64,000 nucleotides of DNA, taken from NCBI RefSeq assembly GCF_013315695.1, contig NZ_CP054353.1. One strand, 5' to 3'. Source of the stretch: Escherichia coli. GTDB lineage: Bacteria > Pseudomonadota > Gammaproteobacteria > Enterobacterales > Enterobacteriaceae. The notes under the pieces were generated by a model that had not been told where the DNA came from, searched no databases, and saw nothing but the letters and a program-made list of their open reading frames with translations. Numbering within the stretch: the stretch's first letter is position 1; every line of letters begins with the position of its first letter. This document shows positions 1 to 64,000 of the stretch, one piece after another. Both the position numbers and the translations under genes were made by a program.

Positions 1-284
1 CGCAGGCACGCGAGCAGTACGGCGACGATCAGGTGAAAGTGTATAAATCCTCTTTCACCGCGATGTATACCGCCGTCACCACTCACCGCCAGCCGTGCCG
101 CATGAAACTGGTATGCGTTGGACCGGAAGAGAAGATTGTCGGAATTCACGGCATTGGTTTTGGTATGGACGAAATGTTGCAGGGCTTCGCGGTGGCACTG
201 AAGATGGGCGCAACCAAAAAAGACTTCGATAATACCGTCGCCATTCACCCGACGGCGGCAGAAGAGTTCGTGACCATGCGTTAA
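1..284 (+). CDS. gor: Glutathione reductase, C-terminal fragment (5' end lies outside the window)
   Basis: ORF 33..284 translation ...[47 protein letters not shown] matches the Gor C-terminus; reading frame is open back to position 1; stop TAA at 282-284. Confidence 0.85.
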
Positions 285-290
285 ATGTTA

Positions 291-321
291 AAGGGCTAAG
301 AGTAGTGTGCTCTTAGCCCTT
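291..321. terminator. Perfect 12-bp stem hairpin (aagggctaagag/ctcttagccctt) between convergent gor and dinQ; likely bidirectional terminator
   Basis: Inverted repeat read directly; lies 7 bp after the gor stop and 14 bp after the dinQ stop (minus strand). Confidence 0.55.
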
Positions 322-334
322 AGCTACGTTTCCG

Positions 335-421
335 CTACCAGTTCAGAAGCTGAAGCAGAAAGCGGATCAGTTCCAGCAGCGCAATTAACGCCCCAAGAAC
401 GATGATTGCTTTATCAATCAC
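335..421 (-). CDS. dinQ: DinQ small hydrophobic membrane toxin peptide (type I toxin), GTG start
   Basis: Minus-strand translation from GTG at 421: VIDKAIIVLGALIALLELIRFLLQLLNW*, a single transmembrane helix matching the DinQ peptide as I recall it; position between gor and agrA/agrB as in K-12. Too short to appear in the ORF track. Confidence 0.6.
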   Translation of the reverse strand: MIDKAIIVLGALIALLELIRFLLQLLNW

Positions 422-614
422 CCGTGTTCTCCATACGATGGAGTGAGAATGCATCCGCTTACTCATCCATTGCCTGTCACGGCGCATGCCCTATTGTTAG
501 ATAATGGCATTCTCACTCCGGCCAGAGCATCAGTTAACGGCACCACCCGTACCACTGATCAGGACTTTGAAAGCGTTTATGCGCATTGCCAGAGTGAAAA
601 TGCCTCAGAGCTAA

Positions 615-632
615 CTGGATAATCATACAGTA
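615..632 (-). promoter_or_regulatory. LexA (SOS) box-like site CTGG-N8-ACAG upstream of the dinQ transcript
   Basis: ctggataatcatacagta has CTGg-N8-ACAG spacing with one mismatch to the LexA consensus CTGT-N8-ACAG; dinQ is a known damage-inducible gene. Confidence 0.5.
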
Positions 633-695
633 TATTCAGGTTATAAAACCAGCATGTCCTTGCAATAGTTTCAGTATGGTATTAGCATTGATGCG

Positions 696-779
696 TTAGA
701 TGATGGCATTCTCACTCCAGCCAGAGCCACCAACTCAGGGCTGGAAAGTAAAAAACCGACGCAAAGTCGGTTTTTTTAC
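696..779 (+). ncRNA. agrA: agrA-like small RNA (antisense-type regulator of dinQ), approximate ends
   Basis: Repeat unit carrying the motif gatgatggcattctcactccagccagagc (also present at about 500-530 in the dinQ leader region) and ending in a rho-independent terminator (ccgacgcaaagtcgg + T7 at 756-777); putative -35 ttgcaa at 660-665. Confidence 0.5.
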
Positions 780-928
780 ATCCGGATTCGGACAAGGCTT
801 GGTACGGCAGCGACCCGATGAAAGTATATCAATCCTCTTTCACCACCATGTATAGCAAACTGTCCCTCCGCCAGCTGAAGAAATCGCTAATTCTTGCAAT
901 GTTAGTCACTGGCTAATAGTATTGAACC

Positions 929-1010
929 GTTAGATAAGAGCTCTCTCACTCCAGCCAGAGCCACCAACTCAGGCTGAAGAGTAAAAAACCGACGCAAAGT
1001 CGGTTTTTTT
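929..1010 (+). ncRNA. agrB: agrB-like small RNA (antisense repressor of dinQ), approximate ends
   Basis: Second copy of the repeat unit, 233 bp downstream of the first; ends in the same hairpin + T7 terminator (989-1010); putative -35 ttgcaa / -10 tagtat upstream; lies 153 bp before arsR. Confidence 0.55.
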
Positions 1011-1162
1011 ATGTCCTGATTCAGACCTCCTTTCAAATGAATACCCAACTCAAAATTCACACCTATTACCTTCCTCTGCACATACGAATTCGTTAAACCA
1101 TATATGTTTTTGACTTATCCGCTTCGAAGAGAGACACTAAGTGCAACAATCAGGAGCGCAAT

Positions 1163-1516
1163 ATGTCATTTCTGTTACCCATCCAACTCTTCAAAATTCT
1201 TGCCGATGAAACCCGTTTGGGCATCGTTTTACTGCTCAGCGAGCTGGGAGAGTTATGCGTCTGCGATCTCTGCACTGCCCTCGATCAGTCGCAGCCCAAG
1301 ATCTCCCGCCATCTGGCATTACTGCGTGAAAGTGGGCTATTGCTGGACCGCAAGCAAGGAAAGTGGGTTCATTACCGTTTATCGCCGCATATTCCAGCAT
1401 GGGCGGCGAAAATTATTGAGCAGGCCTGGCGATGCGAACAGGAAAAGGTTCAGGTGATTGTCCGTAACCTCGCCAGACAAAATTGTTCCGCAGACAGTAA
1501 GAATATTTGTAGTTAA
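1163..1516 (+). CDS. arsR: Arsenical resistance operon repressor ArsR (ArsR/SmtB family)
   Basis: 117-aa ORF with winged-HTH and the As(III)-binding motif ELCVCDLC; followed by arsB and arsC. Confidence 0.9.
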   Translation: MSFLLPIQLFKILADETRLGIVLLLSELGELCVCDLCTALDQSQPKISRHLALLRESGLLLDRKQGKWVHYRLSPHIPAWAAKIIEQAWRCEQEKVQVIVRNLARQNCSADSKNICS

Positions 1517-1570
1517 AAAATTTATCTAAACACATATGAATATTCGAATGTGTTTTATCAAGGAGGCATG

Positions 1571-2860
1571 ATGTTACTGGCGGGCGCTATCTTTGTCCTG
1601 ACCATCGTATTGGTTATCTGGCAGCCGAAAGGTTTAGGCATCGGCTGGAGTGCGACACTGGGCGCCGTACTGGCGTTAGTTACTGGCGTGGTCCATCCGG
1701 GCGATATTCCGGTGGTGTGGAATATCGTCTGGAACGCGACGGCGGCGTTTATAGCCGTCATTATCATCAGCTTGCTGCTGGATGAGTCCGGCTTTTTTGA
1801 ATGGGCGGCGCTGCACGTCTCACGCTGGGGCAATGGGCGCGGTCGCTTGCTGTTTACCTGGATTGTCCTGCTCGGTGCTGCCGTTGCAGCTCTGTTTGCC
1901 AATGATGGCGCGGCGCTTATTTTGACACCGATTGTCATCGCCATGCTGCTGGCTTTAGGGTTCAACAAAGGCACTACGCTGGCGTTTGTTATGGCGGCCG
2001 GATTCATTGCCGATACCGCCAGCCTGCCGCTTATTGTCTCTAACCTGGTGAATATCGTTTCGGCAGATTTCTTTAGCCTCGACTTTCGCGAATACGCCTC
2101 GGTGATGGTGCCGGTGGATATCGCTGCAATACTGGCTACCCTGGTGATGTTGCATCTCTATTTCCGCAAAGATATTCCGCAGAACTACGACATGGCGCTG
2201 CTAAAATCTCCCGCAGAAGCGGTTAAAGATCCTGCCACCTTCAAAACTGGCGGGGTTGTTTTACTGCTTCTGCTGGTGGGATTTTTCGTCCTGGAACCGC
2301 TCGGCATTCCGGTAAGCGCCATTGCGGCAGTGGGCGCGCTGATATTATTTGTCGTCGCTAAACGCGGTCATGCGATTAATACGGGTAAGGTGCTGCGCGG
2401 TGCGCCCTGGCAGATTGTCATCTTCTCGCTCGGCATGTATCTGGTGGTTTATGGCCTGCGCAATGCCGGATTAACGGAATATCTTTCTGGCGTACTCAAC
2501 GTGCTGGCGGATAACGGCCTGTGGGCGGCGACGCTCGGCACCGGATTCCTCACCGCCTTCCTCTCTTCTATTATGAACAATATGCCGACGGTACTGGTTG
2601 GCGCGTTGTCCATTGATGGCAGCACGGCATCTGGTGTCATCAAAGAAGCGATGGTTTATGCCAACGTAATTGGCTGCGATTTGGGGCCGAAAATTACACC
2701 GATTGGTAGCCTGGCAACGCTGCTCTGGCTGCACGTACTTTCGCAGAAGAATATGACTATCAGCTGGGGATATTACTTCCGTACAGGGATTATCATGACC
2801 CTGCCGGTGCTGTTTGTGACGCTCGCCGCGCTGGCGCTTCGTCTCTCTTTCACTTTGTAA
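1571..2860 (+). CDS. arsB: Arsenite/antimonite efflux pump ArsB
   Basis: ORF 1550..2860 is a polytopic membrane protein; start moved to ATG 1571 ([10 protein letters not shown]..., 429 aa), 4 nt after RBS aggagg at 1561-1566. Confidence 0.9.
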
Positions 2861-2872
2861 TGAGATACTGAT

Positions 2873-3298
2873 ATGAGCAACATTACTATTTATCACAACC
2901 CGGCCTGCGGCACGTCGCGTAATACGCTGGAGATGATTCGCAACAGCGGTACAGAACCGACCATTATCTATTATCTGGAAACTCCACCCACACGCGATGA
3001 ACTGATCAAGCTCATTGCCGATATGGGGATTTCCGTTCGTGCGCTGTTGCGTAAAAACGTTGAGCCGTATGAGGAACTGGGCCTTGCAGAAGATAAATTT
3101 ACTGACGATCGGTTAATCGACTTTATGCTGCAATATCCCATCCTGATTAACCGCCCGATTGTGGTGACACCGCTGGGAACTCGCCTGTGCCGCCCTTCAG
3201 AAGTGGTGCTGGAAATTCTGCCAGATGCGCAACAACGCGCGTTCACCAAGGAAGATGGCGAGAAAGTGGTTGATGAGGCGGGTAAACGCCTGAAATAG
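2873..3298 (+). CDS. arsC: Arsenate reductase ArsC (glutaredoxin-coupled)
   Basis: 141-aa ORF MSNITIYHNPACGTSRNTLEMI... with the catalytic Cys in the HNPACGTSR motif; last gene of arsRBC. Confidence 0.9.
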   Translation: MSNITIYHNPACGTSRNTLEMIRNSGTEPTIIYYLETPPTRDELIKLIADMGISVRALLRKNVEPYEELGLAEDKFTDDRLIDFMLQYPILINRPIVVTPLGTRLCRPSEVVLEILPDAQQRAFTKEDGEKVVDEAGKRLK

Positions 3299-3299
3299 C

Positions 3300-3321
3300 T
3301 AAAGGGGGATATGCCCCCTTA
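3300..3321. terminator. Hairpin agggggatatgccccctt between convergent arsC and the ArsR-family regulator
   Basis: 7-bp GC-rich stem (aggggg.../...ccccct) immediately after the arsC stop, followed by tatttgtt. Confidence 0.5.
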
Positions 3322-3639
3322 TTTGTTCTTCGTGGCTCCTTCGCCATCTGTTTTGCTGTTTACGCAGCACTCCTCACGTAAAAATTCAATTATCGCTTCC
3401 AGCATTGCGTATTGCGAAACACACATCAGCGTCCGACTCTCACGGTTTTGTTTGACCAACCCTACCGATACCAGTGCTGAAATATGGTGACTGAGTGTAG
3501 AGCCGGGTATCCCAAGCTGCTTTTGCAACTCACCGACCGGCAAACCTTGTTCCCCCGCTTTGACCAGATGCTTAAATATGAACAAACGGGTCGGGTGACC
3601 TAGCTCTTTCAGCGCTTTAGCAACTTCTTCCAACTGCAT
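3319..3639 (-). CDS. ArsR/SmtB-family transcriptional regulator with C-terminal vicinal cysteines (candidate organoarsenical or metal sensor)
   Basis: ORF 3319..3702; preferred start ATG at 3639 (MQLEEVAKALKELGHPTRLFIFKHL..., 106 aa) preceded by SD gagggga; HTH LPVGELQKQLGIPGSTLSHHISALVSVGLV; C-terminal EECC pair; divergent from the ArsP-like permease. Confidence 0.7.
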   Translation of the reverse strand: MQLEEVAKALKELGHPTRLFIFKHLVKAGEQGLPVGELQKQLGIPGSTLSHHISALVSVGLVKQNRESRTLMCVSQYAMLEAIIEFLREECCVNSKTDGEGATKNK

Positions 3640-3663
3640 ATGACTCCCCTCTGTCTGGTTGAT

Positions 3664-3720
3664 ATTTCGATAATACCAGAAATATCTTGATTTGAATTTC
3701 ATTTCGATTATTCTGGAAAT
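3664..3720. promoter_or_regulatory. Two 20-bp dyad-symmetric sites (ATTTC-N10-GAAAT) in the divergent promoter region; candidate operator
   Basis: atttcgataataccagaaat (3664-3683) and atttcgattattctggaaat (3701-3720) are 16/20 identical, each with 5-bp inverted arms; they sit between the regulator start (3639) and the permease start (3746). Confidence 0.4.
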
Positions 3721-3745
3721 ATAGATTTATTCAATGAGGTTACGT

Positions 3746-4747
3746 ATGAGTAGTTGGCTTGCGATGCTGCAAGATGCCGCAGAGATGTTTGTGTTTCTCG
3801 CCGTCGAGCTTTCTTTGCTGTTTATAGTGATTAGTGCCGGTGTCAGCCTGATAAGACAAAAGGTGCCAGACCATAAAATCCAGCAGATGATGGGGGCCAG
3901 AAAAGGGAGAGGCTATCTCCTGGCTGCTCTGTTGGGAGCCGTTACCCCGTTCTGTAGTTGCTCGACAATACCCATGTTACGTGGATTGTTATCAGCGAAA
4001 GCCGGGTTTGGTCCGACCCTCACTTTTTTATTTGTTTCCCCATTACTTAATCCCATTATCGTCGGGTTAATGTGGGTGACCTTTGGCTGGAAAGTTACCT
4101 TGTTGTACGAGATTATCGCCGCCGGCGTCTCCGTACTTGCCAGTATTATCCTGGATTCCCTGGGATTTGAACGTCATATCATTGCCAGTAAAAGCTCATC
4201 AGCAAATTGTTGTGCTCCAGCCAAAACTTCGCCGGGGACGACATATACGCCAATAAAAGTGAGTTGCTGTAGTCCAGCGGCTAAAGCCATTGAGAAACCT
4301 GTAGTAAACTGTTGCAGTACCAAAGCTGTGGTAAGTATTAATCCCATAAAACTAGCCACCAAAGATGCGTTGCAACAGTTTAAAGATGTACTGCCATATC
4401 TTTTGTTAGGGGTATTAATAGGCTCTTTTATTTATGGCTTTATTCCCTCAGAGTGGATTGCCGCTCATGCAGGGGCAGATAATCCCTTCGCCATCCCATT
4501 GAGCGCCGTTGTTGGTATTCCGCTATATATCCGGGCAGAGGCAGTTATCCCTCTGGCATCTGTTTTGATGACAAAAGGAATGGGTCTGGGAGCATTAATG
4601 GCATTAATCATCGGCAGTGCCGGCGCAAGCCTGACGGAAGTGATATTACTTAAATCAATGTTCAGAATACCGATGATAGTTGCATTCCTGACGGTTATCT
4701 TAGGTATGGCTATCTTGATGGGCTATTTGACTCAAATGCTATTTTAA
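3746..4747 (+). CDS. arsP: ArsP-like permease (putative organoarsenical efflux permease) with a Cys-rich cytoplasmic loop
   Basis: Polytopic membrane ORF (3734..4747; start preferred at ATG 3746 after SD tgagg). Contains TPFCSCSTIP (nt 3944-3973), which matches the TPFcSCSxxP motif I recall for ArsP methylarsenite permeases; also has three CC pairs (NCCAP, SCCSP, NCCST). Confidence 0.6.
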   Translation: MSSWLAMLQDAAEMFVFLAVELSLLFIVISAGVSLIRQKVPDHKIQQMMGARKGRGYLLAALLGAVTPFCSCSTIPMLRGLLSAKAGFGPTLTFLFVSPLLNPIIVGLMWVTFGWKVTLLYEIIAAGVSVLASIILDSLGFERHIIASKSSSANCCAPAKTSPGTTYTPIKVSCCSPAAKAIEKPVVNCCSTKAVVSINPIKLATKDALQQFKDVLPYLLLGVLIGSFIYGFIPSEWIAAHAGADNPFAIPLSAVVGIPLYIRAEAVIPLASVLMTKGMGLGALMALIIGSAGASLTEVILLKSMFRIPMIVAFLTVILGMAILMGYLTQMLF

Positions 4748-5113
4748 ATAGATGCCAGCAGTAAACTATAAGGAGTATTGTGAGTGCCTTATCCTTCTGA
4801 GTAGAAAATCATAGATAGGATAATCCTTAAAAATAACAAATAACTTAACTAATGCTTTGAGAATGATGACGGATCCGTCAGTAAGTCATCAATCGACAAT
4901 CACCACGCAATCATGCTTCTCTGACATTTTATCGGAGAAGCAATGTCTCTTTGTCTCAGTATCATCCCCCTTTTAAAGGGTAGATTTCAGTCGCCAATAC
5001 AACACATTTTTAAATACACTTTAACCTGGTTCATTATTACACATCTAAAACATCACAAAAATATCACTTCACACACTATCGGAGAACATCATAACTTCGG
5101 TAATGACTCCAAC

Positions 5114-5617
5114 TTATTGATAGTGTTTTATGTTCAGATAATGCCCGATGACTTTGTCATGCAGCTCCACCGATTTTGAGAACGACAGCGACTTCCGTCC
5201 CAGCCGTGCCAGGTGCTGCCTCAGATTCAGGTTATGCCGCTCAATTCGCTGCGTATATCGCTTGCTGATTACGTGCAGCTTTCCCTTCAGGCGGGATTCA
5301 TACAGCGGCCAGCCATCCGTCATCCATATCACCACGTCAAAGGGTGACAGCAGGCTCATAAGACGCCCCAGCGTCGCCATAGTGCGTTCACCGAATACGT
5401 GCGCAACAACCGTCTTCCGGAGCCTGTCATACGCGTAAAACAGCCAGCGCTGGCGCGATTTAGCCCCGACATAGCCCCACTGTTCGTCCATTTCCGCGCA
5501 GACGATGACGTCACTGCCCGGCTGTATGCGCGAGGTTACCGACTGCGGCCTGAGTTTTTTAAGTGACGTAAAATCGTGTTGAGGCCAACGCCCATAATGC
5601 GGGCTGTTGCCCGGCAT
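5114..5617 (-). CDS. insB: IS1 InsB (expressed as InsAB' transposase by -1 frameshift)
   Basis: 167-aa [28 protein letters not shown]... overlapping the insA 3' end in the -1 frame. Confidence 0.9.
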
Positions 5618-5811
5618 CCAACGCCATTCATGGCCATATCAATGATTTTCTGGTGCGTACCGGGTTGAGAAGCGGTGTAAGTGAACTGCAGTTGCCATGT
5701 TTTACGGCAGTGAGAGCAGAGATAGCGCTGATGTCCGGCGGTGCTTTTGCCGTTACGCACCACCCCGTCAGTAGCTGAACAGGAGGGACAGCTGATAGAA
5801 ACAGAAGCCAC
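5536..5811 (-). CDS. insA: IS1 InsA (transposition inhibitor / N-terminal part of InsAB' transposase)
   Basis: 91-aa [40 protein letters not shown]... with zinc-finger Cys motifs; the A6C frameshift motif ttaaaaaactc is present at its 3' end. Confidence 0.95.
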
Positions 5812-6142
5812 TGGAGCACCTCAAAAACACCATCATACACTAAATCAGTAAGTTGGCAGCATCACCCATACAACGACATAATAAAATATCAGCAAGAATT
5901 CCAAAAAGAATGTTACAAGCAAGTTAAAGATTTTACAACACCCTCTCGATACAATAGAATTAAAAAATGGGCACAAATGTCTGAATATCAATTCGAAATA
6001 TTTCAACACGATACGTTTCATCCTAAAAAAATGTCATACGCACCTTATTTAAAGAGATCGCTACCTGATGAAAAAACTATAAATTATGGGGTAGAAATAG
6101 AAACACCAATTGGCAAAAGAATTCGCTGGTAATGACTCCAAC

Positions 6143-6646
6143 TTATTGATAGTGTTTTATGTTCAGATAATGCCCGATGACTTTGTCATGCAGCTCCACC
6201 GATTTTGAGAACGACAGCGACTTCCGTCCCAGCCGTGCCAGGTGCTGCCTCAGATTCAGGTTATGCCGCTCAATTCGCTGCGTATATCGCTTGCTGATTA
6301 CGTGCAGCTTTCCCTTCAGGCGGGATTCATACAGCGGCCAGCCATCCGTCATCCATATCACCACGTCAAAGGGTGACAGCAGGCTCATAAGACGCCCCAG
6401 CGTCGCCATAGTGCGTTCACCGAATACGTGCGCAACAACCGTCTTCCGGAGCCTGTCATACGCGTAAAACAGCCAGCGCTGGCGCGATTTAGCCCCGACA
6501 TAGCCCCACTGTTCGTCCATTTCCGCGCAGACGATGACGTCACTGCCCGGCTGTATGCGCGAGGTTACCGACTGCGGCCTGAGTTTTTTAAGTGACGTAA
6601 AATCGTGTTGAGGCCAACGCCCATAATGCGGGCTGTTGCCCGGCAT
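6143..6646 (-). CDS. insB: IS1 InsB (InsAB' by frameshift)
   Basis: Identical 167-aa InsB ORF. Confidence 0.9.
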
Positions 6647-6840
6647 CCAACGCCATTCATGGCCATATCAATGATTTTCTGGTGCGTACCGGGTTGAGAA
6701 GCGGTGTAAGTGAACTGCAGTTGCCATGTTTTACGGCAGTGAGAGCAGAGATAGCGCTGATGTCCGGCGGTGCTTTTGCCGTTACGCACCACCCCGTCAG
6801 TAGCTGAACAGGAGGGACAGCTGATAGAAACAGAAGCCAC
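6565..6840 (-). CDS. insA: IS1 InsA
   Basis: Identical 91-aa InsA ORF. Confidence 0.95.
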
Positions 6841-7181
6841 TGGAGCACCTCAAAAACACCATCATACACTAAATCAGTAAGTTGGCAGCATCACCGAATT
6901 CGCTTATCAAATCATTACCAGAATATAATCCCATAATATTGAACATTAGCGCTTTATAATCATTGAATAAAAATAGATTTTATGCACCTTTAAAAAAAGG
7001 CTATTTTATGGGGCGATGGATACTCATGTCACGCCCCAAAATTAACAGAATTAAACTAAACAGAAGGGATATAAACATCAGACAGGTTTACGTTACTATC
7101 AGGCATATCGCCTCAGAATCAGATGAAAACTATAAAGAAATATCTATTATGGTTTTAATATTTGTTGATAAGGATAGTAAC

Positions 7182-7748
7182 ATGAACATGACAAAAGGTG
7201 CACTCATCCTCAGCCTTTCATTTTTGCTTGCCGCATGTAGTTCAATTCCGCAAAATATCAAAGGCAATAACCAACCTGATATTCAAAAAAGTTTTGTTGC
7301 TGTTCATAACCAGCCGGGGTTATATGTTGGTCAACAAGCGCGCTTTGGTGGGAAGGTTATCAACGTTATCAATGGCAAAACGGATACGTTGTTAGAAATC
7401 GCTGTATTACCGTTGGATAGCTATGCGAAGCCTGATATTGAAGCCAACTATCAGGGCCGACTGCTCGCCAGACAAAGCGGCTTCCTTGATCCAGTGAACT
7501 ATCGTAATCACTTTGTTACCATCCTCGGTACCATTCAGGGTGAACAACCTGGCTTTATCAATAAAGTCCCGTATAACTTCCTCGAAGTGAATATGCAGGG
7601 CATCCAGGTGTGGCATTTGAGAGAAGTGGTTAATACCACCTATAACCTGTGGGATTACGGCTATGGTGCATTCTGGCCGGAACCGGGCTGGGGTGCGCCT
7701 TACTACACCAACGCGGTGAGTCAGGTAACACCTGAGCTGGTCAAATAA
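7182..7748 (+). CDS. slp: Outer-membrane starvation lipoprotein Slp
   Basis: ORF 6963..7748; start set to MNMTKGALILSLSFLLAACSS (lipobox LAAC) giving 188 aa; matches Slp. Confidence 0.85.
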   Translation: MNMTKGALILSLSFLLAACSSIPQNIKGNNQPDIQKSFVAVHNQPGLYVGQQARFGGKVINVINGKTDTLLEIAVLPLDSYAKPDIEANYQGRLLARQSGFLDPVNYRNHFVTILGTIQGEQPGFINKVPYNFLEVNMQGIQVWHLREVVNTTYNLWDYGYGAFWPEPGWGAPYYTNAVSQVTPELVK

Positions 7749-7900
7749 CACCACCGAAAGATGCAGATGCTTTCTCAGCATCTGCATCATGCATTACATC
7801 AAATTAATACACAGCCAGCTAATTATTATTATAAGCCCTGTCCTGTTAATTACCTTTGGCAAACTGATTATAAAGTTAATGTCCGCACCAGGAGTCGGTT

Positions 7901-8431
7901 ATGTTTCTTATAATTACCAGGGATACGATGTTCTTCACTGCGATGAAAAACATTCTGAGTAAAGGTAATGTCGTTCATATACAGAACGAAGAAGAGATCG
8001 ACGTAATGTTGCATCAGCATGCCTTCGTCATTATTGATACATTAATGAATAATGTATTTCATTCTAATTTGCTCACTCAAATTGAACGATTAAAACCTGT
8101 CCATGTGATTATTTTCTCCCCCTTTAATATTAAACGCTGCCTGGGGAAAGTACCGGTGACCTTTGTTCCGCGAACTATCACCATCATCGACTTTGTCGCA
8201 CTCATCAATGGCAGTTACTGCTCTGTGCCTGAAGCGGATGTGTCCCTTTCGCGCAAGCAGCATCAGGTTCTGAGCTGCATTGCGAATCAAATGACAACGG
8301 AAGATATTCTGGAGAAACTGAAAATATCGCTAAAAACGTTCTACTGCCATAAACACAATATCATGATGATCCTCAATCTTAAGCGGATCAATGAGTTGGT
8401 ACGCCATCAGCATATTGATTATCTGGTGTGA
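7901..8431 (+). CDS. dctR: LuxR-family regulator DctR (YhiF)
   Basis: 176-aa ORF with C-terminal LuxR-type HTH; position after slp as in the K-12 acid fitness island. Confidence 0.85.
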   Translation: MFLIITRDTMFFTAMKNILSKGNVVHIQNEEEIDVMLHQHAFVIIDTLMNNVFHSNLLTQIERLKPVHVIIFSPFNIKRCLGKVPVTFVPRTITIIDFVALINGSYCSVPEADVSLSRKQHQVLSCIANQMTTEDILEKLKISLKTFYCHKHNIMMILNLKRINELVRHQHIDYLV

Positions 8432-8491
8432 TCGATTGATTAATATAAAGAGGCCCAGCAATAAATAGCCAGACCTCCCGTTAATTATACG

Positions 8492-9520
8492 TTATGCAGT
8501 AACGCCTTCCGGTATCAGCGAAGCAATTTGCTTACGCCATTGCGCTTGCTCCTGTTCGCCTTCTGTACGTTGACCATAAAGTTGCGCTATCTGCGTACCA
8601 TCATGGGCAAACAATTCCAGACTGGTCACATAACCGTCACTAGCAGGTTTACGGGTTACCCAGGTTTCAGCAATGCTCTCTTCTAATAGATGAAGAGTAA
8701 ACGTCGGGTTAAAAATATTCAGCCAACCTTTCATTGGCACCACTTTTTCTACCACGCCAGTGAAAATCTGTACGCAGCCACGGTTGCCAACAAACACCAT
8801 GATTTCATTGCCATCCTGCTGTGCAGATTCAAGAATTTGCGCCAACGCACTGTTGGATACTTTGCAGGCCAAATCGTCTGCCACCAGATTGAACGCCTGT
8901 TGGCGCGTCAGGTTGTGGCGCTTGAGCAACGTAAAAAACTGATGAACGTCGGTCATCGCCCGCCACTCTTGCTCGACCACACTGGCATCGGCTCGCGTTT
9001 GAACAACTGGCGCATCAACGGCTTTTAACTCAAGCGGCGTATTCTCATCGGTGATAAACCGTGCCAGAAGCTCACTCCATGCCGCCATATCGGTATTGTC
9101 GGTGGCATAAACTTTTAGTAATGCATCGCCCTGATGATCAAAGAACTGAATACTCTGGCGTTCGCCACGAGCCGTGTTTTCTTTGATGTGGAAAACACTG
9201 GCCCATTGATTGAGAAACAGACGTAAATCCAGCGCGCGCGGATTGAGGATCAATCCGGCATGTCCGTTCAAATGCTGGTTTGTGAACGCACCAACTTGCT
9301 CATGGACTGCATATTCATTACGACAAATACATTTGGTTTCGCCAACACTTTCGAGCGCCGCCAGAATTTCACGAATATCGCCGCGCATCCGCCACGCGTC
9401 GTGCGTGACGCGCGCAAATGCCAGTTCTGCTTCGCTGATATTCATTAAACCTGCGATGTCACGCGCGTACTTTCCGGGATTTTGTTCTTTTAACTCAAGC
9501 CAGCGTGTGTAGTGGTTCAT
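8492..9520 (-). CDS. chuS: Heme-degrading / heme oxygenase protein ChuS (ShuS/HemS family)
   Basis: 342-aa ORF MNHYTRWLELKEQNPGKYARDIAGL...; immediately downstream of chuA on the same strand, as in chu/shu loci. Confidence 0.85.
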   Translation of the reverse strand: MNHYTRWLELKEQNPGKYARDIAGLMNISEAELAFARVTHDAWRMRGDIREILAALESVGETKCICRNEYAVHEQVGAFTNQHLNGHAGLILNPRALDLRLFLNQWASVFHIKENTARGERQSIQFFDHQGDALLKVYATDNTDMAAWSELLARFITDENTPLELKAVDAPVVQTRADASVVEQEWRAMTDVHQFFTLLKRHNLTRQQAFNLVADDLACKVSNSALAQILESAQQDGNEIMVFVGNRGCVQIFTGVVEKVVPMKGWLNIFNPTFTLHLLEESIAETWVTRKPASDGYVTSLELFAHDGTQIAQLYGQRTEGEQEQAQWRKQIASLIPEGVTA

Positions 9521-9568
9521 TGTCTCTCTTCCTTCCAGATAAATGCCCCGAAATATCGGGGCAGATGA

Positions 9569-11551
9569 TTACCATTGATAACTCACGAAAATTTTTCCGT
9601 TACGACCATCCTGTGGGATGCCTTGCGGCGACCAGTACTCTTTATCGAAGGCGTTGCCCAATACCAGAGTAGTGGTCATGCCTTTGAGCGCCTGTTGTCC
9701 TTGATAACTGACGTAAAAATCATTCACACCATAGCCAGGTTGTTTGCTGTAACTGCTGCTGATATGTGTTGAGCGATCGGCAAACGTACCGACCCAACCA
9801 ACAGAGAAGCCACTGTGAGCGATCGGAATATTCAGGGTACTGGTAACGGTATCCGGGTTAATGCTGGAGATATATTCCCCAGTATCGGTGTCTTTGCCGC
9901 GGGTACGGTTATAGGCCACATCAAGGCTAAACAGATCAGTGGTATATTTCGTCATTACATCCCAGCCCCAGATTTTGGCGTTCGGGACGTTATACGACAT
10001 AGTTGTCGCCGCCGCGAAATCGACGGTCGTGGAGATGTAATCCTTCGCTTTGGTATCAAAGTAGCTGGCTTTAAATTCCAGAGCATCATTGGACAACATC
10101 AGGTCATCAAAACGCAGCCCAAAACCGTACTCCTGAGTTTCGTTAGTTTCCGGACGTAAGTTCGGGTTTGGCACCCAATAGTTGGTATAGAAGCGACCAA
10201 TCGAGAAGTGCTTAGAATCGTTATACATTTCGCCCATCGTCGGGGCGCGGAATGCCTGGGCATATGAGCCAAATAACATCAGCCAGTTGGTCGGGTTGAT
10301 AGTCATCCCCGCACGAGATGACCATTTGTCAGCATCAACATCTTTGTAGCCGTCGCTGCTACCGCGATAACTGTCATAGCGGGTTCCGCCAAGCAGGGTA
10401 ATCGGCAGATCGCGTAAGGTGATCTCATCCTGTAGCCAACCAGAGCTAAAATCGATTTTTGCTTGCGGGAAGCCCGTGGTCGCGCCACCCGGATGTTGTT
10501 CCTGACGATAATACTCACCGCCATATGTCAGTAAGTGAGAAGCGAAACTGTCGGCAAATAGAGTGGAACGGTTCTCCAGCCTGGCTCCTTTTGTTATCTG
10601 TTCACGATACTCGCCGGAACTCCCCGTGTTTTGCGCATTAATACGGACTTCCGACCAGTAAATTTTTGCATCTGCATTTAACCAGTCGTTGCCCTGCGGG
10701 GCGAGTTTATAAGAAAGCTGCGCATCGCGTTGAATTGTTGAACGATCAACCATCGGGTTGCTGCTATCAGAAGCCTCAACAGTCTGCGGATTTTTTGGTT
10801 CACGCGCGTCGTTGTTGTAGTAACGCACTAAACCGCTCAGAGACTGGGCTGAATCAATTTGCCAGGTCCCTTTCGCCAGCATGTTATTAATGGACTCGTC
10901 ATTCGGCGCGGTTTCACCATTGCTCTGGCGTAAATCACCCCGATCGCGACTGGACCAGGCCACAATACCATCCAGATTTTCAGTTCGCCCAAACGCGCTC
11001 GCGCCTAATCCCAGGCTATGGTCCCCCGTGCCGCCAGTACCAAAGACACGAAAACCACTACTTTGTCCTTCCTGCAATAAATCTTTTGCATCGACCGTAT
11101 CGTAGGAGATCACCCCACCCAGCGCGCCACTGCCATACAGTAATGCTGAAGGTCCGCGAACAATCTCAACACGCTTGATCAGCGCCGGATCAAGAAAAGT
11201 ACCATTCAGGTGTCCGGTATCCGTTCCCTGGCGAACACCATCGACAAGAACCAGCACGCCGCGATGATCATAGCCACGCATATTTACATCCTGACCGTTG
11301 GTTCGTCCGGTACCATCAAGAGTAATTCCAGGAACATGACGCAGCAAATCAGTGGCTGAAGTAGCAGTTTGATTTTCAGGAGCGGAAGTGTCGATAACGC
11401 TGACCATCATAGGCGCTTCGAAGGAACTACGTGCATTCCCCGTTGCCGTAACGGTCATGGTTTCAGTAGCAAAAGCAAATGTTGGCAAGGTGGCAGAAAC
11501 AGCCAAAGCCAACAAACTCAAACGCAACGAGGTAAATTGCGGACGTGACAT
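9569..11551 (-). CDS. chuA: TonB-dependent outer-membrane heme/hemoglobin receptor ChuA (ShuA)
   Basis: 660-aa ORF with signal peptide, N-terminal plug region and C-terminal terminal-F beta-barrel residue (…VSYQW); Fur box upstream. Confidence 0.9.
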   Translation of the reverse strand: MSRPQFTSLRLSLLALAVSATLPTFAFATETMTVTATGNARSSFEAPMMVSVIDTSAPENQTATSATDLLRHVPGITLDGTGRTNGQDVNMRGYDHRGVLVLVDGVRQGTDTGHLNGTFLDPALIKRVEIVRGPSALLYGSGALGGVISYDTVDAKDLLQEGQSSGFRVFGTGGTGDHSLGLGASAFGRTENLDGIVAWSSRDRGDLRQSNGETAPNDESINNMLAKGTWQIDSAQSLSGLVRYYNNDAREPKNPQTVEASDSSNPMVDRSTIQRDAQLSYKLAPQGNDWLNADAKIYWSEVRINAQNTGSSGEYREQITKGARLENRSTLFADSFASHLLTYGGEYYRQEQHPGGATTGFPQAKIDFSSGWLQDEITLRDLPITLLGGTRYDSYRGSSDGYKDVDADKWSSRAGMTINPTNWLMLFGSYAQAFRAPTMGEMYNDSKHFSIGRFYTNYWVPNPNLRPETNETQEYGFGLRFDDLMLSNDALEFKASYFDTKAKDYISTTVDFAAATTMSYNVPNAKIWGWDVMTKYTTDLFSLDVAYNRTRGKDTDTGEYISSINPDTVTSTLNIPIAHSGFSVGWVGTFADRSTHISSSYSKQPGYGVNDFYVSYQGQQALKGMTTTLVLGNAFDKEYWSPQGIPQDGRNGKIFVSYQW

Positions 11552-11585
11552 AGCGATTCTCCATGAGGAAAATAAAAAATGCTGG
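11552..11585 (-). promoter_or_regulatory. chuA translation-initiation region with U-rich tract next to the SD (candidate FourU RNA thermometer)
   Basis: Minus-strand mRNA reads ...auuuuuuauuuuccucauggagaaucgcuAUG; a U-run adjacent to the GGAG Shine-Dalgarno; a FourU thermometer has been reported for shuA (from memory). Confidence 0.4.
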
Positions 11586-11841
11586 CTGCCTGGGTTAATA
11601 CCGGGGTGGCTGGCGAAAAATAAATTTATTTACAATTCAAATGATTAGATATCACCACGGGAAGCTATTAGCGTATATATCCCGTAAAATTGCCGAATAT
11701 TTCTGATAATTCAGCAAAAGCACGCCCTCTTTGTCAGGCAAAGTAGTACGCCACGTCTGAAGTGAAGAGTGCTGTGCGTTTTCCCTTACAAAAGATATGA
11801 TTTTGTTATCCATGATGTCATATTTTGTTAAACTCAAACGT

Positions 11842-11860
11842 GATAATGAGAATTATTATC
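11842..11860. promoter_or_regulatory. Fur box (iron-responsive operator), about 290 bp upstream of chuA
   Basis: gataatgagaattattatc matches the Fur consensus GATAATGATAATCATTATC at 17/19 positions. Confidence 0.75.
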
Positions 11861-12192
11861 GATCAATTTTTTATGATCAAGCTTTTTTTAACCGCCATTA
11901 ACACAATAAACAGGGGGTTATGAAATCTATCCAGCATCCAGAAAACCATCCTGTGTTTATGGCTATCCCCCCACAACCTCATCACAAAACGTTGTCGTTA
12001 ACAGTGATAATTTTCTCTTCTCTTTGCTCTGCAAGCCGCGATATCTCCGGGTTCTCAGCTTTTTCCCGCGCTGAAATTTAATCGGTAACAAGAACATTAG
12101 CTGACGAAGCATCTTGATAAAAATCAAAAATAAATACGCTTGTAACGCCTTGCGTATTGAATCGACGGTTGTATTTCATATATAACTCAAAT

Positions 12193-12211
12193 GATAATCA
12201 TGATCATTCTC
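12193..12211. promoter_or_regulatory. Fur box upstream of chuT
   Basis: gataatcatgatcattctc matches the Fur consensus at 16/19 positions; 24 bp before the ATG at 12235. Confidence 0.7.
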
Positions 12212-12234
12212 AATTTGATAAGAGTTCTCACATT

Positions 12235-13149
12235 ATGCCAAGGATCATCACCAGGCCGTTTCTTTTTTCCCCACTGACGTTATGTATTTCAGCCGTGGCC
12301 TCTGCCGCGAAGACCATGGTAAAACGAAAAAAATTGTTTACGGCATTACTGGCTCTTAGCTGGACTTTTAGCGTAACGGCTGCCGAACGTATCGTGGTCG
12401 CAGGAGGATCGCTGACGGAGCTAATCTACGCGATGGGCGCTGGCAAACGCGTGGTTGGTGTCGATGAAACGACATCTTATCCACCAGAAACCGCCAAACT
12501 GCCGCATATTGGTTACTGGAAACAACTCAGCAGCGAAGGCATTTTGTCACTTCGCCCGGATAGCGTAATTACCTGGCAGGATGCCGGGCCACAAATTGTG
12601 CTCGACCAACTACGAGCGCAGAAAGTCAACGTCGTCACCCTGCCGCGTGTGCCTGCCACCCTTGAGCAGATGTACGCCAACATTCGCCAACTGGCAAAAA
12701 CGCTACAGGTTCCTGAACAAGGCGAGGCGCTGGTGACACAGATCAACCAACGCCTGGAGCGAGTACAGCAAAACGTGGCGGCCAAAAAAGCCCCGGTTAA
12801 AGCCATGTTTATTCTCTCCGCAGGCGGAAGTGCGCCACAGGTTGCCGGTAAAGGCAGCGTCGCGGACGCCATTCTTTCGCTTGCCGGAGCAGAAAACGTC
12901 GCTACCCACCAGCAGTACAAAAGCTACAGCGCGGAATCGCTGATTGCGGCTAACCCTGAAGTGATTGTCGTCACCTCACAAATGGTCGATGGCGATATTA
13001 ATCGGCTACGTTCTATTGCCGGAATTACCCACACCGCCGCCTGGAAGAACCAGCGCATTATCACCGTTGATCAAAACCTGATTCTGGGAATGGGTCCGCG
13101 TATTGCTGATGTCGTTGAGTCTTTACACCAGCAGCTTTGGCCGCAATAA
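12235..13149 (+). CDS. chuT: Periplasmic heme-binding protein ChuT (ABC transporter substrate-binding); start uncertain
   Basis: ORF 12157..13149. The ATG at 12235 lies just after the Fur box; an internal ATG at 12316 (MVKRKKLFTALLALSWTFSVTAA-ERIVVAGG) gives a canonical signal peptide and may be the true start. Confidence 0.8.
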   Translation: MPRIITRPFLFSPLTLCISAVASAAKTMVKRKKLFTALLALSWTFSVTAAERIVVAGGSLTELIYAMGAGKRVVGVDETTSYPPETAKLPHIGYWKQLSSEGILSLRPDSVITWQDAGPQIVLDQLRAQKVNVVTLPRVPATLEQMYANIRQLAKTLQVPEQGEALVTQINQRLERVQQNVAAKKAPVKAMFILSAGGSAPQVAGKGSVADAILSLAGAENVATHQQYKSYSAESLIAANPEVIVVTSQMVDGDINRLRSIAGITHTAAWKNQRIITVDQNLILGMGPRIADVVESLHQQLWPQ

Positions 13150-13168
13150 ATGGATTTAAATCAGACGA

Positions 13169-14506
13169 ATGAACACAAATAACACCCTGGATCTCACGCC
13201 ACATTTTGCTTTAGACGGTGATCAGCCATTTAAAGACAGGCGCGCCATGATGCCGTTTCGTGGGGCCATTCCAGTTGCCAAAGAGCAACTGGCACAGACC
13301 TGGCAAGAGATGCTCAATCAAACGGTATCACCACGTAAGCGACTGGTTTATCTACACATTCCTTTTTGTGCAACACACTGCACGTTTTGTGGTTTTTATC
13401 AGAACCGTTTTAATGAAGATGCGTGTGCTCATTATACCGACGCCCTGATTCGTGAAATAGAACGGGAAGCAGACAGCGTATTGCATCAGTCTGCCCCCAT
13501 CCACGCGGTCTATTTCGGTGGCGGTACGCCTTCCGCGCTTTCGGCACACGATTTGGCCAGAATCATCACCACATTACGAGAAAAGCTGCCACTGGCCCCT
13601 GATTGTGAAATCACTATCGAAGGCCGGGTACTGAATTTTGACGCTGAGCGAATCGATGCTTGCCTTGATGCAGGAGCAAACCGCTTCTCAATTGGTATTC
13701 AGTCGTTTAACAGCAAAATCCGCAAGAAAATGGCCCGCACCTCGGATGGCCCAACCGCTATTGCGTTTATGGAAAGCTTGGTCAAACGCGACCGTGCCGC
13801 GGTGGTCTGTGACCTGCTGTTTGGTCTGCCGGGTCAGGATGCGCAAACCTGGGGAGAAGATCTGGCTATTGCCCGCGATATCGGTCTCGACGGCGTCGAT
13901 CTCTATGCGCTCAATGTCCTGCCCAATACACCGCTGGGCAAAGCCGTGGAAAATGGGCGCACTACCGTGCCCTCTCCGGCAGAACGTCGCGATCTTTACC
14001 TGCAAGGGTGTGATTTTATGGACGATGCCGGTTGGCGCTGCATCAGTAACAGCCACTGGGGCCGTACCACACGCGAACGCAATCTCTATAACCTGCTGAT
14101 TAAACAAGGTGCCGATTGTCTGGCCTTTGGTTCTGGAGCCGGTGGTTCGATTAATGGTTACTCCTGGATGAACGAACGCAATCTTCAGACCTGGCATGAA
14201 TCCGTCGCGGCAGGCAAAAAACCGCTGATGATGATCATGCGTAACGCCGAACGTAACGCGCAGTGGCGTCATACCTTGCAGTCGGGCATTGAAACGGCGC
14301 GTGTACCGCTGGACGAACTTACGCCACATGCCGAAAAACTCGCGCCGTTACTGGCCCAGTGGCACCAAAAAGGCTTAAGCCGCGATGCGTCAACGTGTCT
14401 GCGGTTGACCAATGAAGGTCGTTTCTGGGCAAGCAACATTTTGCAGTCTCTTAATGAACTGATTCAGGTACTTAATGCGCCAGCAATTGCGCTTGAAAAA
14501 CCATAA
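13169..14506 (+). CDS. chuW: Radical SAM heme-degrading enzyme ChuW (HemN-like, anaerobilin synthase)
   Basis: 445-aa ORF with radical SAM CxxxCxxC motif (CATHCTFC). Confidence 0.85.
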   Translation: MNTNNTLDLTPHFALDGDQPFKDRRAMMPFRGAIPVAKEQLAQTWQEMLNQTVSPRKRLVYLHIPFCATHCTFCGFYQNRFNEDACAHYTDALIREIEREADSVLHQSAPIHAVYFGGGTPSALSAHDLARIITTLREKLPLAPDCEITIEGRVLNFDAERIDACLDAGANRFSIGIQSFNSKIRKKMARTSDGPTAIAFMESLVKRDRAAVVCDLLFGLPGQDAQTWGEDLAIARDIGLDGVDLYALNVLPNTPLGKAVENGRTTVPSPAERRDLYLQGCDFMDDAGWRCISNSHWGRTTRERNLYNLLIKQGADCLAFGSGAGGSINGYSWMNERNLQTWHESVAAGKKPLMMIMRNAERNAQWRHTLQSGIETARVPLDELTPHAEKLAPLLAQWHQKGLSRDASTCLRLTNEGRFWASNILQSLNELIQVLNAPAIALEKP

Positions 14507-14518
14507 CAGGAGTGATTT

Positions 14519-15013
14519 ATGAGCCATGTCTCGTTACAGGAATTTTTGAAAACGGAGCCGGACGGTACGCTGGAGGCGATCGCCGAACAATACAACACCA
14601 CGCTGCTGGAGGTAGTGAAAAATCTGCCCTCTCCGACTGTTGTGTCAGGTGATAAATTCGATACTGTCTGGGATACCGTCTGCGAATGGGGCAACGTCAC
14701 CACGTTAGTACATACTGCCGATGTCATCCTCGAATTTAGCGGCGAACTGCCTTCGGGTTTCCATCGCCACGGCTATTTCAACCTACGCGGAAAGCACGGC
14801 ATGTCCGGGCATATCAAAGCAGAAAACTGCACACATATTGCCTTGATCGAACGTAAATTTATGGGCATGGACACCGCATCCATTCTCTTTTTCAACAAAG
14901 AAGGCAGCGCCATGCTGAAAATCTTCCTCGGCAGGGATGACCATCGTCAGCTCCTGAGCGAACAGGTCAGCGCCTTCCATGCTCTGGCAGCATCGTTAAA
15001 GGAACACGCCTGA
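14519..15013 (+). CDS. chuX: Heme utilization protein ChuX
   Basis: 164-aa ORF in conserved position between chuW and chuY. Confidence 0.8.
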   Translation: MSHVSLQEFLKTEPDGTLEAIAEQYNTTLLEVVKNLPSPTVVSGDKFDTVWDTVCEWGNVTTLVHTADVILEFSGELPSGFHRHGYFNLRGKHGMSGHIKAENCTHIALIERKFMGMDTASILFFNKEGSAMLKIFLGRDDHRQLLSEQVSAFHALAASLKEHA

Positions 15014-15636
15014 TGACACCGTGGCTACTCTTTGGCGCAGGCGGAAAAGGTGTGGGTGCCAGAACGCTTGAACTGGCGCTGGCGGAACAACGTCCGGTCG
15101 TTGCTGTCATTCGTCATGCCGATGCCGCCACGAAACTGGCGCAACAAGGCGTACAGGTTTTTACAGGCGACGCCTGTGATGCCAGCGTAGTCGCGGCTGC
15201 TTGCCGCGCAGCTGGCCCGGATGCGCTTATCATCTCAACAATGGGCGGAGCTCAGGATTATCTGGCGCACAGAACAGTGATTGACGAGGCCGAGAAGGCT
15301 GGCATCAGTCGCATGATTCTGGTGACCTCTTTGGGATGCGGCGATAGCTGGCCGTTTTTATCAGAGCGGGCAAAGGCTGCGTTTGGTCAGGCGGTACGGG
15401 AAAAAACGCTGGCGGAAAGCTGGTTGCAAACCAGCCAGCTTGATTATGCCATTCTCCGCCCTGGCGGTCTGCTTGATGGTGCGGCAACGGGCAAAGCACA
15501 ACGGATACAAAATCAGGAGTGTCATGGTTTTGTTAACCGTGCTGATGTCGCCGCACATATCCATGAACTGGCAAATGCGCCAGCACTTAACCAGCAGGTC
15601 TACAGTCTGATTGAACCGGACCTGAAACCGGCGTGA
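15013..15636 (+). CDS. chuY: NAD(P)-dependent reductase ChuY (anaerobilin reductase)
   Basis: 207-aa ORF with N-terminal Rossmann-type GAGGKGVGA motif; start overlaps the chuX stop. Confidence 0.8.
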   Translation: MTPWLLFGAGGKGVGARTLELALAEQRPVVAVIRHADAATKLAQQGVQVFTGDACDASVVAAACRAAGPDALIISTMGGAQDYLAHRTVIDEAEKAGISRMILVTSLGCGDSWPFLSERAKAAFGQAVREKTLAESWLQTSQLDYAILRPGGLLDGAATGKAQRIQNQECHGFVNRADVAAHIHELANAPALNQQVYSLIEPDLKPA

Positions 15637-15684
15637 TCCCCCGGCGCGGTATGTCCGCGCCGTAATGTCGTAACGGAGTTTTGC

Positions 15685-16677
15685 GTGCTCAAGGATTCAC
15701 TCTCTTCCGCCAGGGTCTTTATGGGGCTATCACTATTATTGCTCGCTCTGGTGCTGTTTGGTGCCAGTCAGGGAGCGTTAAAGATCAGTTTTGATGCCCT
15801 TTTTGATGAGGAATACCGCGATATCTGGCTCAATATTCGTCTACCACGGGTTTTGCTGGCGGTGCTGGTAGGTGCAGCGTTGGCAACCGCCGGGGTAATT
15901 ATGCAAGGGCTTTTTCGCAACCCAATGGCTGACCCTGGATTACTTGGCGTCAGTAGCGGTTCTGCATTAATGGTTGGCGTTGCTATTGTGCTGCCCTTCT
16001 CCTTCCCAGTGGTGCTGGTGCTCTATGAGCAAATGGTGTTTGCCATTGCCGGAAGTTTAGTGGTCTGCACCATCATTTTTCTCATCACGCAGCGCCATCG
16101 CGATGGCAGCATGATGCAATTATTACTCGCCGGTATCGCCATCAATGCCCTGTGCGGCGCAGCGATCGGCATCCTGAGCTATATCGGCGATGAGCAGCAG
16201 CTACGACAACTCACATTGTGGATGATGGGCAATCTTGGACAGGCGCAATGGCCGACGTTATTGGTTGCCAGTTCATTCATCCTACCGGCCATTATCGCAA
16301 CAACTTGTCTCGCCGGAACGCTGAATTTACTGCAGCTCGGTGATGAAGAAGCCCACTACCTCGGCGTGAACGTTAAGCGTAAACGCCAGCAATTACTGTT
16401 AGTGAGCTCACTGCTCGTTGGTGCCGCCGTATCGGTAAGCGGCATTATCGGCTTTATTGGCCTGGTGATCCCGCATCTGATTCGTATGACTACCGGGGCA
16501 AATCACCGCTGGCTAATCCCTTGCTCCGCCCTCGCCGGAGCCTGTTTATTGCTGATGGCAGACACGCTTGCCCGCACACTGGTACAGCCAGCAGAAATGC
16601 CCGTGGGATTATTAACCAGCCTGCTTGGTGGCCCTTATTTTATGTGGTTGATTCTGCGCAACCGGAGGATCACATGA
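15685..16677 (+). CDS. chuU: Heme ABC transporter permease ChuU
   Basis: 330-aa polytopic membrane protein of the FecCD/BtuC family. Confidence 0.85.
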
Positions 16678-17444
16678 TCAGCGCCCAGAATCTGGTTTAT
16701 AGCCTTCAGGGGCGGCGTCTGACTGATAATGTCTCGCTGACTTTTCCCGGTGGGGAAATTGTTGCCATCCTCGGCCCTAATGGTGCGGGAAAATCTACGC
16801 TGCTTCGCCAGCTAACCGGCTATCTTCAACCTGATAGCGGCGAATGTCGGTTGTTTAATAAGCCATTAAATGAATGGTCGATTACTGAACTGGCGAAACA
16901 CCGGGCCGTGATGCGTCAAAATAGCCACATGGCGTTTCCATTCAGCGTACAAGAAGTTATCCAGATGGGGCGGCATCCGCATCGTACTGGTAATCAGGAT
17001 AATGAAACAGCACAAATAATGGCGTTATGTGACTGTCAGGCGTTAGCAAACCGCGACTACCGGCAATTATCCGGTGGTGAACAACAGCGCGTGCAATTAG
17101 CGCGCCTGCTGGTGCAACTCTGGGAACCTACTCCCTCACCGAAATGGTTATTTCTTGATGAACCAACTTCGGCGCTGGATATTCACCATCAGCAGCACTT
17201 GTTTCGTTTATTACGCCAGTTAGTTCACGAACGGCAGTTCAATGTTTGTTGCGTATTGCACGATCTAAATCTTGCCGCGCGTTATGCAGACCGTGTTGTA
17301 TTAATGCAAAAAGGAAAGGTTATCGCAAATGGTAAGCCGCAGGACGTATTGACACAGCAGGCGCTGACAATGCTCTACGGCGCGGATATTACCGTACTTA
17401 AAGATCCTGCCAACCATTCACCACTGATCGTCCTCGATCATTAA
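16674..17444 (+). CDS. chuV: Heme ABC transporter ATP-binding protein ChuV (HmuV)
   Basis: ORF 16521..17444; start set to ATG 16674 ([11 protein letters not shown]...) after RBS ggagga, overlapping the chuU stop by 4 bp (ATGA); Walker [10 protein letters not shown] and signature LSGGEQQR. Confidence 0.85.
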
Positions 17445-17450
17445 AACCAA

Positions 17451-17475
17451 CAGGAGTACCGCACTGGTACTCCTG
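17451..17475. terminator. Hairpin caggagtac-cgcactg-gtactcctg between convergent chuV and yhiD
   Basis: 9-bp perfect stem read directly; lies between the two convergent stop codons. Confidence 0.55.
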
Positions 17476-17495
17476 CGAATAAATAACTATACAGA

Positions 17496-18143
17496 TTAGC
17501 TAATTGAAACACCTTTCACCCCTGCCATACCTTTTAATAATCGCAACAGATCTTCTATCGACGTCGTGGCATGAAGCTGGATATCAATGGCGACCACTTC
17601 ATGATCTTCATTTTCCTGCAACGAAACTAAATCCGTTTTTATTTTTTGCTGCTTAAACCAGTCGAGCATTGATACCGTATTACCGTTCACTAATGTCAGC
17701 TGTAAATGGTAATTTTTGTTCATCAGGCGGAAGGTTAATTGATGGAAGACTTCCAGCACCAGCAAGGTCATCACTGAACCATAAATACCCAGTTCGTACA
17801 TACCGCTGCCAATAACCATACCAATGGCGGCGGTCACCCAGATATCCGCTGCCGTCGTCAGACCTACAATATTTTGGTTACGAACGAGAATGTTACCTGC
17901 ACCGATAAACCCGACGCCCGTCACAACCTGAGCAGCAATACGGCTGGGGTCCAGTCCGACGTGACCTAAAGACAGCACGTCAGCAAAACCATATTTCGAA
18001 ACAATCATAAACAGGGCGCTTCCCATGCCAATTAATACATGTGTGCGTAACCCTGCTCCTTTGCCGCGCATTTGCCTTTCCATGCCAATAGCGCCACAGG
18101 CAATTACCGCAAGTATAAGTCGTATAATAAATTCTGCTGTCAT
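17496..18143 (-). CDS. yhiD: MgtC-family inner membrane protein YhiD
   Basis: ORF 17496..18155; start set to MTAEFIIRLILA... (215 aa). Confidence 0.85.
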   Translation of the reverse strand: MTAEFIIRLILAVIACGAIGMERQMRGKGAGLRTHVLIGMGSALFMIVSKYGFADVLSLGHVGLDPSRIAAQVVTGVGFIGAGNILVRNQNIVGLTTAADIWVTAAIGMVIGSGMYELGIYGSVMTLLVLEVFHQLTFRLMNKNYHLQLTLVNGNTVSMLDWFKQQKIKTDLVSLQENEDHEVVAIDIQLHATTSIEDLLRLLKGMAGVKGVSIS

Positions 18144-18157
18144 ATAAAAATGCAAAA

Positions 18158-18195
18158 AGGAGCAGCAAGATGGCTCAACTTGCTACTCCTTTTTA
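18158..18195 (-). terminator. Rho-independent terminator downstream of hdeB
   Basis: Stem aggagcagcaag / cttgctactcct (one mismatch), flanked by an A-run (plus strand) giving a U-run on the minus-strand transcript. Confidence 0.5.
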
Positions 18196-18206
18196 CTTGT
18201 ACCTTA

Positions 18207-18533
18207 TTAATTCGGCAAGTCATTAGATGCTTGATTTTTGAAGGTATACAAATTTTTCTGCGGGTTTTTCTTGCAGTATTCGATCACTTTAGGAATTTGA
18301 GTGAGATCGGTTTCATTTAAAGTAACGGTATCGCCACCTTTATATACTGTTTCTTCATGCAGCATCCACCACGCAACTGGTGTCATTGCTTTTGGATTCA
18401 GATCAATAAATTCCTGGCAGGTCATATCTTTAGCGGATTCATTGGCTGCCAGCGCAGATTGTGCGTTCACCAGTGACAAAGCCGCTACAGCGCCCATAAA
18501 AATAAACGCTTTACGGAGAGATGCAATGTTCAT
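18207..18533 (-). CDS. hdeB: Periplasmic acid-stress chaperone HdeB
   Basis: ORF 18207..18545; start set to MNIASLRKAFIFMGAVAALSLVNAQSALA (108 aa). Confidence 0.9.
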   Translation of the reverse strand: MNIASLRKAFIFMGAVAALSLVNAQSALAANESAKDMTCQEFIDLNPKAMTPVAWWMLHEETVYKGGDTVTLNETDLTQIPKVIEYCKKNPQKNLYTFKNQASNDLPN

Positions 18534-18648
18534 TTTGTAACCCATTCAATATAGAGATTATATACAAACAGGAGGAATAGCTGCTTTTAAAGAAGATATT
18601 CCGGCCTGTTCAATATGCAAGGAAATACGATGTAACGCATTCCCGGAA

Positions 18649-18981
18649 TTACATATCTTTCTTAATTTTGTCCCATTCGCCTTTAACTTTATCTTTAAAG
18701 CTGGCTTTTTTATCCTGAGTACAAGCCTGAACGATAGCTGGGGTTACGGTTGCAATACCCTGAACATCTAAAACCGCATCTTCTGGTTTATCTTTGTTGT
18801 TCAGTGCTTCAGCAAAACCAACTGCAGTTGGCTGGAAGGATTCGTCCACAGCCAGGAAATCTTCACAGGTCCAGGAGTTGACCGGTTTTTTGTTATCAGC
18901 TGCTTTTTGTGCATCCGCTGCATTGCTCACTACTGGCAGAAGAAGCAGACCACCAAGAATAACGCCTAATACTTTTTTCAT
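18649..18981 (-). CDS. hdeA: Periplasmic acid-stress chaperone HdeA
   Basis: 110-aa ORF MKKVLGVILGGLLLLPVVSNA-ADAQKAADNKKPVNSWTCEDFL... Confidence 0.9.
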   Translation of the reverse strand: MKKVLGVILGGLLLLPVVSNAADAQKAADNKKPVNSWTCEDFLAVDESFQPTAVGFAEALNNKDKPEDAVLDVQGIATVTPAIVQACTQDKKASFKDKVKGEWDKIKKDM

Positions 18982-19235
18982 CGTAATATCCTCAACTATA
19001 AAGTGAAAGAGCCGTCACGAATCAATTTCGACACTGAGGTTATAACCTGGTTTTCTGTATATGTCATGTTGATGGAAAATATCAAAATCAGATATTTTTA
19101 TTTCAATACAATGAGTTACAGATGCATCAGATACTGTAATTAGGAAATTTTTATTAAATCGACTGCATTCTTACACGCGTTTTTGGCATAGATTGATAGC
19201 AGGGGATTTTCTTCTTAATTTTATAGGGTGGTTCT

Positions 19236-19808
19236 ATGTTATATATAGATAAGGCAACAATTTTGAAGTTTGATCTGGAGATGCTTAAAAAACATCGCAG
19301 AGCAATCCAGTTTATTGCCGTGCTGCTGTTTATCGTCGGGTTGCTGTGTATCAGTTTTCCGTTCGTCTCTGGCGATATTTTAAGCACAGTAGTGGGTGCA
19401 TTATTAATCTGCTCGGGTATTGCGCTTATTGTCGGGTTATTCAGCAACCGCAGTCATAATTTCTGGCCGGTATTATCCGGTTTCCTCGTCGCAGTCGCCT
19501 ATTTATTGATCGGCTATTTCTTCATCCGCGCACCAGAGCTGGGCATTTTTGCCATTGCGGCATTTATTGCCGGTTTGTTCTGTGTGGCAGGGGTTATTCG
19601 CCTGATGAGTTGGTATCGTCAGCGTTCAATGAAAGGCAGTTGGCTACAGCTCGTTATTGGTGTGCTGGATATCGTCATTGCCTGGATATTCCTTGGTGCT
19701 ACGCCGATGGTGTCGGTAACGCTGGTTTCCACACTGGTGGGAATTGAACTGATATTTAGCGCCGCCAGTCTGTTCAGCTTCGCCAGTTTGTTCGTTAAAA
19801 AGCAATAA
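19236..19808 (+). CDS. hdeD: Acid-resistance membrane protein HdeD
   Basis: 190-aa multi-TM ORF divergent from hdeAB. Confidence 0.9.
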   Translation: MLYIDKATILKFDLEMLKKHRRAIQFIAVLLFIVGLLCISFPFVSGDILSTVVGALLICSGIALIVGLFSNRSHNFWPVLSGFLVAVAYLLIGYFFIRAPELGIFAIAAFIAGLFCVAGVIRLMSWYRQRSMKGSWLQLVIGVLDIVIAWIFLGATPMVSVTLVSTLVGIELIFSAASLFSFASLFVKKQ

Positions 19809-19824
19809 TTATCCCTATTTCCAC

Positions 19825-19859
19825 CTGGATCATAGTCACATTAAGTGACTATGATCCAG
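19825..19859 (+). terminator. Perfect 15-bp inverted repeat (ctggatcatagtcac/gtgactatgatccag) after hdeD
   Basis: Read directly; 16 bp after the hdeD stop; only a weak T-tract follows. Confidence 0.5.
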
Positions 19860-20606
19860 TTAATACTCTCTTAGCTATACAGTGTTTCAGTTCAATTACG
19901 CACTATCATTGAAACAATTGCCTGCTGTTGATTATTTCAACCTACTGAATTTAATCTGATTTTTTTCGTTCCATGGCAAATTAGCCATTTCAAACATTAT
20001 CATGGCTGATATTTTCCGTGGTCAGGTTTAATGTTTTAAAAGTGCTGTGGGAAAGTGAACAAAGAGTTCCGTAAGCGTTGATGCTATAGGCGGTTAAATA
20101 AGTAATCCGGGTTCATTTTTTTGCAGCTGGCGTTGATTACATTGCATAAATATCCGTGTCTCCAGACGCTATATAAAAACCTGAAGACATGAATGAGTTA
20201 TCTACTCAGGTAATTTCAATGCGTTAAAAGAAAGCTGGCAATCCAATTGCCAGCCTAAGTCGAAACAAGGAGACTCGATATTTAAATCGGATTACATTTT
20301 AACTTTAGTAATATTCTTCAGAGATCACAAACTGGTTATTGATAACTTATTCTTGGGCAGTAATCCGCAAACGTTAACCTTTTGTTTACTGGTTACAAAC
20401 TGATAACAACCAGGAATCTTACTTAGGATCAATATATGGAGTGCGTGATGGATAAATCTGAAGTATTGATTAGTGTTAATAGACGTATTAGTTCACGAAG
20501 GGCAAAGTTCTTATAGGCGTTTACTATATTGAACAACGATTCGGACAAGGATGTAAATAATGAAAAGGATGACATGTTCGAAACGATAACGGCTAAGGAG
20601 CAAGTT

Positions 20607-21134
20607 ATGATTTTTCTCATGACGAAAGATTCTTTTCTTTTACAGGGCTTTTGGCAGTTGAAAGATAATCACGAAATGATAAAAATCAATTCCCTGTCAG
20701 AGATCAAAAAAGTAGGCAATAAACCCTTCAAGGTGATCATTGACACCTATCACAACCATATCCTTGATGAAGAAGCGATTAAATTCCTGGAGAAATTAGA
20801 TGCCGAGAGAATTATTGTTTTGGCACCTTATCACATCAGTAAACTAAAAGCTAAAGCGCCTATTTATTTTGTCAGCCGTAAAGAAAGTATCAAAAATCTT
20901 CTTGAGATTACTTATGGTAAACACTTGCCCCATAAGAATTCACAACTATGTTTTTCACATAATCAGTTCAAAATTATGCAACTGATTCTGAAAAACAAAA
21001 ATGAAAGCAATATCACGTCAACGCTCAACATTTCGCAACAAACATTAAAGATTCAGAAATTCAACATTATGTACAAGCTGAAATTAAGACGTATGAGCGA
21101 CATCGTCACCCTGGGTATCACATCTTATTTTTAG
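20607..21134 (+). CDS. gadE: LuxR-family acid-resistance master activator GadE
   Basis: ORF 20529..21134; start set to MIFLMTKDSFLLQGFWQL... (175 aa); about 800 bp regulatory region upstream. Confidence 0.9.
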   Translation: MIFLMTKDSFLLQGFWQLKDNHEMIKINSLSEIKKVGNKPFKVIIDTYHNHILDEEAIKFLEKLDAERIIVLAPYHISKLKAKAPIYFVSRKESIKNLLEITYGKHLPHKNSQLCFSHNQFKIMQLILKNKNESNITSTLNISQQTLKIQKFNIMYKLKLRRMSDIVTLGITSYF

Positions 21135-21472
21135 TAAGGACATAAGCAACTGAAATTGATGGCTGGCATGACGAGGGATGCAGATGCTGATTTCAATACC
21201 CCCGGTGATTATTGAAGGAGAGACGAAAACGACTTTATTCCCCTGGTATGTGTATCCACCAGTAGAACCCTTCGTTGCCCGAATGCTGGCAGAAACTGTT
21301 GGCAGAACGGCAACATTTTTTTTGTCGTTGACCTCACCATGTCGATCATTGTGCTTGCATCCCATCTTACTGGCTGACAACCCCACTATGCCGCTGGTCT
21401 GTAAATCCCTCATATCTCTCCTCGCGCGCAATTTAAAGAACCGTTATTTCTCAAGAATTTTCAGGGACTAAA

Positions 21473-22630
21473 ATGAACAGAAGAAGAAAACTGTTAATAC
21501 CGTTGTTATTCTGCGGCGCGATGCTCACCGCCTGCGATGACAAATCGGCGGAAAACGCCGCCGCCATGACGCCTGAGGTCGGTGTCGTCACACTCTCCCC
21601 CGGTTCGGTCAATGTGTTGAGCGAATTGCCCGGTAGAACCGTTCCTTATGAAGTTGCCGAGATACGTCCCCAGGTGGGCGGTATTATCATTAAACGCAAC
21701 TTTATCGAAGGCGATAAAGTGAACCAGGGCGATTCGCTGTATCAGATTGATCCTGCGCCTTTACAGGCAGAGCTGAACTCCGCCAAAGGTTCGCTGGCGA
21801 AAGCGCTCTCTACCGCCAGCAATGCCCGCATCACCTTTAACCGCCAGGCATCGTTGCTGAAGACCAACTATGTTAGCCGTCAGGATTACGACACCGCGCG
21901 CACCCAGTTGAATGAAGCAGAAGCCAATGTCACCGTCGCCAAAGCGGCTGTTGAACAGGCGACTATCAACCTGCAATACGCAAATGTCACCTCGCCGATT
22001 ACGGGCGTCAGCGGGAAATCGTCGGTGACCGTCGGCGCACTCGTTACCGCTAATCAGGCAGATTCGCTGGTTACCGTACAACGTCTGGACCCGATTTATG
22101 TCGATCTCACGCAGTCGGTGCAGGATTTCTTGCGCATGAAAGAAGAGGTCGCCAGTGGGCAAATCAAACAGGTTCAGGGCAGTACGCCAGTACAGCTCAA
22201 TCTGGAAAATGGTAAACGTTACAGCCAGACCGGCACGCTGAAATTCTCCGACCCGACGGTGGATGAAACCACGGGCTCCGTGACGTTACGGGCGATTTTC
22301 CCCAACCCAAATGGTGACTTGCTGCCTGGTATGTACGTCACGGCATTAGTGGATGAAGGTAGCCGCCAGAATGTATTACTGGTGCCGCAGGAAGGCGTCA
22401 CCCACAACGCCCAGGGTAAAGCAACGGCGCTCATTCTGGATAAAGACGATGTTGTGCAGCTACGCGAAATTGAAGCCAGCAAAGCCATCGGCGACCAGTG
22501 GGTTGTCACCTCTGGCTTGCAGGCCGGCGATCGGGTGATCGTTTCCGGTTTGCAACGCATTCGTCCGGGTATCAAAGCACGAGCAATTTCCTCCAGCCAG
22601 GAAAACGCCAGCACCGAATCGAAACAATAA
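21473..22630 (+). CDS. mdtE: RND multidrug efflux periplasmic adaptor MdtE
   Basis: 385-aa ORF with lipoprotein signal (LLFCGAMLTAC) and membrane-fusion-protein character. Confidence 0.9.
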   Translation: MNRRRKLLIPLLFCGAMLTACDDKSAENAAAMTPEVGVVTLSPGSVNVLSELPGRTVPYEVAEIRPQVGGIIIKRNFIEGDKVNQGDSLYQIDPAPLQAELNSAKGSLAKALSTASNARITFNRQASLLKTNYVSRQDYDTARTQLNEAEANVTVAKAAVEQATINLQYANVTSPITGVSGKSSVTVGALVTANQADSLVTVQRLDPIYVDLTQSVQDFLRMKEEVASGQIKQVQGSTPVQLNLENGKRYSQTGTLKFSDPTVDETTGSVTLRAIFPNPNGDLLPGMYVTALVDEGSRQNVLLVPQEGVTHNAQGKATALILDKDDVVQLREIEASKAIGDQWVVTSGLQAGDRVIVSGLQRIRPGIKARAISSSQENASTESKQ

Positions 22631-22654
22631 CGTTGCAGGCTTAAGGGGACTTTC

Positions 22655-25600
22655 ATGGCTAACTATTTTATTGATCGCCCGGTTTTTGCCTGGGTACTTG
22701 CCATTATTATGATGCTTGCAGGTGGTCTGGCGATCATGAACTTACCGGTTGCGCAGTATCCGCAGATTGCGCCACCGACCATTACCGTCAGCGCTACCTA
22801 TCCAGGTGCCGATGCGCAAACGGTAGAAGACTCGGTCACTCAGGTGATTGAGCAAAATATGAATGGGCTTGATGGCCTGATGTACATGTCTTCAACCAGT
22901 GATGCGGCGGGTAATGCCTCTATTACTCTGACCTTCGAGACTGGGACATCGCCTGATATCGCACAGGTTCAGGTGCAAAATAAACTGCAACTCGCTATGC
23001 CTTCATTACCTGAAGCGGTGCAGCAGCAGGGGATTAGTGTCGATAAGTCGAGCAGTAATATCCTGATGGTAGCGGCGTTTATTTCTGATAACGGCAGCCT
23101 CAACCAGTACGATATCGCCGACTATGTAGCGTCTAATATCAAAGACCCGCTAAGCCGTACCGCGGGCGTTGGTAGCGTACAGCTCTTTGGTTCCGAGTAC
23201 GCCATGCGTATCTGGCTGGACCCGCAAAAACTCAATAAATATAACCTGGTACCTTCCGATGTTATTTCCCAGATTAAGGTGCAAAACAACCAGATTTCCG
23301 GTGGTCAACTGGGTGGCATGCCACAGGCGGCAGACCAGCAACTGAACGCCTCGATCATTGTGCAGACGCGTCTGCAAACGCCGGAAGAATTTGGCAAAAT
23401 CCTGTTGAAAGTTCAGCAAGATGGTTCGCAAGTGCTGCTGCGTGATGTCGCCCGCGTCGAACTTGGGGCGGAAGATTATTCCACCGTGGCGCGCTATAAC
23501 GGCAAACCTGCTGCCGGGATCGCCATCAAACTGGCTACCGGAGCAAACGCCCTGGATACCTCGCGAGCGGTGAAAGAGGAGCTGAACCGTTTATCAGCCT
23601 ATTTCCCCGCAAGCCTGAAGACGGTTTATCCTTACGACACCACACCGTTTATCAAAATTTCTATTCAGGAAGTTTTCAAAACGCTGGTTGAGGCTATCAT
23701 CCTCGTCTTCCTGGTCATGTATCTGTTTTTGCAGAATTTCCGCGCCACAATCATCCCGACGATTGCCGTACCGGTGGTTATTCTCGGGACGTTTGCGATC
23801 TTGTCGGCGGTCGGTTTCACCATCAACACGTTAACTATGTTCGGGATGGTGCTGGCGATAGGGTTACTGGTGGATGACGCCATCGTGGTGGTGGAGAACG
23901 TCGAGCGTGTCATTGCGGAAGATAAGCTACCGCCGAAGGAAGCGACGCATAAATCGATGGGGCAGATCCAACGTGCGCTGGTCGGGATTGCCGTTGTTCT
24001 TTCCGCAGTGTTTATGCCGATGGCCTTTATGAGCGGTGCGACCGGGGAGATCTACCGCCAGTTCTCCATCACGCTGATCTCCTCCATGCTGCTTTCAGTA
24101 TTTGTAGCAATGAGCCTGACCCCTGCCCTGTGCGCCACCATTCTGAAAGCCGCGCCGGAAGGCGGTCATAAACCTAACGCCCTGTTCGCACGCTTCAACA
24201 CGCTGTTTGAAAAATCAACTCAGCACTATACCGATAGCACCCGCTCGCTGTTGCGTTGTACCGGTCGCTACATGGTGGTCTACCTCCTGATTTGCGCCGG
24301 GATGGCGGTGCTGTTCCTGCGCACGCCGACCTCTTTCTTACCAGAAGAGGATCAGGGGGTATTTATGACCACCGCGCAGTTACCTTCCGGTGCCACCATG
24401 GTTAACACCACGAAAGTGCTACAACAGGTGACGGATTATTATCTGACAAAAGAGAAAAATAATGTTCAGTCGGTGTTTACCGTTGGTGGCTTTGGCTTCA
24501 GTGGTCAGGGGCAAAACAACGGTCTGGCGTTTATCAGCCTCAAGCCGTGGTCTGAACGTGTCGGCGAGGAAAACTCGGTTACCGCGATTATTCAGCGGGC
24601 AATGATTGCGCTAAGCAGTATCAATAAAGCCGTCGTCTTCCCGTTCAACTTACCCGCGGTGGCTGAACTGGGTACCGCGTCAGGTTTTGATATGGAACTG
24701 CTGGACAACGGCAACCTGGGGCACGAAAAACTGACCCAGGCGCGAAACGAGCTGTTATCACTGGCAGCGCAATCACCGAATCAGGTCATCGGGGTACGCC
24801 CGAACGGCCTGGAAGATACGCCGATGTTCAAAGTGAACGTCAACGCTGCGAAAGCCGAGGCTATGGGTGTGGCGCTGTCTGATATCAACCAGACAATTTC
24901 CACCGCCTTCGGCAGCAGCTACGTGAACGACTTCCTCAACCAGGGGCGGGTGAAAAAAGTGTATGTCCAGGCAGGCACGCCGTTCCGTATGTTGCCGGAT
25001 AACATCAACCAATGGTATGTACGCAACGCCTCTGGCACGATGGCACCGCTTTCTGCCTATTCGTCTACCGAATGGACCTATGGTTCACCGCGACTGGAAC
25101 GCTACAACGGCATCCCGTCAATGGAGATTTTAGGTGAAGCGGCGGCCGGGAAAAGTACCGGTGACGCCATGAAATTTATGGCAGACCTGGTCGCTAAACT
25201 TCCGGCAGGCGTCGGCTACTCATGGACCGGACTGTCGTATCAGGAAGCGTTATCCTCAAATCAGGCTCCCGCGCTGTATGCCATTTCACTGGTCGTGGTG
25301 TTCCTCGCCCTCGCCGCACTTTATGAGAGCTGGTCAATTCCGTTCTCGGTGATGTTGGTTGTACCGTTAGGCGTCGTTGGCGCATTACTGGCCACCGATC
25401 TACGCGGCTTAAGTAATGACGTCTACTTCCAGGTTGGTTTGCTGACCACCATCGGGCTTTCCGCCAAAAACGCCATCCTGATTGTCGAATTTGCCGTTGA
25501 GATGATGCAGAAAGAAGGGAAAACGCCGATAGAGGCGATCATCGAAGCGGCGCGAATGCGTTTACGCCCAATCCTGATGACCTCTCTGGCCTTTATTCTC

Positions 25601-25768
25601 GGCGTGCTGCCGCTGGTTATCAGTCATGGTGCCGGTTCTGGCGCGCAAAACGCGGTAGGTACCGGCGTAATGGGCGGGATGTTTGCCGCAACAGTGCTGG
25701 CAATTTACTTTGTTCCGGTCTTTTTCGTTGTAGTGGAACATCTCTTTGCCCGCTTTAAAAAAGCGTAA
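22655..25768 (+). CDS. mdtF: RND multidrug efflux transporter MdtF
   Basis: 1037-aa ORF, AcrB-like 12-TM RND permease. Confidence 0.9.
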
Positions 25769-26130
25769 CGTGTAAATGAGAGTAAGGTTGAACGTGAAGG
25801 TTCAGCCTTACTCTTTCCTGCTAACCATTCACCATTCAACAACCAGCTAACCGTCAGGAATACCAGGCTTAGTACACAGCACTGAAAGTAGAAACCACTC
25901 CAGCCATTCGTCATCAATTTGAACAGCACAATACTGACCCACATTCCCGTAATCGTATGAATTGTCAGCTTAATAATCCCAAACATGCCGAGTCTTTTCC
26001 TCCTGAAAATACCTATACCGCCTGGCAAACTGCGAAAGAGAATTAGCCGGTAGCCCGGCAGAAATCATCAGGGAAGAGTTTCACATGAAGCAGGTGTGAG
26101 ATCCTGACCAATATTCAAATGCAAAATATG

Positions 26131-26859
26131 TCAGGAAAAGGTACCTGGCGAATGTTGCGCAAACTGATGTGGCGTTACACCATAATATTGTCGAAATGTG
26201 TTTATAAAGTACGACGTACTGCTATATCCACATTTTTCCGCAATAGTATGCAGAGGAATTTGACGTAACTCGAGTAATCGTCTGGCCATCGACATCCTGG
26301 AGGCGAGTAATATTTTACTGAAACAGGTATTTTCATCCTGCAACTTTTTTTTGATGAGACTCTCGCTGGTATACATTCTTTCTGCGATATCGCGCAGATA
26401 CCAACGTTTGGCGATATCAAAGCTAATAAGGCGTTCAACTTTTCCTGAAACAGTACTGATACTATTGAAAAGTAAGGGGATCAGTTCTTTCTTATGAGAA
26501 AACATTGATAAACAGGAAAGGTAGAGCATTTTGCTCAGTATCGGCGAATTGACCCGGGGGTCATTGAAACTATCAAAAATCGCCGTCACCAGCGGCATGG
26601 GGGGTGACTGGTTAATTAACAGACGGTCTTTGCTATGTAACCCTAAATTGCGTGGTATCTGACGAATATTTTGTAAGTAATGGCAAACTGTCAGCTCATC
26701 GATATCCAGTCGTCGCGTATCCGGTGAACAAAACGCAAAATCGTCTGCCAAATTTTTATCCAGCAGCAGGATACTCTCGTTGTGCAACGATATTTTTTGC
26801 TGTTCATGATAAATATCGAATGAACGACGAACGAGGATCACCGAGCAGACATGAGTCAT
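26131..26859 (-). CDS. gadW: AraC-family regulator GadW
   Basis: 242-aa ORF with C-terminal AraC-type HTH. Confidence 0.9.
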   Translation of the reverse strand: MTHVCSVILVRRSFDIYHEQQKISLHNESILLLDKNLADDFAFCSPDTRRLDIDELTVCHYLQNIRQIPRNLGLHSKDRLLINQSPPMPLVTAIFDSFNDPRVNSPILSKMLYLSCLSMFSHKKELIPLLFNSISTVSGKVERLISFDIAKRWYLRDIAERMYTSESLIKKKLQDENTCFSKILLASRMSMARRLLELRQIPLHTIAEKCGYSSTSYFINTFRQYYGVTPHQFAQHSPGTFS

Positions 26860-27105
26860 GACTATCCCTTATATTTCATTACTGCGATTATTTCAATTTC
26901 AGTATACTAATGAAATGATGCCAGACTGTTTCTTAGCGCAAAAACTGCCAGATTTGGTAGGACCAAAATTTATCCACAAAGTAGTTTTGCATAACAGTTA
27001 ATTGACAATAAGTAAATGCAACACGAATATATTTTCGCACAGCGTATAGCTTATGTTTATAAAAAAATGGCTGATCTTATTTCCAGTAAAAGTTATATTT
27101 AACTT

Positions 27106-27210
27106 ACTGAGAGCACAAAGTTTCCCGTGCCAACAGGGAGTGTTATAACGGTTTATTAGTCTGGAGACGGCAGACTATCCTCTTCCCGGTCCCCTATGCC
27201 GGGTTTTTTT
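27106..27210 (+). ncRNA. gadY: GadY small RNA (antisense to the gadX 3' UTR)
   Basis: actgagagcacaaagtttcccgtgccaacagggagtg... ending in hairpin cccggtcccctatgccggg + T8; located between gadW and gadX on the strand opposite gadX. Confidence 0.75.
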
Positions 27211-27227
27211 TATGTCTGAGTAAAACT

Positions 27228-28052
27228 CTATAATCTTATTCCTTCCGCAGAACGGTCAGTGCCGTAAAAATTCCCTTGCGCAGCTATACTTGCCGCCGGG
27301 CCACAGTTCGGTAATTCCTGCGCCGATCGCTCCTGATACTCTGTGGGCGTCATCCCATAATAATTTCGAAAAACGTAAATGAAATACGACACGCTGTGAT
27401 ATCCACAGGATACTGCAACTCGCTTAATTGAAACCCCATATATAACAATAAGTTGTAAAGCACGCTGCATCCTACACTCAGTAAGCAACTGTGAATATGA
27501 CGTACCTTCTTCGCGCAATTTTTTCTTTAACAGGCTTGGACTCATCAACAATTCGCTAGCAATTCGGGCTAATGTCCACTCATGGGCGATATTATTATTG
27601 ATGACCGTACAAACTCGTGTTCGCATATTCGGTTGCAACACGTTCAGAAGTAACGGTATAAACTGCGTATCCTCAAGAAAAACAGATAACAACGCAAAGA
27701 TTAATGCCCTTTTACGTAGCATTTCTGCATAGCGAAGATTCTTATTCTGCGATAGTTGCGCAACTTCCTGAAAAACAGGAATATCTCTGGTACAGTGATG
27801 AACGAGTAATGAAGGAACTTTTTTATGTGCATGAAGTTTTAATGCCTCCTCCTTGAGCATCGGGAGAAATAATGAAAGCGTGTCTCTTGAAACTAATACG
27901 AAATTCTCAACACACTTATCCACTTGAATTTGGCTTGCATCCGCAAAAACCAGATCACCGCCATTAAAATAGCGATATTCACCATTAACCATGGTGAGAA
28001 TATATTTATGTCTTGCGTACGCAATTAGACAATTACCATGTAGTGGTTGCAT
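27228..28052 (-). CDS. gadX: AraC-family regulator GadX
   Basis: 274-aa ORF MQPLHGNCLIAYARHKYILTMVNGEYRYFNGGD... Confidence 0.9.
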   Translation of the reverse strand: MQPLHGNCLIAYARHKYILTMVNGEYRYFNGGDLVFADASQIQVDKCVENFVLVSRDTLSLFLPMLKEEALKLHAHKKVPSLLVHHCTRDIPVFQEVAQLSQNKNLRYAEMLRKRALIFALLSVFLEDTQFIPLLLNVLQPNMRTRVCTVINNNIAHEWTLARIASELLMSPSLLKKKLREEGTSYSQLLTECRMQRALQLIVIYGVSIKRVAVSCGYHSVSYFIYVFRNYYGMTPTEYQERSAQELPNCGPAASIAAQGNFYGTDRSAEGIRL

Positions 28053-28352
28053 AGTTGACTTAATATTACATAAACATATTACTGTTTATTAATGTAGCAC
28101 GCCGCCCTCTTAAGTCAAATTGATTGATAAATAAATTTAAACGACGCGGGAAAACAGGATGATAATCTACGGGCAGGATGACTGGATTTATAATACAAAA
28201 GGCGTGCTTAAGAACGCAGTAAAATTAATAGTAAGCAAATAATCCCTTGTAGTGACATTAAGAATATCCGTTACATTGAATAAACATTCATATAACATAT
28301 ATCTTATCAACACGATGAATAGACAGCCAATATATTATTGCGATTAATAAGC

Positions 28353-28397
28353 AACCGAATGCCCAACTGTTTTTTAAAGGTTGGGCATTCGGTTTTT
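28353..28397 (-). terminator. Rho-independent terminator after gadA
   Basis: Perfect inverted repeat aaccgaatgcccaac / gttgggcattcggtt with flanking T/A runs, 15 bp beyond the gadA stop. Confidence 0.65.
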
Positions 28398-28411
28398 ACA
28401 ACGTTATGTTA

Positions 28412-29812
<1,401 letters not shown>

Positions 29813-29891
29813 TTCGAACTCCTTAAATTTATTTGAAGGCAATAAAAAATTAGGATTTATCCGCAATGGAAGCAAGGTATTACAGGCTTAA

Positions 29892-29911
29892 TTTAAATAA
29901 CAAAATCCTAA
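29892..29911 (-). promoter_or_regulatory. GAD box (GadE/GadX-GadW binding site) upstream of gadA
   Basis: Minus-strand reading ttaggattttgttatttaaa matches the GAD box consensus TTAGGATTTTGTTATTTAAA; about 80 bp upstream of the gadA start. Confidence 0.7.
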
Positions 29912-30022
29912 GCATAAAAACGACTTTTTATAATATAAACATTTAACATGATAATATTAAAAACAGACTTTATTATCGTAATAAAAATCGCCCAAACATT
30001 CCTGTTCGGGCGATTAAATTAA

Positions 30023-31420
30023 TTATTGTTTATCCTGCATATACGGCGTGTAAACCCCGTTCAGACTGTGCAGGAAAGCTACGATATCATCCACATCCTC
30101 CTGCGGCAGCTCTTTGCCTACCTGATAGCGCAGCATCAGTTTCACCGCCCCGTCCAGCGTCGGCACGTCACCGCGATGGAAGTACGGTGCCGTTAAAGCA
30201 ACGTTACGTAAACCGGGTACTTTCTGACGCAATTTATCACGCTCTTCTTTAGTAACATTCATACGACCAATATCCGCCGCCGTAATTTCACCAAAGTTAA
30301 AGTCTTTTTTCAGCCCCAACGGTTCGAAGGAACGTCCGCCGAGAATAATACCACCATGACAAGTTGCACATTTATTATCTTTAAATAATTGATAGCCTTT
30401 TTTCTGTTGTGCCGTCAGCGCATTCTCATCTCCACGCAACCATTTATCAAATGGGGAATCCGGCGTAATTAATGTTTTTTCAAATTCAGCAATGGCATCA
30501 GTAATATTTTCACCGCTGAAACCTTGCGGATAGACTTCGAGGAACTGCGCTTTAAGCTGCGGATCTTTTTCCAGCTTAGCAATAATTTCGTCCCAGGATT
30601 TCGACGCCATTTCAATCGGGTTCAACGGCGGTCCACCAGCCTGATCCTGCAATGTTGCCGCACGACCATCCCAGAACTGCTCAACGTTAAATACTGAGTT
30701 AAATACCGTCGGCGCGTTAATCGGCCCAACTGCGCCACCAACACCAATCGATGTTTTTCTGCCATCGACGCCCCCCGCATTCAACGCATGGCAATGAGCG
30801 CATGAAATGGTGCTATCAGCCGATAAACGGGGATCGTGATACAGCGCAAAGCCCAACGCCACTTTTTGCGCATCGGTAGGCAGTTTTTGCGGGATGGGCT
30901 GCACCGGTTCATTACGATGATCCGGTGCAGTATCATTACTGGCGTAATATTCTGCGCGTTGTTTTGCAATCCAGGCGAGTATTTCCGCCCGCTCTTCATC
31001 ACTCACCTTACCCGCCCAGTGTAGCGCGGTATAACGCGTTGGTGGCATGGTTTCATACTGCATTACCCATTCAATCTTATTCAGATCGCTTTGCGAAACG
31101 GGTTTATCAGCCAGCAGAGCCGCACGCACGGCCTCGAGGTTAAAAGATTTATATCCAAGCTTAATGTCGTAATCCATCAACTGTTTCGCGCCAGGAATAT
31201 AATAATAGGCGGGTAATTCTGCCGAAGGCGTATGGCAATAGTCGCATCCTTTTTCGCGAAGAAAACCTAAAACCTGATTATTTTCACTGACAGCAGATGC
31301 CTGAACATCGGCCTGTTTACTGCGTTTATTATCGTGGTACCACACATAACCAGATAACCCTAAATAGCAAATCGCGACGCCAGCCAGGCCGATCGCGGTA
31401 ATACGTGAGACCATTTTCAT
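30023..31420 (-). CDS. yhjA: Di-heme cytochrome c peroxidase YhjA (Ccp)
   Basis: 465-aa ORF with heme-binding CxxCH motifs (CDYCH, CAHCH, CATCH). Confidence 0.85.
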   Translation of the reverse strand: MKMVSRITAIGLAGVAICYLGLSGYVWYHDNKRSKQADVQASAVSENNQVLGFLREKGCDYCHTPSAELPAYYYIPGAKQLMDYDIKLGYKSFNLEAVRAALLADKPVSQSDLNKIEWVMQYETMPPTRYTALHWAGKVSDEERAEILAWIAKQRAEYYASNDTAPDHRNEPVQPIPQKLPTDAQKVALGFALYHDPRLSADSTISCAHCHALNAGGVDGRKTSIGVGGAVGPINAPTVFNSVFNVEQFWDGRAATLQDQAGGPPLNPIEMASKSWDEIIAKLEKDPQLKAQFLEVYPQGFSGENITDAIAEFEKTLITPDSPFDKWLRGDENALTAQQKKGYQLFKDNKCATCHGGIILGGRSFEPLGLKKDFNFGEITAADIGRMNVTKEERDKLRQKVPGLRNVALTAPYFHRGDVPTLDGAVKLMLRYQVGKELPQEDVDDIVAFLHSLNGVYTPYMQDKQ

Positions 31421-31794
31421 TATTCTTCCCTCACGGTGGTGAGTTATTGTGACCCAGAAAATTTTCCAGAATGCTGCAAACGTCTCTGCGAGACAAAGCC
31501 ATCATAAAAAACAGTGAGATACGCTTTTTGATAGGAATCAATCAATTACATGAATATAAACTATCAATAAGATAGCCTGTGCCTATTACCCAGATCAGGA
31601 ATGGCATATCATGATTGCGGCGAGAGCAGGATTGAATGTTCTGAAAATGAAAAACAACACGAAATCCGTATTTTTATAAATTCCATGGATATTAGTGCGT
31701 TATATTTTTTGGCAGGTTAATAAACGTGATCCACCGCACGCTTTGTCGCCCACCAGGCGGAGCGAATGACTACCCTTAAAGAAAAGCCCGATAA

Positions 31795-33474
<1,680 letters not shown>

Positions 33475-33524
33475 TATTTTTACAGCCAGCCGCTAACTTC
33501 CTGCTGGCTGTAAAATTATCCTCT

Positions 33525-34127
33525 TCAGGAGGAGATATTTAACATCATTGCCGCCTGGGTGCGATTTTTCACTTCCAGACGGCGATACAGGGATTCCAGA
33601 TGCGCTTTTACCGTTCCGGTACTGATATTCAGCGCCCTGCCGATCTCCTTATTTGATTCGCCCGCCGCTAACATGGTTAAAATCTCCCGCTGGCGGGCGC
33701 TTAACGATTTGAGATCTTTAATGTCCTTTTCCGGCGTCGTTCGCCAGTCTCCCGGCAGAAACATCATCCCCATCGCCGCACTATTTACCGCCAACGCAAA
33801 TGTCTCGACGGTTGAATCACGAGGCACAATGGCCAGCACATTAAAATGGATAACCTCCTGTAACCACCGTTTATTGCAATCCGTCGCCGTAATTAACACC
33901 TTAACCTCAGGAAACTGCACCACGGTTTTTTGCAGCAACCAGTAGCAAAACTCACCATCCTGATCGCCATCGAGCATCACTAAGGCTTCAGGGTAACTTT
34001 CCAGCTTTTGCCATAACTCGTCTGCCTGACCGGCCCCCTGAATACTCACTCCTGGAATACGCTGCTGTAAACTGATTTTCATTCCATGAATAAATATTGA
34101 CTGCCTGTCAAACATGACTATTTGCAT
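33525..34127 (-). CDS. yhjB: LuxR/FixJ-family response-regulator-like protein YhjB
   Basis: 200-aa ORF with C-terminal LuxR HTH (LSARQREILTMLAAGESNKEIG...). Confidence 0.85.
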   Translation of the reverse strand: MQIVMFDRQSIFIHGMKISLQQRIPGVSIQGAGQADELWQKLESYPEALVMLDGDQDGEFCYWLLQKTVVQFPEVKVLITATDCNKRWLQEVIHFNVLAIVPRDSTVETFALAVNSAAMGMMFLPGDWRTTPEKDIKDLKSLSARQREILTMLAAGESNKEIGRALNISTGTVKAHLESLYRRLEVKNRTQAAMMLNISS

Positions 34128-34645
34128 AACTGAATCTCCACCTGAATACGTTAAAAAGACTTAAGTAGTGGAAGGGTATTACCCGCGAGAAAAAATAAGA
34201 ATTCGCCATTTGGCGGTGGCCATTCTACAGAGATGACGCGTAGAAAATAGTTACCGATATAAATAGTTACAGCTAAACGCCTGAAATTACATGTCGAGTG
34301 CACTATTTAAAACAATTTTGAGGATTTCCTTATATTGATGGTTAGTACGCATGCAATTAAAAATGAAACTCCGCGACCACAAGCAAAAATAACAAATGGC
34401 AATGAGACAAAAATAAGCACAAATAGCCAACACGTCCTCTGTTCACTTTAAAGGGAATCGCTGAAAAAAACGCTCTGTTTAGGGAAATTCACCTTTCTCA
34501 TAAAGCTATTCCGCCCTTTTCCTGCTGAGAAATCGCCACATTCGTCATGACAACATTGTGAAACCCGGCATTAGATGTTAGAAAAAACAAGGTGATGCTG
34601 CCAACTTACTGATTTAGTGTATGATGGTGTTTTTGAGGTGCTCCA

Positions 34646-34921
34646 GTGGCTTCTGTTTCTATCAGCTGTCCCTCCTGTTCAGCTACTGACGGGGTGGTGC
34701 GTAACGGCAAAAGCACCGCCGGACATCAGCGCTATCTCTGCTCTCACTGCCGTAAAACATGGCAACTGCAGTTCACTTACACCGCTTCTCAACCCGGTAC
34801 GCACCAGAAAATCATTGATATGGCCATGAATGGCGTTGGATGCCGGGCAACAGCCCGCATTATGGGCGTTGGCCTCAACACGATTTTACGTCACTTAAAA
34901 AACTCAGGCCGCAGTCGGTAA
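34646..34921 (+). CDS. insA: IS1 InsA
   Basis: Identical 91-aa InsA ORF. Confidence 0.95.
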
Positions 34922-35343
34922 CCTCGCGCATACAGCCGGGCAGTGACGTCATCGTCTGCGCGGAAATGGACGAACAGTGGGGCTATGTCGGGGCTAAATC
35001 GCGCCAGCGCTGGCTGTTTTACGCGTATGACAGGCTCCGGAAGACGGTTGTTGCGCACGTATTCGGTGAACGCACTATGGCGACGCTGGGGCGTCTTATG
35101 AGCCTGCTGTCACCCTTTGACGTGGTGATATGGATGACGGATGGCTGGCCGCTGTATGAATCCCGCCTGAAGGGAAAGCTGCACGTAATCAGCAAGCGAT
35201 ATACGCAGCGAATTGAGCGGCATAACCTGAATCTGAGGCAGCACCTGGCACGGCTGGGACGGAAGTCGCTGTCGTTCTCAAAATCGGTGGAGCTGCATGA
35301 CAAAGTCATCGGGCATTATCTGAACATAAAACACTATCAATAA
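34840..35343 (+). CDS. insB: IS1 InsB (InsAB' by frameshift)
   Basis: Identical 167-aa InsB ORF. Confidence 0.9.
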
Positions 35344-35423
35344 GTTGGAGTCATTACCAAAAAACAATAAACAATGCGATATGCGCGCTACTGTTTCGCT
35401 GTGAACAACAATCGGTCAAAGAA

Positions 35424-36323
35424 ATGGATAAAATTCACGCAATGCAGTTGTTCATCAAAGTCGCTGAGCTGGAAAGTTTTTCCCGCGCAGCGGATTTCTT
35501 TGCTTTGCCAAAGGGAAGTGTTTCGCGCCAGATACAGGCACTGGAACATCAACTTGGCACCCAGCTTCTCCAGCGCACCACGCGGCGGGTCAAACTCACG
35601 CCAGAAGGCATGACCTATTATCAACGGGCAAAAGATGTGTTGAGTAATCTCAACGAACTGGACGGTCTGTTTCAACAGGATGCCACCAGTATCAGCGGTA
35701 AATTACGCATCGACATCCCGCCAGGAATCGCGAAAAGCCTGTTACTGCCGCGCCTGTCGGAATTTCTCTATCTGCATCCGGGAATTGAGCTGGAGCTGAG
35801 TAGCCATGACCGTCCGGTAGATATTCTTCACGATGGTTTTGATTGCGTGATACGCACTGGCGCGTTACCGGAAGATGGCGTTATCGCCCGTCCCCTCGGC
35901 AAACTGACCGTGGTCAATTGTGCCAGTCCACACTATCTGACGCGCTTTGGTTATCCTCAAAGCCCCGACGATCTGACTTCGCACGCAATAGTGCGTTACA
36001 CACCGCACCTGGGTGTACATCCGTTAGGTTTTGAGGTTGCCAGCGTTAATGGCGTCCAGTGGTTTAAGTCTGGCGGCATGTTGACGGTAAACAGTCGCGA
36101 AAACTATCTCGCCGCCGGTCTTGCCGGTCTGGGGATTATTCAGATCCCGCGCATTGCCGTGCGCGAAGCCCTGCGTGCCGGGCGGCTTATTGAAGTGTTG
36201 CCTGGCTACCGTGCCGAGCCGCTGTCCCTTTCACTGGTTTATCCGCAGCGTCGGGAGCTTTCCCGGCGTGTAAACCTGTTTATGCAGTGGCTGGCTGGCG
36301 TAATGAAAGAGTACCTGGACTGA
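35424..36323 (+). CDS. yhjC: LysR-family transcriptional regulator YhjC (RcdB)
   Basis: 299-aa ORF with N-terminal LysR HTH (MQLFIKVAELESFSRAADFFALPKGSVSRQIQALE). Confidence 0.85.
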   Translation: MDKIHAMQLFIKVAELESFSRAADFFALPKGSVSRQIQALEHQLGTQLLQRTTRRVKLTPEGMTYYQRAKDVLSNLNELDGLFQQDATSISGKLRIDIPPGIAKSLLLPRLSEFLYLHPGIELELSSHDRPVDILHDGFDCVIRTGALPEDGVIARPLGKLTVVNCASPHYLTRFGYPQSPDDLTSHAIVRYTPHLGVHPLGFEVASVNGVQWFKSGGMLTVNSRENYLAAGLAGLGIIQIPRIAVREALRAGRLIEVLPGYRAEPLSLSLVYPQRRELSRRVNLFMQWLAGVMKEYLD

Positions 36324-36371
36324 CCGACTATACTTTTTAAGAATGACCACGACAGAAGGACAAAAGAGCGG

Positions 36372-37385
36372 ATGACGCAGGAAAACGAGATCAAACGTCC
36401 CACCCAGGATCTGGAGCACGAGCCGATTAAGCAGTTGGATAATAGCGAGAAAGGCGGCAAAGTTAGCCAGGCGCTGGAAACCGTCACCACTACTGCCGAG
36501 AAAGTCCAACGCCAACCGGTTATTGCGCACCTGATTCGCGCGACAGAACGCTTTAACGATCGGCTGGGTAACCAGTTTGGTGCGGCTATCACCTATTTCT
36601 CATTTTTGTCGATGATCCCGATTTTGATGGTGTCGTTTGCCGCAGGGGGCTTTGTGCTGGCCTCCCATCCGATGTTGCTACAGGATATCTTCGACAAAAT
36701 TCTGCAAAACATCAGCGATCCGACGCTAGCCGCCACGTTGAAAAACACCATCAACACCGCCGTTCAGCAGCGTACGACTGTAGGGCTTGTCGGCCTGGCG
36801 GTGGCACTTTATTCCGGCATCAACTGGATGGGTAACCTGCGTGAAGCGATTCGTGCCCAGTCGCGCGATGTCTGGGAACGCTCGCCGCAAGATCAGGAGA
36901 AGTTCTGGGTAAAATATCTGCGTGATTTTATTTCGCTGATTGGTTTGTTGATTGCGCTGATTGTGACGCTTTCTATCACCTCGGTTGCCGGTTCTGCGCA
37001 GCAAATGATTATTAGCGCCCTGCACCTGAACAGCATTGAGTGGCTGAAACCGACGTGGCGGTTGATTGGCCTGGCGATTTCCATCTTCGCCAACTATCTG
37101 CTTTTCTTCTGGATCTTCTGGCGGTTACCGCGCCACCGTCCGCGCAAAAAAGCCCTGATTCGCGGAACATTTCTGGCTGCTATTGGTTTTGAAGTGATTA
37201 AAATTGTGATGACTTACACCCTGCCATCGCTGATGAAATCCCCCTCTGGCGCAGCATTTGGTTCCGTGCTGGGGCTGATGGCATTTTTCTACTTCTTCGC
37301 CCGTTTGACGCTGTTTTGCGCGGCGTGGATTGCCACCGCCGAATATAAAGACGACCCGCGAATGCCGGGGAAAACGCAGCGGTAA
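36372..37385 (+). CDS. yhjD: Inner membrane protein YhjD (YihY/virulence factor BrkB family)
   Basis: 337-aa multi-TM ORF. Confidence 0.8.
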   Translation: MTQENEIKRPTQDLEHEPIKQLDNSEKGGKVSQALETVTTTAEKVQRQPVIAHLIRATERFNDRLGNQFGAAITYFSFLSMIPILMVSFAAGGFVLASHPMLLQDIFDKILQNISDPTLAATLKNTINTAVQQRTTVGLVGLAVALYSGINWMGNLREAIRAQSRDVWERSPQDQEKFWVKYLRDFISLIGLLIALIVTLSITSVAGSAQQMIISALHLNSIEWLKPTWRLIGLAISIFANYLLFFWIFWRLPRHRPRKKALIRGTFLAAIGFEVIKIVMTYTLPSLMKSPSGAAFGSVLGLMAFFYFFARLTLFCAAWIATAEYKDDPRMPGKTQR

Positions 37386-37776
37386 TTCATTGGTTTATAA
37401 TGCCTGATAAACGCACGGTCGATCCCCTCGCCCCTTCGGGGAGAGGATTAGGGTGAGGGGGTACAAGCCAGCCAGAGACCAGGCAATGACATGCACATAA
37501 CCACCTGAAACTACATCTCTTCAGGAGCAAACAATTTCATTCCAACTCATAACCCCAGCATATAAATCCAGTTGGTAACTTTTATTTAACCTGAAACCAG
37601 TTTTATCCACTATTTATAAAATTATGTGAAGCATTTCATAGAAGAAAAATCACTGGCCTAAACATTATCCCCTTTTTGCCTGGTTTTTGACCATTTCCGC
37701 GATTTGTTACACATTGAAATATCACTTTTGCTGTGCGTAATATGGCTATTCGTTAGCCAAAAAATAAGAAAAGATT

Positions 37777-39099
37777 ATGCAAGCAACAGCCACAACACTC
37801 GACCACGAGCAAGAATACACGCCGATCAACTCGCGTAATAAAGTCCTTGTCGCCTCTCTCATTGGCACGGCCATTGAGTTCTTCGACTTTTATATTTACG
37901 CCACTGCGGCCGTTATTGTGTTTCCGCATATCTTCTTCCCGCAGGGTGATCCTACGGCAGCAACGCTACAGTCGCTTGCCACCTTCGCCATCGCCTTCGT
38001 CGCGCGCCCCATTGGCTCTGCCGTTTTTGGTCATTTTGGCGATCGCGTTGGGCGTAAAGCGACGCTGGTCGCCTCGTTGCTAACGATGGGGATTTCGACC
38101 GTGGTGATTGGTCTGCTGCCGGGCTATGCCACGATTGGTATTTTCGCCCCGCTGCTGCTGGCGCTGGCTCGATTTGGTCAGGGTCTGGGTTTAGGCGGCG
38201 AATGGGGCGGAGCGGCTCTGCTGGCGACTGAAAACGCCCCACCGCGCAAACGTGCACTGTATGGCTCCTTCCCGCAGCTGGGCGCACCGATTGGCTTCTT
38301 CTTTGCCAACGGCACTTTCTTACTGCTTTCCTGGCTACTGACCGACGAGCAGTTTATGAGCTGGGGCTGGCGCGTGCCGTTTATCTTCTCGGCGGTGCTG
38401 GTCATTATCGGCCTGTATGTTCGCGTGTCGCTGCATGAGTCGCCGGTGTTTGAGAAAGTCGCTAAAGCGAAAAAACAGGTGAAGATCCCGCTGGGTACGC
38501 TGCTGACCAAACATGTTCGCGTAACCGTACTGGGTACGTTCATTATGCTGGCAACCTATACGCTGTTTTACATCATGACGGTCTACTCTATGACCTTTAG
38601 TACCGCCGCCGCGCCAGTTGGGCTTGGCCTGCCGCGTAACGAAGTATTGTGGATGCTGATGATGGCAGTGATTGGTTTTGGCGTGATGGTGCCAGTCGCC
38701 GGATTACTGGCTGATGCCTTTGGTCGCCGTAAAAGCATGGTAATCATCACCACGCTGATCATCCTGTTCGCGCTGTTCGCCTTTAACCCTCTGCTCGGTT
38801 CTGGCAACCCGATTCTGGTTTTTGCCTTCCTGCTGCTGGGGTTAAGTCTGATGGGACTGACCTTCGGGCCGATGGGCGCGCTGTTACCAGAGCTGTTCCC
38901 GACAGAAGTGCGTTACACCGGAGCATCGTTCTCTTACAACGTAGCGTCGATTCTCGGGGCTTCCGTTGCGCCGTATATCGCAGCCTGGTTGCAGACTAAC
39001 TACGGGTTAGGTGCGGTGGGGTTATATCTGGCGGCGATGGCTGGCTTGACGTTAATCGCCCTGCTGCTGACCCATGAGACACGACATCAGTCGTTGTAA
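37777..39099 (+). CDS. yhjE: MFS transporter YhjE (metabolite:H+ symporter family)
   Basis: 440-aa 12-TM ORF with MFS signature (GHFGDRVGRKATL). Confidence 0.85.
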   Translation: MQATATTLDHEQEYTPINSRNKVLVASLIGTAIEFFDFYIYATAAVIVFPHIFFPQGDPTAATLQSLATFAIAFVARPIGSAVFGHFGDRVGRKATLVASLLTMGISTVVIGLLPGYATIGIFAPLLLALARFGQGLGLGGEWGGAALLATENAPPRKRALYGSFPQLGAPIGFFFANGTFLLLSWLLTDEQFMSWGWRVPFIFSAVLVIIGLYVRVSLHESPVFEKVAKAKKQVKIPLGTLLTKHVRVTVLGTFIMLATYTLFYIMTVYSMTFSTAAAPVGLGLPRNEVLWMLMMAVIGFGVMVPVAGLLADAFGRRKSMVIITTLIILFALFAFNPLLGSGNPILVFAFLLLGLSLMGLTFGPMGALLPELFPTEVRYTGASFSYNVASILGASVAPYIAAWLQTNYGLGAVGLYLAAMAGLTLIALLLTHETRHQSL

Positions 39100-39104
39100 T
39101 AAGA

Positions 39105-39275
39105 GTGAAAAGCCTGATGCGCTACGCTTATCAGGCCAGAATTTCCATACAATATATTGAATTAGCAAGGATTTGTAAGCCGGAGGCGTTCACGCCGCAT
39201 CCGGCATGAACAAAGCACACTTTGCCAACAATCTAAATCTGTTTAATTGCCGGATGTCAGACATCCGGCAATTAT
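39105..39275. repeat. REP / BIME-type palindromic repeat cluster
   Basis: REP-like palindromes gcctgatgcgctacgcttatcaggcc, gccggaggcgttcacgccgcatccggc and ccggatgtcagacatccgg between convergent yhjE and yhjG. Confidence 0.7.
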
Positions 39276-39277
39276 CA

Positions 39278-41338
39278 TCACTTCTTCATCTGCGACAAAA
39301 TTGTCCTGCACTGATTAGCCTCCCCTTCGGAAGGTGAGATCAGCGCCAGTAACGCCGCCGCCGGTGTTACCAGCGTTGCCAGTGCCGCCGCAACGGCTCC
39401 GCGAGCAATCAACGGCCCGGCTTTCACCCCAGCCTGCGGATTTTTAAACGTCCCACGTACATACAGCGGCGAACGCAATGTGATAATCCGAATCCCTTTA
39501 CTCTCCGGATCAATAGTCAAATCCAGCTGTTCCGAAGCAAAACTTGCCGTACCGGTAACGTTAATCAACGCGTTCTCAGTATCGAAAGCAAAAATCTGCG
39601 GGCGCGCCACGCCGTTGGCAATATCCAGATTCGCCGCCGCACAGTTCACCCGCACCTCATCATCACCAAATATCGCACCGACAATGTAGTTACCGACATT
39701 CAGCCCGACAATCTCCATCAGGTTGCGGCTCACCAGCCCGTCATTCATCAGCAGTTTCAGGTTGCCGTTACTGTTGCCTAAAAGCGCCGCCACCGAGTTA
39801 CCGCTACCGCGTAGTTCCGCGTCACCGTTCATTTCCCCCAGCGTCTTCTGCATCAGTTCCACATCGGGCATCAGTTCTTTCAGTTTCAGTCGACGAGCCT
39901 GAATATCTGCCCGCCCTTGCATCGGTTTTTTATCACCTTCCAGATGAATATTCGCCGCAATGCTGCCGCCCGCCATGCCAAATTTCAGCGGTTGCAGGCG
40001 CAGGTCAGCATTTTTGAGGATGATATGAGTAGAAAGATCGCTAATCGGCAGGCTACTGCCATGCTCAATGCGCCGCCCTTTGAAGCGAACATCGGCATCC
40101 ATAACGTCCCATTTATCGGTTTCGAAGCGGTCATAAGGCAGCACTTTGCCCGCAGGCTGAACGCTTTTTTCACCCTTCTTCTGTTCAGACCGTGTCGACT
40201 TTTCAGCTCCTTTCCCGGAATCAACGCCAATCAACGGTCCCAGGTCCGCCAGCCGCAATTGCCGCGACTCGACATCACCTTCCAGTTTTGGTCGTGGCTT
40301 GCCGGTGGTGTAGACCAGAGAACCGTGGATATCGCTATCGCCAATGCGCCCATTAAAGCCGCGATAATCAAAGACCGACGATTTTTCAGTGTCGATTTTC
40401 GCTACCAGCCGACCATCCGTTTCAAACGGCGGGGTATCGGGCAGCAGAACGCCCGTCAGTTCATAGAGATCACCCAGCGAATCGCCAGAAAATTTAAGCC
40501 GTAAATCGACACCCCCCATCTTCATTGGGTCATTCACAACGCCATCAAAAGCAACACGGGTGTTACCAGAGCGGAAATCAGCCTGTACCGGAAACGGCGT
40601 ACCTTCGCCACGCAGCGCCAGCATACCGCCTATTTTTCCCGTACCAGTGAGCGGTTCACCGTTATAACGTCCCTGCGCCTTCAGGCCAAAAACGTAATCA
40701 CCCACCTTTTCTTTATCCGCTTTACCTTTCGATCCAGTAACTTCGCTGAACGGCAGCGGCTTGCCTAACGGATCGACAAAAATTTCTAGATCCGCTTTGC
40801 TTACTTTGTCATCAATGGCGATCCGCCCTTGATCGAACAGAATATTATCCAGCCGAAACGACCATGCCGACGGCTTTGCATTCGCGTCTTTGTTGTCATC
40901 GCTGGCAAGATTAAACGTCCAGTTATTGTTCTTTTCAGAGAGGCGAATCAGGCGCGCGTCGGGCTTTTCGAGCTTGACCCACGGCAGCCAGACCGTTTTG
41001 GACAGCAGCGCCAGCGGTGCCAGCGTCGCTTCTACGCGTGGCAAATGCACCATTGTGACTTCGGGAATATCTGGTGGGTTGCCGAGAATGATGTCTTCCG
41101 CGTGTACATGAGGCCACGGCACCCAGCTGCGCCAGCCGGTTTCCTGTTTTTGCCGCTCCCACACCACGCCCAGATCGCCACGGATAGCGAACGGACGATT
41201 CAACTCCGCAGAGACTTTCTGGTTGATGGTCGGTTTGAGTCGATTCCAGTCAAAAGTTGCAATCAAAATGATCGCCACGACAATCAACAACAAGAAAGCC
41301 CCTGAAATCGCAGCGGTTATTTTGCCTGCCTTGCTCAT
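39278..41338 (-). CDS. yhjG: AsmA-family protein YhjG
   Basis: ORF 39278..41353; start set to MSKAGKITAAISGAFLLLIVVAI... (686 aa). Confidence 0.8.
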   Translation of the reverse strand: MSKAGKITAAISGAFLLLIVVAIILIATFDWNRLKPTINQKVSAELNRPFAIRGDLGVVWERQKQETGWRSWVPWPHVHAEDIILGNPPDIPEVTMVHLPRVEATLAPLALLSKTVWLPWVKLEKPDARLIRLSEKNNNWTFNLASDDNKDANAKPSAWSFRLDNILFDQGRIAIDDKVSKADLEIFVDPLGKPLPFSEVTGSKGKADKEKVGDYVFGLKAQGRYNGEPLTGTGKIGGMLALRGEGTPFPVQADFRSGNTRVAFDGVVNDPMKMGGVDLRLKFSGDSLGDLYELTGVLLPDTPPFETDGRLVAKIDTEKSSVFDYRGFNGRIGDSDIHGSLVYTTGKPRPKLEGDVESRQLRLADLGPLIGVDSGKGAEKSTRSEQKKGEKSVQPAGKVLPYDRFETDKWDVMDADVRFKGRRIEHGSSLPISDLSTHIILKNADLRLQPLKFGMAGGSIAANIHLEGDKKPMQGRADIQARRLKLKELMPDVELMQKTLGEMNGDAELRGSGNSVAALLGNSNGNLKLLMNDGLVSRNLMEIVGLNVGNYIVGAIFGDDEVRVNCAAANLDIANGVARPQIFAFDTENALINVTGTASFASEQLDLTIDPESKGIRIITLRSPLYVRGTFKNPQAGVKAGPLIARGAVAAALATLVTPAAALLALISPSEGEANQCRTILSQMKK

Positions 41339-41407
41339 CGTTCGCTTCCTCATATTCTTCCTGTGCCAGTCCTAAAGATAGTCCAGCCAGGCGGAAAATG
41401 AGGCAGC

Positions 41408-42175
41408 TTATAGCGCCAGAACCGCCGTATTCAGCGTTTCTATCGGTGCCGGGCGTGAAAGAAACCAGCCTTGTGCGGCGAATGCGGGCGAGTTCTGTAC
41501 ATCGCGCCACTCTTCCGGCGTTTCTACGCCCTCGACGATCACCCCGCGACAATAGCGATTCATGAGATGTAAAAGCTGAGAAAAGAGTGTGCGTCCTTCC
41601 GGCGACTGACGCAGCATCACAAACAGTTCTCGCGCGATTTTGATGTAGTCATAACGCACTTCACTTAGTGCAGAGAAATTTGCCATCCCGGTACCAAAAT
41701 CATCCAGCCACAGCGGGCCAAATTCACACATCGAGGCAAAGGTTGAATCTTTCGGCAGGCGGATGTGTTCCACCAGTTCGAAACGCAGCCAGGGAAGATC
41801 CTCAATCTGGCGCAGGATTTTTGGTTGCTGACGCAGGGCGATGAGCGTAGGGCCATCAATATTGACCGATGCCAGCAGGCCGTGCTCTACAAAGAAGTCG
41901 GCTTTTTGCGCCAGCAAATCAATCTGCTCTTTCACAACTTCCATCCGATGGCTAACGGTGATTTCAGTAAAATAGCGATCCGGCGGCAGGCGTTGCGAAG
42001 GGTTCAAGGGATGCGTGACCACCGTTAATAGCTCCACGGCCATTAACCGCCCGCATGTTTGATAGATCGGCTGCCAGGTGTAAGCACGCTCACACTGCAA
42101 CCAAAAACGCCGTTCCTGCAAGCTCTCGATGCTTGCTTCAGGGTTGCTTATTCGCTGGATAACCTGCCTTATCAT
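41408..42175 (-). CDS. pdeH: c-di-GMP phosphodiesterase PdeH (YhjH), EAL domain
   Basis: ORF 41408..42220; start set to MIRQVIQRISNPEA... (255 aa); EAL-domain protein. Confidence 0.85.
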   Translation of the reverse strand: MIRQVIQRISNPEASIESLQERRFWLQCERAYTWQPIYQTCGRLMAVELLTVVTHPLNPSQRLPPDRYFTEITVSHRMEVVKEQIDLLAQKADFFVEHGLLASVNIDGPTLIALRQQPKILRQIEDLPWLRFELVEHIRLPKDSTFASMCEFGPLWLDDFGTGMANFSALSEVRYDYIKIARELFVMLRQSPEGRTLFSQLLHLMNRYCRGVIVEGVETPEEWRDVQNSPAFAAQGWFLSRPAPIETLNTAVLAL

Positions 42176-42406
42176 CAAAGATGTCCTGTGTTTAAAAGTG
42201 ATGCTGCCCGGACTCGACAAAGATTATCGGCGCGCAAGGGCAGAACTTTACCGCCTGGCTGGGGTAAATTTCCCCACTCCACAACGGAATCTTTCAGGAA
42301 TACGTTCTGGCTCAAAAAAATAATGGAACACTGTTTTAATATGGTTGACCAGCAAACCACCACAGCGCAAACTAACGCTAATTTTTTACAGATCAGGTTC
42401 ACGACT

Positions 42407-43336
42407 ATGTCCAAAAAGATTGCCGTGATTGGCGAATGCATGATTGAGCTTTCCGAGAAAGGCGCGGACGTTAAGCGCGGTTTCGGCGGCGATACCCTGA
42501 ACACTTCCGTCTATATCGCCCGTCAGGTCGATCCTGCGGCATTAACCGTTCATTACGTAACGGCGCTGGGAACGGACAGTTTTAGCCAGCAGATGCTGGA
42601 CGCCTGGCACGGCGAGAACGTTGATACTTCCCTGACCCAACGGATGGAAAACCGTCTGCCGGGCCTTTACTACATTGAAACCGACAGCACCGGCGAACGT
42701 ACGTTCTACTACTGGCGTAACGAAGCCGCCGCCAAATTCTGGCTGGAGAGTGAGCAATCCGCGGCGATTTGCGAAGAGCTGGCGAATTTCGATTATCTCT
42801 ACCTGAGCGGGATTAGCCTGGCGATCTTAAGCCCGACCAGCCGCGAAAAGCTGCTTTCCCTGCTGCGCGAATGCCGCGCCAACGGCGGAAAAGTGATTTT
42901 CGACAATAACTATCGTCCGCGCCTGTGGGCCAGCAAAGAAGAGACACAGCAGGTGTACCAACAAATGCTGGAATGCACGGATATCGCCTTCCTGACGCTG
43001 GACGATGAAGACGCGCTGTGGGGTCAACAGCCGGTGGAAGACGTCATTGCGCGCACCCATAACGCGGGCGTGAAAGAAGTGGTGGTGAAACGCGGGGCGG
43101 ATTCTTGCCTGGTGTCCATTGCTGGCGAAGGGTTAGTGGATGTTCCGGCGGTAAAACTGCCGAAAGAAAAAGTGATCGATACCACCGCAGCTGGCGACTC
43201 TTTCAGTGCCGGTTATCTGGCGGTACGTTTGACGGGCGGCAGTGCGGAAGACGCAGCGAAACGCGGGCACCTGACCGCAAGTACCGTTATTCAGTATCGC
43301 GGCGCGATTATCCCGCGTGAAGCGATGCCAGCGTAA
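42407..43336 (+). CDS. kdgK: 2-dehydro-3-deoxygluconokinase KdgK
   Basis: ORF 42059..43336; start set to MSKKIAVIGECMIELSEKG... (309 aa); PfkB-family sugar kinase motifs (DTTAAGDSF). Confidence 0.85.
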   Translation: MSKKIAVIGECMIELSEKGADVKRGFGGDTLNTSVYIARQVDPAALTVHYVTALGTDSFSQQMLDAWHGENVDTSLTQRMENRLPGLYYIETDSTGERTFYYWRNEAAAKFWLESEQSAAICEELANFDYLYLSGISLAILSPTSREKLLSLLRECRANGGKVIFDNNYRPRLWASKEETQQVYQQMLECTDIAFLTLDDEDALWGQQPVEDVIARTHNAGVKEVVVKRGADSCLVSIAGEGLVDVPAVKLPKEKVIDTTAAGDSFSAGYLAVRLTGGSAEDAAKRGHLTASTVIQYRGAIIPREAMPA

Positions 43337-43431
43337 AAGCAGCATATGCAAAAGGCTGGATAGAGTGTTACCCCCCTATCCAGCTCATCCATAAATACCT
43401 GATGGTTGTGCTAACTCATCACCATCAGGCA

Positions 43432-44928
43432 TTACTGTACAGGTGGAATATCCGTCACTTCAGGATGTACGTCATCCGTGGCGACAGATGTGGCGGCAGC
43501 CGCAGTCGATGGGGCCATGATTTGATCCCAGGCCGCCTGCAACGCTTTCATGTTAAATTCCGGCTCGCCTTTCGGCTGCAGCAGTATTAACGCCATATCA
43601 TTCGACAACTGCTGACGCAGATCCTGATTTAACATCTCCACCGTCAGGCTGTTAAGGAAATCCTGACGCAGTTTCTGATATTGCTCCGGCGCGATATCGA
43701 CGACCTGATTTTGCAACGAACGCATCCGCTGCCCCATCAGAATATCGGTATCAGCTCGCGCATAGGCGGCAAACAGTTTCTGCAGCTCCAGTTTCTTTTG
43801 CGCCACTAACGCATTGAACTCTTCTTCCGGCAGACCTTTATCGCGAACCTTCGCCAGTTCACGCGCCACCAGATTAAGGTTGCTGTTCAGCTTGTCGTTT
43901 GGTGATTCGATGTTGATGGCACACTGCGCACGCAGATACAGCACACGGCAGTCAAATCCAAGACCGATGTCTTTACTGTTACTGGCGCTTAACGCTTGCT
44001 GAACATGCCAGAACAGCGCCTCACGGGCCAGGTCCGCACGCCAGTAGCGCAGCAGTGCGGCTGATTCACGAATCGGCTGCCACGGCGTATCCCACATGAT
44101 TGATAACCGGTCCTGACGCACCGCGTCAGTCATAATGCTCACCGCTTCCGCACGCAGCGGAGAAAGCGTCGGCACCGGAGCCGGTGTTTCACGTTTGCCT
44201 TTCAGTTCGCCAAACGTTTTATTGATTTGGTCGACAACCGAGCGCGCATCCACGTTTCCCACCACCAGCAGCGTCATTGCATCCGGGGTGTACCATTTCT
44301 GATAGAAATCTTTAATCTTTTCCGCTTCAACGGGTTGTTTCAGCGGATCGGCAGGATCGTGACCTAACAAGGTTGATCCTTTCAGACGATAGCGCCACCA
44401 GCCCTCTTTAGTATCGGCAGGCCAGGTTGCCACCATGTCCTGACTTTGCAGCGCGTGGTTGATGGTTTCTGGCGTGATAGTCAGTTTGCCAGTGGCATTT
44501 GCCAGATAAGAGAGCGCTTCTTTCAGCAAGTCGTTACGGTTATTGGGCAAACTCAGATTAAACAGCGTGGTGTCATAAGAGACAATTACCGGCGGCATCG
44601 GGCGTTTAGGGTCGATCCCCTGCTGCCACAATGAACGCGCCTGCGCTGCGTCAAGGCCACCGCTTTGCGTTAACGCAATACGAGGGATGGCGTGGCTGTA
44701 ACCGCTCTGTTGTGTACTTTCGGCGAGCGAACCGGTATTAACCAGCAGGCGAATTTCAACACGATCGCTGGGACGCTGGGGCGTGGTCAGCACTTGCCAC
44801 TGTAAACCGTTGGAAAGCGTCCCCTGTTGCCATGCTGGATCAGGCTGGAGCGCATCTGCCTGCACATAGCCAGCAGTGGCCATCATCAGCAAACCGCCCG
44901 CTAAAAGTCGAATTTTTGTGCCCTGCAT
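43432..44928 (-). CDS. yhjJ: Periplasmic M16-family peptidase-like protein YhjJ
   Basis: 498-aa ORF with signal peptide MQGTKIRLLAGGLLMMATAGYVQA. Confidence 0.8.
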   Translation of the reverse strand: MQGTKIRLLAGGLLMMATAGYVQADALQPDPAWQQGTLSNGLQWQVLTTPQRPSDRVEIRLLVNTGSLAESTQQSGYSHAIPRIALTQSGGLDAAQARSLWQQGIDPKRPMPPVIVSYDTTLFNLSLPNNRNDLLKEALSYLANATGKLTITPETINHALQSQDMVATWPADTKEGWWRYRLKGSTLLGHDPADPLKQPVEAEKIKDFYQKWYTPDAMTLLVVGNVDARSVVDQINKTFGELKGKRETPAPVPTLSPLRAEAVSIMTDAVRQDRLSIMWDTPWQPIRESAALLRYWRADLAREALFWHVQQALSASNSKDIGLGFDCRVLYLRAQCAINIESPNDKLNSNLNLVARELAKVRDKGLPEEEFNALVAQKKLELQKLFAAYARADTDILMGQRMRSLQNQVVDIAPEQYQKLRQDFLNSLTVEMLNQDLRQQLSNDMALILLQPKGEPEFNMKALQAAWDQIMAPSTAAAATSVATDDVHPEVTDIPPVQ

Positions 44929-45147
44929 GTGAACCCCTGATCAACTATCCTGGTAATAAAAAACTGCCCGTTGTCGGTCAGTCTAAATGACGTTAAAAAC
45001 ACTTCGTGTTAGACCGCAAGAACATGAAAATGTCACGGAAGAAGTGAAATAAACCTGAACTCACCCAGGTGGTAAGTTCAGGCACAGGGGTCAATTATGC
45101 GCAAACACCCGCACTCGGGGAAGGGAGTGCGGGCATAAGTGGTGAGA

Positions 45148-46470
<1,323 letters not shown>

Positions 46471-46616
46471 TTATGGGGTACCTGCGGCCTTAAAATAACA
46501 CCCAGACAACATCACAGAAATGTACCTGGATCATAATTGAAACAAAAAGGTTAAAAAGTTTGAGCTGGCTCGCACAAACCAGCACTTTTTAAAGTTTTGT
46601 AATCAGTTTGGGGTAG

Positions 46617-48605
46617 CTACTTTTCTTCCAGGTAACTCTCTTCGAAGATTTCAATAGGGAGTGGGCGAGCAAAAAGGAAGCCCTGGGCAATACCAACGCC
46701 CGCTTTTGCCAGCCAGTCGCGTTGTGCTTCAGTCTCCACGCCTTCGGCAATCATTTGTAAGTTCAGGCTTTGCGCCAACATGATAATTGCAGCAATCATG
46801 CTGCTATCTTCCGGCAAGCCTTCAACAAACATTTTGTCGATTTTTAACACGTCGATTGGCAACGATTTCATATGCTGCAGCTGACGCAGCCCTGCGTAGC
46901 CCATGCCGAAATCATCCAGCGCCACCCGAACGCCGGCATTACGCAACGGGCGGAGGATTGCCACCGCTGCATGAGGGTCGTCAATACGTCGGCTTTCTGT
47001 CACTTCCAGAATCAGTGTTCCCGGCTGAATGCGATAGCGGGTTAACAGTTCCAGCATATCCGCTACCATATTCGGGTGCATCAGTTGCAGCGCTGAGAGG
47101 TTTACCGACAAGGGCAACATAATGCCGCGCTCTTGCCAGGCAGCCAGCAGTCGACAGGACTCTTCCAGCACCCAGTGACCGACGGTAACCATCAGCCCAC
47201 AGCACTCAATGCGATCGATTAAGCCATCCGGCAGATCCCAACTGCCATCCGGTTGCTGGATACGCAGTAACACTTCCGCACTGACCAGTTTACCGCTGGT
47301 CATCTCGACCTGTGGCTGTAACCAAATCGCAAACTGATGATTTTCCAGTGCATTAAGGATATCGCTCTCTTCCGTCAACCGCTGTTGGGCGGCTTCCATC
47401 TGCTGCGGATCAAAGAACTGAATCTGATTCTTGCCTTTATGGCGAGCGGTAAATGCCGCAGAAATAGCGCGACTGTAAAGCTGTTCGGCGGTGAGATCGC
47501 CGTAGAACATCGCCACGCCAATGCTACAGTGCGGACGGAGTTGAATACGTTCAATCGGCAGGCGCTCGCTCATGATAGTGAGCACTTGCTGACCCAAAGT
47601 GATTGCGTGCCACGGTTCCTGTACCCCGTTGGCAATGACAGCAAAGTCATAACCGCTAATCTGCGCGAGGATCATACGTGGCGACAGTACCGATTTGAGT
47701 TTTTCCACCAGCGTCAGCAGCAGAATTTCTCGTTGCGCCTCTTTCAGCACGCCCGCAGTATCACGCAGGGTTTCACAGGTGATAATCATCAGCGCGGTGG
47801 TTTGTTTACGCGCGACAACCTGCTCCAGCATCTCCATCAGCAAAGCTTTGTTCGGCAAATCCGACACCGGGAAGCGCATCGCGTTTTCGTTCTGTTCTTC
47901 ATAATGGCGCTGCAGCAATTGCTGGTTGAGGTTGTAACTGCGCACCAGCATACCGATTTCATCGTCCTGATGCAGACGTGGTAATGCCAGTTGGTGACCA
48001 ACAAGTTCCTGGGCAGGGATGGCGTTAAGTTCGCGAGCAATATTGCGTAACGGATGCAAAATCAGGCGGTTAATGCACCAGCTAATCGCCACCGTCAATA
48101 TTAACGACAAAAGTAAGTAAATGGTCACTAACGTTGAGAGGGTACTCATCACGAACTTATACATGCGGAAGGAATCCGCCTGTAGCACCAGATAGGCAAT
48201 TGGCTGCGGATTTGCCGGACGTTCGAGCGAGTAGACACCCAGCGAGATTTGAACCGGTAGCTCAAACAGGCGAGTAACCATTACCGATACCGGACGCTCT
48301 GGAATAAAACTTTTACGCAGCGCCTGGAACTGGTTAGGCAGCACCACATCGGCACGGCTGACCACGCCTGCCGGTTTAATGCTGGCAAGAATAGCTTCCG
48401 CTTCGGGAATATCGCCTTTCAAAATGGCAGAAGATAAGGGTTCGCGGACAGAGCGAGCAATGCTTTCCAGTTGCGTAGCCGTGTTATAGCGATTCTGCTG
48501 GACCAGATGGAACAGCAAAACGGTGCAAAAAATAAAAACGAACACCATGACAACGGCTGCCACCATTGCCATCTGCTTGATTGTTAACGAGCGACTTACG
48601 CGCAA
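46617..48605 (-). CDS. pdeK: c-di-GMP phosphodiesterase PdeK (YhjK); membrane-anchored, degenerate GGDEF + EAL
   Basis: 662-aa ORF with N-terminal TM segments and C-terminal EAL domain. Confidence 0.85.
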
Positions 48606-48686
48606 ATTGTCTCCCCCCGGAAATCCCAGATTGCCGCCCGAGTATACCCGATCGCAGCGGCATTAAGAGAGGCGCTATCTGAAAAC

Positions 48687-51600
48687 TTACCAGTCGGCGT
48701 AAGGTATCAGCGGCTGCGGCGGTAAATCCATGTCACCCTGCCATCCGGCGGCGGAATAACGTACGTAGAGCAGGAAATGGCTGGGTGCGTAATCTTTTGC
48801 CTGCTGGATATCAATTGCCGTGCCGACAAACCAGTTGGAAGTAACACGTCGTTCAAGTAATGCCCGCGCCGTGTAGCCAAAGCCCTGACTGCTGCCGCCA
48901 TCGTTGGATTGTTGTGCGGCTTCTTCCTGCCAGTCGCTCGGGATCAGATTCATCAGCGGATAACGCGGCATGGTTTTGGTGCGTGAATGCGACCACGATC
49001 CAGACGCCCCCAGCTCCCACGACCAGTTTTCCGTGCGCTCCCGCCACATCACCGGTATGGCAAACGACAGGTATTCCTGCGGACTGTAGTAACCGCCCTG
49101 ACCGAGTGAGTAGCCACTCAGGTCTTTGTCGTAATGCCAGATCATGTTGTTCAGGCCGATTGTGACGCGGCGATTGTTCTGGTTAATGACCTTATAGTAA
49201 TAGCCCGTCATCCAGCGCACACGCCAGTTATCTTCGACATTTTTACCGGTTAACTGGTCGCCACTAAGCGATGCCCAGACGCCGTTTGCTTCACCTTTAT
49301 CGTAGCTCAGGCTTAGCCCCACGCCGTCGGCACGCACGCCGCCCCATTTTTTCCCGGTATTGCTCGGAGAGTCTTTTTGCCCACCAAAGGCCAGCAAAGA
49401 ACTGGAGATGGGCCGACGATGGGCGTTAACGGTGTAACCCAGCGGCCCAATATCATCGCTGTAACTGATGCCGCCGACCACATCCACCACGTTGAAGCCC
49501 ATCGGCGTGGTGCCGATATCCCAGCTCCAGACGTCATTTCGCCAGCCGACCGCCACGCTGGCACCGGAATCCGACTGGCTGCGGTTGCCGCTACAATCCT
49601 GTAATGTACAGGTGCCCCAGTTGTCATCCCATTTACCATCGGCATTAGTGGAGAAACTGCCGACGTTCATATTGACGAAATCACTGCGAAAGAACATCCG
49701 CCCGTCAGAATACGGCGCGTCCACCTGCAACATAGTGGTGTGCGCTTTCAGATCGGAATAACCACCGGTGCCGCTCGAACCCCAGTAATCATGCTCAAGG
49801 GTGACGTTAAGATCCTGCTGGCGATAGAGGTCCGCCGCATCGCTGCGCACGCCGCGTTTCAGCCAGTCATCTTTCTCGTCGTTACGGGTCAGTCGGGTAA
49901 AGGTGTCGTTATCCTGCGGGCGCGTCGTAGTCACACCGGATGCGACCATGGCGTCTTTGTAGGTTTCCAGCGCCTGCTTTGGATCGCCCGCCTGTGCTTC
50001 AAACTTCGCACCGTCGCGCAGCACCATCGCGCTTTCCATCGACGGTGGCTGAGATTTTGCCTGCGGGATCAACTTATTAAACGTCTGCTGCGCCGCTGCG
50101 GTATCGCCAAGCTGCGCCTGTGCCAGCGCCACGCGCCGCTGAGTGTTCAGCGAGGCGTTATTGGTGGCAGGCAGCTTCGCCAGCTGGCTACGTGCCGCCG
50201 CTTTGTCACCGGCAGCAATATCCACTTCCGTCAGACCAAGAATGGCATCGGCGTTAGTTGGCTCCCGCGTCAGGACATTCTGATATGCAGCGCGAGCGGC
50301 GGTGTAATCACGTCGTTGTTGCGCCCAGTCAGCCAGCGTGAGGTCTATGCGCGTGGAAGGTGGTTGCTGGCGCAGCATCGCTTCCGCTTCAGCTTCTTTG
50401 CCGCTTTCTCGCAGGCGATTAGCGGTTTCCAACACCTGATCGCTTTGCAGTCGATTAACCAGCTCCTGAATATTGCTGTTCCATTGCGCGCGCGGCAGGC
50501 TGTTGATATGCGCCAGCACCGCTCTGTCCTGGTCATGACCAGAGAGATACAGCCCGTAAGCGTAAACCTGCTCCGGGTCGTTCGGCTTCTGCTGTGCCAG
50601 ATTGCGCATTAATGTATCAGCCTGGCTGCGTTGTCCGGCCTGCCAGAGATCCTGCGAAAGTCGGTAAGTAATCCATACGCTGCCGGGATCCAGCGCCAGT
50701 CGTTGCCGCTGAAGTGCTGCCGCCTGCGCCCATTTGCCCTGGTTTTCCAGTGCCTCTGCCTGCTGTGCCAGACAGTCGTTTTGCAGGCTGCGTTCGATAT
50801 CATCAATGCTACGCCGCTGACTGGCAGAGAGCGAGGCGATAAACGCTTCAGCTTTTTCTGGCGATTGCTGGCGGTAAATATTCGCCAGCCCGCGCACGGC
50901 GTTAGTGTTGCCGCTGTCCATACGCAGGGTCTGCTGATAATAGCGTTCAGCGGCGGGGTAATCTTTGCGCGCCATCGCCACATCGCCCAGCCCCAGCACC
51001 GCATAGCTGTCGGTGTTATCGACATTACGTGCCTGCTGGAACAACCGTTCCGCCCGGTCAGGATTATTGGCTTTCAGCGCAGCATCGCCCTGCTGGATTG
51101 CCAGCCAGTAGCGGTTTACTTTCAGCAGACTGTTCCATTTGTCGTTGTTGCTGCTGTGCGGGTCCAGTGCGAGGGCTTTTTCCAGATTCGCCACCGCATT
51201 GGCGCGATCGCCTTTCTGAGAATACGCCTGGCCCAGCGCCCCCAGAGCCTCACTATCTTTCGGGTTCGCCCGCACCGCCTGTTGTAGTTCGGGAATGGCT
51301 TTACCCGCCATACCAGAGTCCACCGCCGCTAAACCTTGCGCACGAGCGCGGAAAGCAGAGTCGGCCAGCTGTTTTTGCTGTTCTGCCAGTTGCGATTGCG
51401 CCGTAGCTACGCTATCGCCATCACTAAAGATCGAGAGATATTTTTTCAGCGCCGACACACTGGCATCGCTGACGGGCATGTCTTTAATCTGCCCGTACCA
51501 GATTTTAGAGGCCCCTTCGCGCCCGGCGTTTGATTTCGCCATCTGTTCCAGGACGGCAAAACCTTCGTCACGGCGATCGCTACTAAACAGCAATAGCGCC

Positions 51601-52160
51601 AGATTGTTTTGCAGGCCCGTATTGCCCGGCGTATCCGCATTAATGCGTTTTAGCTGATTAATCGCTTCGCCACGGCGAGCCGGAATTTTCGCCACCGTAC
51701 TCCAGTACTCGACGGCAATGTCACCTTCCGGCGGCGCACCGTTGAACAGTTTGTTGTAACTCGCCACAGCTTCTTCTGCATGACCAGTAGTCGCCTGCAA
51801 TCTTGCCTGTTGCAGTGCCTGACGACCATCCGGCGTGGAAAGCAACATTGTGGTCCGCGACGATTTATACGCATTTGAACTCGGCGCTAACTGCGACAGC
51901 CGATCGAGCTGTTTTTGCGCGCCATCAATATCGCCCTGACGTAACAGAGAACGGAAACGGGCGGCAACGACGTCCGGGTTATTCGGATCAATAAGTTCCA
52001 GACGATACAACGACTGCTGCACCAGGTCTTCACGATGGGTCGCTTCGCCTAACCGAACTTGCTCCAGCAACTGTTGCTGAGCGGTTGGTGCTGCCTCGAC
52101 CATCGGCATGACGGCCAGACCGAGGGAAAGCGTGAATATGTTTAGTGTGAATTTGCGCAT
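48687..52160 (-). CDS. bcsC: Cellulose synthase outer-membrane subunit BcsC (TPR repeats + beta-barrel)
   Basis: 1157-aa ORF, signal peptide, Ala-rich TPR region and C-terminal barrel; overlaps the bcsZ 3' end by 19 bp. Confidence 0.9.
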
Positions 52161-53248
52161 TCCTGGCCCCAGTCAGGTAATAACTCACCTTTTGTCGAGA
52201 AGCGGAAACGGTGTTGATCCCAGCCTTGTCCAAACAGGGTCAGCACATAGTTGTAATAGGCATCGCTGCCGGGAAAGTTATCGGCCACGCGCTGGCGCTG
52301 AACGGCCTGTGCATCGCGGTTTTGTAAAAAGGGCAGCATGGCGGCAGAAAAACCGACCGGTCCTTTACCCTGCGCTTTCCCCGTAGCCACATCCACTTTT
52401 TCTGGCGGATAGCCGTTTTTCTCGGTGAATGTCGCCATCGGTTTAAACCGGTTGAGCATCCGCGCTTTTTGCGGATCGCTGTCAGGCATCATGCCTACCC
52501 ACATGTAAACGCGGATCGCGTCGTAGCTGCTGATCAATGTTTTTTCGGCTTTTAGCTGCCAGCCTTTGTCTTTCTCATAGCGCACCCAGTCTGGCGAAAA
52601 GCCTTTCGGGGCGGTTTCCAGCAATAAACGTTGATTGGTTTCGCGCAGCGTAGTCCACGGCGCGCCAAAGCGGGTGAAATACTGCGCCAGCGTCGGCGGC
52701 AGGTAGCTGGGGTTAAAACGCCAGCTGTTATCCTCTGCAAATCCCACTTTGCCCGGCAACAACATGGAACCCAGCCCAGGCACCGTCACCACTTCCTCCC
52801 GCGCAATACGTTTTAACAACGCGCTGCCGATGTCGGTATAACGCTGCTCTTTCCACAAACGCCCCGCCTCCAGCAACGACCAGGCCATCCAGACATCACC
52901 ATCGGAGGCCGAATTGCTGTCCAGCACTTCCCACTTACTGTTCTCTTTCTTGCCCCACAGCCATGCGGGCAAACGTTCTTTTAAAGAACCCTGAGCGAGA
53001 TTGTTCTGCGTCCAGTCGAGAATATTATCGAAAGCTGCACGGTCGTTAGCCGCCAGGGCAAAGAACATGCCGTAACTTTGCCCTTCGGAAGTGGTGATTT
53101 TACGCGCGTCACTTGGGTCAATGACGCGCCCTTCCTGACTGATGTAATCCTTTTTGAACTGCTCCCAGGCAGGCCAGTTGCAGGCTGCCTGAACACTAAA
53201 GGCAGCCAGCAGCAGCATCGTCACGAGTCCACTACGCAACACATTCAT
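52142..53248 (-). CDS. bcsZ: Endoglucanase BcsZ (glycoside hydrolase family 8)
   Basis: ORF 52142..53254; start set to [21 protein letters not shown]... (368 aa). Confidence 0.85.
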
Positions 53249-53254
53249 CTTCAA

Positions 53255-55594
53255 TTACTCGTTATCCGGGTTAAGACGACGACGGCTGATAATACGCAGC
53301 AAACGCCACAGTACCCATGCCAGCAGCACGACGCTGATTGCCGCCAGCACCGCCAGCAGAATCGGATGGTTTGCCAGGGCATACCATAAGCGTTCGAACC
53401 ACGGCAGATGGCCAACGTAATAGACGTCGCCAACGCGTAGGCTATTGATACCGGACTCGCGGATCACCGCGACCGAACCGAACATGGTGGCGCGTTTGCC
53501 GCTATCGTTCACCGCATCGTTAAGCATTTCATAACCGCGTGGGCTATCTGCCAGCAGCGCAATCACGCTACGCTGGTCGTTATACGGCGACTGGAAGCCA
53601 ATCACCGCTGCCATCGCACCGGAAGAGGTCAGCGTTGACTGAGTTTCTGCCGCGCGATCGCTCTCGTCCGGTACAATGCCGGGGAACGGGGTCTGGCGCA
53701 TCGGCGTTTTCACCCAGCTTTCGGTCGCCTGCACCAACAGGTCGATCTGCTTGTCGTCTTTCAGTTTGTCCGGGATACCACCGACGATCATGATGTCGGC
53801 ATCTTTGCCCTGAATGGTGCTGCCATCATCGGTCACCGTCAGGTTAATCGCCGGGAAGCCCGTCTGCGCACCGATAAAGCCAACGGTATTCAGCAAGGTT
53901 TCCATCTGTGCTTCGTTAGGCGCTTTCGGCATCACGGTGATGGTTTGCGACAGATCCGCCATCCGGCTGAACGGGAAGCCCGCGTTAGCAAAGGCGCGTA
54001 GATCCGGCATCGGGATGAAGTGGTAATACTTCGAGAAGTCGATGGTGGAGTCGTCACCAATCACCACATGATTCTGCACCGGCTGGAAGGTAATACAGTT
54101 ATCCACCGAACCGCCCGGCATCGGGTTCATATACTCAAAGTCGAAGCGCAGCTGGTTGGTCGCGCCCAGTTTCAGCGCCGGAATAGAGACATCCGTTTTG
54201 CCATCCAGCAAACCTTGTAATACCGGAATACGCAGCAGCAGGCGGTTCGCCTCCTGTTTACTGCTCAGGTTGAAGGATTGCAGGAACTGGTTATTCAGGC
54301 TGATATCCATCCGCGAACTGTCTTTCACCGGCGGCATGGTGTAGCGATAGTTGATATCCATATCAATGCCGGTACTGCGCATCAGGTAGAGATCCGGCGG
54401 CAGATTTAGCGAAACGTTAATCGCTGCTGGCTCAAGACCGCTGGATTGTAACTGTTCTTCATAGGTTTTCAGTTCACCAAAGGTGACCGGACGATCGGTA
54501 CGCACCCAGTTCGGCGCATCGTACGGCTTACGCGGTAGCAGCGGTTTCACTTCATTCACTACCACGCTTTCACCACGGAACAGAATGTTACCCTGAGCGA
54601 TACCTTTCGCTGCCTGCAACAAGTCTTTGTCGTCACGGCCAAACACCACCAGCAGTTTGACGTAAGGATTCTGCGGATGGTTAATCATCTCAATCACCGG
54701 GGCTTTTACCGCCGGATGATCGCGCAGGAAGTCCGGGCGTTTGTCATTGGTGGCAAAGACAATGGCATTGCGATCCGGCAGTTGGTTATAGAGCACCGGG
54801 AAGTTCTGCCCACGCCAGCCTGAACGCGAACCAAACCACGAGGCGACAATGGCAGATGCTTGTTGCAGCTCAACATCCGGCGCACCCGCAAAGACCATCG
54901 GCAAGGTGTTGGTGCGGTTATCACGCGGGTCAAAGAATGGTACCGGGAAGTGTGACAGGTCATTCTTCACATTCAGGGTCTGATAGGTCAAATCCAGTCC
55001 ACTGCTCCGCCCAACATCCAGCCAAAGCGTGGTGCTGGCCGGGTTTTCGCACACGTCCTGATAATGGCCGACAAACTCCAGCCGCACACGGTTGAAGTCG
55101 GTAATAAACAGTGGGTTAATGGGCATTTGCGCCAGCGTTTTTTTACCCAACTGTTCTTTGGTCACTGGCAGCACGCCCATCAGTTCATCATTGAGATAAA
55201 CCTTTAACTGCGACTGGACAGGCAGTAACGATGGCGATGGCGTGTATTCGAGGTTGAGCATCGCCTTCGTCACCACTTCATCACTGCGCATACCAAACTC
55301 AATGCTGCCGTTCGGGTTAATGCCACGTAGCACCATGCTGCCCGGCGGCGGCGCAATTTGCGCAAAGGTCAGCTTCACATCACGCGAAGGACCGTTCTGC
55401 GCCACGATGGGGGCATCAGCGCCCTGCACGCCCGGCATCACTTGCCCCACCTGCGGATTTTGTTCCGTCTGGGCGGCTACAGCTGGCTCAGCATTGATCA
55501 GTGGTTGCGTTGCTGGCGTCGCCTGCGTCATGAAAGAGGGGAACGCACTCATCCCCATAGCCACTGCACAAATCCAGAATAGTTTTCTTTTCAT
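53255..55594 (-). CDS. bcsB: Cellulose synthase periplasmic subunit BcsB
   Basis: ORF 53255..55681; start set to MKRKLFWICAVAMGMSAFPSFMTQA... (779 aa). Confidence 0.85.
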   Translation of the reverse strand: MKRKLFWICAVAMGMSAFPSFMTQATPATQPLINAEPAVAAQTEQNPQVGQVMPGVQGADAPIVAQNGPSRDVKLTFAQIAPPPGSMVLRGINPNGSIEFGMRSDEVVTKAMLNLEYTPSPSLLPVQSQLKVYLNDELMGVLPVTKEQLGKKTLAQMPINPLFITDFNRVRLEFVGHYQDVCENPASTTLWLDVGRSSGLDLTYQTLNVKNDLSHFPVPFFDPRDNRTNTLPMVFAGAPDVELQQASAIVASWFGSRSGWRGQNFPVLYNQLPDRNAIVFATNDKRPDFLRDHPAVKAPVIEMINHPQNPYVKLLVVFGRDDKDLLQAAKGIAQGNILFRGESVVVNEVKPLLPRKPYDAPNWVRTDRPVTFGELKTYEEQLQSSGLEPAAINVSLNLPPDLYLMRSTGIDMDINYRYTMPPVKDSSRMDISLNNQFLQSFNLSSKQEANRLLLRIPVLQGLLDGKTDVSIPALKLGATNQLRFDFEYMNPMPGGSVDNCITFQPVQNHVVIGDDSTIDFSKYYHFIPMPDLRAFANAGFPFSRMADLSQTITVMPKAPNEAQMETLLNTVGFIGAQTGFPAINLTVTDDGSTIQGKDADIMIVGGIPDKLKDDKQIDLLVQATESWVKTPMRQTPFPGIVPDESDRAAETQSTLTSSGAMAAVIGFQSPYNDQRSVIALLADSPRGYEMLNDAVNDSGKRATMFGSVAVIRESGINSLRVGDVYYVGHLPWFERLWYALANHPILLAVLAAISVVLLAWVLWRLLRIISRRRLNPDNE

Positions 55595-55604
55595 CGCGTT
55601 ATCA

Positions 55605-64000: not shown

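Follow-up and report, generated by a model that had tools for sequence, protein, structure and literature searches.

A gor relic beside agrB and a predicted change of antitoxin at the Escherichia coli dinQ-agrAB locus

Positions 291-1010 of the window, the 64,000-nucleotide stretch of Escherichia coli DNA (contig NZ_CP054353.1) analyzed here, correspond to the gor–dinQ–agrA–agrB–arsR locus of E. coli, which is known as a type I toxin–antitoxin system induced by the SOS response. The reading favored here, with a probability of roughly 0.7, is that this dinQ-agrA-agrB locus owes its agrB gene to a trimmed second copy of the gor 3' end plus the toxin–antitoxin module, and that AgrA is the predicted antitoxin in this strain. 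Both propositions are drawn from comparisons of sequences. The locus and its repeated motif are already known, and the gor relic and the re-assignment of control between AgrA and AgrB are modest, testable additions; no mention of the gor-derived fragment, which is present in K-12 too, and no earlier mention of the re-assignment was found in the papers on dinQ-agrAB that were consulted. The relic would offer a concrete and datable picture of the birth of a second antitoxin, by duplication of a whole module and subsequent loss of the second toxin.

Layout of the locus and of the dinQ leader

The first 1165 positions of the window are 100% identical to the E. coli chromosome NZ_OZ547117.1, where the genes are annotated as gorA and dinQ, and are matched in 5422 of 5426 complete E. 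coli genomes. The gene order in K-12 is gor, dinQ (minus strand), agrA, agrB and arsR, and an alignment of the window with the K-12 locus reveals no rearrangement (Table 1). The hairpin at 291..321 acts as a bidirectional terminator for the convergent gor and dinQ genes and forms the left end of the dinQ-agr module; the corresponding hairpin has been named the dinQ terminator (PMC3567139), and it is kept, with compensating sequence, in modules of Serratia and Hafnia. At the opposite side, positions 794-801 ('aaggcttg') are similar to the module end in Serratia and in Escherichia sp. E1V33. The original prediction of a DinQ reading frame on the minus strand after the gor terminator agrees with this layout, as the hairpin lies 3' of the gor stop codon and the encoded peptide scores 53.9 bits on the NCBIfam model NF041472 (toxin_DinQ, cut-off 30), which identifies it as a small hydrophobic single-helix toxin of the DinQ family. 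The peptide equals K-12 DinQ plus a C-terminal W, the K-12 TGA stop codon reading TGG here. A simple promoter and terminator scan of the dinQ-agrAB region gave nothing useful, and the minus-strand Rfam matches to 'AgrB' and Spy779816 (E 0.15-0.9) were rejected as palindromic terminators only.

Table 1. Features of the gor–dinQ–agrA–agrB region in window coordinates.
Feature	Position	Strand	Remarks
gor (glutathione reductase) 3' end	1..284	+	ORF 33..284; stop codon 282-284; gorA in NZ_OZ547117.1 and K-12
gor segment	17-93	+	Source-equivalent of the pseudo-gor fragment
Perfect 12-bp hairpin	291-302/310-321	both	Inverted repeat I5, 100%; 3' of gor stop
dinQ toxin ORF	335-421	-	GTG 421-419, TAG 337-335; 28 aa
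dinQ Shine-Dalgarno GGAG	432-429	-	Mapped through gap-free K-12 alignment
Leader 'sequence 3'	about 452-438	-	Inverted copy of the motif core, GCAUUCUCACUCCA on the mRNA
Antisense target in dinQ 5'UTR	496..528	-	mRNA nt about 88-120; includes 'sequence 2'; 33-nt repeat copy 1
Leader 'sequence 1'	600-588	-	K-12 features from PMC3567139 / PMC5066626
dinQ transcription start	about 615	-	Placed by K-12 numbering
Predicted LexA operator aaCTGgataatcataCAGta	613-632	-	Read from sequence; CTG-N10-CAG core 615-630 identical to K-12
Predicted agrA promoter	TTGCAA 660-665, 17-nt spacer, TAGCAT 683-688	+	Read from sequence; identical to K-12
agrA sRNA	696-779	+	Rfam RF02891 (AgrB), 108.1 bits (gathering score 40); 5' 33 nt = repeat copy 2
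agrA unit right flank	780..801	+	780-793 homologous to agrB flank
pseudo-gor	802..875	+	Equivalent to gor 17-93, same orientation; no continuous reading frame left
Predicted agrB promoter	TTGCAA 894-899, 17-nt spacer, TAGTAT 917-922	+	Homologous to agrA promoter
agrB sRNA	930-1012	+	Rfam RF02891, 89.9 bits (gathering score 40); 5' 33 nt = repeat copy 3
agrB unit right flank	1013..1026	+	Homologous to 780-793; agrA/agrB homology stops here

A 33-nt motif occurs in three direct copies, at 496-528, 695-727 (94%) and 929-961 (85%), and its 18-nt core is found exactly three times in the 64 kb, while none is expected (100 shuffles). It is the published "AgrAB repeat", comprising the target in the dinQ 5'UTR and the 5' ends of the two sRNAs (PMC3567139, PMC5066626). 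This bears out the earlier observation of a motif recurring near 500-530, 700-730 and 930-960 with the last two copies inside the agrA and agrB units, where they constitute the 5' ends of the two RF02891 matches; by their position these matches are agrA and agrB. Both sRNAs are transcribed divergently from dinQ and are predicted to fold into a 5' tail, a stem-loop and a terminator, and agrA is known to be expressed in K-12 (PMC3567139). The two units, described as 'presumably tandemly duplicated' (PMC3567139), share a homologous stretch that begins at the -35 box, ends 14 nt beyond the terminator and includes a direct repeat (D3) of 89% between 739-793 and 972-1026, with a promoter spacer and a patch within the repeat that are far more diverged than the remainder. 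A resemblance of the agrB -10 region to the loop of the gor/dinQ terminator (GGCTAATAGTATTG vs GGCTAAGAGTAGTG) reached only z=1.5-2.2 and was treated as chance.

The four leader elements of Kristiansen et al. (2016, PMC5066626) are conserved in the window and allow the mutually exclusive pairings 1:2, 2:3 and 3:4. In this numbering, 'sequence 3' pairs with either the Shine-Dalgarno sequence or the antisense target, that is, it competes for the target; indeed, positions 439-452 are 100% complementary to both 706-719 and 507-519 (inverted repeats I3/I4). The predicted 1:2 and 2:3 duplexes amount to -33.1 and -25.6 kcal/mol in the window compared to -23.3 and -21.1 kcal/mol in K-12, as the window-type patch gives longer predicted intramolecular duplexes. 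In K-12 the DinQ peptide is toxic and an sRNA represses it (PMC3567139, PMC5066626), and identity of the sequences suggests that the steps established there would apply here too: dinQ would be repressed by LexA, its primary mRNA would be translationally inert until processing yields an active form, and the 5' ~31 nt of an Agr sRNA would pair with the leader at 497-528. Such pairing would release 'sequence 3', whereupon the Shine-Dalgarno sequence would be sequestered and the sRNA/mRNA duplex would be open to RNase III.

The gor fragment and the origin of agrB

Between the agrA and agrB units lies a remnant of the 3' end of gor. Positions 802-854 match gor 17-69 at 83% without gaps (direct repeat D4), with a local alignment score of 61 against 16.2 +/- 2.2 (z=20.5) that none of 1000 dinucleotide shuffles reached; the similarity noted in the original prediction, of 817-866 to gor 33-80, is the core of this match. 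In K-12 the alignment of this spacer with gor covers 77 nt and corresponds to gor 17-93 (z=14.9, 0/1000 shuffles), and in K-12 and other strains the homology thus extends past 854 to gor 93 ('CCGCCAGC', window 868-875). The fragment keeps the orientation and the order of its parent gene. The junction at which it begins, with gor ~17 adjoining the agr flank, is common to E. coli, E. whittamii, L008 (a GTDB representative) and E. albertii. E. albertii has a single agr, behind which two pieces of gor, 16-34 and 255-284, are fused, the second with the stop codon; neither alignment was reached in 1000 shuffles. This remnant implies that the additional gor copy once extended from ~17 through the end of the gene and was trimmed differently from one lineage to another. 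The pseudo-gor stop codon of E. albertii is followed by P1-like phage-plasmid DNA, with no second module, and the region downstream of gor itself differs right after the stop codon in every outgroup.

A scan of species-representative genomes with the agr core pattern gave matches in E. albertii, E. whittamii, Escherichia sp. E1V33, two further "E. coli" representatives, Hafnia paralvei and Serratia sp. H1w. The modules of the latter two consist of the terminator, a DinQ-like reading frame whose peptide passes the NCBIfam DinQ model, the leader and one agr, and they reside in unrelated contexts, in Hafnia with an SprT-like gene on one side and a tyrosine recombinase on the other, in Serratia between ABC-2 permease genes and a ybhL-like gene, with no gor-like sequence in or near them. 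The Hafnia patch is species-specific and common to target and sRNA, while the match of target and sRNA in Serratia is read from the alignment only. On plasmid pS34_2 an annotated dinQ is part of a promoter-less fused module remnant beside a recombinase fragment, and Escherichia sp. E1V33 carries one agr and lacks pseudo-gor, an arrangement which may be ancestral or due to secondary loss. The dql family and the dqlB-agrB module of IncX3 plasmids have been published earlier (PMC5066626; PMC12317039). Since dinQ modules with one agr and without gor exist in Hafnia and Serratia, the repeat shared by target and sRNA is an old feature of the dinQ/dql family and cannot be the product of a gor-linked duplication.

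Two layers may accordingly be distinguished in the locus. The older one is found throughout the dinQ/dql family: the 5' end of the sRNA is a direct DNA repeat of the toxin leader on the opposite strand, and the leader also holds two inverted copies of the same core. In the younger, Escherichia-specific layer, a second direct copy of about 785 bp, comprising gor from 17 onwards and the whole module, would have been placed to the right of the first and then shortened by deletions. In E. coli the deletion would have started at gor ~93, ended shortly before the agr promoter and removed the second terminator, dinQ, leader and LexA site, leaving pseudo-gor (802-875) and agrB, while E. albertii would have retained other pieces. 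The spacing of gor and pseudo-gor is 785 bp (D4) and that of agrA and agrB is 234 bp (D2), and the difference would correspond to about 551 bp lost by deletion. Between pseudo-gor and agrB no trace was detected of a second dinQ, of its terminator or of a LexA box, which is why a deletion step is invoked. A metagenome scan for a longer second copy yielded no intermediate, its 15-base pattern being too unspecific (120 loci fetched, 2/120 representing the locus). With these reservations, agrB only, and not agrA, plausibly stems from a duplication that included the gor 3' end, and pseudo-gor adds a size and a left boundary to the published tandem duplication of agrA and agrB.

The sequence of pseudo-gor is also compatible with a different source of the second copy. 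The consensus pseudo-gor differs from the Escherichia gor at 8 of 55 sites, seven of these being third codon positions, and displays codon states of its own (GAT, CCG, GTA, TCG, ATA). This divergence exceeds what a freely decaying tandem copy should show, and the third-position pattern may point to separate divergence of the two gor ends, each within a functional gene and in a different genome, although the count covers eight sites only. The gor 3' end and module of a related genome could then have entered by illegitimate (one-sided homologous) insertion, or by means of a small element carrying its own gor 3' end, and the two gor ends, like agrA and agrB, would represent alleles of separate lineages instead of sister copies. 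Such an origin would fit the strong divergence of the agrA/agrB patch and promoter spacer, the position of pseudo-gor, which abuts the apparent exact right end of the module ("aaggcttg") just as the gor stop codon abuts the left end, and the tyrosine-recombinase genes adjoining the modules of Hafnia and pS34_2. The region after the gor stop codon, moreover, differs in Salmonella and three Citrobacter species, and this variation suggests a recombination hotspot. However, when E. coli gor is compared with Salmonella or Citrobacter, its third-position divergence does not change abruptly at the junction (0.42 vs 0.42; 0.40 vs 0.36; lowest p=0.058). Next to the locus the window has neither an integrase nor an att-like core, arsR following agrB directly, and the Hafnia and Serratia modules are devoid of gor sequence. 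An intergenomic origin is rated as less likely than not, yet it is the best placed of the alternatives. That the resident gor 3' end is itself foreign was considered separately and rejected, there being no third-position break relative to Salmonella or any of the three Citrobacter species.

A second copy later trimmed by deletion, whether it came from tandem duplication within the genome or from insertion, is the preferred account for agrB. A broader version of it, in which both agr sRNAs were born by duplication of the gor 3' end and dinQ and a decayed dinQ copy persists at about 867-928, could draw on the position of the gor fragment, which immediately precedes agrB with the expected order and orientation, and on a short string ('agctgaag') common to the spacer and the dinQ ORF region. 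The degenerate, stop-containing dinQ-like stretch that had been described after the gor fragment is nevertheless unsupported: a comparison of 855-928 with the dinQ region 291-495 scored 18 against 14.8 +/- 2.2 (z=1.5), 110 of 1000 shuffles being as good, and the best local match falls outside the dinQ ORF. The string at 868-875 ('ccgccagc') continues the gor homology, not dinQ, and the agrB promoter, a homologue of the agrA promoter, takes up about half of 876-929. As dinQ and agr also occur together without gor in Hafnia and Serratia, and as a fused remnant on pS34_2, the proposal that the agr RNAs arose from the gor/dinQ segment is plausible for agrB and fails for agr as a class, and the broader version is very improbable. 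That the resemblance to gor is a chance or low-complexity match, as its shortness might suggest, can be set aside in view of the two shuffle tests (z=20.5 and 14.9, 0/1000 each) and its conserved position in at least four lineages of Escherichia.

Pairing of dinQ with AgrA and AgrB

The target in the dinQ leader contains a variable 9-nt patch at 503-511, which reads AATGGCATT in the window and AAGAACTCT in K-12, and which varies among lineages while always resembling one of the agr copies. The window target is complementary to AgrA at 29 of 31 positions (RNAduplex -55.0 kcal/mol) and to AgrB at 26 of 31 (-42.6 kcal/mol), whereas the K-12 target shows the reverse relation, with 25/31 and -39.6 kcal/mol for AgrA and 30/31 and -55.1 kcal/mol for AgrB. 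The predicted sRNA/dinQ duplex spans mRNA nt 67-120 (window 549-496), and the AgrB site on the K-12 dinQ mRNA is G88-A119 (PMC5066626). In K-12, AgrB alone binds and represses dinQ (PMC5066626). For such loci the database T1TAdb notes only that the sRNA with the more stable predicted interaction is picked. By this pattern of complementarity AgrA, not AgrB, is predicted to be the working antitoxin in the window strain, the reverse of K-12.

The distribution of patches among genomes is consistent with this prediction. Counted as exact 35-mers in 5426 complete E. coli genomes, the window type AATGGCATT, which matches agrA, is found in 1916 genomes and the K-12 type AAGAACTCT, which matches agrB, in 1677. 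A third type, GACGACTAT (418 genomes), matches agrA and is also present in E. albertii, E. whittamii, L008 and E69, while a fourth, GTGGGCTAT (809 genomes), belongs mostly to a promoter-less fusion. All five window-type genomes sampled carry the matching agrA, and agrB is absent in two of them.

It may be argued that AgrB is still the antitoxin here as in K-12, or that the two sRNAs are redundant and the patch differences are without functional effect. AgrB retains 26/31 complementarity with long contiguous 3' pairing, by which cross-repression may occur, an intact predicted promoter and terminator, a predicted duplex of -42.6 kcal/mol (or -50.2 kcal/mol against the full mRNA) and an Rfam score well over the threshold. 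However, the K-12 AgrA, with 25/31 and -39.6 kcal/mol, fails to bind or repress dinQ (PMC5066626), the window-type genomes JX2, MB52 and A2 have lost agrB while keeping dinQ and the matching agrA, and the target patch tracks one agr copy in Hafnia, in E. albertii and in every sampled E. coli haplotype. Continued control by AgrB, or redundancy of the two sRNAs, appears unlikely, with a chance of about one in four, and AgrA is retained as the predicted antitoxin.

The 9-nt patch would have been exchanged among the three 33-nt repeats since the duplication. The pattern in the outgroups suggests that the wiring of dinQ to AgrA is the older one and that the K-12 target acquired a short tract from agrB by conversion, the two having 24 identical nucleotides in common (GTTAGATAAGAACTCTCTCACTCC). 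On balance, and by a narrow preference, the locus may be viewed as one toxin with two antitoxins, in which short gene conversions among the 33-nt repeats re-assign the control of DinQ between AgrA and AgrB. The dinQ-AgrA pairing (E. albertii, E. whittamii and the 1916 and 418 genomes above) would then be ancestral and commonest, the dinQ-AgrB pairing of K-12 (1677 genomes) would be derived by an agrB-to-leader conversion, and the same repeats would drive recurrent deletions of 199 bp and 234 bp that silence or simplify the locus. Functional work has all been performed in K-12, whose antitoxin is AgrB and whose AgrA has been dismissed; for the window strain, and for roughly one third or more of the E. 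coli sequenced, the opposite assignment is predicted. A re-assignment of this kind would alter the reading of agrA and agrB knock-outs and of persistence and SOS phenotypes outside K-12, and would make dinQ-agr a natural system for the switching of antisense specificity by a 9-nt patch.

Comparison with known systems

The locus is orthologous to dinQ-agrA-agrB of K-12, situated between gor and arsR (Weel-Sneve et al. 2013, PMC3567139; Kristiansen et al. 2016, PMC5066626). The K-12 locus differs in its target patch, in the complementarity of AgrB (30/31) and of AgrA (25/31, and termed degenerate), and in a DinQ shorter by one residue. The dql modules, including dqlB-agrB of IncX3, follow the same plan of a terminator, a small hydrophobic toxin, a long leader with the target and a divergent agr-type sRNA; they differ in having a single sRNA, no gor fragment, other genomic or plasmid contexts and a specificity patch of their own. 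[quoted passage not shown] The sequences of the two systems are unrelated, however, IstR-1 blocks a ribosome standby site instead of causing sequestration of the Shine-Dalgarno sequence, and there is no duplicated antitoxin in tisB/istR-1.

Whole toxin–antisense modules are tandemly duplicated in ibs/sib, in the 'LDR' repeats of ldr/rdl and in zorO-orzO / zorP-orzP, and in these systems a few nucleotides decide which antisense RNA pairs with which toxin. Each copy there retains its toxin, whereas at the dinQ locus the second toxin is gone and one toxin has apparently been re-assigned between two sRNAs. The arrangement of gor and pseudo-gor in turn resembles that of icd and e14 (icdC), in which a functional gene is followed by an inserted segment and then by a displaced pseudo-copy of the gene's own 3' end. 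The dinQ locus differs from icd/e14 in that gor and pseudo-gor enclose neither an integrase nor a prophage; in place of an element body of the e14/icd type, the inserted segment of only about 520 bp holds dinQ and agrA alone.

Deletions between the direct repeats

Recombination of the repeat in the dinQ leader with the one in agrA has recurrently deleted 199 bp, with the loss of both promoters and the joining of dinQ to the body of an agr gene. The deletion is carried by E. coli FDAARGOS_1260 (locus L004), by genome matches H119-H128 (ST131 and others), by a metagenomic locus (L044) and by plasmid pS34_2 (L015), and the equivalent event in the dinQ-like module of this plasmid is independent. 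Among complete E. coli genomes the GTGGGCTAT allele of the dinQ target (809 genomes) is mostly explained by the 199-bp deletion, as seen in 11 of 12 sampled rows.

A second deletion, of 231-234 bp between agrA and agrB, leaves a single agr gene and eliminates pseudo-gor, the duplicated gor 3' fragment. The carriers are E. coli JX2, MB52, A2 and FDAARGOS_536 (L002, L019, L021 and L003, respectively), and in all four haplotypes the agrA-type 5' end that remains is the one matched by the dinQ target. Such a pattern is consistent with agrB being dispensable on haplotypes with an agrA-matching dinQ target.

Possible exchange among repeats, gor and lineages

Within the pseudo-gor of the window, positions 845-866 carry the TCC, ACC and ATG states of the real gor, while the pseudo-gor of other strains differs at these three, and a short gene conversion from gor into pseudo-gor may have taken place here. 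These gor-like states render the resemblance to gor more visible in the window strain (83%) than in K-12 (gapped, about 77%). Sequence exchange between the three repeats is further supported by the distal agr of E. whittamii (agrB, L013 12980-13014), where the GATGGCATT patch occurs with the 'CCGG' state that elsewhere characterizes the dinQ target. On a larger scale, gor-dinQ-agrA (1-795) shares 96.4% identity with Escherichia sp. E1V33 (L014) and no more than about 93.5% with most E. coli, whereas genes further along show 86-88% identity between the window and E1V33. This contrast in identity suggests that the locus has been transferred among Escherichia lineages via recombination.

Mobile neighbours, agr-like sequences and reading frames

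In E. albertii (L005 4117-4400), DNA with 95-96% identity to P1-like phage-plasmids of about 93 kb ('phage tail protein') meets the stop codon of pseudo-gor, with a 7-nt overlap, 'gcgttaa', at the joint. Recombinase genes lie beside agr in two unrelated dinQ-like modules, a hint that such modules travel together with site-specific recombination functions.

Recombinase, agr-like and antisense features, in the coordinates of each locus
Feature	Location	Strand	Context	Support
Tyrosine recombinase gene	Hafnia, L010 4483-5184		immediately right of agr	Pfam Phage_integrase, 58.5 bits
Tyrosine recombinase fragment	plasmid pS34_2, L015 1788-1901		immediately right of agr	annotation
agr-like sRNA sequence	plasmid pPCP06173_contig_2 (35-kb), L016 1501-1566		dinQ annotation absent alongside	own patch and terminator
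59-codon ORF	window 443-622	+	antisense to dinQ leader	RefSeq 'hypothetical protein' WP_001296816.1 in some genomes, e.g. L017 654-827

The agr-like sequence of pPCP06173_contig_2 may represent an unannotated dqlB-agrB module. A 424-bp contig labelled Acinetobacter haemolyticus (L006) shares 91-97% identity with the interval from agrA to arsR in E. coli, and contamination of that assembly with E. coli DNA is its most likely source.

The 59-codon ORF, which overlaps known RNA elements, is probably spurious. DinQ itself is extended in the window, where TGG replaces the K-12 stop codon TGA (335-340) and the next stop is TAG, giving a 28-aa peptide with an additional C-terminal tryptophan; all four other E. 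coli strains aligned (K-12, JX2, F536 and F1260) encode a DinQ of 27 aa.

Follow-up and report, generated by a model that had tools for sequence, protein, structure and literature searches.

What do an additional ArsR-like regulator and a divergently encoded permease do beside the inorganic arsenic operon arsRBC of an Escherichia coli chromosome, and do they extend its protection to organic arsenic? Methylarsenite is regarded as an ancient antibiotic of arsenic-methylating microbes, and aromatic arsenicals such as roxarsone have seen wide use in poultry and pig feed. The pair lies within the window, by which we mean the whole 64-kb stretch of E. coli DNA that was analyzed. An initial reading of the DNA letters (the first-pass annotation) had proposed an organoarsenical role for it, and we examined this proposal together with its alternatives.

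A divergent regulator/permease pair adjoins arsRBC

The locus is laid out as follows (window coordinates).

1163-3298, plus strand: canonical arsRBC operon for inorganic arsenic (open reading frames; RefSeq annotation of the E. coli AF3 locus, which is 100% identical)
1163-1516, plus strand: arsR, encoding an ArsR with the CVCDLC site
1571-2860, plus strand: arsB
2873-3298, plus strand: arsC
3302-3320, plus strand: terminator-like GC-rich hairpin (7 pairs, of which 5 are GC) with a T-run after it, where the arsC and regulator genes converge
3319-3639, minus strand: gene for an SpArsR-type ArsR/SmtB repressor of 106 aa that starts MQLEE and has cysteines at 73, 91 and 92
3640-3745: divergent control region of 106 bp with the ribosome-binding sites of both genes, candidate promoters and both operators
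3746-4747, plus strand: ArsP-like permease gene (PF03773 / DUF318), 333 aa
4914-4942, plus strand: terminator-like hairpin of 11 pairs, 3' of the permease gene

The arsRBC segment matches NCBIfam PRK10141 with 232.6 bits. The regulator/permease pair begins 20 nt past the arsC stop codon, and the hairpin at 3302-3320 could act for both the arsC and the regulator genes. The first-pass annotation had described a second, divergent ArsR-like/ArsP-like module directly after arsRBC, and both open reading frames are found where it placed them. Its description of the two proteins was likewise accurate: the 106-aa ArsR/SmtB regulator has an EECC pair (Cys91/Cys92) and no CVC motif, and the permease carries TPFCSCSTIP.

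RefSeq annotates the same pair (WP_001175590.1 and WP_001572035.1), and the only names that the two proteins have in databases are "permease" and "ArsR/SmtB family transcription factor". A longer regulator frame of 127 aa (start at 3702) was rejected, as every orthologue begins with MQLEE or MELEE, and the start of a 337-aa permease frame (3734-4747) was rejected because orthologue alignments and ribosome-binding sites speak against it. The permease likely starts at the ATG at 3746, 6 nt downstream of a GAGG; RefSeq and the orthologues use the same start. Comparisons with E. whittamii and plasmid pM105 show strong purifying selection on both genes, the regulator having a dN/dS of 0.03-0.04 and the permease one of about 0.10. 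Given this low dN/dS, the RefSeq annotation and the recurrence of the pair at this site, the two genes are not chance open reading frames.

The regulator resembles a repressor selective for MAs(III)

The regulator is assigned to the ArsR/SmtB winged-helix fold by Pfam HTH_20 (2.9e-14) and HTH_5, and it scores 61.7 bits against NCBIfam HTH_metalloreg (cut-off 55). The best PDB match is AfArsR (6J05, E 3e-10), on whose Cys95-Cys96 the EECC motif aligns exactly. The ELCVCDLC motif is absent and the aligned segment reads LPVGELQ. The vicinal cysteines are encoded as follows.

3364-3369, minus strand: codons of Cys91-Cys92, a predicted two-coordinate site for a trivalent organoarsenical (alignment to AfArsR and SpArsR)

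This pair is invariant in 21 aligned orthologues. The window protein has no cysteine beyond it, and neither do 17 of the 20 other aligned orthologues; three Aeromonas regulators (A. australiensis, A. allosaccharophila and A. aquatica) have a cysteine later in the tail.

The closest studied relative is SpArsR (Sput200_1227) of Shewanella putrefaciens 200, which is described as an MAs(III)-selective repressor of arsP (Sput200_1226) and is reported not to respond to As(III). In a biosensor built from SpArsR and the arsP promoter, 1 uM MMAs(III) brought derepression to 73% of its full level, against 9% with 50 uM As(III). We reconstructed the SpArsR sequence from the published biosensor construct (Text S3, PMC12124457), a machine-converted PDF in which two dropped bases were repaired by frame-joining. 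In the homology comparison with this MAs(III)-selective Shewanella ArsR that the first-pass annotation had suggested, the E. coli regulator is 57.6% identical to the reconstructed protein over 92 residues at a constant offset of 10. SpArsR Cys83, Cys101 and Cys102 correspond to Cys73, Cys91 and Cys92, positions that agree with the Cys101/102 of the literature, and the recognition-helix segment IPGSTLSHHISAL is identical in both proteins. By these alignments the regulator is an orthologue of MAs(III)-selective SpArsR. They also favor the suggestion that the vicinal C-terminal cysteines would fit a sensor of trivalent organoarsenicals, as the pair aligns with SpArsR Cys101/102 and has no partner equivalent to AfArsR Cys102. 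For the latter reason inorganic As(III) should induce poorly.

A different assignment of the same cysteines is conceivable. If the permease exported inorganic As(III) or Sb(III), in some hosts as the ArsA membrane partner in place of ArsB, the regulator could sense As(III) through Cys91, Cys92 and Cys73 of the other subunit. We consider this explanation unlikely. Cys73 is invariant in all 21 regulators aligned, which speaks for it, and a role as third As(III) ligand is possible in principle. The one reason for discounting that role is SpArsR, in which all three cysteines recur (Cys83 in place of Cys73) and which is reported to be unresponsive to As(III).

Two operators carry a motif shared with the Shewanella arsP promoter

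The intergenic region contains two related elements.

3664-3685: operator O1, ATTTCGATAATACCAGAAATAT, 22 bp, with the internal dyad GATATTTC-N10-GAAATATC at 3661-3686
3701-3722: operator O2, ATTTCGATTATTCTGGAAATAT, 82% identical to O1; the two start 37 bp apart

O1 is unique within the window, where 0 matches are expected by chance. The native S. putrefaciens arsP promoter contains AATTCGATAATACCAGAAATATC, which is identical to the E. coli O1 sequence ATTTCGATAATACCAGAAATATC at 22 of 23 bases, and it holds further related operator copies besides this best match. The motif is kept in Aeromonas, Citrobacter, Buttiauxella, Limnobaculum, Desulfovibrio and plasmids, and at the 21 loci examined it is confined to the intergenic regions between regulator and permease genes; a search of the window found no copy of the O1/O2 operator upstream of arsRBC. 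A promoter scan of the control region returned three sites against 3.5 expected by chance, and we therefore name no specific -35/-10 hexamers. Every candidate promoter is overlapped by O1 and O2. Layout and motif thus fit control of the permease gene by the adjacent regulator through a shared operator region, to which the regulator is predicted to bind.

The permease is ArsP-like, and its CSC motif is not diagnostic

The permease matches Pfam ArsP_1 (PF03773) with an E value of 6.5e-52 across model positions 3-293 of 294. Its AlphaFold model (pLDDT 81.6, pTM 0.77) has two helical halves, and structural matches in AFDB at a TM of about 0.8 are PF03773 permeases, including an Arcobacter "Arsenic resistance permease"; identity to Arcobacter, Campylobacter and Helicobacter permeases in AFDB is 28-35%. 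Our search found no solved structure related to the permease by sequence. Foldseek matches in the PDB, to elevator-type and bile-acid transporters, were all insignificant (E at least 0.14), and for this reason we claim no fold assignment. Two cysteine-containing segments stand out.

3944-3964, plus strand: TPFCSCS codons (Cys70, Cys72), a predicted substrate-binding thiol pair
4196-4333, plus strand: codons of the disordered, CC-rich central loop, residues 151-196 (pLDDT <50)

TPFCSCS is invariant in 30 of 30 homologues and also in alignment A1, and in the AlphaFold model it coincides with a helix break (helices 55-66 and 71-83). The central loop has CC pairs at 155/156, 174/175 and 189/190. 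It is hypervariable in length and sequence, with the pairs present in 19-27 of the 30 homologues depending on position; some are missing in short-loop permeases and in the most distant homologues.

The first-pass annotation had taken TPFCSCS as diagnostic of methylarsenite permeases, and this part of its argument does not hold. C(S/T)C is universal in ArsP homologues, with only a preceding "tPF", which the window permease has, marking ArsP cluster 2 (PMC4435449); moreover, no motif is more conserved than CSC in two families of metal exporters, SO_0444 (Cu/Zn) and SaoE (bioRxiv 10.1101/2022.07.06.499078). The C(S/T)C pair is thus necessary for ArsP yet non-specific.

The shared motif raises the question of whether the permease is a soft-metal (Cu, Zn, Cd or Hg) exporter of the SO_0444 type whose place beside arsRBC is incidental. 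The only named NCBIfam models that it matches are those of the two metal-exporter families, the SO_0444 Cu/Zn efflux model (NF033936) being the best, with a full-length match at E 2.8e-31. CSC is conserved in that family, SO_0444 itself is required for growth under Zn or Cu stress (PMC3219624), and a cysteine-rich loop would suit thiophilic metals. However, the scores are far below the cut-offs (108.9 bits against 300 for NF033936; 84.9 bits against 325 for SaoE, NF040736), and permeases inside true ars operons score alike, at 85-126 bits against the SO_0444 model, so we regard the SO_0444 score as family-level background. Moreover, the regulator that partners SO_0444 is of the MerR/ZntR type, not ArsR (PMC3219624), whereas the regulator and operator of the E. 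coli pair are orthologous to those of the MAs(III) sensor SpArsR. We therefore think soft-metal efflux very unlikely, and the gene neighborhoods described below bear on it further.

Gene neighborhoods link the pair to arsenic resistance

A search of genome contigs for proteins closely related to the E. coli permease returned 24 loci, none of them from Campylobacter or S. putrefaciens. In E. coli and E. whittamii the pair adjoins arsRBC, in a Citrobacter prophage arsRDABC, and in Buttiauxella arsC-arsB-arsR and arsH. Aeromonas has the order regulator-arsR-arsD-arsA-x-GAPDH-arsJ-acr3-arsC, and Craterilacuibacter and Crenobacter have arsR-x-arsD-arsA-permease-acr3. On IncI/IncF plasmids regulator-arsH-sigma-arsD-arsA is divergent from the permease gene; arsD-arsA occur there without arsB or acr3, and the ArsP-like permease is therefore the only permease. 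The ars-linked arrangements number at least six, distinct and spread across genera. This independent recurrence counts against soft-metal efflux. The pair also occurs alone, without ars neighbors, in Aeromonas veronii, Shewanella sp. D64 and Vibrio splendidus, and its standalone occurrence in several marine bacteria would be compatible with metal export. A SigZ-like ECF sigma factor is a frequent companion of the regulator/permease unit.

These neighborhoods cut both ways for export of inorganic As(III) or Sb(III). In its favor are the position of the permease gene directly after arsD-arsA in Craterilacuibacter and Crenobacter, the IncI/IncF plasmids with their single permease, and an earlier proposal that ArsP couples to ArsA, noted in a review (PMC6205960). 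Against it, ArsB is already encoded in the window while ArsA is not, and the ars islands of Craterilacuibacter and Aeromonas encode Acr3, which would make a second As(III) exporter redundant. The co-occurrence of Acr3 or ArsB with the pair argues for a permease substrate other than As(III), and the substrates of ArsH, encoded beside the pair on plasmids and in Buttiauxella, are trivalent organoarsenicals (PMC6205960).

A final alternative is that another thiol-reactive, non-arsenical compound is sensed and exported, with proximity to ars genes reflecting only co-selection or shared chemistry. That the unit is widespread in marine Gammaproteobacteria without ars neighbors, often with the sigma factor, is what this alternative would predict. 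We give it very little credence, since the closest studied system is induced by sub-micromolar MMAs(III) and arsH is co-transcribed with the regulator on plasmids.

The module is common in E. coli and deleted in K-12 types

Of 5426 complete E. coli genomes, 2224 (about 41%) have the module at the same site. Its absence from K-12 at this position, as the first-pass annotation had stated, is borne out, and a fossil of the regulator can be added to the picture.

3319-5017: segment missing in K-12-type chromosomes (homology breaks at window position 3318 and resumes at 5018)

K-12-type genomes have 300 bp in place of this segment and retain a decayed, in-frame remnant of the regulator. We rejected the idea of an inserted island since K-12 types keep this piece; its persistence indicates loss by deletion, and the presence/absence polymorphism in E. 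coli is, from these alignments, a deletion in K-12 types.

Relatives of the permease are encoded on about 1,000 plasmids, mostly conjugative and from Escherichia, Salmonella, Citrobacter or Klebsiella, and in the closer plasmid relatives examined (IncI, IncF) the permease gene lies next to arsH. A literature search, including the Sput200 locus tags and arsP combined with plasmid types, found no description of the E. coli module. At the level of sequence, the pair is intact, common in E. coli and on plasmids, and matches the experimentally studied Shewanella system for methylated arsenic.

Proposed mechanism and significance

Taken together, we think it likely that the pair works as a self-contained module that senses trivalent organoarsenicals of the methylarsenite type and pumps them out; it is orthologous to SpArsR/arsP. 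The organoarsenical role put forward in the first-pass annotation is thus supported, although for other reasons than the CSC motif: the decisive one is the SpArsR/arsP orthology, seen in the cysteine layout and the shared operator, and the ars linkage adds to it. From these we infer induction by MAs(III) and efflux. Among the caveats to this reading, SO_0444 and SaoE are the only named NCBIfam matches, CSC is common to metal exporters, identity to Campylobacterota permeases in AFDB is no higher than 28-35%, and standalone pairs exist.

In the mechanism that we propose, a repressor dimer bound to O1 and O2 would, when no inducer is present, keep the regulator and permease genes silent. Two thiolates are all that a trivalent organoarsenical, R-As(III), needs; it would bind Cys91-Cys92 at the C-terminal end of the dimerization helix and, by homology with SpArsR, release the repressor. 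The permease, with its invariant Cys70-x-Cys72 at the helix break and its CC-rich loop, would then export R-As(III), presumably driven by the proton-motive force as for Campylobacter ArsP. With arsRBC and the pair together, protection at the locus would extend to trivalent arsenic in inorganic and organic form.

A more speculative extension, which we regard as improbable, is that this permease clade is a dual-mode organoarsenical pump in which the CC loop would be a cytosolic domain for capture and hand-off. A permease encoded on its own, as in the E. coli chromosome, would use the proton-motive force; with co-encoded arsD-arsA, as on IncI/IncF plasmids without arsB or acr3 or just upstream of the permease gene in Craterilacuibacter and Crenobacter, it would dock ArsA and be driven by ATP. 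Pairing of ArsA with ArsP has been proposed and, to our knowledge, never demonstrated.

If the organoarsenical assignment is true, about 41% of completely sequenced E. coli hold a dedicated, inducible organoarsenical defense beside arsRBC, and K-12 and its derivatives, the standard host for organoarsenical work, are a natural deletion mutant of the system. For an MAs(III) biosensor, the regulator with its two compact operators would also offer a ready-made enterobacterial part. The outcome is an annotation upgrade and a testable prediction; no new principle is involved.

Comparison with known systems

The regulator shares the ArsR/SmtB fold with the chromosomal/R773-type ArsR (type 1 site, CVCDLC) encoded 1.8 kb upstream in the window, but the two are only 31.6% identical over 57 residues and the metalloid site lies elsewhere. 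Its best homologue of solved structure is AfArsR of Acidithiobacillus ferrooxidans, a type 2, As(III)-responsive repressor whose vicinal cysteines, at the end of the C-terminal dimerization helix, match Cys91-Cys92. AfArsR uses Cys102 as a third ligand, whereas the E. coli regulator has no cysteine past the pair.

Campylobacter jejuni ArsP, which exports methylarsenite and trivalent roxarsone, has PF03773 and the membrane-domain C(S/T)C in common with the E. coli permease, and its gene, too, belongs to an ars locus and neighbors that of an As(III) exporter. Only distant similarity to it is expected, judging from the 28-35% identity of Campylobacterota/Arcobacter homologues, and the E. coli permease clade differs from it in having a long, disordered, CC-rich loop and its own dedicated divergent regulator. 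SO_0444 and SaoE belong to the same superfamily and share the CSC motif; the scores against both models are far below cut-off, the partner regulator of SO_0444 is of another type, and the context of the E. coli pair is arsenic, not metal.

The nearest counterpart is SpArsR/arsP. Compared with SpArsR, the E. coli regulator is shorter by 10 residues at the N terminus, and its cysteine pair is followed by a tail of 14 residues. The intergenic DNA spans 106 bp and has two operators in E. coli; in S. putrefaciens it spans at least 222 bp and has about three. A further difference is that the E. coli module directly borders arsRBC, and it is known from sequence alone. Divergent layout, regulator identity, cysteine pattern, recognition helix and operator motif are nevertheless common to both systems.

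Organization of the locus

Divergent from a shared spacer beside arsRBC lie an ArsR/SmtB-type regulator gene and a permease gene.

Features of the locus (window coordinates)
From the start: end of gor, then dinQ
1163-1516: arsR
1571-2860: arsB
2873-3298: arsC
3319-3639, minus strand, opposite to arsC: regulator ORF, 106 aa, lying 20 bases past the arsC stop
3640-3745: 106-bp spacer between the regulator and permease ORFs
3664-3685: O1, ATTTCGATAATACCAGAAATAT, direct repeat, candidate operator
3701-3722: O2, ATTTCGATTATTCTGGAAATAT, direct repeat, candidate operator
3746-4747, plus strand: permease ORF, its ATG at 3746 corresponding to the RefSeq start (333 aa)

The first-pass annotation had described a regulator with a C-terminal EECC and no CVC site, divergent from a permease carrying TPFCSCSTIP, and both ORFs and their layout were borne out. 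The complete chromosome of the blood-culture isolate E. coli AF3 is 100% identical to the window at this locus; in it, RefSeq names the regulator "ArsR/SmtB family transcription factor" (WP_001175590.1, 106 aa) and the permease plainly "permease" (WP_001572035.1, 333 aa). The start sites of both are backed by orthologue alignments.

Farther along, two identical IS1 copies (5099-5866 and 6128-6895) flank a 261-bp remnant (5867-6127), the 3' part of a 407-aa hypothetical gene of the yhiS region. The otherwise identical AF3 has this gene intact (L001 9304-10527) and one IS1 only, about 1.2 kb being gone between the IS1 copies in the window's strain.

Population spread and loss from K-12

The module occupies this site in 2224 of 5426 complete E. 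coli genomes. Relatives of the permease are encoded on 1001 PLSDB plasmids; of these, 639 are conjugative, and poultry or pigs are the source of many. With dN/dS of 0.03-0.04 for the regulator and ~0.10 for the permease, both genes are under purifying selection. As first noted, the module is absent from the K-12 locus: the K-12-type chromosome of HB101 has 300 bp in place of window 3319-5017. Within these, 62 bases align to the 3' end of the regulator gene (L035 3651-3712, window 3351-3412), reading in frame YTMLDAIIGISRREYCVNSKIA and a stop versus YAMLEAIIEFLREECCVNSKTDGE in the window's regulator, with REP-like sequences beside the decayed remnant. Because this in-frame fossil persists, we conclude that the K-12 lineage lost the module by deletion.

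AFDB holds truncated, 97% identical copies of the permease from Shigella flexneri 2a 301 (A0AB36PK37, 257 aa) and S. sonnei (A0A0I0R8U0, 223 aa), which suggests that the gene is pseudogenised in Shigella.

The permease and its CSC motif

The permease matches Pfam ArsP_1 (PF03773, formerly DUF318) end to end (E 6.5e-52). The NCBIfam collection has no ArsP model, and the permease matches there only the SO_0444 Cu/Zn efflux model (108.9 bits, below the cut-off of 300) and the SaoE model (84.9 bits, below 325). Since permeases within unquestionable ars operons likewise score 85-126 bits on the SO_0444 model, the 108.9 bits represent superfamily background. C(S/T)C is present in every ArsP homologue encoded in ars operons, and in cluster 2 it is preceded by 'tPF' (Yang et al., PMC4435449), so that TPFCSC fits this cluster. 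The initial reading of TPFCSCS as diagnostic of a methylarsenite permease does not hold, as CSC is equally the top conserved motif common to SO_0444 Cu/Zn exporters and SaoE (Haft, bioRxiv 10.1101/2022.07.06.499078). The motif alone would leave an organoarsenical permease and a metal exporter indistinguishable. Soft-metal export is the reading that this sharing favors, SO_0444 being needed under Zn and Cu stress (PMC3219624), but we consider it very unlikely given that the permease scores no higher on that model than true ars-operon permeases.

The AlphaFold model, for which 29 homologues were used (pLDDT 81.6, pTM 0.77), has two helical halves (~residues 1-140 and 200-333) linked by a disordered loop (151-196, pLDDT <50). 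Cys70 and Cys72, invariant in 30/30 sequences, are placed at the break between two short helices, which in the model would be a location of the sort used by transporters for substrate binding. The loop (window 4196-4333) is hypervariable in length and sequence, in permeases of 296-380 aa, and is built of CC pairs, three in the window's permease. It comprises ~7 tandem 'KPVEPKxSCC' units in Craterilacuibacter sp. RT1T (L029) and is reduced to a CCSSTCG-like stub in short marine permeases. Neither sequence search nor Foldseek against the PDB found a related solved structure. AFDB matches at TM ~0.8 were other PF03773 permeases, among them an 'Arsenic resistance permease' from Arcobacter at 28% identity and proteins from Campylobacter and Helicobacter at 33-35%.

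Gene neighborhoods

What is conserved is the divergent pair, which has become linked to arsenic genes on many occasions and in varied arrangements.

Neighborhoods of the pair
E. coli, E. whittamii: adjoins arsRBC
Citrobacter prophages, phage Chris1: adjoins arsRDABC
IncI-gamma and IncF plasmids: regulator-arsH-ECF sigma-arsD-arsA, permease divergent
Aeromonas, six species: regulator-arsR-arsD-arsA-x-GAPDH-arsJ-acr3-arsC
Buttiauxella: adjoins arsC-arsB-arsR and arsH
Craterilacuibacter, Crenobacter: arsR-x-arsD-arsA-permease-acr3

The plasmid arsH appears to be co-transcribed with the regulator; ArsH oxidizes trivalent organoarsenicals (PMC6205960). In C. jejuni, ArsP and Acr3 share out the work (PMC4435449), and the co-occurrence of Acr3 or ArsB with our permease argues that here too the substrate is other than As(III). 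This counts against export of inorganic As(III)/Sb(III), possibly ArsA-coupled, which we regard as unlikely. In A. veronii, Shewanella sp. D64 and Vibrio splendidus, however, the pair occurs by itself, which leaves the non-arsenic alternatives a low probability, the least credible being export of some other thiol-reactive substrate.

Individual loci have features of their own. On pM105 (IncI-gamma; L008 2992-6896), regulator-arsH-sigma-arsD-arsA comes without arsB or acr3, leaving the ArsP-like permease as the sole one available to ArsA, with a ModE-like winged-helix gene on the far side of arsA; for pPE15 (IncF; L009) the listing shows regulator-arsH and permease only. A SigZ-like ECF sigma gene recurs beside the regulator or within the linked ars cluster (L008 5208-5753, L038 5485-6099, L019 2731-3258, L027 6957-7436) in IncI plasmids, V. 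splendidus, Aeromonas allosaccharophila and Pseudoalteromonas, with no anti-sigma partner identified at these four loci. The lambdoid temperate Citrobacter phage Chris1 (L041, ON041214) and related prophages (L005-L007, L016) carry the pair as cargo between replication genes and dinI/rusA, the prophages carrying arsRDABC too; arsenic resistance can thus be phage-borne.

A Desulfovibrio sp. contig with conjugation genes nearby (L040 1-3461, 4771-6300) has two PF03773 paralogues, one in a divergent regulator/permease pair and the other, with a CCC-bearing N-terminal extension, in an arsR-methyltransferase-permease-thioredoxin/ArsD-like-Fer2_BFD-SBF (Acr3-like) cluster. IncHI2 plasmids, such as one of Salmonella Kentucky (L010 6563-8023), have a second, more distant pair (regulator 50%, permease 49% identical), alone between IS elements, with the same three regulator cysteines and operator type. 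Two ars-island ORFs of 171 and 168 aa, in Aeromonas downstream of arsA (L014 4201-4716) and in the Craterilacuibacter arsR/arsD gap (L023 5184-5690), had no NCBIfam match.

Regulator and operators compared with known systems

The regulator passes the generic ArsR/SmtB NCBIfam model (61.7 bits, cut-off 55) and none of the specific ones. Its closest solved homologue is Acidithiobacillus ferrooxidans ArsR (AfArsR, 6J05; E 3e-10), whose 'ENCC' (Cys95-Cys96) aligns exactly with EECC, whereas its third ligand, Cys102, has no counterpart. The same pattern, a vicinal pair without a Cys102 equivalent, is described for SpArsR (Sput200_1227) of Shewanella putrefaciens 200. We reconstructed SpArsR from a construct printed in a 2025 biosensor paper (Text S3, PMC12124457), consisting of codon-optimised SpArsR and 222 bp of native sequence preceding arsP (Sput200_1226), and repaired two dropped bases by joining frames. 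The resulting 105 residues have cysteines at 83, 101 and 102, in agreement with the published numbering, which validates the reconstruction. SpArsR and the E. coli regulator are 57.6% identical over 92 residues and share the segment IPGSTLSHHISAL; since the offset is constant at 10, Cys83/101/102 correspond to Cys73/91/92. The latter are invariant among 21 orthologues with identities down to 50%. Conserved Cys73 does not distinguish the two proteins, and SpArsR is reported unresponsive to As(III) despite carrying its counterpart, a further point against inorganic export. The regulator is thereby placed as the orthologue of methylarsenite-selective SpArsR, the two having identical cysteine layouts.

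The two 22-nt repeats of the spacer lie 37 bp apart. O1 has a perfect internal 8-bp dyad and occurs once in the 64-kb window, where chance predicts none. The native S. putrefaciens arsP promoter contains AATTCGATAATACCAGAAATATC, identical to O1 at 22 of 23 bases, plus two more related copies, and outside these elements the two spacers are unalignable. Conservation of these elements, position included, extends to Aeromonas, Citrobacter, Buttiauxella, Limnobaculum, Desulfovibrio and plasmid copies, and across 21 loci scanned a degenerate pattern matched only regulator/permease spacers. A promoter scan of the spacer gave sites no more numerous than by chance, the hexamers being predictions only.

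The module merits an annotation upgrade, although it will not surprise a specialist. The S. putrefaciens promoter/repressor pair, placed in E. coli cells, was derepressed to 73% of the full level at 1 uM methylarsenite, MMAs(III), and to 9% at 50 uM As(III). From their likeness to SpArsR and the arsP promoter, the protein and its DNA recognition elements are both orthologous to a system of known inducer, which supports an organoarsenical function more strongly than the motif argument does. SpArsR orthology, the common operator and ars linkage together uphold the original proposal of a second, organoarsenical-type module, and we consider its most likely mechanism, with good though not full confidence, to be a repressor/efflux pair of the SpArsR/ArsP kind, inducible by trivalent organoarsenicals.

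Follow-up and report, generated by a model that had tools for sequence, protein, structure and literature searches.

Paired dyads in a divergent Escherichia coli promoter as candidate operators of an ArsR/SmtB-family regulator and its neighbouring ArsP-family permease

Two imperfectly palindromic sites separate the divergently transcribed genes for an ArsR/SmtB-family regulator and an ArsP-family permease in a 64-kb stretch of Escherichia coli DNA (hereafter the window). We conclude that these sites are very probably the operators of the adjacent regulator, acting as a repressor. They are non-random, show strict co-conservation across phyla with both the regulator and the permease, and hold a fixed register with the promoter hexamers. 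The mechanism that we propose would be an ordinary one, with an ArsR/SmtB repressor, dyad operators and a divergent promoter; the novelty would lie in this particular operator and gene pair and possibly in a variant of the sensor site. The interest of the system lies in how widely it has spread, both within E. coli and among resistance plasmids, and in the question of its inducer.

The features of the locus are collected in Table 1. A preliminary description of this DNA had reported two 20-bp dyads of the form ATTTC-N10-GAAAT, 16/20 identical and 37 bp apart, between the start codons of two divergent genes. Their positions, identity and spacing were all reproduced: both dyads lie inside the intergenic region (3640-3745) and are direct repeats of each other, with 18 of 22 nucleotides identical when the shared trailing AT is included, and the 37 bp is the start-to-start distance from site 1 to site 2. 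Site 1 is the better palindrome, its 8-nt arms (GATATTTC and GAAATATC) being 100% complementary. The placement between divergent start codons is true for the ATG at 3639 on the minus strand and the ATG at 3746, both of which have good ribosome-binding sites, and orthologues carry GGAG-type motifs at the position equivalent to that of the regulator gene. The longest mechanical reading frame of the regulator, starting at 3702, would overlap site 2; this start is not conserved in an alignment of 24 proteins.

Table 1. Positions of the genes, candidate operators and predicted expression signals in the window.
Feature	Position	Strand	Basis or remark
GC-rich hairpin AAGGGGGATATGCCCCCTT, likely bidirectional terminator	3302-3320	.	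Terminator scan; between the convergent arsC and regulator genes
ArsR/SmtB-family regulator gene	3319-3639	-	106 aa; Pfam HTH_20/HTH_5, NF033788; same CDS in RefSeq
Regulator ribosome-binding site GAGGGGAG	3644-3651	-	4 nt before ATG 3639; read from the sequence
Operator site 1 (candidate)	3661-3686; core 3664-3683, ATTTCGATAATACCAGAAAT	n/a	Dyad and cross-species conservation
Predicted extended -10 of the regulator promoter, TGGTATTAT	3670-3678	-	Inside site 1
Predicted permease -35, TTGATT	3687-3692	+	3 bp after site 1
Operator site 2 (candidate)	3698-3723; core 3701-3720, ATTTCGATTATTCTGGAAAT, then conserved ATAG	n/a	Dyad and conservation in orthologues
Predicted permease -10, TATTCT	3709-3714	+	Within the site 2 spacer; 16 bp separate it from the -35
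Permease ribosome-binding site GAGG	3736-3739	+	6 nt before ATG 3746; read from the sequence
ArsP-family permease gene	3746-4747	+	333 aa; PF03773; same start in RefSeq

The dyad is rare. Exactly two matches to ATTTC-N10-GAAAT were found on both strands of the window, namely sites 1 and 2, against 0.10 ± 0.30 expected from dinucleotide shuffles, and none of 100 shuffles contained at least two. A search for the dyad elsewhere, which the preliminary description had proposed as a check, thus returned no third exact match in the 64 kb and, as described below, many copies at the regulator and permease loci of relatives. The motif is missing from the promoter region of arsR in the window search. When ATTTCGA-N8-GAAAT was allowed up to two mismatches, the rest of the window gave seven matches compared with 7.6 expected, which is chance level.

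The regulator is a bona fide member of the ArsR/SmtB family by its profiles, its fold and its type of operator. It matches HTH_20 (PF12840; 1.8e-14, 53.9 bits against a cut-off of 27), PF01022 (29.4 bits against 22) and NF033788 (61.7 bits, cut-off 55). An AF2 model (pLDDT 89.7) has a winged-helix structure with the canonical α1-α2-α3-αR-β1-β2-α5 fold, comprising helices at residues 3-13, 16-31, 35-42 and 46-58, strands at 62-67 and 70-75, and a final helix at 77-95. The top Foldseek matches of this model are all ArsR/SmtB proteins, and HlyU is found among the structural relatives. Homologue searches returned hundreds of proteins from Gammaproteobacteria and beyond. In the alignment of 24 homologues the recognition-helix motif STLSHH is invariant, as are Cys73, Cys91 and Cys92 (24/24). 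In the monomer model Cys73 lies in strand β2 just before α5, and Cys91-Cys92 occupy the last turn of α5. The GC-rich hairpin beyond the gene likely marks the 3' end of the regulator transcript.

Several named identities were considered for the regulator and rejected. A BigR/SqrR persulfide sensor is ruled out by the score against NF040642 (38.3 bits compared with a cut-off of 155) and by the positions of the cysteines: the BigR/SqrR pair has one residue in α2 and one in α5, and the regulator has no cysteine in α2 (residues 16-31). Identity with Rv2640c was rejected on a score far under the curated cut-off.

The permease matches PF03773 (ArsP_1) with 177.2 bits (cut-off 32.3) over residues 9-330, and the labels of the preliminary description, ArsR-like and ArsP-like, are both borne out by Pfam and NCBIfam profiles. 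Its translation contains the sequence VTPFCSCSTIP, with the TPFCSCS motif, and a loop with three Cys-Cys pairs. A C(S/T)C following tPF is the signature of the cluster 2 ArsP permeases of ars operons (PMC4435449). By profile scores the protein resembles SO_0444, a family relative that acts in Cu/Zn efflux (PMC3219624), as much as it resembles any other named family. Identity with SO_0444 itself is ruled out (NF033936, 109 bits compared with a cut-off of 300), and so is identity with SaoE (85 bits compared with 325).

The case for operators is carried by the conservation of the dyad in other species. One genome per species was scanned, giving 80 loci (397 kb in total) from Enterobacterales, Aeromonas, Vibrionaceae, Shewanella, Colwelliaceae, Endozoicomonas, Pseudovibrio and Desulfobacterales, with regulators 56-91% identical to the window protein. 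All 80 were retrieved through the regulator gene, so co-occurrence of the dyad with the regulator is partly built in, and the independent evidence consists only of the placement of the sites and of the regulator loci that hold a single site. The exact ATTTC-N10-GAAAT dyad is present in 93 copies, where base composition predicts 0.69. Nearly all of them (91/93) are found no more than 300 bp upstream of the regulator or permease gene, 82 copies being so placed for the regulator and 75 for the permease, with many serving both. The remaining two, both from Desulfobacterales (loci L073 and L081), are directly upstream of a more distant ArsP_1 permease.

At 45 of the 80 loci the two genes are divergent, the arrangement seen in the window; elsewhere the permease is co-directional, farther away or absent from the 5 kb covered. 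If up to two arm mismatches are allowed, 75 of the 80 regions have a regulator-proximal site no more than 130 nt from the start of the regulator, and at 45 of these 75 loci 19-24 nt separate the end of the site from the ATG. Where no permease is adjacent, the regulator has in most cases retained one site, with no more than one arm mismatch, 20-60 nt upstream of its own start, and permeases that are co-directional or distant (L022, L050, L063, L074, L078 and L083) keep two sites ∼50 bp apart upstream. The motif therefore tracks each gene independently, which is the pattern expected of an autoregulated repressor with the permease as its target. The DNA between and outside the sites varies freely among orthologues while the dyads are kept. 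At nine loci from Enterobacterales, Aeromonas and plasmids, the 28-bp block TGATATTTCGATAATACCAGAAATATCT at site 1 is constant save for three single-base differences, and its flanks vary.

Alignment of 101 sites, picked by their outer pentamers alone, extends the element beyond the 20 bp originally described. Outside the positions used for selection, G6 is kept in 91/101 sites, A7 in 100/101 and T14 in 75/101; the pattern is symmetric, and the dyad is flanked by TAT on the left and ATA on the right. As judged from this alignment, the full candidate operator is a dyad of ∼26 bp, TATATTTCGA-N6-TCGAAATATA, with frequent degeneracy at the inner TC of its right arm. Of the two sites, site 2 is the looser, reading GAATA in the pESI copy and GATTCCAC in one Aeromonas MAG.

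The position of the dyads relative to the predicted promoters indicates a difference between the two sites. For E. coli we predict that each dyad carries the -10 element of one of two back-to-back promoters: site 1 would hold the regulator promoter and also abut the permease -35, and site 2 would cover the permease -10. The predicted transcription starts lie near 3663 for the regulator, with a leader of ∼24 nt, and near 3721 for the permease. The centre of site 1 is ∼47 bp upstream of this permease start. The predicted permease -35 and -10 of E. coli each match at only four of six positions, and a generic sigma-70 promoter scan gave no more matches than shuffles and proposed other hexamer pairs. 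We chose the hexamers that are conserved in register across species over those of the generic scan.

All 40 loci with a site pair show the same order: the upstream site, 2-7 bp, a TTGAC-like -35, 16-18 bp, and a -10 within or overlapping the downstream site. The -35 of the orthologous permeases is TTGACC or TTGACA. Two classes of spacing between the sites were found. In the 37-39 bp class (E. coli, other Enterobacterales, Aeromonas and plasmids) the -10 is in the spacer of the downstream site, and the best -10 starts at position 9 of that site at 7/7 loci. In the 48-52 bp class (Vibrionaceae, Shewanella, Colwelliaceae and others) the -10 reads TATAAT or TATATT and its last three bases (two at four loci) are the first bases of the downstream site, which would thus cover the start point. 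The downstream site is 11-12 bp closer in the former class than in the latter. The two spacings do not correspond to one helical phase, and cooperativity between two dimers is therefore not implied. Read on the regulator strand, the regulator-proximal site usually has TAATAT or TATTAT at its centre, and those Vibrio loci whose regulator lacks a neighbouring permease have a TTGCA(A/T) -35 exactly 17 bp upstream of this central hexamer. The predicted placement of the -35 and -10 elements fits autoregulation and permease repression alike. Together with the cross-species footprinting, it supports the suggestion, made when the dyads were first noticed, that the adjacent ArsR-family protein may control both its own gene and the permease.

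We propose a model in which each ∼26-bp dyad would be bound by one repressor dimer. A dimer on site 1, over the extended -10 of the regulator, would lead to autorepression of the leftward promoter. On site 2 the dimer would cover the permease -10 up to the predicted start and block RNA polymerase, possibly with help from site 1. The inducer would be bound by the thiolates of Cys91-Cys92 at the end of α5, probably with Cys73 of the other subunit. In the ArsR/SmtB family α5 packs antiparallel against α5' of the partner subunit; Cys73' could therefore provide a third thiolate across the dimer interface. The inducer-bound repressor would then leave the DNA, allowing expression of both the regulator and permease genes.

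A variant of this model keeps the adjacent regulator as the binding protein and the rest of the system repressed, but gives the upstream site a positive role at the permease promoter. HlyU-type proteins of the ArsR family do act as activators or anti-repressors, and HlyU is a structural relative of the regulator. Many permease -35 hexamers are imperfect (TTGATC, TTGATT). At Vibrio loci, moreover, a distance of ∼87 bp separates the regulator-proximal site from the upstream member of the pair. That member still lies 5-7 bp before the permease -35 and belongs to the permease promoter alone, a placement that implies a role for it at this promoter. The same protein would, however, also occupy a repressing position over the -10 and start, and the nearest relatives of known function (AfArsR, BigR and CzrA) are repressors. 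Many of the orthologous promoters also have the consensus hexamers TTGACA/TATAAT and need no activation. We consider a positive role of the upstream site unlikely.

It is still less probable that the dyads are read by another protein. Such a protein could be a global regulator, a SigZ-like sigma factor, or the canonical As(III)-sensing ArsR, whose gene lies 2 kb upstream. The canonical arsR is indeed close by, and the gene for a SigZ-like ECF sigma factor with a C-terminal Cys-Cys, the commonest extra partner, follows the regulator at 18 of the 80 loci. Against this, the motif occurs neither at the arsR promoter nor elsewhere in the window, it is kept at species loci that have neither canonical ars genes nor the sigma gene, and it is present at the promoters of regulators with no permease beside them; the 7-6-7 dyad also has a dimer-binding shape, unlike the -35/-10 pair of a sigma factor. 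We give even less credence to the idea that the repeats are mere A/T-rich core promoter elements, with a -10-like hexamer copied for each of the divergent promoters, or RNA hairpins of the 5' leaders, with no dedicated regulator. Both sites do contain -10-like hexamers, and site 1 as RNA could form an 8-bp hairpin (-7.1 kcal/mol). Yet the best-conserved positions are in the outer arms (among them C5, G6 and G16) and not in the -10-like centres, and the register between the -10 and the downstream site shifts by 11-12 bp between the spacing classes with the dyad unchanged. For site 2 the folding energy is just -1.9 kcal/mol, and the arms do not co-vary but are invariant. The RNA-structure reading was rejected, the whole intergenic region folding like shuffled sequences (z -0.47 and 0.13). 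Repression by the adjacent regulator from both dyads remains the reading that we prefer.

The inducer of this repressor is, with high likelihood, some thiophilic metal(loid) or thiol-reactive species; the chance that it is a trivalent arsenical is about even. A trivalent arsenical is the leading guess because of the alignment of the Cys-Cys pair with that of AfArsR, the TPFCSC motif of the permease, the neighbouring arsRBC genes and the plasmid arrangement arsH-sigma-arsD-arsA. In Hafnia, arsH and a gene for an ArsK-like MFS transporter lie downstream of the regulator; in Aeromonas australiensis arsD and arsA do so, and Buttiauxella has arsB and arsC near the regulator/permease pair. Among the species loci, ars genes were found within 2.5 kb of the regulator in only 4/80 cases, and outside the Enterobacterales/Aeromonas clade the link to arsenic is weak. 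A MAPEG-like membrane protein is encoded at 5/80 loci. This choice of partners, with the SigZ-like sigma factor the commonest, and the action on Cu/Zn of SO_0444, a relative of the permease (PMC3219624), also speak against an arsenical. We tentatively put forward a more specific reading, which we hold to be possible though rather doubtful. The regulator might represent a further, undescribed type of ArsR sensor that combines an inter-subunit Cys73' with Cys91-Cys92 and a 26-bp operator and is tuned to trivalent organoarsenicals (methylarsenite, reduced roxarsone). On this reading the two genes would make up a mobile module for organoarsenical resistance. In some cases arsH, the Cys-Cys-tailed SigZ-like sigma factor, arsD and arsA would extend the module, which would have spread on IS26-flanked segments of hundreds of multidrug-resistance plasmids, among them pESI of poultry-associated Salmonella Infantis.

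The pair is common in E. coli. A RefSeq chromosome of this species that is 100% identical over 3300-4800 is annotated with an 'ArsR/SmtB family transcription factor' and a 'permease' at the same starts, and the same interval is 100% identical to that of E. coli isolate AF3. On the chromosome the pair sits between arsRBC, which is immediately upstream of it in the window, and IS1/yhiS/slp/dctR/chuS. The two-IS1 arrangement downstream has no exact match among complete E. coli genomes. Of 5426 complete E. coli genomes, 2217 (∼40%) carry the pair itself and 3035 have no match. A plasmid variant, ∼85% identical, is found on 648 PLSDB plasmids from Escherichia, Salmonella, Klebsiella and other genera; these plasmids are mostly conjugative, and the pair is often flanked by IS26 and located beside bla (CTX-M, TEM) and tet genes. 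On a pESI-like plasmid of Salmonella Infantis the regulator gene heads arsH, a sigma-70-like gene, arsD and arsA, and is divergent from the permease. The arsH, sigma-like, arsD and arsA genes have been associated with the poultry strain REPJFX01, in a study that leaves the regulator and permease unnamed (PMC12504007).

A full-text literature search, which covered sources other than subscription journals, returned no description of the operator motif, the regulator subfamily or the E. coli genes. The motif TATATTTCGA-N6-TCGAAATATA would supply this uncharacterised pair of proteins with an operator and with a predicted regulon. The latter comprises the regulator, the permease and, depending on the species, further genes that lie downstream of the regulator (SigZ-like sigma, arsH). 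Should an arsenical prove to be the inducer, the pair would belong, unannotated so far, to the ars clusters that have been tied statistically to the emerging poultry-associated Salmonella Infantis REPJFX01 (PMC12504007), and it would be relevant to the co-selection of metal and antibiotic resistance. Once the ligand is known, the operator and repressor may also serve as a biosensor part.

Among solved structures the best match to the regulator is AfArsR of Acidithiobacillus ferrooxidans (PDB 6j05; E 3e-10, TM 0.82-0.90), a homodimeric winged-helix repressor of the same family with which it shares only ∼29% identity. Cys91-Cys92 of the regulator align with Cys95-Cys96 of AfArsR at the C-terminal end of α5. 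In AfArsR arsenite is liganded by Cys95, Cys96 and Cys102 (PMC11868830). The third of these, about six residues past the pair, has no equivalent in the regulator, where no cysteine follows Cys92 and none is conserved in that region; unlike AfArsR, the regulator has its invariant third cysteine at position 73. Its operator sequence and its ArsP-type permease target are also specific to its own family. The regulator is thus predicted to work like the AfArsR-type repressors but fails the three-cysteine definition of a type 2 As(III)-responsive ArsR. Another parallel is SpArsR of Shewanella putrefaciens 200, an AfArsR-like protein which is described as having the vicinal cysteine pair only and as sensing methylarsenite, not arsenite (PMC11868830). 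As so described, SpArsR and the regulator both lack an equivalent of Cys102, and the regulator is paired with a permease of the organoarsenical type; the invariant Cys73 is an extra feature of the regulator family.

The operators of classic ArsR/SmtB proteins (SmtB, CzrA, CadC, BigR and SqrR) are imperfect inverted repeats that overlap the promoter and often mediate autoregulation. The sites described here are similar in being imperfect dyads, of ∼26 bp, over the -10 elements of the regulator's own promoter and that of a divergent target. Neither the half-site TATATTTCGA nor the 7-6-7 spacing is that of the classic ArsR/SmtB motifs; the SqrR motif, for example, is ATTC-N8-GAAT. The permease promoter also has two candidate operators flanking its -35 and -10, in place of the single 12-2-12 site of the classic architecture.

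The permease shares Pfam family PF03773 with the ArsP organoarsenical permease of Campylobacter jejuni (TC 2.A.119), and by family and motif, with C(S/T)C after tPF, it resembles ArsP cluster 2 (PMC4435449). It carries an extra cytoplasmic loop, which holds the three Cys-Cys pairs. Its gene adjoins ars genes in E. coli and on the pESI-like plasmid; among the species loci only 4/80 have ars genes within 2.5 kb.

In the window the dyad (ATTTC-N10-GAAAT) was not found in the promoter region of dinQ or of arsR-arsB-arsC, two known features that precede the regulator gene (see table). Some of the Vibrio loci (L015-L018, L025, L033, L035, L038, L042, L064 and L077) carry three operators in intergenic regions of 190-265 bp: the regulator promoter has one, and the remaining two surround the promoter of the permease. 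An additional overlapping half-site-like repeat, ATTTCTATAATTCGAGAA, lies directly upstream of the last site in these three-operator loci. Around the downstream operator of the window, the bases right behind the dyad (GAAAT-ATAG) are kept more than its symmetry (ATA) accounts for; they fall at or near the predicted start point of the permease transcript.

A short way downstream of the permease lie two IS1 copies, which are identical, share one orientation and are approximately 300 bp apart. None of the complete E. coli genomes in the collection matched this two-IS1 arrangement exactly. A yhiS-like 407-aa gene is absent here, and isolate AF3 (100% identical to window 3300-4800) has one at the same position.

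Features of the window and of comparison loci
Feature	Locus	Coordinates	Remarks
dinQ type I toxin ORF	window	335-487 (-)	known feature
arsR-arsB-arsC operon, canonical	window	1163-3298	known feature; directly upstream of regulator
Conserved ATAG bases	window	3721-3724	equivalent positions in most loci
Permease Cys-Cys loop	window	4240-4390	residues about 165-215
IS1 copy 1	window	about 5090-5860	insA/insB ORFs 5114-5811
IS1 copy 2	window	about 6120-6890	insA/insB ORFs 6143-6840
Plasmid regulator/permease pair	L002, L084, L085		chromosomal counterpart: window 3319-4747
ECF sigma factor gene	L084	5648-6193	Salmonella Infantis pESI-like plasmid; between arsH and arsD
ECF sigma factor gene	L019	324-938	Vibrio copy; SigZ equivalog cut-off passed
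ECF sigma factor gene	L043	2751-3353	Vibrio/Shewanella set

A variant of the regulator/permease pair, ∼ 85% identical, is present on 648 plasmids in PLSDB. Escherichia accounts for 401 of these plasmids, Salmonella for 185, Klebsiella for 33 and other genera for the rest; 456 of the 648 are conjugative. The variant is often flanked by IS26 or IS1 copies and adjoins blaTEM-1, blaCTX-M-55/65 or tet(A). The pESI-like plasmid retains an arsH-sigma-arsD-arsA part, whose loss elsewhere appears to be the result of excision by IS26.

The central loop of the permease contains three Cys-Cys pairs (NCCAP, SCCSP and NCCST), a composition that suggests a loop for binding or delivery of soft metals or metalloids. 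Loop length differs between homologues, and the plasmid versions of the protein have 345-377 residues compared with 333 in the window.

The regulator is followed by an ECF sigma factor gene in 18 of the 80 species loci; such genes occur in L019, L043 and 15 other Vibrio/Shewanella loci, besides the plasmid locus L084, the SigZ equivalog profile having been scanned on the L019 copy only and the remaining genes picked by their similarity to it. The C-terminal tail of the sigma factor holds a Cys-Cys pair, reading EECC... in Vibrio and HVCCHKK in pESI, and resembles the EECC motif of the regulator. Because of this echo, the sigma factor may in its own right be responsive to metalloids or to thiol-reactive species.

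Follow-up and report, generated by a model that had tools for sequence, protein, structure and literature searches.

A string of vicinal cysteine pairs in the central loop of an Escherichia coli ArsP-family permease: a candidate capture arm for trivalent arsenicals

This study examined a window of 64,000 nucleotides of Escherichia coli DNA, in which a pair of divergent genes at positions 3319-4747 is read, with somewhat less than even confidence, as a self-contained sensor-exporter module for thiol-reactive trivalent arsenicals; the central loop of the exporter, which carries three vicinal cysteine (CC) pairs, would capture the substrate and hand it off. The module would combine an SpArsR-like two-cysteine repressor with a permease of the ArsP family. 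The evidence consists of family membership, the conservation and enrichment of the CC pairs, the disorder predicted for the loop, the way the regulator site aligns and the genomic context, from which we infer the cytoplasmic location of the loop, the identity of the substrate and the capture and hand-off role. As a gene, the permease is an ordinary representative of a known family; in the searchable literature, the expandable string of vicinal cysteines as a family-wide accessory appears to be undescribed.

The permease is encoded by an open reading frame on the plus strand (3734..4747, 337 aa), for which RefSeq/PGAP places the start at M5 (nt 3746), giving 333 aa. Two overlapping open reading frames, at 4083-4256 (+) and 4174-4362 (-), were rejected as genes; they lie inside the well-supported permease coding sequence and are artefacts of mechanical ORF listing. 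A single Pfam domain was found, ArsP_1 (PF03773, E 6.5e-52), with residues 13-334 aligned on model positions 3-293 of 294. [quoted passage not shown] The columns of the motif are nearly invariant (at least 90% conserved in a 92-sequence alignment), and T71-P-F-C74-S-C76-S77 matches the tPF and C(S/T)C signature that Yang et al. 2015, surveying transporters of ars operons, gave for ArsP 'cluster 2' (PMC4435449). The best NCBIfam matches were sub-threshold, with 108.9 bits for SO_0444 Cu/Zn efflux (NF033936, cutoff 300) and 84.9 bits for SaoE (NF040736, cutoff 325); because both scores fall far below the equivalog cutoffs, the permease is a member of neither family. No SAO genes were found beside the permease, whose neighbours are arsRBC and IS1.

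The ArsP protein of Campylobacter jejuni is reportedly a trivalent organoarsenical efflux permease (TC 2.A.119). ArsP activity consists of the efflux of MAs(III) and Rox(III), not of As(III); to our knowledge, ArsP is the only efflux system specific for trivalent organoarsenicals, and we know of no solved structure and of no account of its mechanism that goes further than two motif cysteines. The permease of a C. jejuni arsP-arsR-arsC-acr3 operon (locus L077), whose neighbours are ArsR, a low-molecular-weight ArsC and Acr3, is 32% identical to the E. coli permease over query residues 2-332 (tblastn, E 8e-48). Counting from MEKLVF gives its motif cysteines the numbers 65 and 67, in line with what we take to be the numbering of CjArsP. 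At the homologous place, the central loop of CjArsP holds one CC pair (SSCCSNN) and one further cysteine, in the context ..EQKSSCCSNNTFQNSYCQK... According to the initial annotation, a CC-rich loop is not known to have been described for characterised ArsP proteins; this remark stands in that no description or test of ArsP loop cysteines was found in the searchable literature, from which the primary ArsP paper (Chen 2015) is absent, but needs correction in that CjArsP itself has a CC pair there.

The divergently transcribed gene encodes an ArsR/SmtB-family repressor (3319..3639, minus strand; 106 aa by the PGAP start, with the longest ORF reaching 3702) whose cysteines are residues 73, 91 and 92. 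Its best PDB match by phmmer is the As(III) sensor AfArsR (6j05, E 3e-10), and C91-C92 (EECC; 3364..3369, -) fall in an ungapped alignment onto the As(III) ligands C95-C96 of that protein. A counterpart of the third AfArsR ligand, C102, is absent from the regulator, in which the CC is followed by VNSKTDGEGATKNK, a stretch with no cysteine. SpArsR of Shewanella putrefaciens binds methylarsenite through two cysteines and shows no response to arsenite, and the missing third cysteine, a feature shared by the E. coli regulator, is what sets this MAs(III)-selective sensor apart (PMC13236881, PMC11868830). The C-x17-(E/Q)CC pattern of the E. coli regulator is kept in the plasmid copies, in the partner of a 47%-identical permease and in 24 of 80 species loci (from a scan of one genome per species), where the regulators are 48-65% identical to the E. 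coli protein and usually lie 100-200 bp upstream in divergent orientation. The C..CC pattern is also seen in orthologues from Shewanella and Vibrio; in S. xiamenensis, for example, a 59% identical regulator with the same C-x17-CC spacing is divergent from a permease with three CC pairs. Some regulator orthologues add a third cysteine (CCxxxxC); these would probably regain an As(III)-type site, and selectivity would probably vary within the clade. Persulfide sensing of the BigR/SqrR type was rejected as the lead hypothesis for the regulator, with a score of 38 bits to NF040642 against a cutoff of 155 and no alpha-2 cysteine. Between the two genes, the divergent promoter region contains two operator-like 22-nt imperfect palindromes, at 3664..3685 (ATTTCGATAATACCAGAAATAT) and 3701..3722 (ATTTCGATTATTCTGGAAATAT), which overlap promoter-like hexamers; the core of the palindromes is found again in front of the permease in loci from plasmids, Shewanella and Vibrio.

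Positions 3300-4800 of the window are 100% identical to NZ_OZ547117, in which the order is gor, dinQ, arsR, arsB, arsC, the ArsR/SmtB regulator on the opposite strand, the 'permease', IS1, slp, dctR and chuSA. The chromosomal arsR-arsB-arsC operon (1163..3298, +, with arsC at 2873-3298) lies immediately upstream of the pair, and an IS1 transposase (5114..5811, -) is located 366 bp past the permease stop. Across 5426 complete E. coli genomes, the regulator-permease pair was present in 2217 (about 40%) at a coverage of at least 80%. Additionally, a protein search of PLSDB matched 1001 plasmids, 646 of them at 60% identity or more and 639 of the 1001 conjugative, with hosts mainly in Escherichia, Salmonella, Citrobacter and Klebsiella. 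Several plasmids among the matches listed originate from poultry or pigs. On plasmids the pair is found between IS26, IS1 or Tn3 elements, without other ars genes, and is annotated only as 'permease'; the names arsR/arsP were given to such a pair in one Salmonella plasmid study (PMC9484752). Within the 80 species loci, ArsC, ArsB or Acr3 is encoded within 4 kb in 22, and an ArsR-family or ars gene is nearby in 58. One homologue with three CC pairs lies near genes for a molybdopterin oxidoreductase, an Fe-S subunit, a TorD-like chaperone and an AfArsR-type regulator, a neighbourhood that is a possible arsenate-respiration cluster. A homologue with four CC pairs, P0139, adjoins a CDF transporter and a Metal_resist protein.

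Members of the ArsP family consist of two homologous halves with a variable hydrophilic loop between them, and eight transmembrane segments have been assumed (PMC7176098). In an AlphaFold2 model built from the 92-sequence alignment (mean pLDDT of the membrane part 88, pTM 0.84), the same helix pattern recurs on both sides of permease residues 143-203, as two homologous halves would. Each half of the model has one long helix, two helical elements that are 'broken' and a final helix; in the first half the breaks are modelled at TPFCSCS, where helices 59-70 and 75-87 are separated, and at SPLLNP, and in the second half at GIPLY.R.E and S.(T/P)E. Going by the helix pattern of the model, the ArsP family may have an elevator-type fold with two inverted repeats, like that of DASS/INDY, Pho90 and ArsB-like transporters. 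A phmmer search of the PDB returned no sequence match to the permease, and Foldseek matches to the model all had E > 0.3. A DASS/ArsB-like fold of the ArsP family, if the prediction holds, appears to be undescribed in the searchable literature.

Charge statistics were used to orient the model. In the 92 homologues, with the topology derived from the model, the mean number of Lys and Arg residues on one face is 4.5 in L1-2, 9.2 in the central loop and 2.6 in L7-8, and the other face is poor in them, with 1.0 at the acidic N-terminus and 0.6 in L5-6. Because the K/R-rich loops share one face, following the positive-inside pattern, the central loop is placed in the cytoplasm. An older model with eight helices (PMC7176098) likewise predicts an inside position of the central loop in 89% of sequences. 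The cytoplasmic location proposed in the initial annotation is therefore supported as the most likely one, on the strength of the predicted model and the charge distribution.

The central loop (residues 150-203; 4181..4342, +) joins the two structural repeats, is hypervariable in sequence and length, and is predicted to be disordered, with pLDDT values of 46-65 and no secondary structure in the model. The peptide to which attention was first drawn, SSSANCC...CCSTK, comprises residues 154-197 (nt 4193-4324; a start at 4190 adds K153), and its description as a hydrophilic, Pro/Ala/Ser/Thr-rich stretch between membrane segments of an ArsP-like permease proved accurate: these four amino acids account for 48% of residues 150-207, among which there are seven lysines and a single acidic residue. 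The three pairs are likewise where they were reported, all on the plus strand: C159-C160 (4208..4213, codons TGT TGT), in a column that reads CC or S-C..C in relatives; C178-C179 (4265..4270, TGC TGT), in a column kept from Escherichia to Aeromonas and in the representatives P0121 and P0123; and C193-C194 (4310..4315, TGT TGC), also in a conserved column. The stretch had been called an insert, which it is not, as a central loop of 25-142 aa is present in every family member compared.

The three CC pairs of the loop are confirmed as real and non-random. Shuffling of the whole permease gave at least three CC pairs in 19 of 200,000 trials (about 1e-4), and shuffling of the loop only did so in 74 of 200,000. 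For the family, 95 full-length representatives were used, one per 50%-identity cluster of PF03773 relatives; their loops contain 60 CC pairs versus 12.2 +/- 3.0 in composition-preserving shuffles (maximum 24 in 2000 shuffles), a five-fold enrichment, and cysteine accounts for 4.5% of loop residues versus 1.2% of core residues. Other spacings in the same loops are CxC (25 occurrences) and CxxxC (8), and CxxC was found in none of the 95. Binding of an Fe-S cluster or a zinc ribbon by the loop was rejected on account of this missing CxxC and the disorder of the loop.

The alignment that was suggested as a check for lineage specificity did not bear it out. In total, 31 of the 95 representatives have at least one CC pair in the loop, 14 at least two and 7 at least three, with seven pairs in P0121; in the 80 species loci, at least one pair is present in 29 and at least three in 9. 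Hosts of CC loops include Burkholderiaceae, Syntrophorhabdaceae, Sphaerochaeta, Chloroflexi, Lentisphaeria, Aquificaceae, Helicobacter, Arcobacter and haloarchaea, and several independent ars-operon contexts with such loops were seen in Campylobacter, Helicobacter, haloarchaea, Deltaproteobacteria and Synergistales. The close relatives of the E. coli permease (E. fergusonii, Salmonella, Proteus and Enterobacter plasmids, Aeromonas, Citrobacter) all carry two to four CC pairs, often preceded by CxxxC. Relative to the query, homologues from Enterobacterales and Aeromonas are 82-96% identical in the membrane core and only 8-50% in the loop, yet the CC columns are still aligned, and they are aligned even in P0121 and P0123, where core identity is 65% and 54%, respectively. 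Apart from the CC pairs, nothing in the loop is conserved, which fits a role of the pairs as thiol ligands.

The same comparison suggests how the loops grow and shrink. Tandem CC units occur in the loop of a Lentisphaeria homologue (SSCAVTPVETSCCSSKPIET three times) and in that of Endozoicomonas (SCCDSKPAPK three times), and near-identical plasmid alleles of 345 aa and 377 aa differ by deletion of CC units, 18-aa deletions being observed; lengthening of the loops through tandem duplication is the reading that these repeats support. At the other end of the range, homologues of the Bacillales and Geobacter type located in ars operons have loops of 25-32 residues without any cysteine, and 11 orthologues of the E. 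coli-like clade, with the same type of regulator, have a 35-residue loop with only GCxxxCG. In P0260 and some other representatives, the loop is rich in histidine instead. Because many ars-operon homologues lack loop cysteines and the 11 orthologues have only GCxxxCG, the arm cannot be essential. Wide presence combined with mutational dispensability had been named as what would speak against a functional domain; about a third of relatives do carry CC pairs and many ars-operon homologues do without loop cysteines, so the part of this that stands is evolutionary rather than mutational. Overall, the CC string therefore looks, from the pattern of sequences, like a selected yet dispensable accessory of the family.

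The CC of the sensor, the three CC pairs of the loop and the C-S-C motif are all two-thiolate sites, as R-As(III) needs, and this shared chemistry leads to the reading of the loop as a capture arm. In the proposed arrangement, two inverted repeats of the permease would form an elevator-type fold, the C74-S-C76 dithiol would lie where a helix is broken close to the middle of the membrane, and the inter-repeat linker of about 55 residues would form a disordered, lysine-rich arm on the cytoplasmic face. One CC pair would constitute a complete two-thiolate site for R-As(III), and two pairs jointly might provide an S3 site for As(III) or Sb(III). Through the chelate effect, the arm would draw the arsenical away from glutathione or from protein thiols and, because it is tethered beside the cytoplasmic entrance, would use thiol exchange to hand it to the CSC site for efflux, acting in this way as an ArsD-like chaperone fused in cis. 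As the transporter would be of low abundance, kinetic capture would be required of the arm, which would provide no significant buffering. The number of pairs would have been tuned in evolution by tandem duplication and deletion, and since it varies from 0 to 7, the arm would improve capture without being required for transport. Precedent exists in yeast Acr3, where methylated As(III) is bound by a Cys-rich cytoplasmic loop, and in Marchantia ACR3, where As(III) is bound by a Cys-rich N-tail; together with conservation and context, these cases strengthen the reading of the loop cysteines as thiol ligands on the cytoplasmic side, which is plausible. The most specific form of the proposal, that the poly-CC loop is a cis-fused metallochaperone, a disordered two-thiolate chain that relays trivalent organoarsenicals from glutathione to the CSC dithiol of a minimal elevator-type exporter and whose site number is set by tandem duplication, is regarded as less likely than not.

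The main rival to the capture arm assigns the loop a regulatory function, in which an arsenical bound to the CC pairs would change the conformation of the loop and thereby gate or activate the elevator movement, or affect stability or the binding of partners, with no feeding of substrate. The eukaryotic exporters lend themselves to this view as well, as the Cys-rich loop of ScAcr3 controls Fps1 and the N-tail of MpACR3 controls trafficking and activity, and a loop that links the two repeats of a predicted elevator-type fold could restrain domain movement. However, the number and spacing of the pairs vary freely (0-7, with duplications and 18-aa deletions), which is hard to square with a defined allosteric switch, neither structure nor a docking surface is predicted for the loop, and the adjacent repressor already supplies transcriptional control. 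An affinity-enhancing antenna would fit the variable pair number and the dispensability better than such a switch, and a sensor or gate role is considered unlikely.

Less likely again, and improbable in itself, is that a soft metal cation (Cu(I), Zn/Cd, Hg(II) or similar) is the exported substrate instead of arsenicals, the CC loop being a cytoplasmic metal-binding loop comparable to the His-rich loops that CDF and ZIP transporters have or to the Cys pairs of MerT and MerF. Such a substrate is conceivable because the best NCBIfam matches, although sub-threshold, are SO_0444 Cu/Zn efflux and SaoE, and an SO_0444-family gene in Nitratiruptor responds to Cd and Cu, by which it is induced. In MerT, MerF and MerA, Hg(II) is bound by vicinal CC pairs, and the metal-related neighbours of P0139, the His-rich loops of the P0260-type representatives and the plasmid copies without other ars genes point in the same direction. 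Against this, the NCBIfam scores (109 of 300 and 85 of 325) are far under the curated cutoffs, the closest solved relative of the regulator is an As(III) sensor with which its liganding CC is aligned, the chromosomal pair abuts arsRBC, homologues across phyla lie in ars operons, and CxxC, the usual Cu(I)/Zn motif, is missing from all 95 loops. A last alternative, that the loop cysteines have no ligand role and belong to a neutral low-complexity linker produced by repeat expansion, or to a periplasmic or redox (disulfide) feature unrelated to the substrate, draws on the hypervariable, repeat-prone and evolutionarily dispensable nature of the loop and on a topology that is predicted only, but is very improbable given that the CC columns stay aligned while their flanks fall to 8-25% identity, that CC is five times as frequent in 95 independent clusters as in composition-matched shuffles and turns up again in unrelated phyla, that the charge bias puts the loop inside, where thiols stay reduced, and that vicinal disulfides are strained and rare.

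If the capture-arm reading is correct, a conserved, expandable string of vicinal dithiols would offer a secondary transporter of low abundance a simple means of competing with millimolar glutathione for its substrate, and would parallel the ArsD/ArsA and Mer thiol relays inside a single polypeptide. Should the loop truly be a cis-metallochaperone, the arsR-arsP pair would represent an unrecognised high-affinity resistance determinant for organoarsenicals of the roxarsone type, carried by hundreds of conjugative E. coli and Salmonella plasmids and by about 40% of E. coli chromosomes. A module that confers resistance to roxarsone or MAs(III) would be an overlooked determinant that could be co-selected with antibiotic resistance.

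Among known systems, CjArsP is the natural reference for the permease, with which it shares PF03773, the TPFCSCS dithiol, a hydrophilic central loop between the halves and an adjoining ArsR-family regulator. The two differ in that identity is only 32%, in that three CC pairs in E. coli stand against one CC and a single cysteine in CjArsP, and in that the E. coli permease, whose substrate is putative, belongs to a stand-alone two-gene module with a regulator of the AfArsR/SpArsR type and not to an arsP-arsR-arsC-acr3 operon. The SO_0444-family Cu/Zn transporters and SaoE have the same Pfam family and CSC motif as the E. coli permease, which scores below their cutoffs. Compared with DASS/INDY, Pho90 and ArsB, the E. 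coli permease is far smaller, with about 280 structured residues and no separate scaffold helices, and sequence similarity to them is undetectable. On the side of the regulator, AfArsR of Acidithiobacillus ferrooxidans aligns without gaps, its C102 remaining unmatched, and SpArsR of S. putrefaciens 200 lacks the third cysteine as the E. coli regulator does, the ligand response of the latter being predicted only. ArsD is an arsenic metallochaperone with three vicinal cysteine pairs (C12-13, C112-113 and C119-120). Its resemblance to the loop is a functional analogy only: in ArsD, vicinal cysteine pairs bind As(III)/Sb(III), which is then delivered to an efflux pump. ArsD is a folded protein in its own right, thioredoxin-like, and works for the ArsA ATPase, whereas the E. 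coli pairs lie on the permease's own disordered loop, and there is no sequence relationship. The eukaryotic Acr3 appendages, the ScAcr3 loop and the MpACR3 N-tail, are similarly cytosolic, Cys-rich, lineage-variable extensions of an arsenic exporter, with As(III) or MAs(III) as their ligand, but they belong to the BART/Acr3 family, have single spaced cysteines instead of CC pairs, and act in regulation or trafficking.

The regulator-permease pair (window 3319-4747), comprised of the ArsP-family permease and the divergent ArsR/SmtB-family repressor, was found in 2,217 of 5,426 complete E. coli genomes and on roughly 650 plasmids in PLSDB (at least 60% protein identity); matches at any identity extended to 1,001 plasmids, 639 of them conjugative. 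In the plasmid examples (L002 6582-8047, L003 6572-8134 and L004 5563-7023), the pair is bordered by IS26, IS1 or Tn3, and no other ars genes accompany it. The sole annotation of the plasmid copies is 'permease', and the resistance-gene columns for the PLSDB plasmids carry no flag for the pair. Within the window, an IS1 element (5114-5811) starts 366 bp past the permease stop, with a terminator-like hairpin (4914-4942) inside the intervening 4748-5113 region; the permease ORF is intact.

A 22-nt imperfect palindrome occurs twice in the divergent promoter, as ATTTCGATAATACCAGAAATAT (window 3664-3685) and as ATTTCGATTATTCTGGAAATAT (window 3701-3722). Plasmid, Shewanella and Vibrio loci also have the palindrome core, ATTTCGAT.AT.C..GAAAT, upstream of their orthologous permease, which makes the palindrome a likely operator of the adjacent regulator.

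Cysteine spacing was counted over 95 representative central loops (P0121-P0270) of the permease family. CC occurred 61 times with overlaps allowed (60 non-overlapping), CxC 25 times and CxxxC eight times, whereas CxxC did not occur in any of the 95, suggesting that redox-active or Zn/Cu-type cysteine spacing is selected against in these loops. In three homologues (L032 5926-7098, L015 3639-4730 and L016 5911-7020), the central loop consists of near-perfect tandem CC-containing units; the unit SSCAVTPVETSCCSSKPIET is present three times in a Lentisphaeria MAG and SCCDSKPAPK three times in Endozoicomonas. These loops have recently grown through duplication.

Ahead of P0139, a four-CC homologue from Syntrophorhabdaceae, lies a PadR-family regulator rather than an ArsR (L006 4494-4925); this regulator bears its own SGCCVP motif, and the neighborhood includes a CDF transporter along with a Metal_resist protein. 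A MAG labeled Alistipes senegalensis (L012 4532-7122) encodes a regulator of the type of AfArsR, the As(III)-sensing ArsR of Acidithiobacillus ferrooxidans; the cysteines of the MAG regulator comprise a CC, a third Cys and an additional C-terminal CC. Behind it lie two PF03773 permeases in tandem, of which the first lacks loop CC and the second has three CC pairs plus CGC motifs. The species label looks doubtful, given 54% identity to the E. coli protein. In a Burkholderiaceae MAG (L007 6112-10159), a three-CC homologue adjoins an 846-aa molybdopterin oxidoreductase together with a 4Fe-4S subunit and TorD-like chaperone, followed by another AfArsR-type regulator, with CC..C; these neighbors may represent an arsenate respiratory reductase cluster.

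Follow-up and report, generated by a model that had tools for sequence, protein, structure and literature searches.

We propose that in a near-clonal lineage of E. coli the gene yhiS has been reduced to a fragment through three events, namely the insertion of IS1 into an intergenic spacer, a deletion adjacent to this insertion and the separate insertion of a second IS1 copy, and we give this history a probability of about 0.6. The locus lies in the 64-kb stretch of DNA that was analysed here (hereafter the window), where two IS1 copies flank a gene remnant between an ArsP-type permease gene and slp. It is noted that this kind of event is already known, the locus being a case of routine pseudogene formation, that is, of ordinary gene decay. 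Since sister genomes preserve the state before the deletion, the history of the locus can be read directly, and copy 1 provides a clean, datable case of an IS1 insertion that was followed by the loss of its flank.

The two IS1 copies and the gene between them

Copy 1 (5099-5866) and copy 2 (6128-6895) are each 768 bp long, share one orientation (transposase genes on the minus strand), and show no mismatch to one another (768/768 positions equal), a degree of identity at this length that makes an origin by chance impossible. In copy 1, insA is at 5536-5811 and the insB' frame at 5114-5617, with IRR at the left end and IRL at the right end, and in copy 2, insA is at 6565-6840 and the insB' frame at 6143-6646. 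The terminal inverted repeats of both copies are imperfect (GGTAATGACTCCAACTTATTGAT vs GGTGATGCTGCCAACTTACTGAT, 18/23 positions matching), and the IS1 frames match the Pfam families Zn_ribbon_InsA (E 1.3e-21), HTH_Tnp_IS1 (E 4.7e-31) and DDE_Tnp_IS1 (E 2.3e-78). The A6C motif AAAAAAC, which is at IS position 307 and thus in copy 1 at window 5554-5560 on the minus strand, falls inside the insA/insB' overlap and is a candidate −1 frameshift site for insA/insB'. In length, inverted repeats, insA/insB', A6C motif and 9-bp duplication both copies are like the IS1A-type element of E. coli and Shigella, being standard and intact with no notable difference from it. This is also the label given by RefSeq to the identical copy in the complete genomes AF3 and MSB1_4I ('IS1-like element IS1A family transposase').

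The target duplication of the IS1 family, which is 9 bp and sometimes 8 bp long, is present in its 9-bp form around copy 2 in the window and around copy 1 in AF3 and MSB1_4I. For copy 2, GAATTCGCT occurs at 6119-6127 on the left and at 6896-6904 on the right, forming a perfect 9-bp pair. For copy 1, the left flank (5090-5098) is CATAACTTC, the surviving left half of a 9-bp target duplication, and the right flank (5867-5875) is CATACAACG, which is unlike CATAACTTC, so that copy 1 has no duplication in the window. The gap between the two copies is 5867-6127, exactly 261 bp. An earlier note on this DNA had described the region 4748-6936 in these terms, with two same-orientation copies 261 bp apart, a perfect duplication around copy 2 and none around copy 1, and both its description and its coordinates are correct: the permease stop ends directly before 4748, and the yhiS stop ends at 6936.

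In the intact sister strains the space between the permease gene and slp is filled by a 1224-bp gene of 407 codons, which is annotated merely as 'hypothetical protein'. The remnant in the window (5867-6127, plus strand) covers codon 312 to about codon 397 of this gene, with the first full codon at 5869, and reads YNDIIKYQQEFQKECYKQ...GKRIR. The 3' end of the gene is at 6896-6936 (plus strand), where the first 9 nt are the duplicated target and where LSNHYQNIIP is followed by TAA at 6934-6936. When copy 2 and one copy of its duplication are removed, the frame is open from 5869 to this TAA, giving 96 residues, in agreement with the earlier claim of an open frame running from the copy 1 boundary through copy 2 to a stop at 6936. 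The restored MS 21-1 protein has the very same 96 residues at positions 312-407, the remnant DNA has 100% identity to the 3' end of the intact 407-codon AF3 gene, and about 75 of the 96 residues, as counted by eye, agree with K-12 yhiS fragment 2 (~78% protein identity). In gene order (arsB, arsC, arsR-like, permease, remnant, slp, dctR) the remnant is directly upstream of slp and downstream of the ars cluster. Based on this position and on the sequence match to the intact gene and to K-12 fragment 2, the remnant is the 3' quarter of yhiS, which the earlier note had named as the possible identity of the disrupted gene. The comparison of syntenic intervals proposed in that note was run, and a single intact 407-codon gene between the permease gene and slp in the sister strains matches both 5867-6127 and the tail.

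It is noted that in K-12 the gene at the same place, yhiS (b3504), is also a pseudogene, being split by IS5 (IS5T/insH11). The two cases are alike in that the same gene just upstream of slp has been inactivated by an insertion sequence. By contrast, the element in K-12 is IS5 at another site rather than IS1, both halves of the gene have been kept in K-12 whereas 76% of the gene has been lost in the window, and K-12 is without the pair of ArsR-like regulator and permease that is present between arsC and yhiS in the window. In the window yhiS is dead, having no promoter, no start codon and only 96/407 codons, which are moreover split by an IS. The gene is a dispensable E. coli gene of unknown function. 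YhiS gave no match to Pfam or NCBIfam families, and the sole other hit is a weak likeness of residues 207-254 of the intact protein (L001 5079-6302) to the pentapeptide-repeat protein Rfr (PDB 2f3l, E 0.0037). For annotation this means that 'yhiS pseudogene fragment' is the fitting label for the 261-bp segment together with the tail at 6896-6936, and that neither the ORF 4943-5179 nor the ORF 5977-6132 should be called a gene.

The DNA to the left of copy 1 (4748-5098) is the permease-yhiS intergenic spacer, which lies outside yhiS and is intact up to the insertion point of copy 1, being identical to AF3 and collinear with MS 21-1 to L002 position 4846. The earlier note had included 4750-5098 in its proposed check for matches to the disrupted gene and had suggested that the ORF 4943-5179 (78 codons, plus strand) could be its orphaned 5' end. 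This reading, which would draw on the ORF being the sole plus-strand ORF just left of copy 1, has practically no chance of being true, because in the intact strains this DNA is intergenic, the equivalent ORF in strains without an IS here has 54 codons (ending in MS 21-1 with ...EHHNFLK and a stop), its frame is unlike that of yhiS with many stops between the two, and it is 380 bp upstream of the yhiS start. The true start, which in the intact strains is 228 bp past the left deletion border (5098), has itself been deleted in the window. The ORF is spurious and is long in the window because it reads into IS1, where its last 81 nt lie.

Sister genomes and the missing 1167 bp

The comparison covered 5,426 complete RefSeq E. 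coli genomes, and the whole 2436-bp two-copy structure was found in one piece in 0/5,426 of them. The four IS1 junctions were also searched one by one among complete E. coli genomes. The sole junction that is shared is the left junction of copy 1, which is present in AF3 and MSB1_4I. For the right junction of copy 1 and the left junction of copy 2 there is no true match among the complete E. coli genomes, the only near match to the former, in CUWW10, being offset by 3 bp. These genomes contain no intermediate that would fix the order of events or show a third IS1.

AF3 and MSB1_4I are the nearest complete genomes, having 0 and 1 mismatch to the window over ~10 kb here. For AF3 there is no mismatch over 1-5870, 5867-6127 and 6896-10788, and there are 4 mismatches over 31878-64000, a stretch that spans the other two IS1 copies of the window. 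Moreover, window 7200-32000 (24.8 kb) has 100% identity to AF3, MSB1_4I, AF14, AF10 and MS 21-1.

At the left junction of copy 1, both AF3 and MSB1_4I carry an IS1 that is identical at 768/768 positions, has the same orientation and lies between two copies of CATAACTTC; the 1224-bp yhiS downstream of it is intact. The insertion is thus ancestral to the deletion, and since these two genomes carry the same IS1 with both duplications and an intact yhiS, copy 1 began as an insertion into the intergenic spacer, at a point 236 bp upstream of where yhiS starts. At the locus, the sole differences between the window and AF3 are the loss of L009 (AF3) 6849-8015, i.e. exactly 1167 bp, and the presence of copy 2. 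The deletion junction is at 5866-5870, with window 5866 corresponding to L009 6848 and window 5867 to L009 8016. The missing 1167 bp consist of the right duplication copy, 227 bp of spacer, and the yhiS start with codons 1-310 plus 1 nt, and their counterpart in MS 21-1 is L002 4847-6004. This bears out the earlier claim that the 5' part of the gene was lost by deletion at the edge of copy 1, the two genomes with the same left junction giving the DNA that is missing.

The product has the marks of an adjacent deletion: the IS and its left junction have been kept, and the loss extends from the IRL terminus, with an ambiguity of 4 bp. The ambiguity arises from CATA at 5867-5870, which is a 4-bp microhomology with the start of the lost right duplication copy, and because CATA is present at both borders of the deletion the alignment with AF3 extends 4 nt beyond the terminus of the IS1. 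From the base composition, we estimate that a 4-bp match of this kind would arise by chance in ~0.6% of cases.

The site of copy 2 is empty in AF3, MSB1_4I, AF10 and AF14. Since its duplication is intact, copy 2 is a separate simple insertion, which lies 11 codons ahead of the stop of yhiS. The deletion and copy 2 are private to the window strain within an almost SNP-free clone, and thus they could serve as strain-typing markers.

The proposed history and its alternatives

In the proposed history, IS1 would have entered the spacer between the ArsP-type permease gene and yhiS, duplicating CATAACTTC and giving the state that survives in AF3 and MSB1_4I. The transposase of copy 1 would have joined the insA-proximal IRL end to the nearby target CATACAACG in yhiS by intramolecular replicative transposition, with the 1167 bp being lost as a circle, with the IS1 and its left junction staying put and with the duplication being destroyed. 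A further copy of the same IS1 variant would have entered yhiS in the same orientation, duplicating GAATTCGCT and becoming copy 2. Either order of the last two steps would fit. The earlier note had the gene being hit again by copy 2 after the deletion; a separate simple insertion with an intact duplication stands, which may have come before or after the deletion.

IS1-mediated adjacent deletions reportedly had their classical description, in the gal region, from Reif and Saedler in 1975, and Turlan and Chandler are said to have described them in 1995 as replicative deletions. The window is like these cases in that the IS is retained, one junction is kept, the loss runs from the IS terminus and the duplication is gone, while it differs in that the product alone is seen, the dependence on transposase being inferred, and in that the junction has a 4-bp microhomology. 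Within the chromosome IS1 moves by replicative transposition, and the duplications that it leaves are 9 bp long (PMC12428005). PMC11708052, where the general class of IS-mediated adjacent deletions is described, documents adjacent deletion and recombination between IS copies as the usual ways in which a duplication is lost. Concerning the IS1-mediated deletion that the earlier note had claimed, the loss is indeed flush with the IS1 terminus, and the action of transposase rather than recombination is the part of the history that we infer. A one-step adjacent deletion is favoured because it needs the fewest events, because the loss starts at the IS terminus and because no complete E. coli genome has an IS1 at the predicted second site.

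The same end product would be expected if a third IS1, in direct orientation, had been inserted at CATACAACG in yhiS and if RecA-dependent recombination between it and copy 1 had then removed one IS1 together with the 1167 bp, leaving a hybrid copy. We consider this route rather unlikely, although it has real weight, since the sequence that it leaves would be the same as that left by the one-step deletion, and, with the four IS1 copies of the window being identical, the hybrid would bear no trace of its origin. Moreover, the stretch is often struck by IS1, as in CUWW10, where two direct copies lie in yhiS and where an IS1 at a distance of only 3 bp has the duplication ACAACGACA, and inter-IS recombination is a frequent cause of missing duplications (PMC11708052). 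Nevertheless, it needs an extra event in a strain that has no base difference from AF3 over >10 kb here, and the intermediate junction that it predicts is in no complete genome. The 4-bp CATA match is not predicted by the transposition model and possibly hints at a role of microhomology. In the corresponding alternative the deletion would have arisen by slippage or break repair between the CATA tetranucleotides that lie 1167 bp apart (at the start of the right duplication in AF3 and at window 5867-5870), either unrelated to IS1 or after a break made by transposase. This we regard as improbable, because four bases are very short and such a match is expected fairly often in DNA of 33% G+C, and because, if the IS was not involved, a start within 4 bp of the IS1 terminus would be a coincidence. 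It might also be thought that the assembly joined contigs wrongly at the IS1 repeats and so created the two-copy arrangement, as IS copies are classic points of misassembly and the whole structure is in no complete RefSeq E. coli genome. However, the four junctions are coherent, one having a perfect 9-bp duplication and one being common to two independent complete genomes, the unique 261-bp segment is in the right order and orientation, and a misjoin would not make a clean duplication, so that an artefact of this kind is very improbable.

A single event that would have made both the deletion and copy 2 was rejected by reasoning. Replicative transposition within one molecule yields a deletion or else an inversion with inverted copies, and between sister chromosomes the outcome is a deletion or a duplication of the entire segment. 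None of the transposition outcomes that were considered gives the observed arrangement. The possibility that copy 2 is the MS 21-1 insertion flipped in place was also rejected, because the two elements differ at 3 positions and because AF3, which is closer, has an empty site. To our knowledge, no reaction of IS1 that flips the element in place has been described.

Note also that 5099-6895 (1797 bp), where two identical direct IS1 copies enclose a short unique segment, is like a composite transposon of the Tn9 type. By contrast with such a transposon, the outer flanks do not match (CATAACTTC vs GAATTCGCT) and the passenger is a 261-bp fragment without a selectable function. A composite transposon has one target duplication around the whole unit, which is not found here, and the copies arrived separately; from the mismatch of the outer flanks, the pair was built in place rather than moved as a unit. 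The direct pair is likely to recombine, which would remove the last 261 bp.

IS1 in the permease-slp interval and elsewhere in the window

The permease-slp interval has a G+C content of 33%, compared with 50% for the window. In the window and the five near-identical complete genomes taken together, IS1 is present at three different sites within 1.8 kb, which are marked by the duplications GTGAGTGCC (AF10 and AF14), CATAACTTC (AF3, MSB1_4I and the window) and GAATTCGCT (MS 21-1 and the window). The IS1 of MS 21-1 (L002 6266-7033) is at the point corresponding to window 6127/6128 and has the same 9-bp target GAATTCGCT, but it is in the opposite orientation and differs from copy 2 at 3 bases. Given the opposite orientation and the 3 differences, and given that the site is free of IS1 in AF3, a closer relative of the window than MS 21-1, the target GAATTCGCT has been used twice independently.

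Among more distant strains, IS1 was found in yhiS, in slp and, in one case, between slp and dctR, and another IS1-associated deletion reaches yhiS from the yhiN side, these cases having been retrieved with an IS1-containing query and so being no measure of frequency. In the unrelated CUWW10 (L010 1154-3080) the two direct IS1 copies in yhiS each have their own duplication. In the unrelated B771 an IS1 without a duplication (L005 3001-3768) joins yhiN-side DNA to the middle of yhiS, and the ars region is missing there.

Four target sites were tested for likeness to the IS1 ends, and only the site termed C matches, at 10/14 positions. This match includes TCATTACC at 6912-6919, 7 nt beyond the copy 2 target, which is the reverse complement of the first 8 nt of IRR; its score is equalled by 4.6% of random positions in the interval, which is marginal and, after four sites tested, unconvincing. 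That the interval is a true target hot spot of IS1, beyond mere AT-richness, is a tentative idea, to which we lean somewhat less than to its opposite. Its basis may be seen in the three sites within 1.8 kb, the reuse of GAATTCGCT by two IS1 variants and the deletion endpoint 3 bp from the CUWW10 target. If the idea is true, the strains would form a natural series from which the target choice of IS1 could be learned, with respect to DNA shape, H-NS binding and the 8-nt match to the IS1 tip.

Several further features of the window are noted. Between arsC and yhiS, an ArsR/SmtB-family regulator gene (3319-3639, minus strand) and the ArsP_1-type permease gene (3746-4747, plus strand) are divergent, the permease matching Pfam ArsP_1 with E 5.5e-52 and having weak similarity to Cu/Zn efflux transporters. 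The dinQ-arsR spacer has two AgrB-type antisense small-RNA genes (696-779 and 930-1012; Rfam RF02891, 108 and 90 bits), with a partial third copy of the repeat upstream at 496-528. Where the window has tandem repeats at ~63000-64000, the AF3 annotation has five successive Ldr-family type I toxin genes.

Finally, we note that the window has four IS1 copies in total, all identical. The third (34591-35358, minus strand) has a perfect 9-bp duplication AAAAAACAA and is also present in AF3, where it is annotated between yhjB and rcdB. The fourth (59050-59817, plus strand) has the flanks CTGTTCGCG and TTATTTTCA and is without a target duplication, marking a second IS1-associated deletion in the window. 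In AF3 this fourth IS1 has a truncated bcsR on one side and a truncated bcsE on the other, and the annotation gives bcsA an internal stop; cellulose synthesis has probably been lost in the clade.

Follow-up and report, generated by a model that had tools for sequence, protein, structure and literature searches.

Pathogenic Escherichia coli and Shigella obtain iron by importing host heme and degrading it, by means of a heme uptake and utilisation locus known as chu in E. coli and shu in Shigella. Wyckoff et al. 1998, cited in PMC5799925, gave the first description of this locus. Its representatives in Shigella dysenteriae (shu) and in E. coli O157:H7 and CFT073 (chu) have the same eight genes as the locus analysed here, in the same order and orientation, at the same site between dctR (yhiF) and yhiD, and with the same Fur boxes and RNA thermometers. 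Across 12 kb, the nucleotide identity is 96.9% with O157:H7 and about 98.6–98.8% with CFT073. We found no difference in kind from these reference loci, and the chuA–chuT intergenic region is the CFT073 (UPEC) allele, not that of O157:H7.

Looser counterparts of the individual parts are found elsewhere. The hmuRSTUV/hemRSTUV loci of Yersinia, Citrobacter, Enterobacter, Kluyvera and Cedecea encode a close receptor, a HemS-type protein and an ABC importer of the same architecture, but, unlike in chu, all their genes are colinear in a single orientation, and W, X and Y genes are absent within 10 kb. The right arm of chu has its counterpart, in gene order and spacing, in the receptor-T-W-X-Y(-U-V) operons of Klebsiella sp. 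BIGb0407, Cedecea neteri and Providencia, but these open with a different TonB-dependent receptor of 710–716 aa and lack chuS. In Vibrio cholerae, the Fur-controlled three-gene group for anaerobic heme degradation, hutWXZ, shares with chu the radical SAM protein HutW (39% identical to ChuW) and HutX, but its third gene is hutZ, with another fold and activity, instead of chuY, and it comes with no ChuS homologue (PMC10114669).

In this work, we analysed a 64-kb stretch of E. coli DNA (the window, 64,000 nucleotides) that carries such a locus. We read it as the chu system, situated where it usually lies on the chromosome, within the acid fitness island, with a probability of roughly 93%. The eight-gene system found here is already known and ordinary, and our analysis adds strain-level annotation only; a first-pass annotation of this DNA had likewise taken it for a known feature, in agreement with the literature (PMC5799925, PMC10114669).

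Eight intact genes between dctR and yhiD

The locus comprises eight intact genes within positions 8432–17490, with chuS and chuA on the minus strand and chuT, chuW, chuX, chuY, chuU and chuV on the plus strand. All eight products have full-length matches, well above chance level, to solved Chu/Shu/Hmu structures or curated family models, and ChuS, ChuX, ChuY and the ShuT-type protein match their own PDB entries over their full length with E values of 1e-106 to 1e-229. Over positions 7800–18300, the window has the same sequence as the bloodstream isolate E. coli AF3 (100% identity), and the annotation of AF3 gives all eight genes as intact.

On the left, the locus is flanked by dctR (yhiF; 7901–8431, plus strand; annotated as dctR in AF3 and K-12) and on the right by yhiD (17496–18143, minus strand; NF007431, 398 bits), both belonging to the acid fitness island. 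Next to dctR lies chuS (8492–9520, minus strand; annotated chuS in AF3), which encodes a predicted cytoplasmic heme-binding and heme-degrading protein of 342 aa; it is a two-domain HemS-type protein that matches PDB 4cdp/1u9t over residues 1–342 (761 bits) and has His193. The gene sits directly downstream of chuA, from which it is separated by a 48-bp gap, and is followed by its own terminator. For the 660-aa product of chuA (9569–11551, minus strand), a putative TonB-dependent outer-membrane heme/hemoglobin receptor, we obtained 588 bits against TIGR01785 (cut-off 317) and 1430–1447 bits against the ShuA/ChuA structures PDB 9dhe/3fhh, the latter across the whole mature protein, in which His86 and His420 are both present.

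The right arm, on the plus strand, begins with chuT (12235–13149; annotated chuT in AF3), whose 304-aa product is a predicted periplasmic heme-binding protein matching PDB 2r7a (ShuT) over the whole mature protein (541 bits). It is followed by chuW (13169–14506; 445 aa), chuX (14519–15013; 164 aa) and chuY (15013–15636; 207 aa), which correspond, respectively, to a radical SAM methyltransferase for anaerobic heme ring opening (PMC10114669), a cytoplasmic heme carrier and an NADPH-dependent anaerobilin reductase (PMC10114669; AF3 annotation, anaerobilin reductase). ChuW reaches 570 bits against TIGR04107 (cut-off 400; profile positions 2–418 of 419) and carries a CxxxCxxC motif at residues 67–74; ChuX reaches 210 bits against TIGR04108 (cut-off 110) and 356 bits against PDB 2ovi (ChuX; residues 1–164); and ChuY matches PDB 5guy/5ffq (ChuY) over residues 1–207 with 449 bits. 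The predicted importer is completed by chuU (15685–16677; 330 aa, GTG start; annotated ShuU/ChuU in AF3), a heme ABC transporter permease gene whose product matches PDB 4g1u chain A (HmuU) with 432 bits, and by chuV (16674–17444; 256 aa), which overlaps chuU by 4 nt and encodes the ATPase. ChuV scores 397 bits against NF010068 (cut-off 261) and 322 bits against PDB 4g1u chain C (HmuV), and it has the Walker A motif GPNGAGKS and the LSGG signature.

Thus, the first-pass claim of a complete eight-gene heme system between dctR and yhiD, made from the letters alone, is borne out by profile, PDB and AF3 matches, as is the presence of the anaerobic heme-degradation genes, since chuW, chuX and chuY are all there by profile and PDB matches. 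Its proposed refutation, that homology searches would find no Chu/Shu orthologues, did not materialise, as the heme-specific models are above their cut-offs and the Chu/Shu structures are near-identical. Weaker secondary matches to BtuF/BtuC/BtuD, FhuB and HemN-family models could be taken to mean that the eight ORFs are general iron/cobalamin ABC-transport and HemN-like genes and not true Chu/Shu orthologues, but the heme-specific models match best, all of them above curated cut-offs, and the ChuS, ChuX, ChuY, ShuA/ChuA and ShuT structures are matched at near identity, so that we regard this reading as having a negligible chance of being right. When cobalamin, siderophore and HemN identities were considered for the ORFs, every such model fell below its cut-off.

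The window contains four identical copies of IS1, none of which lies inside the chu locus. The first-pass annotation had argued for selective maintenance from the intactness of the locus amid the IS1 load, but this does not follow, as a 9.06-kb target would escape four insertions in 64 kb with a chance of 54% ((1 − 9059/64000)^4 = 0.54). Two of the four copies are common to this window and AF3 and are therefore not independent events. The strain background also shows IS1-linked deletions at two other loci, a yhiS-like gene and the bcsR–bcsE region.

Promoters, leaders and terminators

The divergent chuA and chuT promoters, their Fur boxes and their leader thermometers are all present as sequence elements at published positions. 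On the minus strand, the chuA 5′ UTR spans roughly 291 nt (11552–11842), in line with the published length of 291 nt (PMC9002310), and is of the UPEC-type allele. At its end, a shuA/chuA FourU RNA thermometer (11549–11580, minus strand) spans the ribosome-binding site and start codon of chuA and is recognised by Rfam RF02597 with 60.1 bits (gathering score 58; E value 6.8e-07); the function of this thermometer has been described (PMC3660397, PMC9002310). The chuA–chuT intergenic region as a whole is 99.9% identical to that of CFT073 compared to 88.8% for O157:H7, and for the UPEC chuA leader, stronger expression and escape from ChiX repression have been reported (PMC9002310).

A Fur box at the chuA promoter (11842–11860; GATAATGAGAATTATTATC, two mismatches to the consensus) lies at the published chuA transcription start, as set by the 291-nt UTR (PMC9002310), together with a −10/−35-like promoter for chuA on the minus strand (11880–11852), and is invariant across Escherichia species. 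On the other side, the 42-nt chuT 5′ UTR (12193–12234, plus strand) contains a shuT-type RNA thermometer and a second Fur box, with three mismatches, from +1 to +19 (12193–12211). These leader and Fur positions coincide exactly with the layout published for S. dysenteriae shuT, where the ATG lies 42 nt downstream of the transcription start and +1 to +19 are covered by the Fur site (PMC5458455). Within the 64-kb window, these are the only two Fur-box matches (0.02 expected), both at chu promoters.

At the 3′ ends, the intrinsic terminator hairpin of chuS (8449–8478, minus strand) has an 11-bp stem followed by UUUAUAUU and folds well on the minus strand only (−18.7 kcal/mol, z −3.3, compared to −11.5 kcal/mol, z −1.1, on the plus strand). 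The hairpin between chuV and yhiD (17451–17475) also has an 11-bp stem, which is followed on the minus strand by TGGTTTTAAT, and gives −17.9 kcal/mol (z −5.7) on the plus and −19.4 kcal/mol (z −3.7) on the minus strand. As its U-rich tail is on the minus strand only, it reads as the terminator of yhiD and is a weak one at best for chuV.

Which genes are present, that they are intact, where they lie and which regulatory sequences accompany them is read directly from the DNA, whereas we infer the biochemical activities and their regulation from the literature on orthologues that are identical or nearly so. On that basis, the locus would form two divergent, Fur-repressed transcription units, chuA–chuS and chuTWXYUV. 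Low iron would lift Fur repression at both promoters, and the leader thermometers of chuA and chuT would melt at 37 °C and so permit translation. ChuA would then act as the TonB-dependent outer-membrane heme receptor, ChuT would bind heme in the periplasm, ChuUV would import it across the inner membrane as an ABC transporter and ChuS would bind and degrade it in the cytoplasm, whereas the radical SAM enzyme ChuW would open the porphyrin ring without oxygen, with the release of iron and anaerobilin. By analogy with the characterised orthologues, use of heme and hemoglobin as an iron source and ChuW-dependent formation of anaerobilin are thus to be expected of this strain (PMC10114669, PMC9002310).

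The reading frames could in principle be intact in an IS1-rich strain and yet be silent or non-functional through a regulatory or trans defect, for example in tonB/exbBD outside the window, and the two IS1-linked deletions in the strain background lend this some colour. Nothing within the window points to such a defect, however. Both promoters, the Fur boxes, the thermometer regions and the terminators are present and conserved, and the bloodstream isolate AF3 has a locus of identical sequence (100%); we therefore consider a silent system very improbable.

Borders and residence of the locus

Compared to K-12, the chu-specific segment (8432–17490) consists of 9,059 bp that replace a 36-bp spacer, ATTTCAGGCTTACGGTGAGTCTGGCTACGCTGCCAC. 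Homology to K-12 breaks right after the stop codon of dctR and resumes at 17491, 5 nt before the stop codon of yhiD, so that 8432–17495 is the whole dctR–yhiD intergenic interval and the part that diverges from K-12 ends at 17490. This junction comparison, which the first-pass annotation had proposed, defines both borders to the base. It confirms, together with AF3, that chu interrupts the slp–gadA acid fitness island between dctR and yhiD, and that the left boundary is exactly at the dctR stop, as the first differing base directly follows the stop codon. The right boundary had been placed at a convergent terminator, but the hairpin at 17451–17475 is inside the chu segment and the border is 15 nt beyond it, 5 nt before the yhiD stop. 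The site is essentially biallelic in E. coli, being occupied in 2,234 (41%) and empty in 3,179 of 5,426 complete genomes.

The same annotation had described the locus as inserted and as a pathogen-associated island, and some of its features fit a horizontal gain, recent and specific to one lineage, by an acid fitness island that had until then been contiguous as in K-12. The chu genes have a G+C content of 0.49–0.57, which exceeds the 0.40–0.46 of slp, dctR, yhiD, hdeB and hdeA and therefore indicates a foreign origin at some earlier time; the locus is patchily present; and its borders against K-12 are sharp, with 36 bp of K-12 sequence absent from the occupied allele. Composition is, however, the only one of the usual marks of such islands that we found. 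The segment contains no integrase or transposase, as every ORF in 8432–17490 that is not nested in the eight genes is one of those genes; Rfam reports no tRNA in the 64-kb window; and no terminal direct or inverted repeats were found at the ends of the segment, which thus lacks the integrase or transposase, tRNA/att site and flanking direct repeats by which mobile or pathogenicity islands are strictly defined.

The comparison with other Escherichia argues more directly against a recent arrival. The same left junction at dctR occurs in Escherichia albertii and in two Escherichia lineages of roughly 90–91% identity, E69 and SCPM-O-B-8794, and in all three the chu genes are 88–93% identical to those of the window, about as divergent as the flanking genes. 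Gene by gene, the nucleotide identity of chu tracks that of slp, dctR, hdeB and hdeA. Within E. coli, the chu genes of O157:H7, CFT073 and this window differ by 1–4%, again like the flanking genes, and in published work the heme genes are assigned to the same ancestral branch as the acid fitness island (PMC5799925). Recent insertion is therefore unlikely, and ‘inserted’ is a K-12-centred wording. As the junction is shared and the divergence of chu is in step with that of its flanks, we infer that chu is an old resident, already at its present site before the split between E. coli and E. albertii, and that K-12-type lineages have probably lost it secondarily. The polarity, that is, old residence followed by loss as opposed to repeated gain, is drawn from four non-coli Escherichia loci and the identity values; E. 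fergusonii has no chu and its site is too divergent to give polarity.

Relatives of the two arms and the K-12 spacer

From amino-acid identities and gene order, with 80 of 96 ChuA-bearing loci examined, the chu locus looks like an hmuRS-type arm and a TWXYUV-type arm joined head to head, two operon types that occur apart from each other in other Enterobacterales. ChuA and ChuS are 67–88% and 66–86% identical, respectively, to hmuR and hmuS products of most colinear hmuRSTUV loci, those of the Enterobacteriaceae among them, and still 57–62% to those of the most distant hmu genera (Limnobaculum, Pragia and Leminorella), whereas the T, U and V proteins of all such loci examined are only 31–37%, 56–66% and 48–55% identical to ChuT, ChuU and ChuV. 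The right arm finds its relatives in the other operon type: ChuT, ChuW, ChuX and ChuY are 81, 88, 86 and 81% identical to the products of the receptor-T-W-X-Y operon of Klebsiella sp., and ChuT, W, X, Y, U and V are 66, 77, 80, 72, 77 and 64% identical to those of the receptor-TWXYUV operon of Providencia, the receptor of which is 29% identical to ChuA, over the plug domain only.

A trace of the loss may also be present in K-12. When inverted, the 36-bp spacer resembles the chuS terminator in 15 of 17 aligned columns, and in 19 of 23 for the SCPM-O-B-8794 allele, in what is one post-hoc match. With the search limited to the 60-bp left end, 6–18 of 2,000–3,000 shuffles equal it, and the match is not significant when the whole island is searched. 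Tentatively, chu may have arisen as an hmuRS–TWXYUV chimera in an early Escherichia ancestor and have been lost in K-12-type strains, with the spacer as an inverted remnant of the chuS terminator. The chimera in this scenario has good support, but we hold the scenario as a whole to be possible and not the probable one.

The importance of chu as a virulence-associated iron source, and as one of the better-studied pathways of anaerobic heme degradation, is already established. Within E. coli, chuA serves as a marker in phylotyping. To this, the present analysis makes small additions, namely base-exact borders against K-12, the occupancy of the site in 5,426 complete genomes, an apparently old vertical residence and the differing nearest relatives of the two arms. 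If true, a chimeric origin followed by loss with a scar would settle the puzzle of whether the empty site reflects clean deletion or repeated gain (PMC5799925).

Eight heme genes and their regulatory elements

Combining open reading frame (ORF) listing with family models and comparisons to solved structures, we identified all eight chu genes between dctR (7901-8431, plus strand) on the left and yhiD (17496-18143, minus strand) on the right, each product matching a characterized counterpart over its full length. The minus-strand arm comprises chuS (8492-9520; PDB 4cdp/1u9t, 761 bits, residues 1-342) and chuA (9569-11551), whose product matches the ChuA/ShuA structures 9dhe and 3fhh across the whole mature protein (1430-1447 bits) and the family model TIGR01785 with 588 bits (cut-off 317). 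The divergent plus-strand arm carries chuT (12235-13149; ShuT 2r7a, 541 bits), chuW (13169-14506; TIGR04107, 570 bits, cut-off 400), chuX (14519-15013; 2ovi, 356 bits), chuY (15013-15636; 5guy/5ffq, 449 bits), chuU (15685-16677) and chuV (16674-17444), the last two matched to Yersinia HmuU and HmuV (4g1u) with 432 and 322 bits. Mature ChuA has His86 and His420, ChuS has His193, residues 67-74 of ChuW form the radical SAM CxxxCxxC motif and ChuV contains the Walker A and LSGG motifs. Positions 7800-18300 are 100% identical to the E. coli bloodstream isolate AF3, in whose annotation all eight genes are intact. Because full-length model and structure matches, diagnostic residues and the identity to AF3 all agree, the idea that these ORFs are something other than Chu/Shu orthologues fails; the first-pass annotation, which had recognized a known heme island, was right in its core interpretation, and the chu locus is an already known feature. 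Nested and antisense ORFs of at least 80 amino acids within the chu genes (for example, 8690-9028, plus strand, and 13688-14329, minus strand) were treated as mechanical, since each lies wholly inside a confirmed gene.

A search of the entire 64-kb window with the Fur-box consensus returned just two sites, 11842-11860 and 12193-12211, for a chance expectation of 0.02. With the published chuA leader length of 291 nt (PMC9002310), transcription would begin at about 11842, where the first Fur box lies; on the minus strand, 11880-11852 contains a -35/-10-like pair. The Shigella dysenteriae shuT transcript has a 42-nt leader, of which +1 to +19 form a Fur site with three mismatches (PMC5458455); in the window this site is exactly 12193-12211. 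Over the chuA start codon sits the shuA/chuA FourU thermometer (11549-11580, minus strand; Rfam, above gathering score). As the chuS terminator we identified a U-tailed hairpin at 8449-8478 that is specific to the minus strand; a strong hairpin at 17451-17475, with a U tail on the minus strand only, reads as the terminator of yhiD and as a weak one at most for chuV.

Unlike the chu coding genes, which are 96-98% identical to those of O157:H7, the chuA-chuT intergenic region (11552-12234) is only 88.8% identical to the O157:H7 allele; to that of CFT073 (UPEC) it is 99.9% identical. Across Escherichia species, the blocks with the Fur boxes and promoters (11840-11918 and 12095-12234) are conserved and 11920-12090 is highly variable. 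A 53-codon ORF in this spacer (11920-12081, plus strand), next to the chuA Fur box and preceded by a strong AGGGGG ribosome-binding site, was rejected as a gene, as it has no ATG in E. albertii or in the divergent lineages E69 and SCPM-O-B-8794 and, further, sits in the least conserved, indel-rich stretch of the spacer. Elsewhere in the window, Rfam matches above gathering scores (696-1012, 21252-21323, 27103-27216 and 63253-63802) correspond to known small RNAs, namely two AgrB copies, ES205 upstream of gadE, GadY and two RdlD antitoxin copies in an ldr/rdl repeat array.

Borders, residence and probable loss at the dctR site

Homology to K-12 MG1655 stops directly after the dctR TGA (8431) and restarts at 17491, 5 nt short of the yhiD stop codon, and the dctR-yhiD segment measures 36 bp in K-12 (ATTTCAGGCTTACGGTGAGTCTGGCTACGCTGCCAC) versus 9,059 bp in the window. 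This comparison places the originally proposed interval, 8432-17495, correctly to within 5 nt, but not its right border at a convergent terminator, as that hairpin falls within chu-specific DNA and marks no border. The site is occupied in 2,234 of 5,426 complete E. coli genomes and has a K-12-like empty junction in 3,179, making it essentially biallelic in the species. We found no integrase, transposase or tRNA in the chu segment, and its ends show neither direct nor inverted terminal repeats nor any other sign of mobility.

Scanning one genome per bacterial species with ChuA, we examined 80 of 96 ChuA-bearing loci, among which the complete eight-gene set at the dctR site is confined to Escherichia. 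It also occurs there in E69 and SCPM-O-B-8794, which are roughly 90-91% identical to the window, and in E. albertii (L047), where yhiD is absent and chuV leads straight to the hairpin on the hdeB side. In every comparison, the per-gene identity of chu follows that of its flanks: nucleotide identity to the window is 88-92% for the chu genes and 84-92% for slp, dctR, hdeB and hdeA in E. albertii, 96-98% and 98-99% for chu and flanking genes in O157:H7, and 97-99.5% and 98-99.7% in CFT073. Because chu and flanks run in parallel, the pattern at sequence level is that of long vertical residence rather than recent insertion, as previously proposed (PMC5799925). The description of the island as inserted, if meant as a recent event, is thus unlikely to hold given the same-site loci in other Escherichia, and with vertical residence, secondary loss is the simplest account of the empty state of K-12. 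E. fergusonii (L086), found through a search for DctR homologues, lacks chu and has a 73-bp dctR-yhiD spacer, with no significant similarity to either the K-12 spacer or the chuS terminator; its spacer being too divergent to give polarity, we rejected the species as an empty-site outgroup.

The reverse complement of the 36-bp K-12 spacer (3215-3250 of the K-12 locus, L002) resembles the chuS terminator region (8449-8485), with 15 of 17 aligned columns matching at 8466-8481, a figure that becomes 19 of 23 for the SCPM-O-B-8794 allele. This match was spotted post hoc, and equal scores were reached by 6-18 of 2,000-3,000 shuffles for the 60-bp left end only; over the whole island, where 112 of 200 shuffles were as good, it lacks significance. 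In neither orientation does the spacer resemble the island's right end, so that the reverse complement against the left end is its sole weak match. On this alignment, the resemblance could be a rearrangement scar of chu loss, or chance.

At least five states of the dctR-hdeB interval were seen: chu with yhiD (this window), yhiD only (K-12 and E. fergusonii), chu only (E. albertii), neither, and chuSA with an ERIC-like repeat and yhiD. Neither is present in a metagenomic Escherichia-like contig (L089), where dctR directly adjoins hdeB, so the interval is variable in several ways. The last state is that of Escherichia sp. MOD1-EC7003 (L003, a species representative), which keeps chuS and chuA and has two ERIC-like repeats, one in place of chuTWXYUV, at the junction of the deletion, the other in the chuA leader (reverse complement, 12107-12222 and 12538-12623 of L003); its right junction, at window 17490/17491, falls on the same base as in the K-12 allele. 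The five states imply that chu and yhiD vary independently.

IS1 copies and the question of selection

The window contains four identical 768-bp IS1 copies (5099-5866, 6128-6895, 34591-35358 and 59050-59817), and the intactness of chu despite this load had been taken as a sign of selective maintenance. Under random insertion, a 9.06-kb target escapes all four with a probability of 0.54, and the copies are not independent, as two are common to AF3, which is 99.99% identical to the window over 6896-64000. That chu is intact therefore says nothing about selection.

The copies at 5099-5866 and 6128-6895 are in direct orientation, 261 bp apart. Relative to AF3, the latter has newly entered the 3' end of a yhiS-like gene (region 5099-6904), duplicating a 9-bp target (GAATTCGCT), and roughly 1.16 kb of this gene is deleted beside the former, which has no target duplication; this exact arrangement occurs in no complete E. 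coli genome of the collection. The divergent bcsR-bcsE promoter region has given way to the copy at 59050-59817, which likewise lacks a target duplication; as bcsR and bcsE are both annotated as truncated in AF3, the cellulose-synthesis operons are probably disabled. bcsA (55605-58223, minus strand) is intact in the window; in AF3 it is interrupted by a nonsense codon at residue 738 (a difference at window 56012).

Two arms with different relatives

We compared chuAS (8492-11551) and chuTWXYUV (12235-17444) separately with loci of other genera (L004, L040 and L091-L093). ChuA relatives in Citrobacter, Enterobacter, Kluyvera, Buttiauxella, Cedecea and other genera head colinear hmuRSTUV-type operons. 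In most of these, the receptor is 67-88% identical to ChuA and the HemS-type protein 66-86% to ChuS, values that go down to 57-62% in the most distant loci, those of Limnobaculum, Pragia and Leminorella, whereas in all of them T, U and V are just 31-37%, 56-66% and 48-55% identical to ChuT, ChuU and ChuV. Genes for W, X and Y are absent within 10 kb of the hmuRSTUV-type loci.

A search with ChuY returned orthologues at 67-87% identity, the named ones in Klebsiella, Raoultella, Kluyvera, Serratia fonticola, Cedecea and Providencia. In the three contexts examined, genes run on one strand as receptor-T-W-X-Y (Klebsiella sp. and Cedecea neteri) or receptor-T-W-X-Y-U-V (Providencia). T, W, X and Y of the Klebsiella sp. 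operon are 81, 88, 86 and 81% identical to their Chu counterparts, and T, W, X, Y, U and V of the Providencia operon 66, 77, 80, 72, 77 and 64%; the Providencia receptor shares just 29% identity with ChuA, confined to the plug domain. Both the Providencia and Klebsiella sp. receptors score below the curated heme-receptor cut-off, and in Cedecea neteri the two operon types coexist at separate sites. Because its two arms have different nearest relatives and operon types, the chu locus looks chimeric; judging from identities and gene order, that of Escherichia looks like an hmuRS arm fused head to head with a TWXYUV arm.
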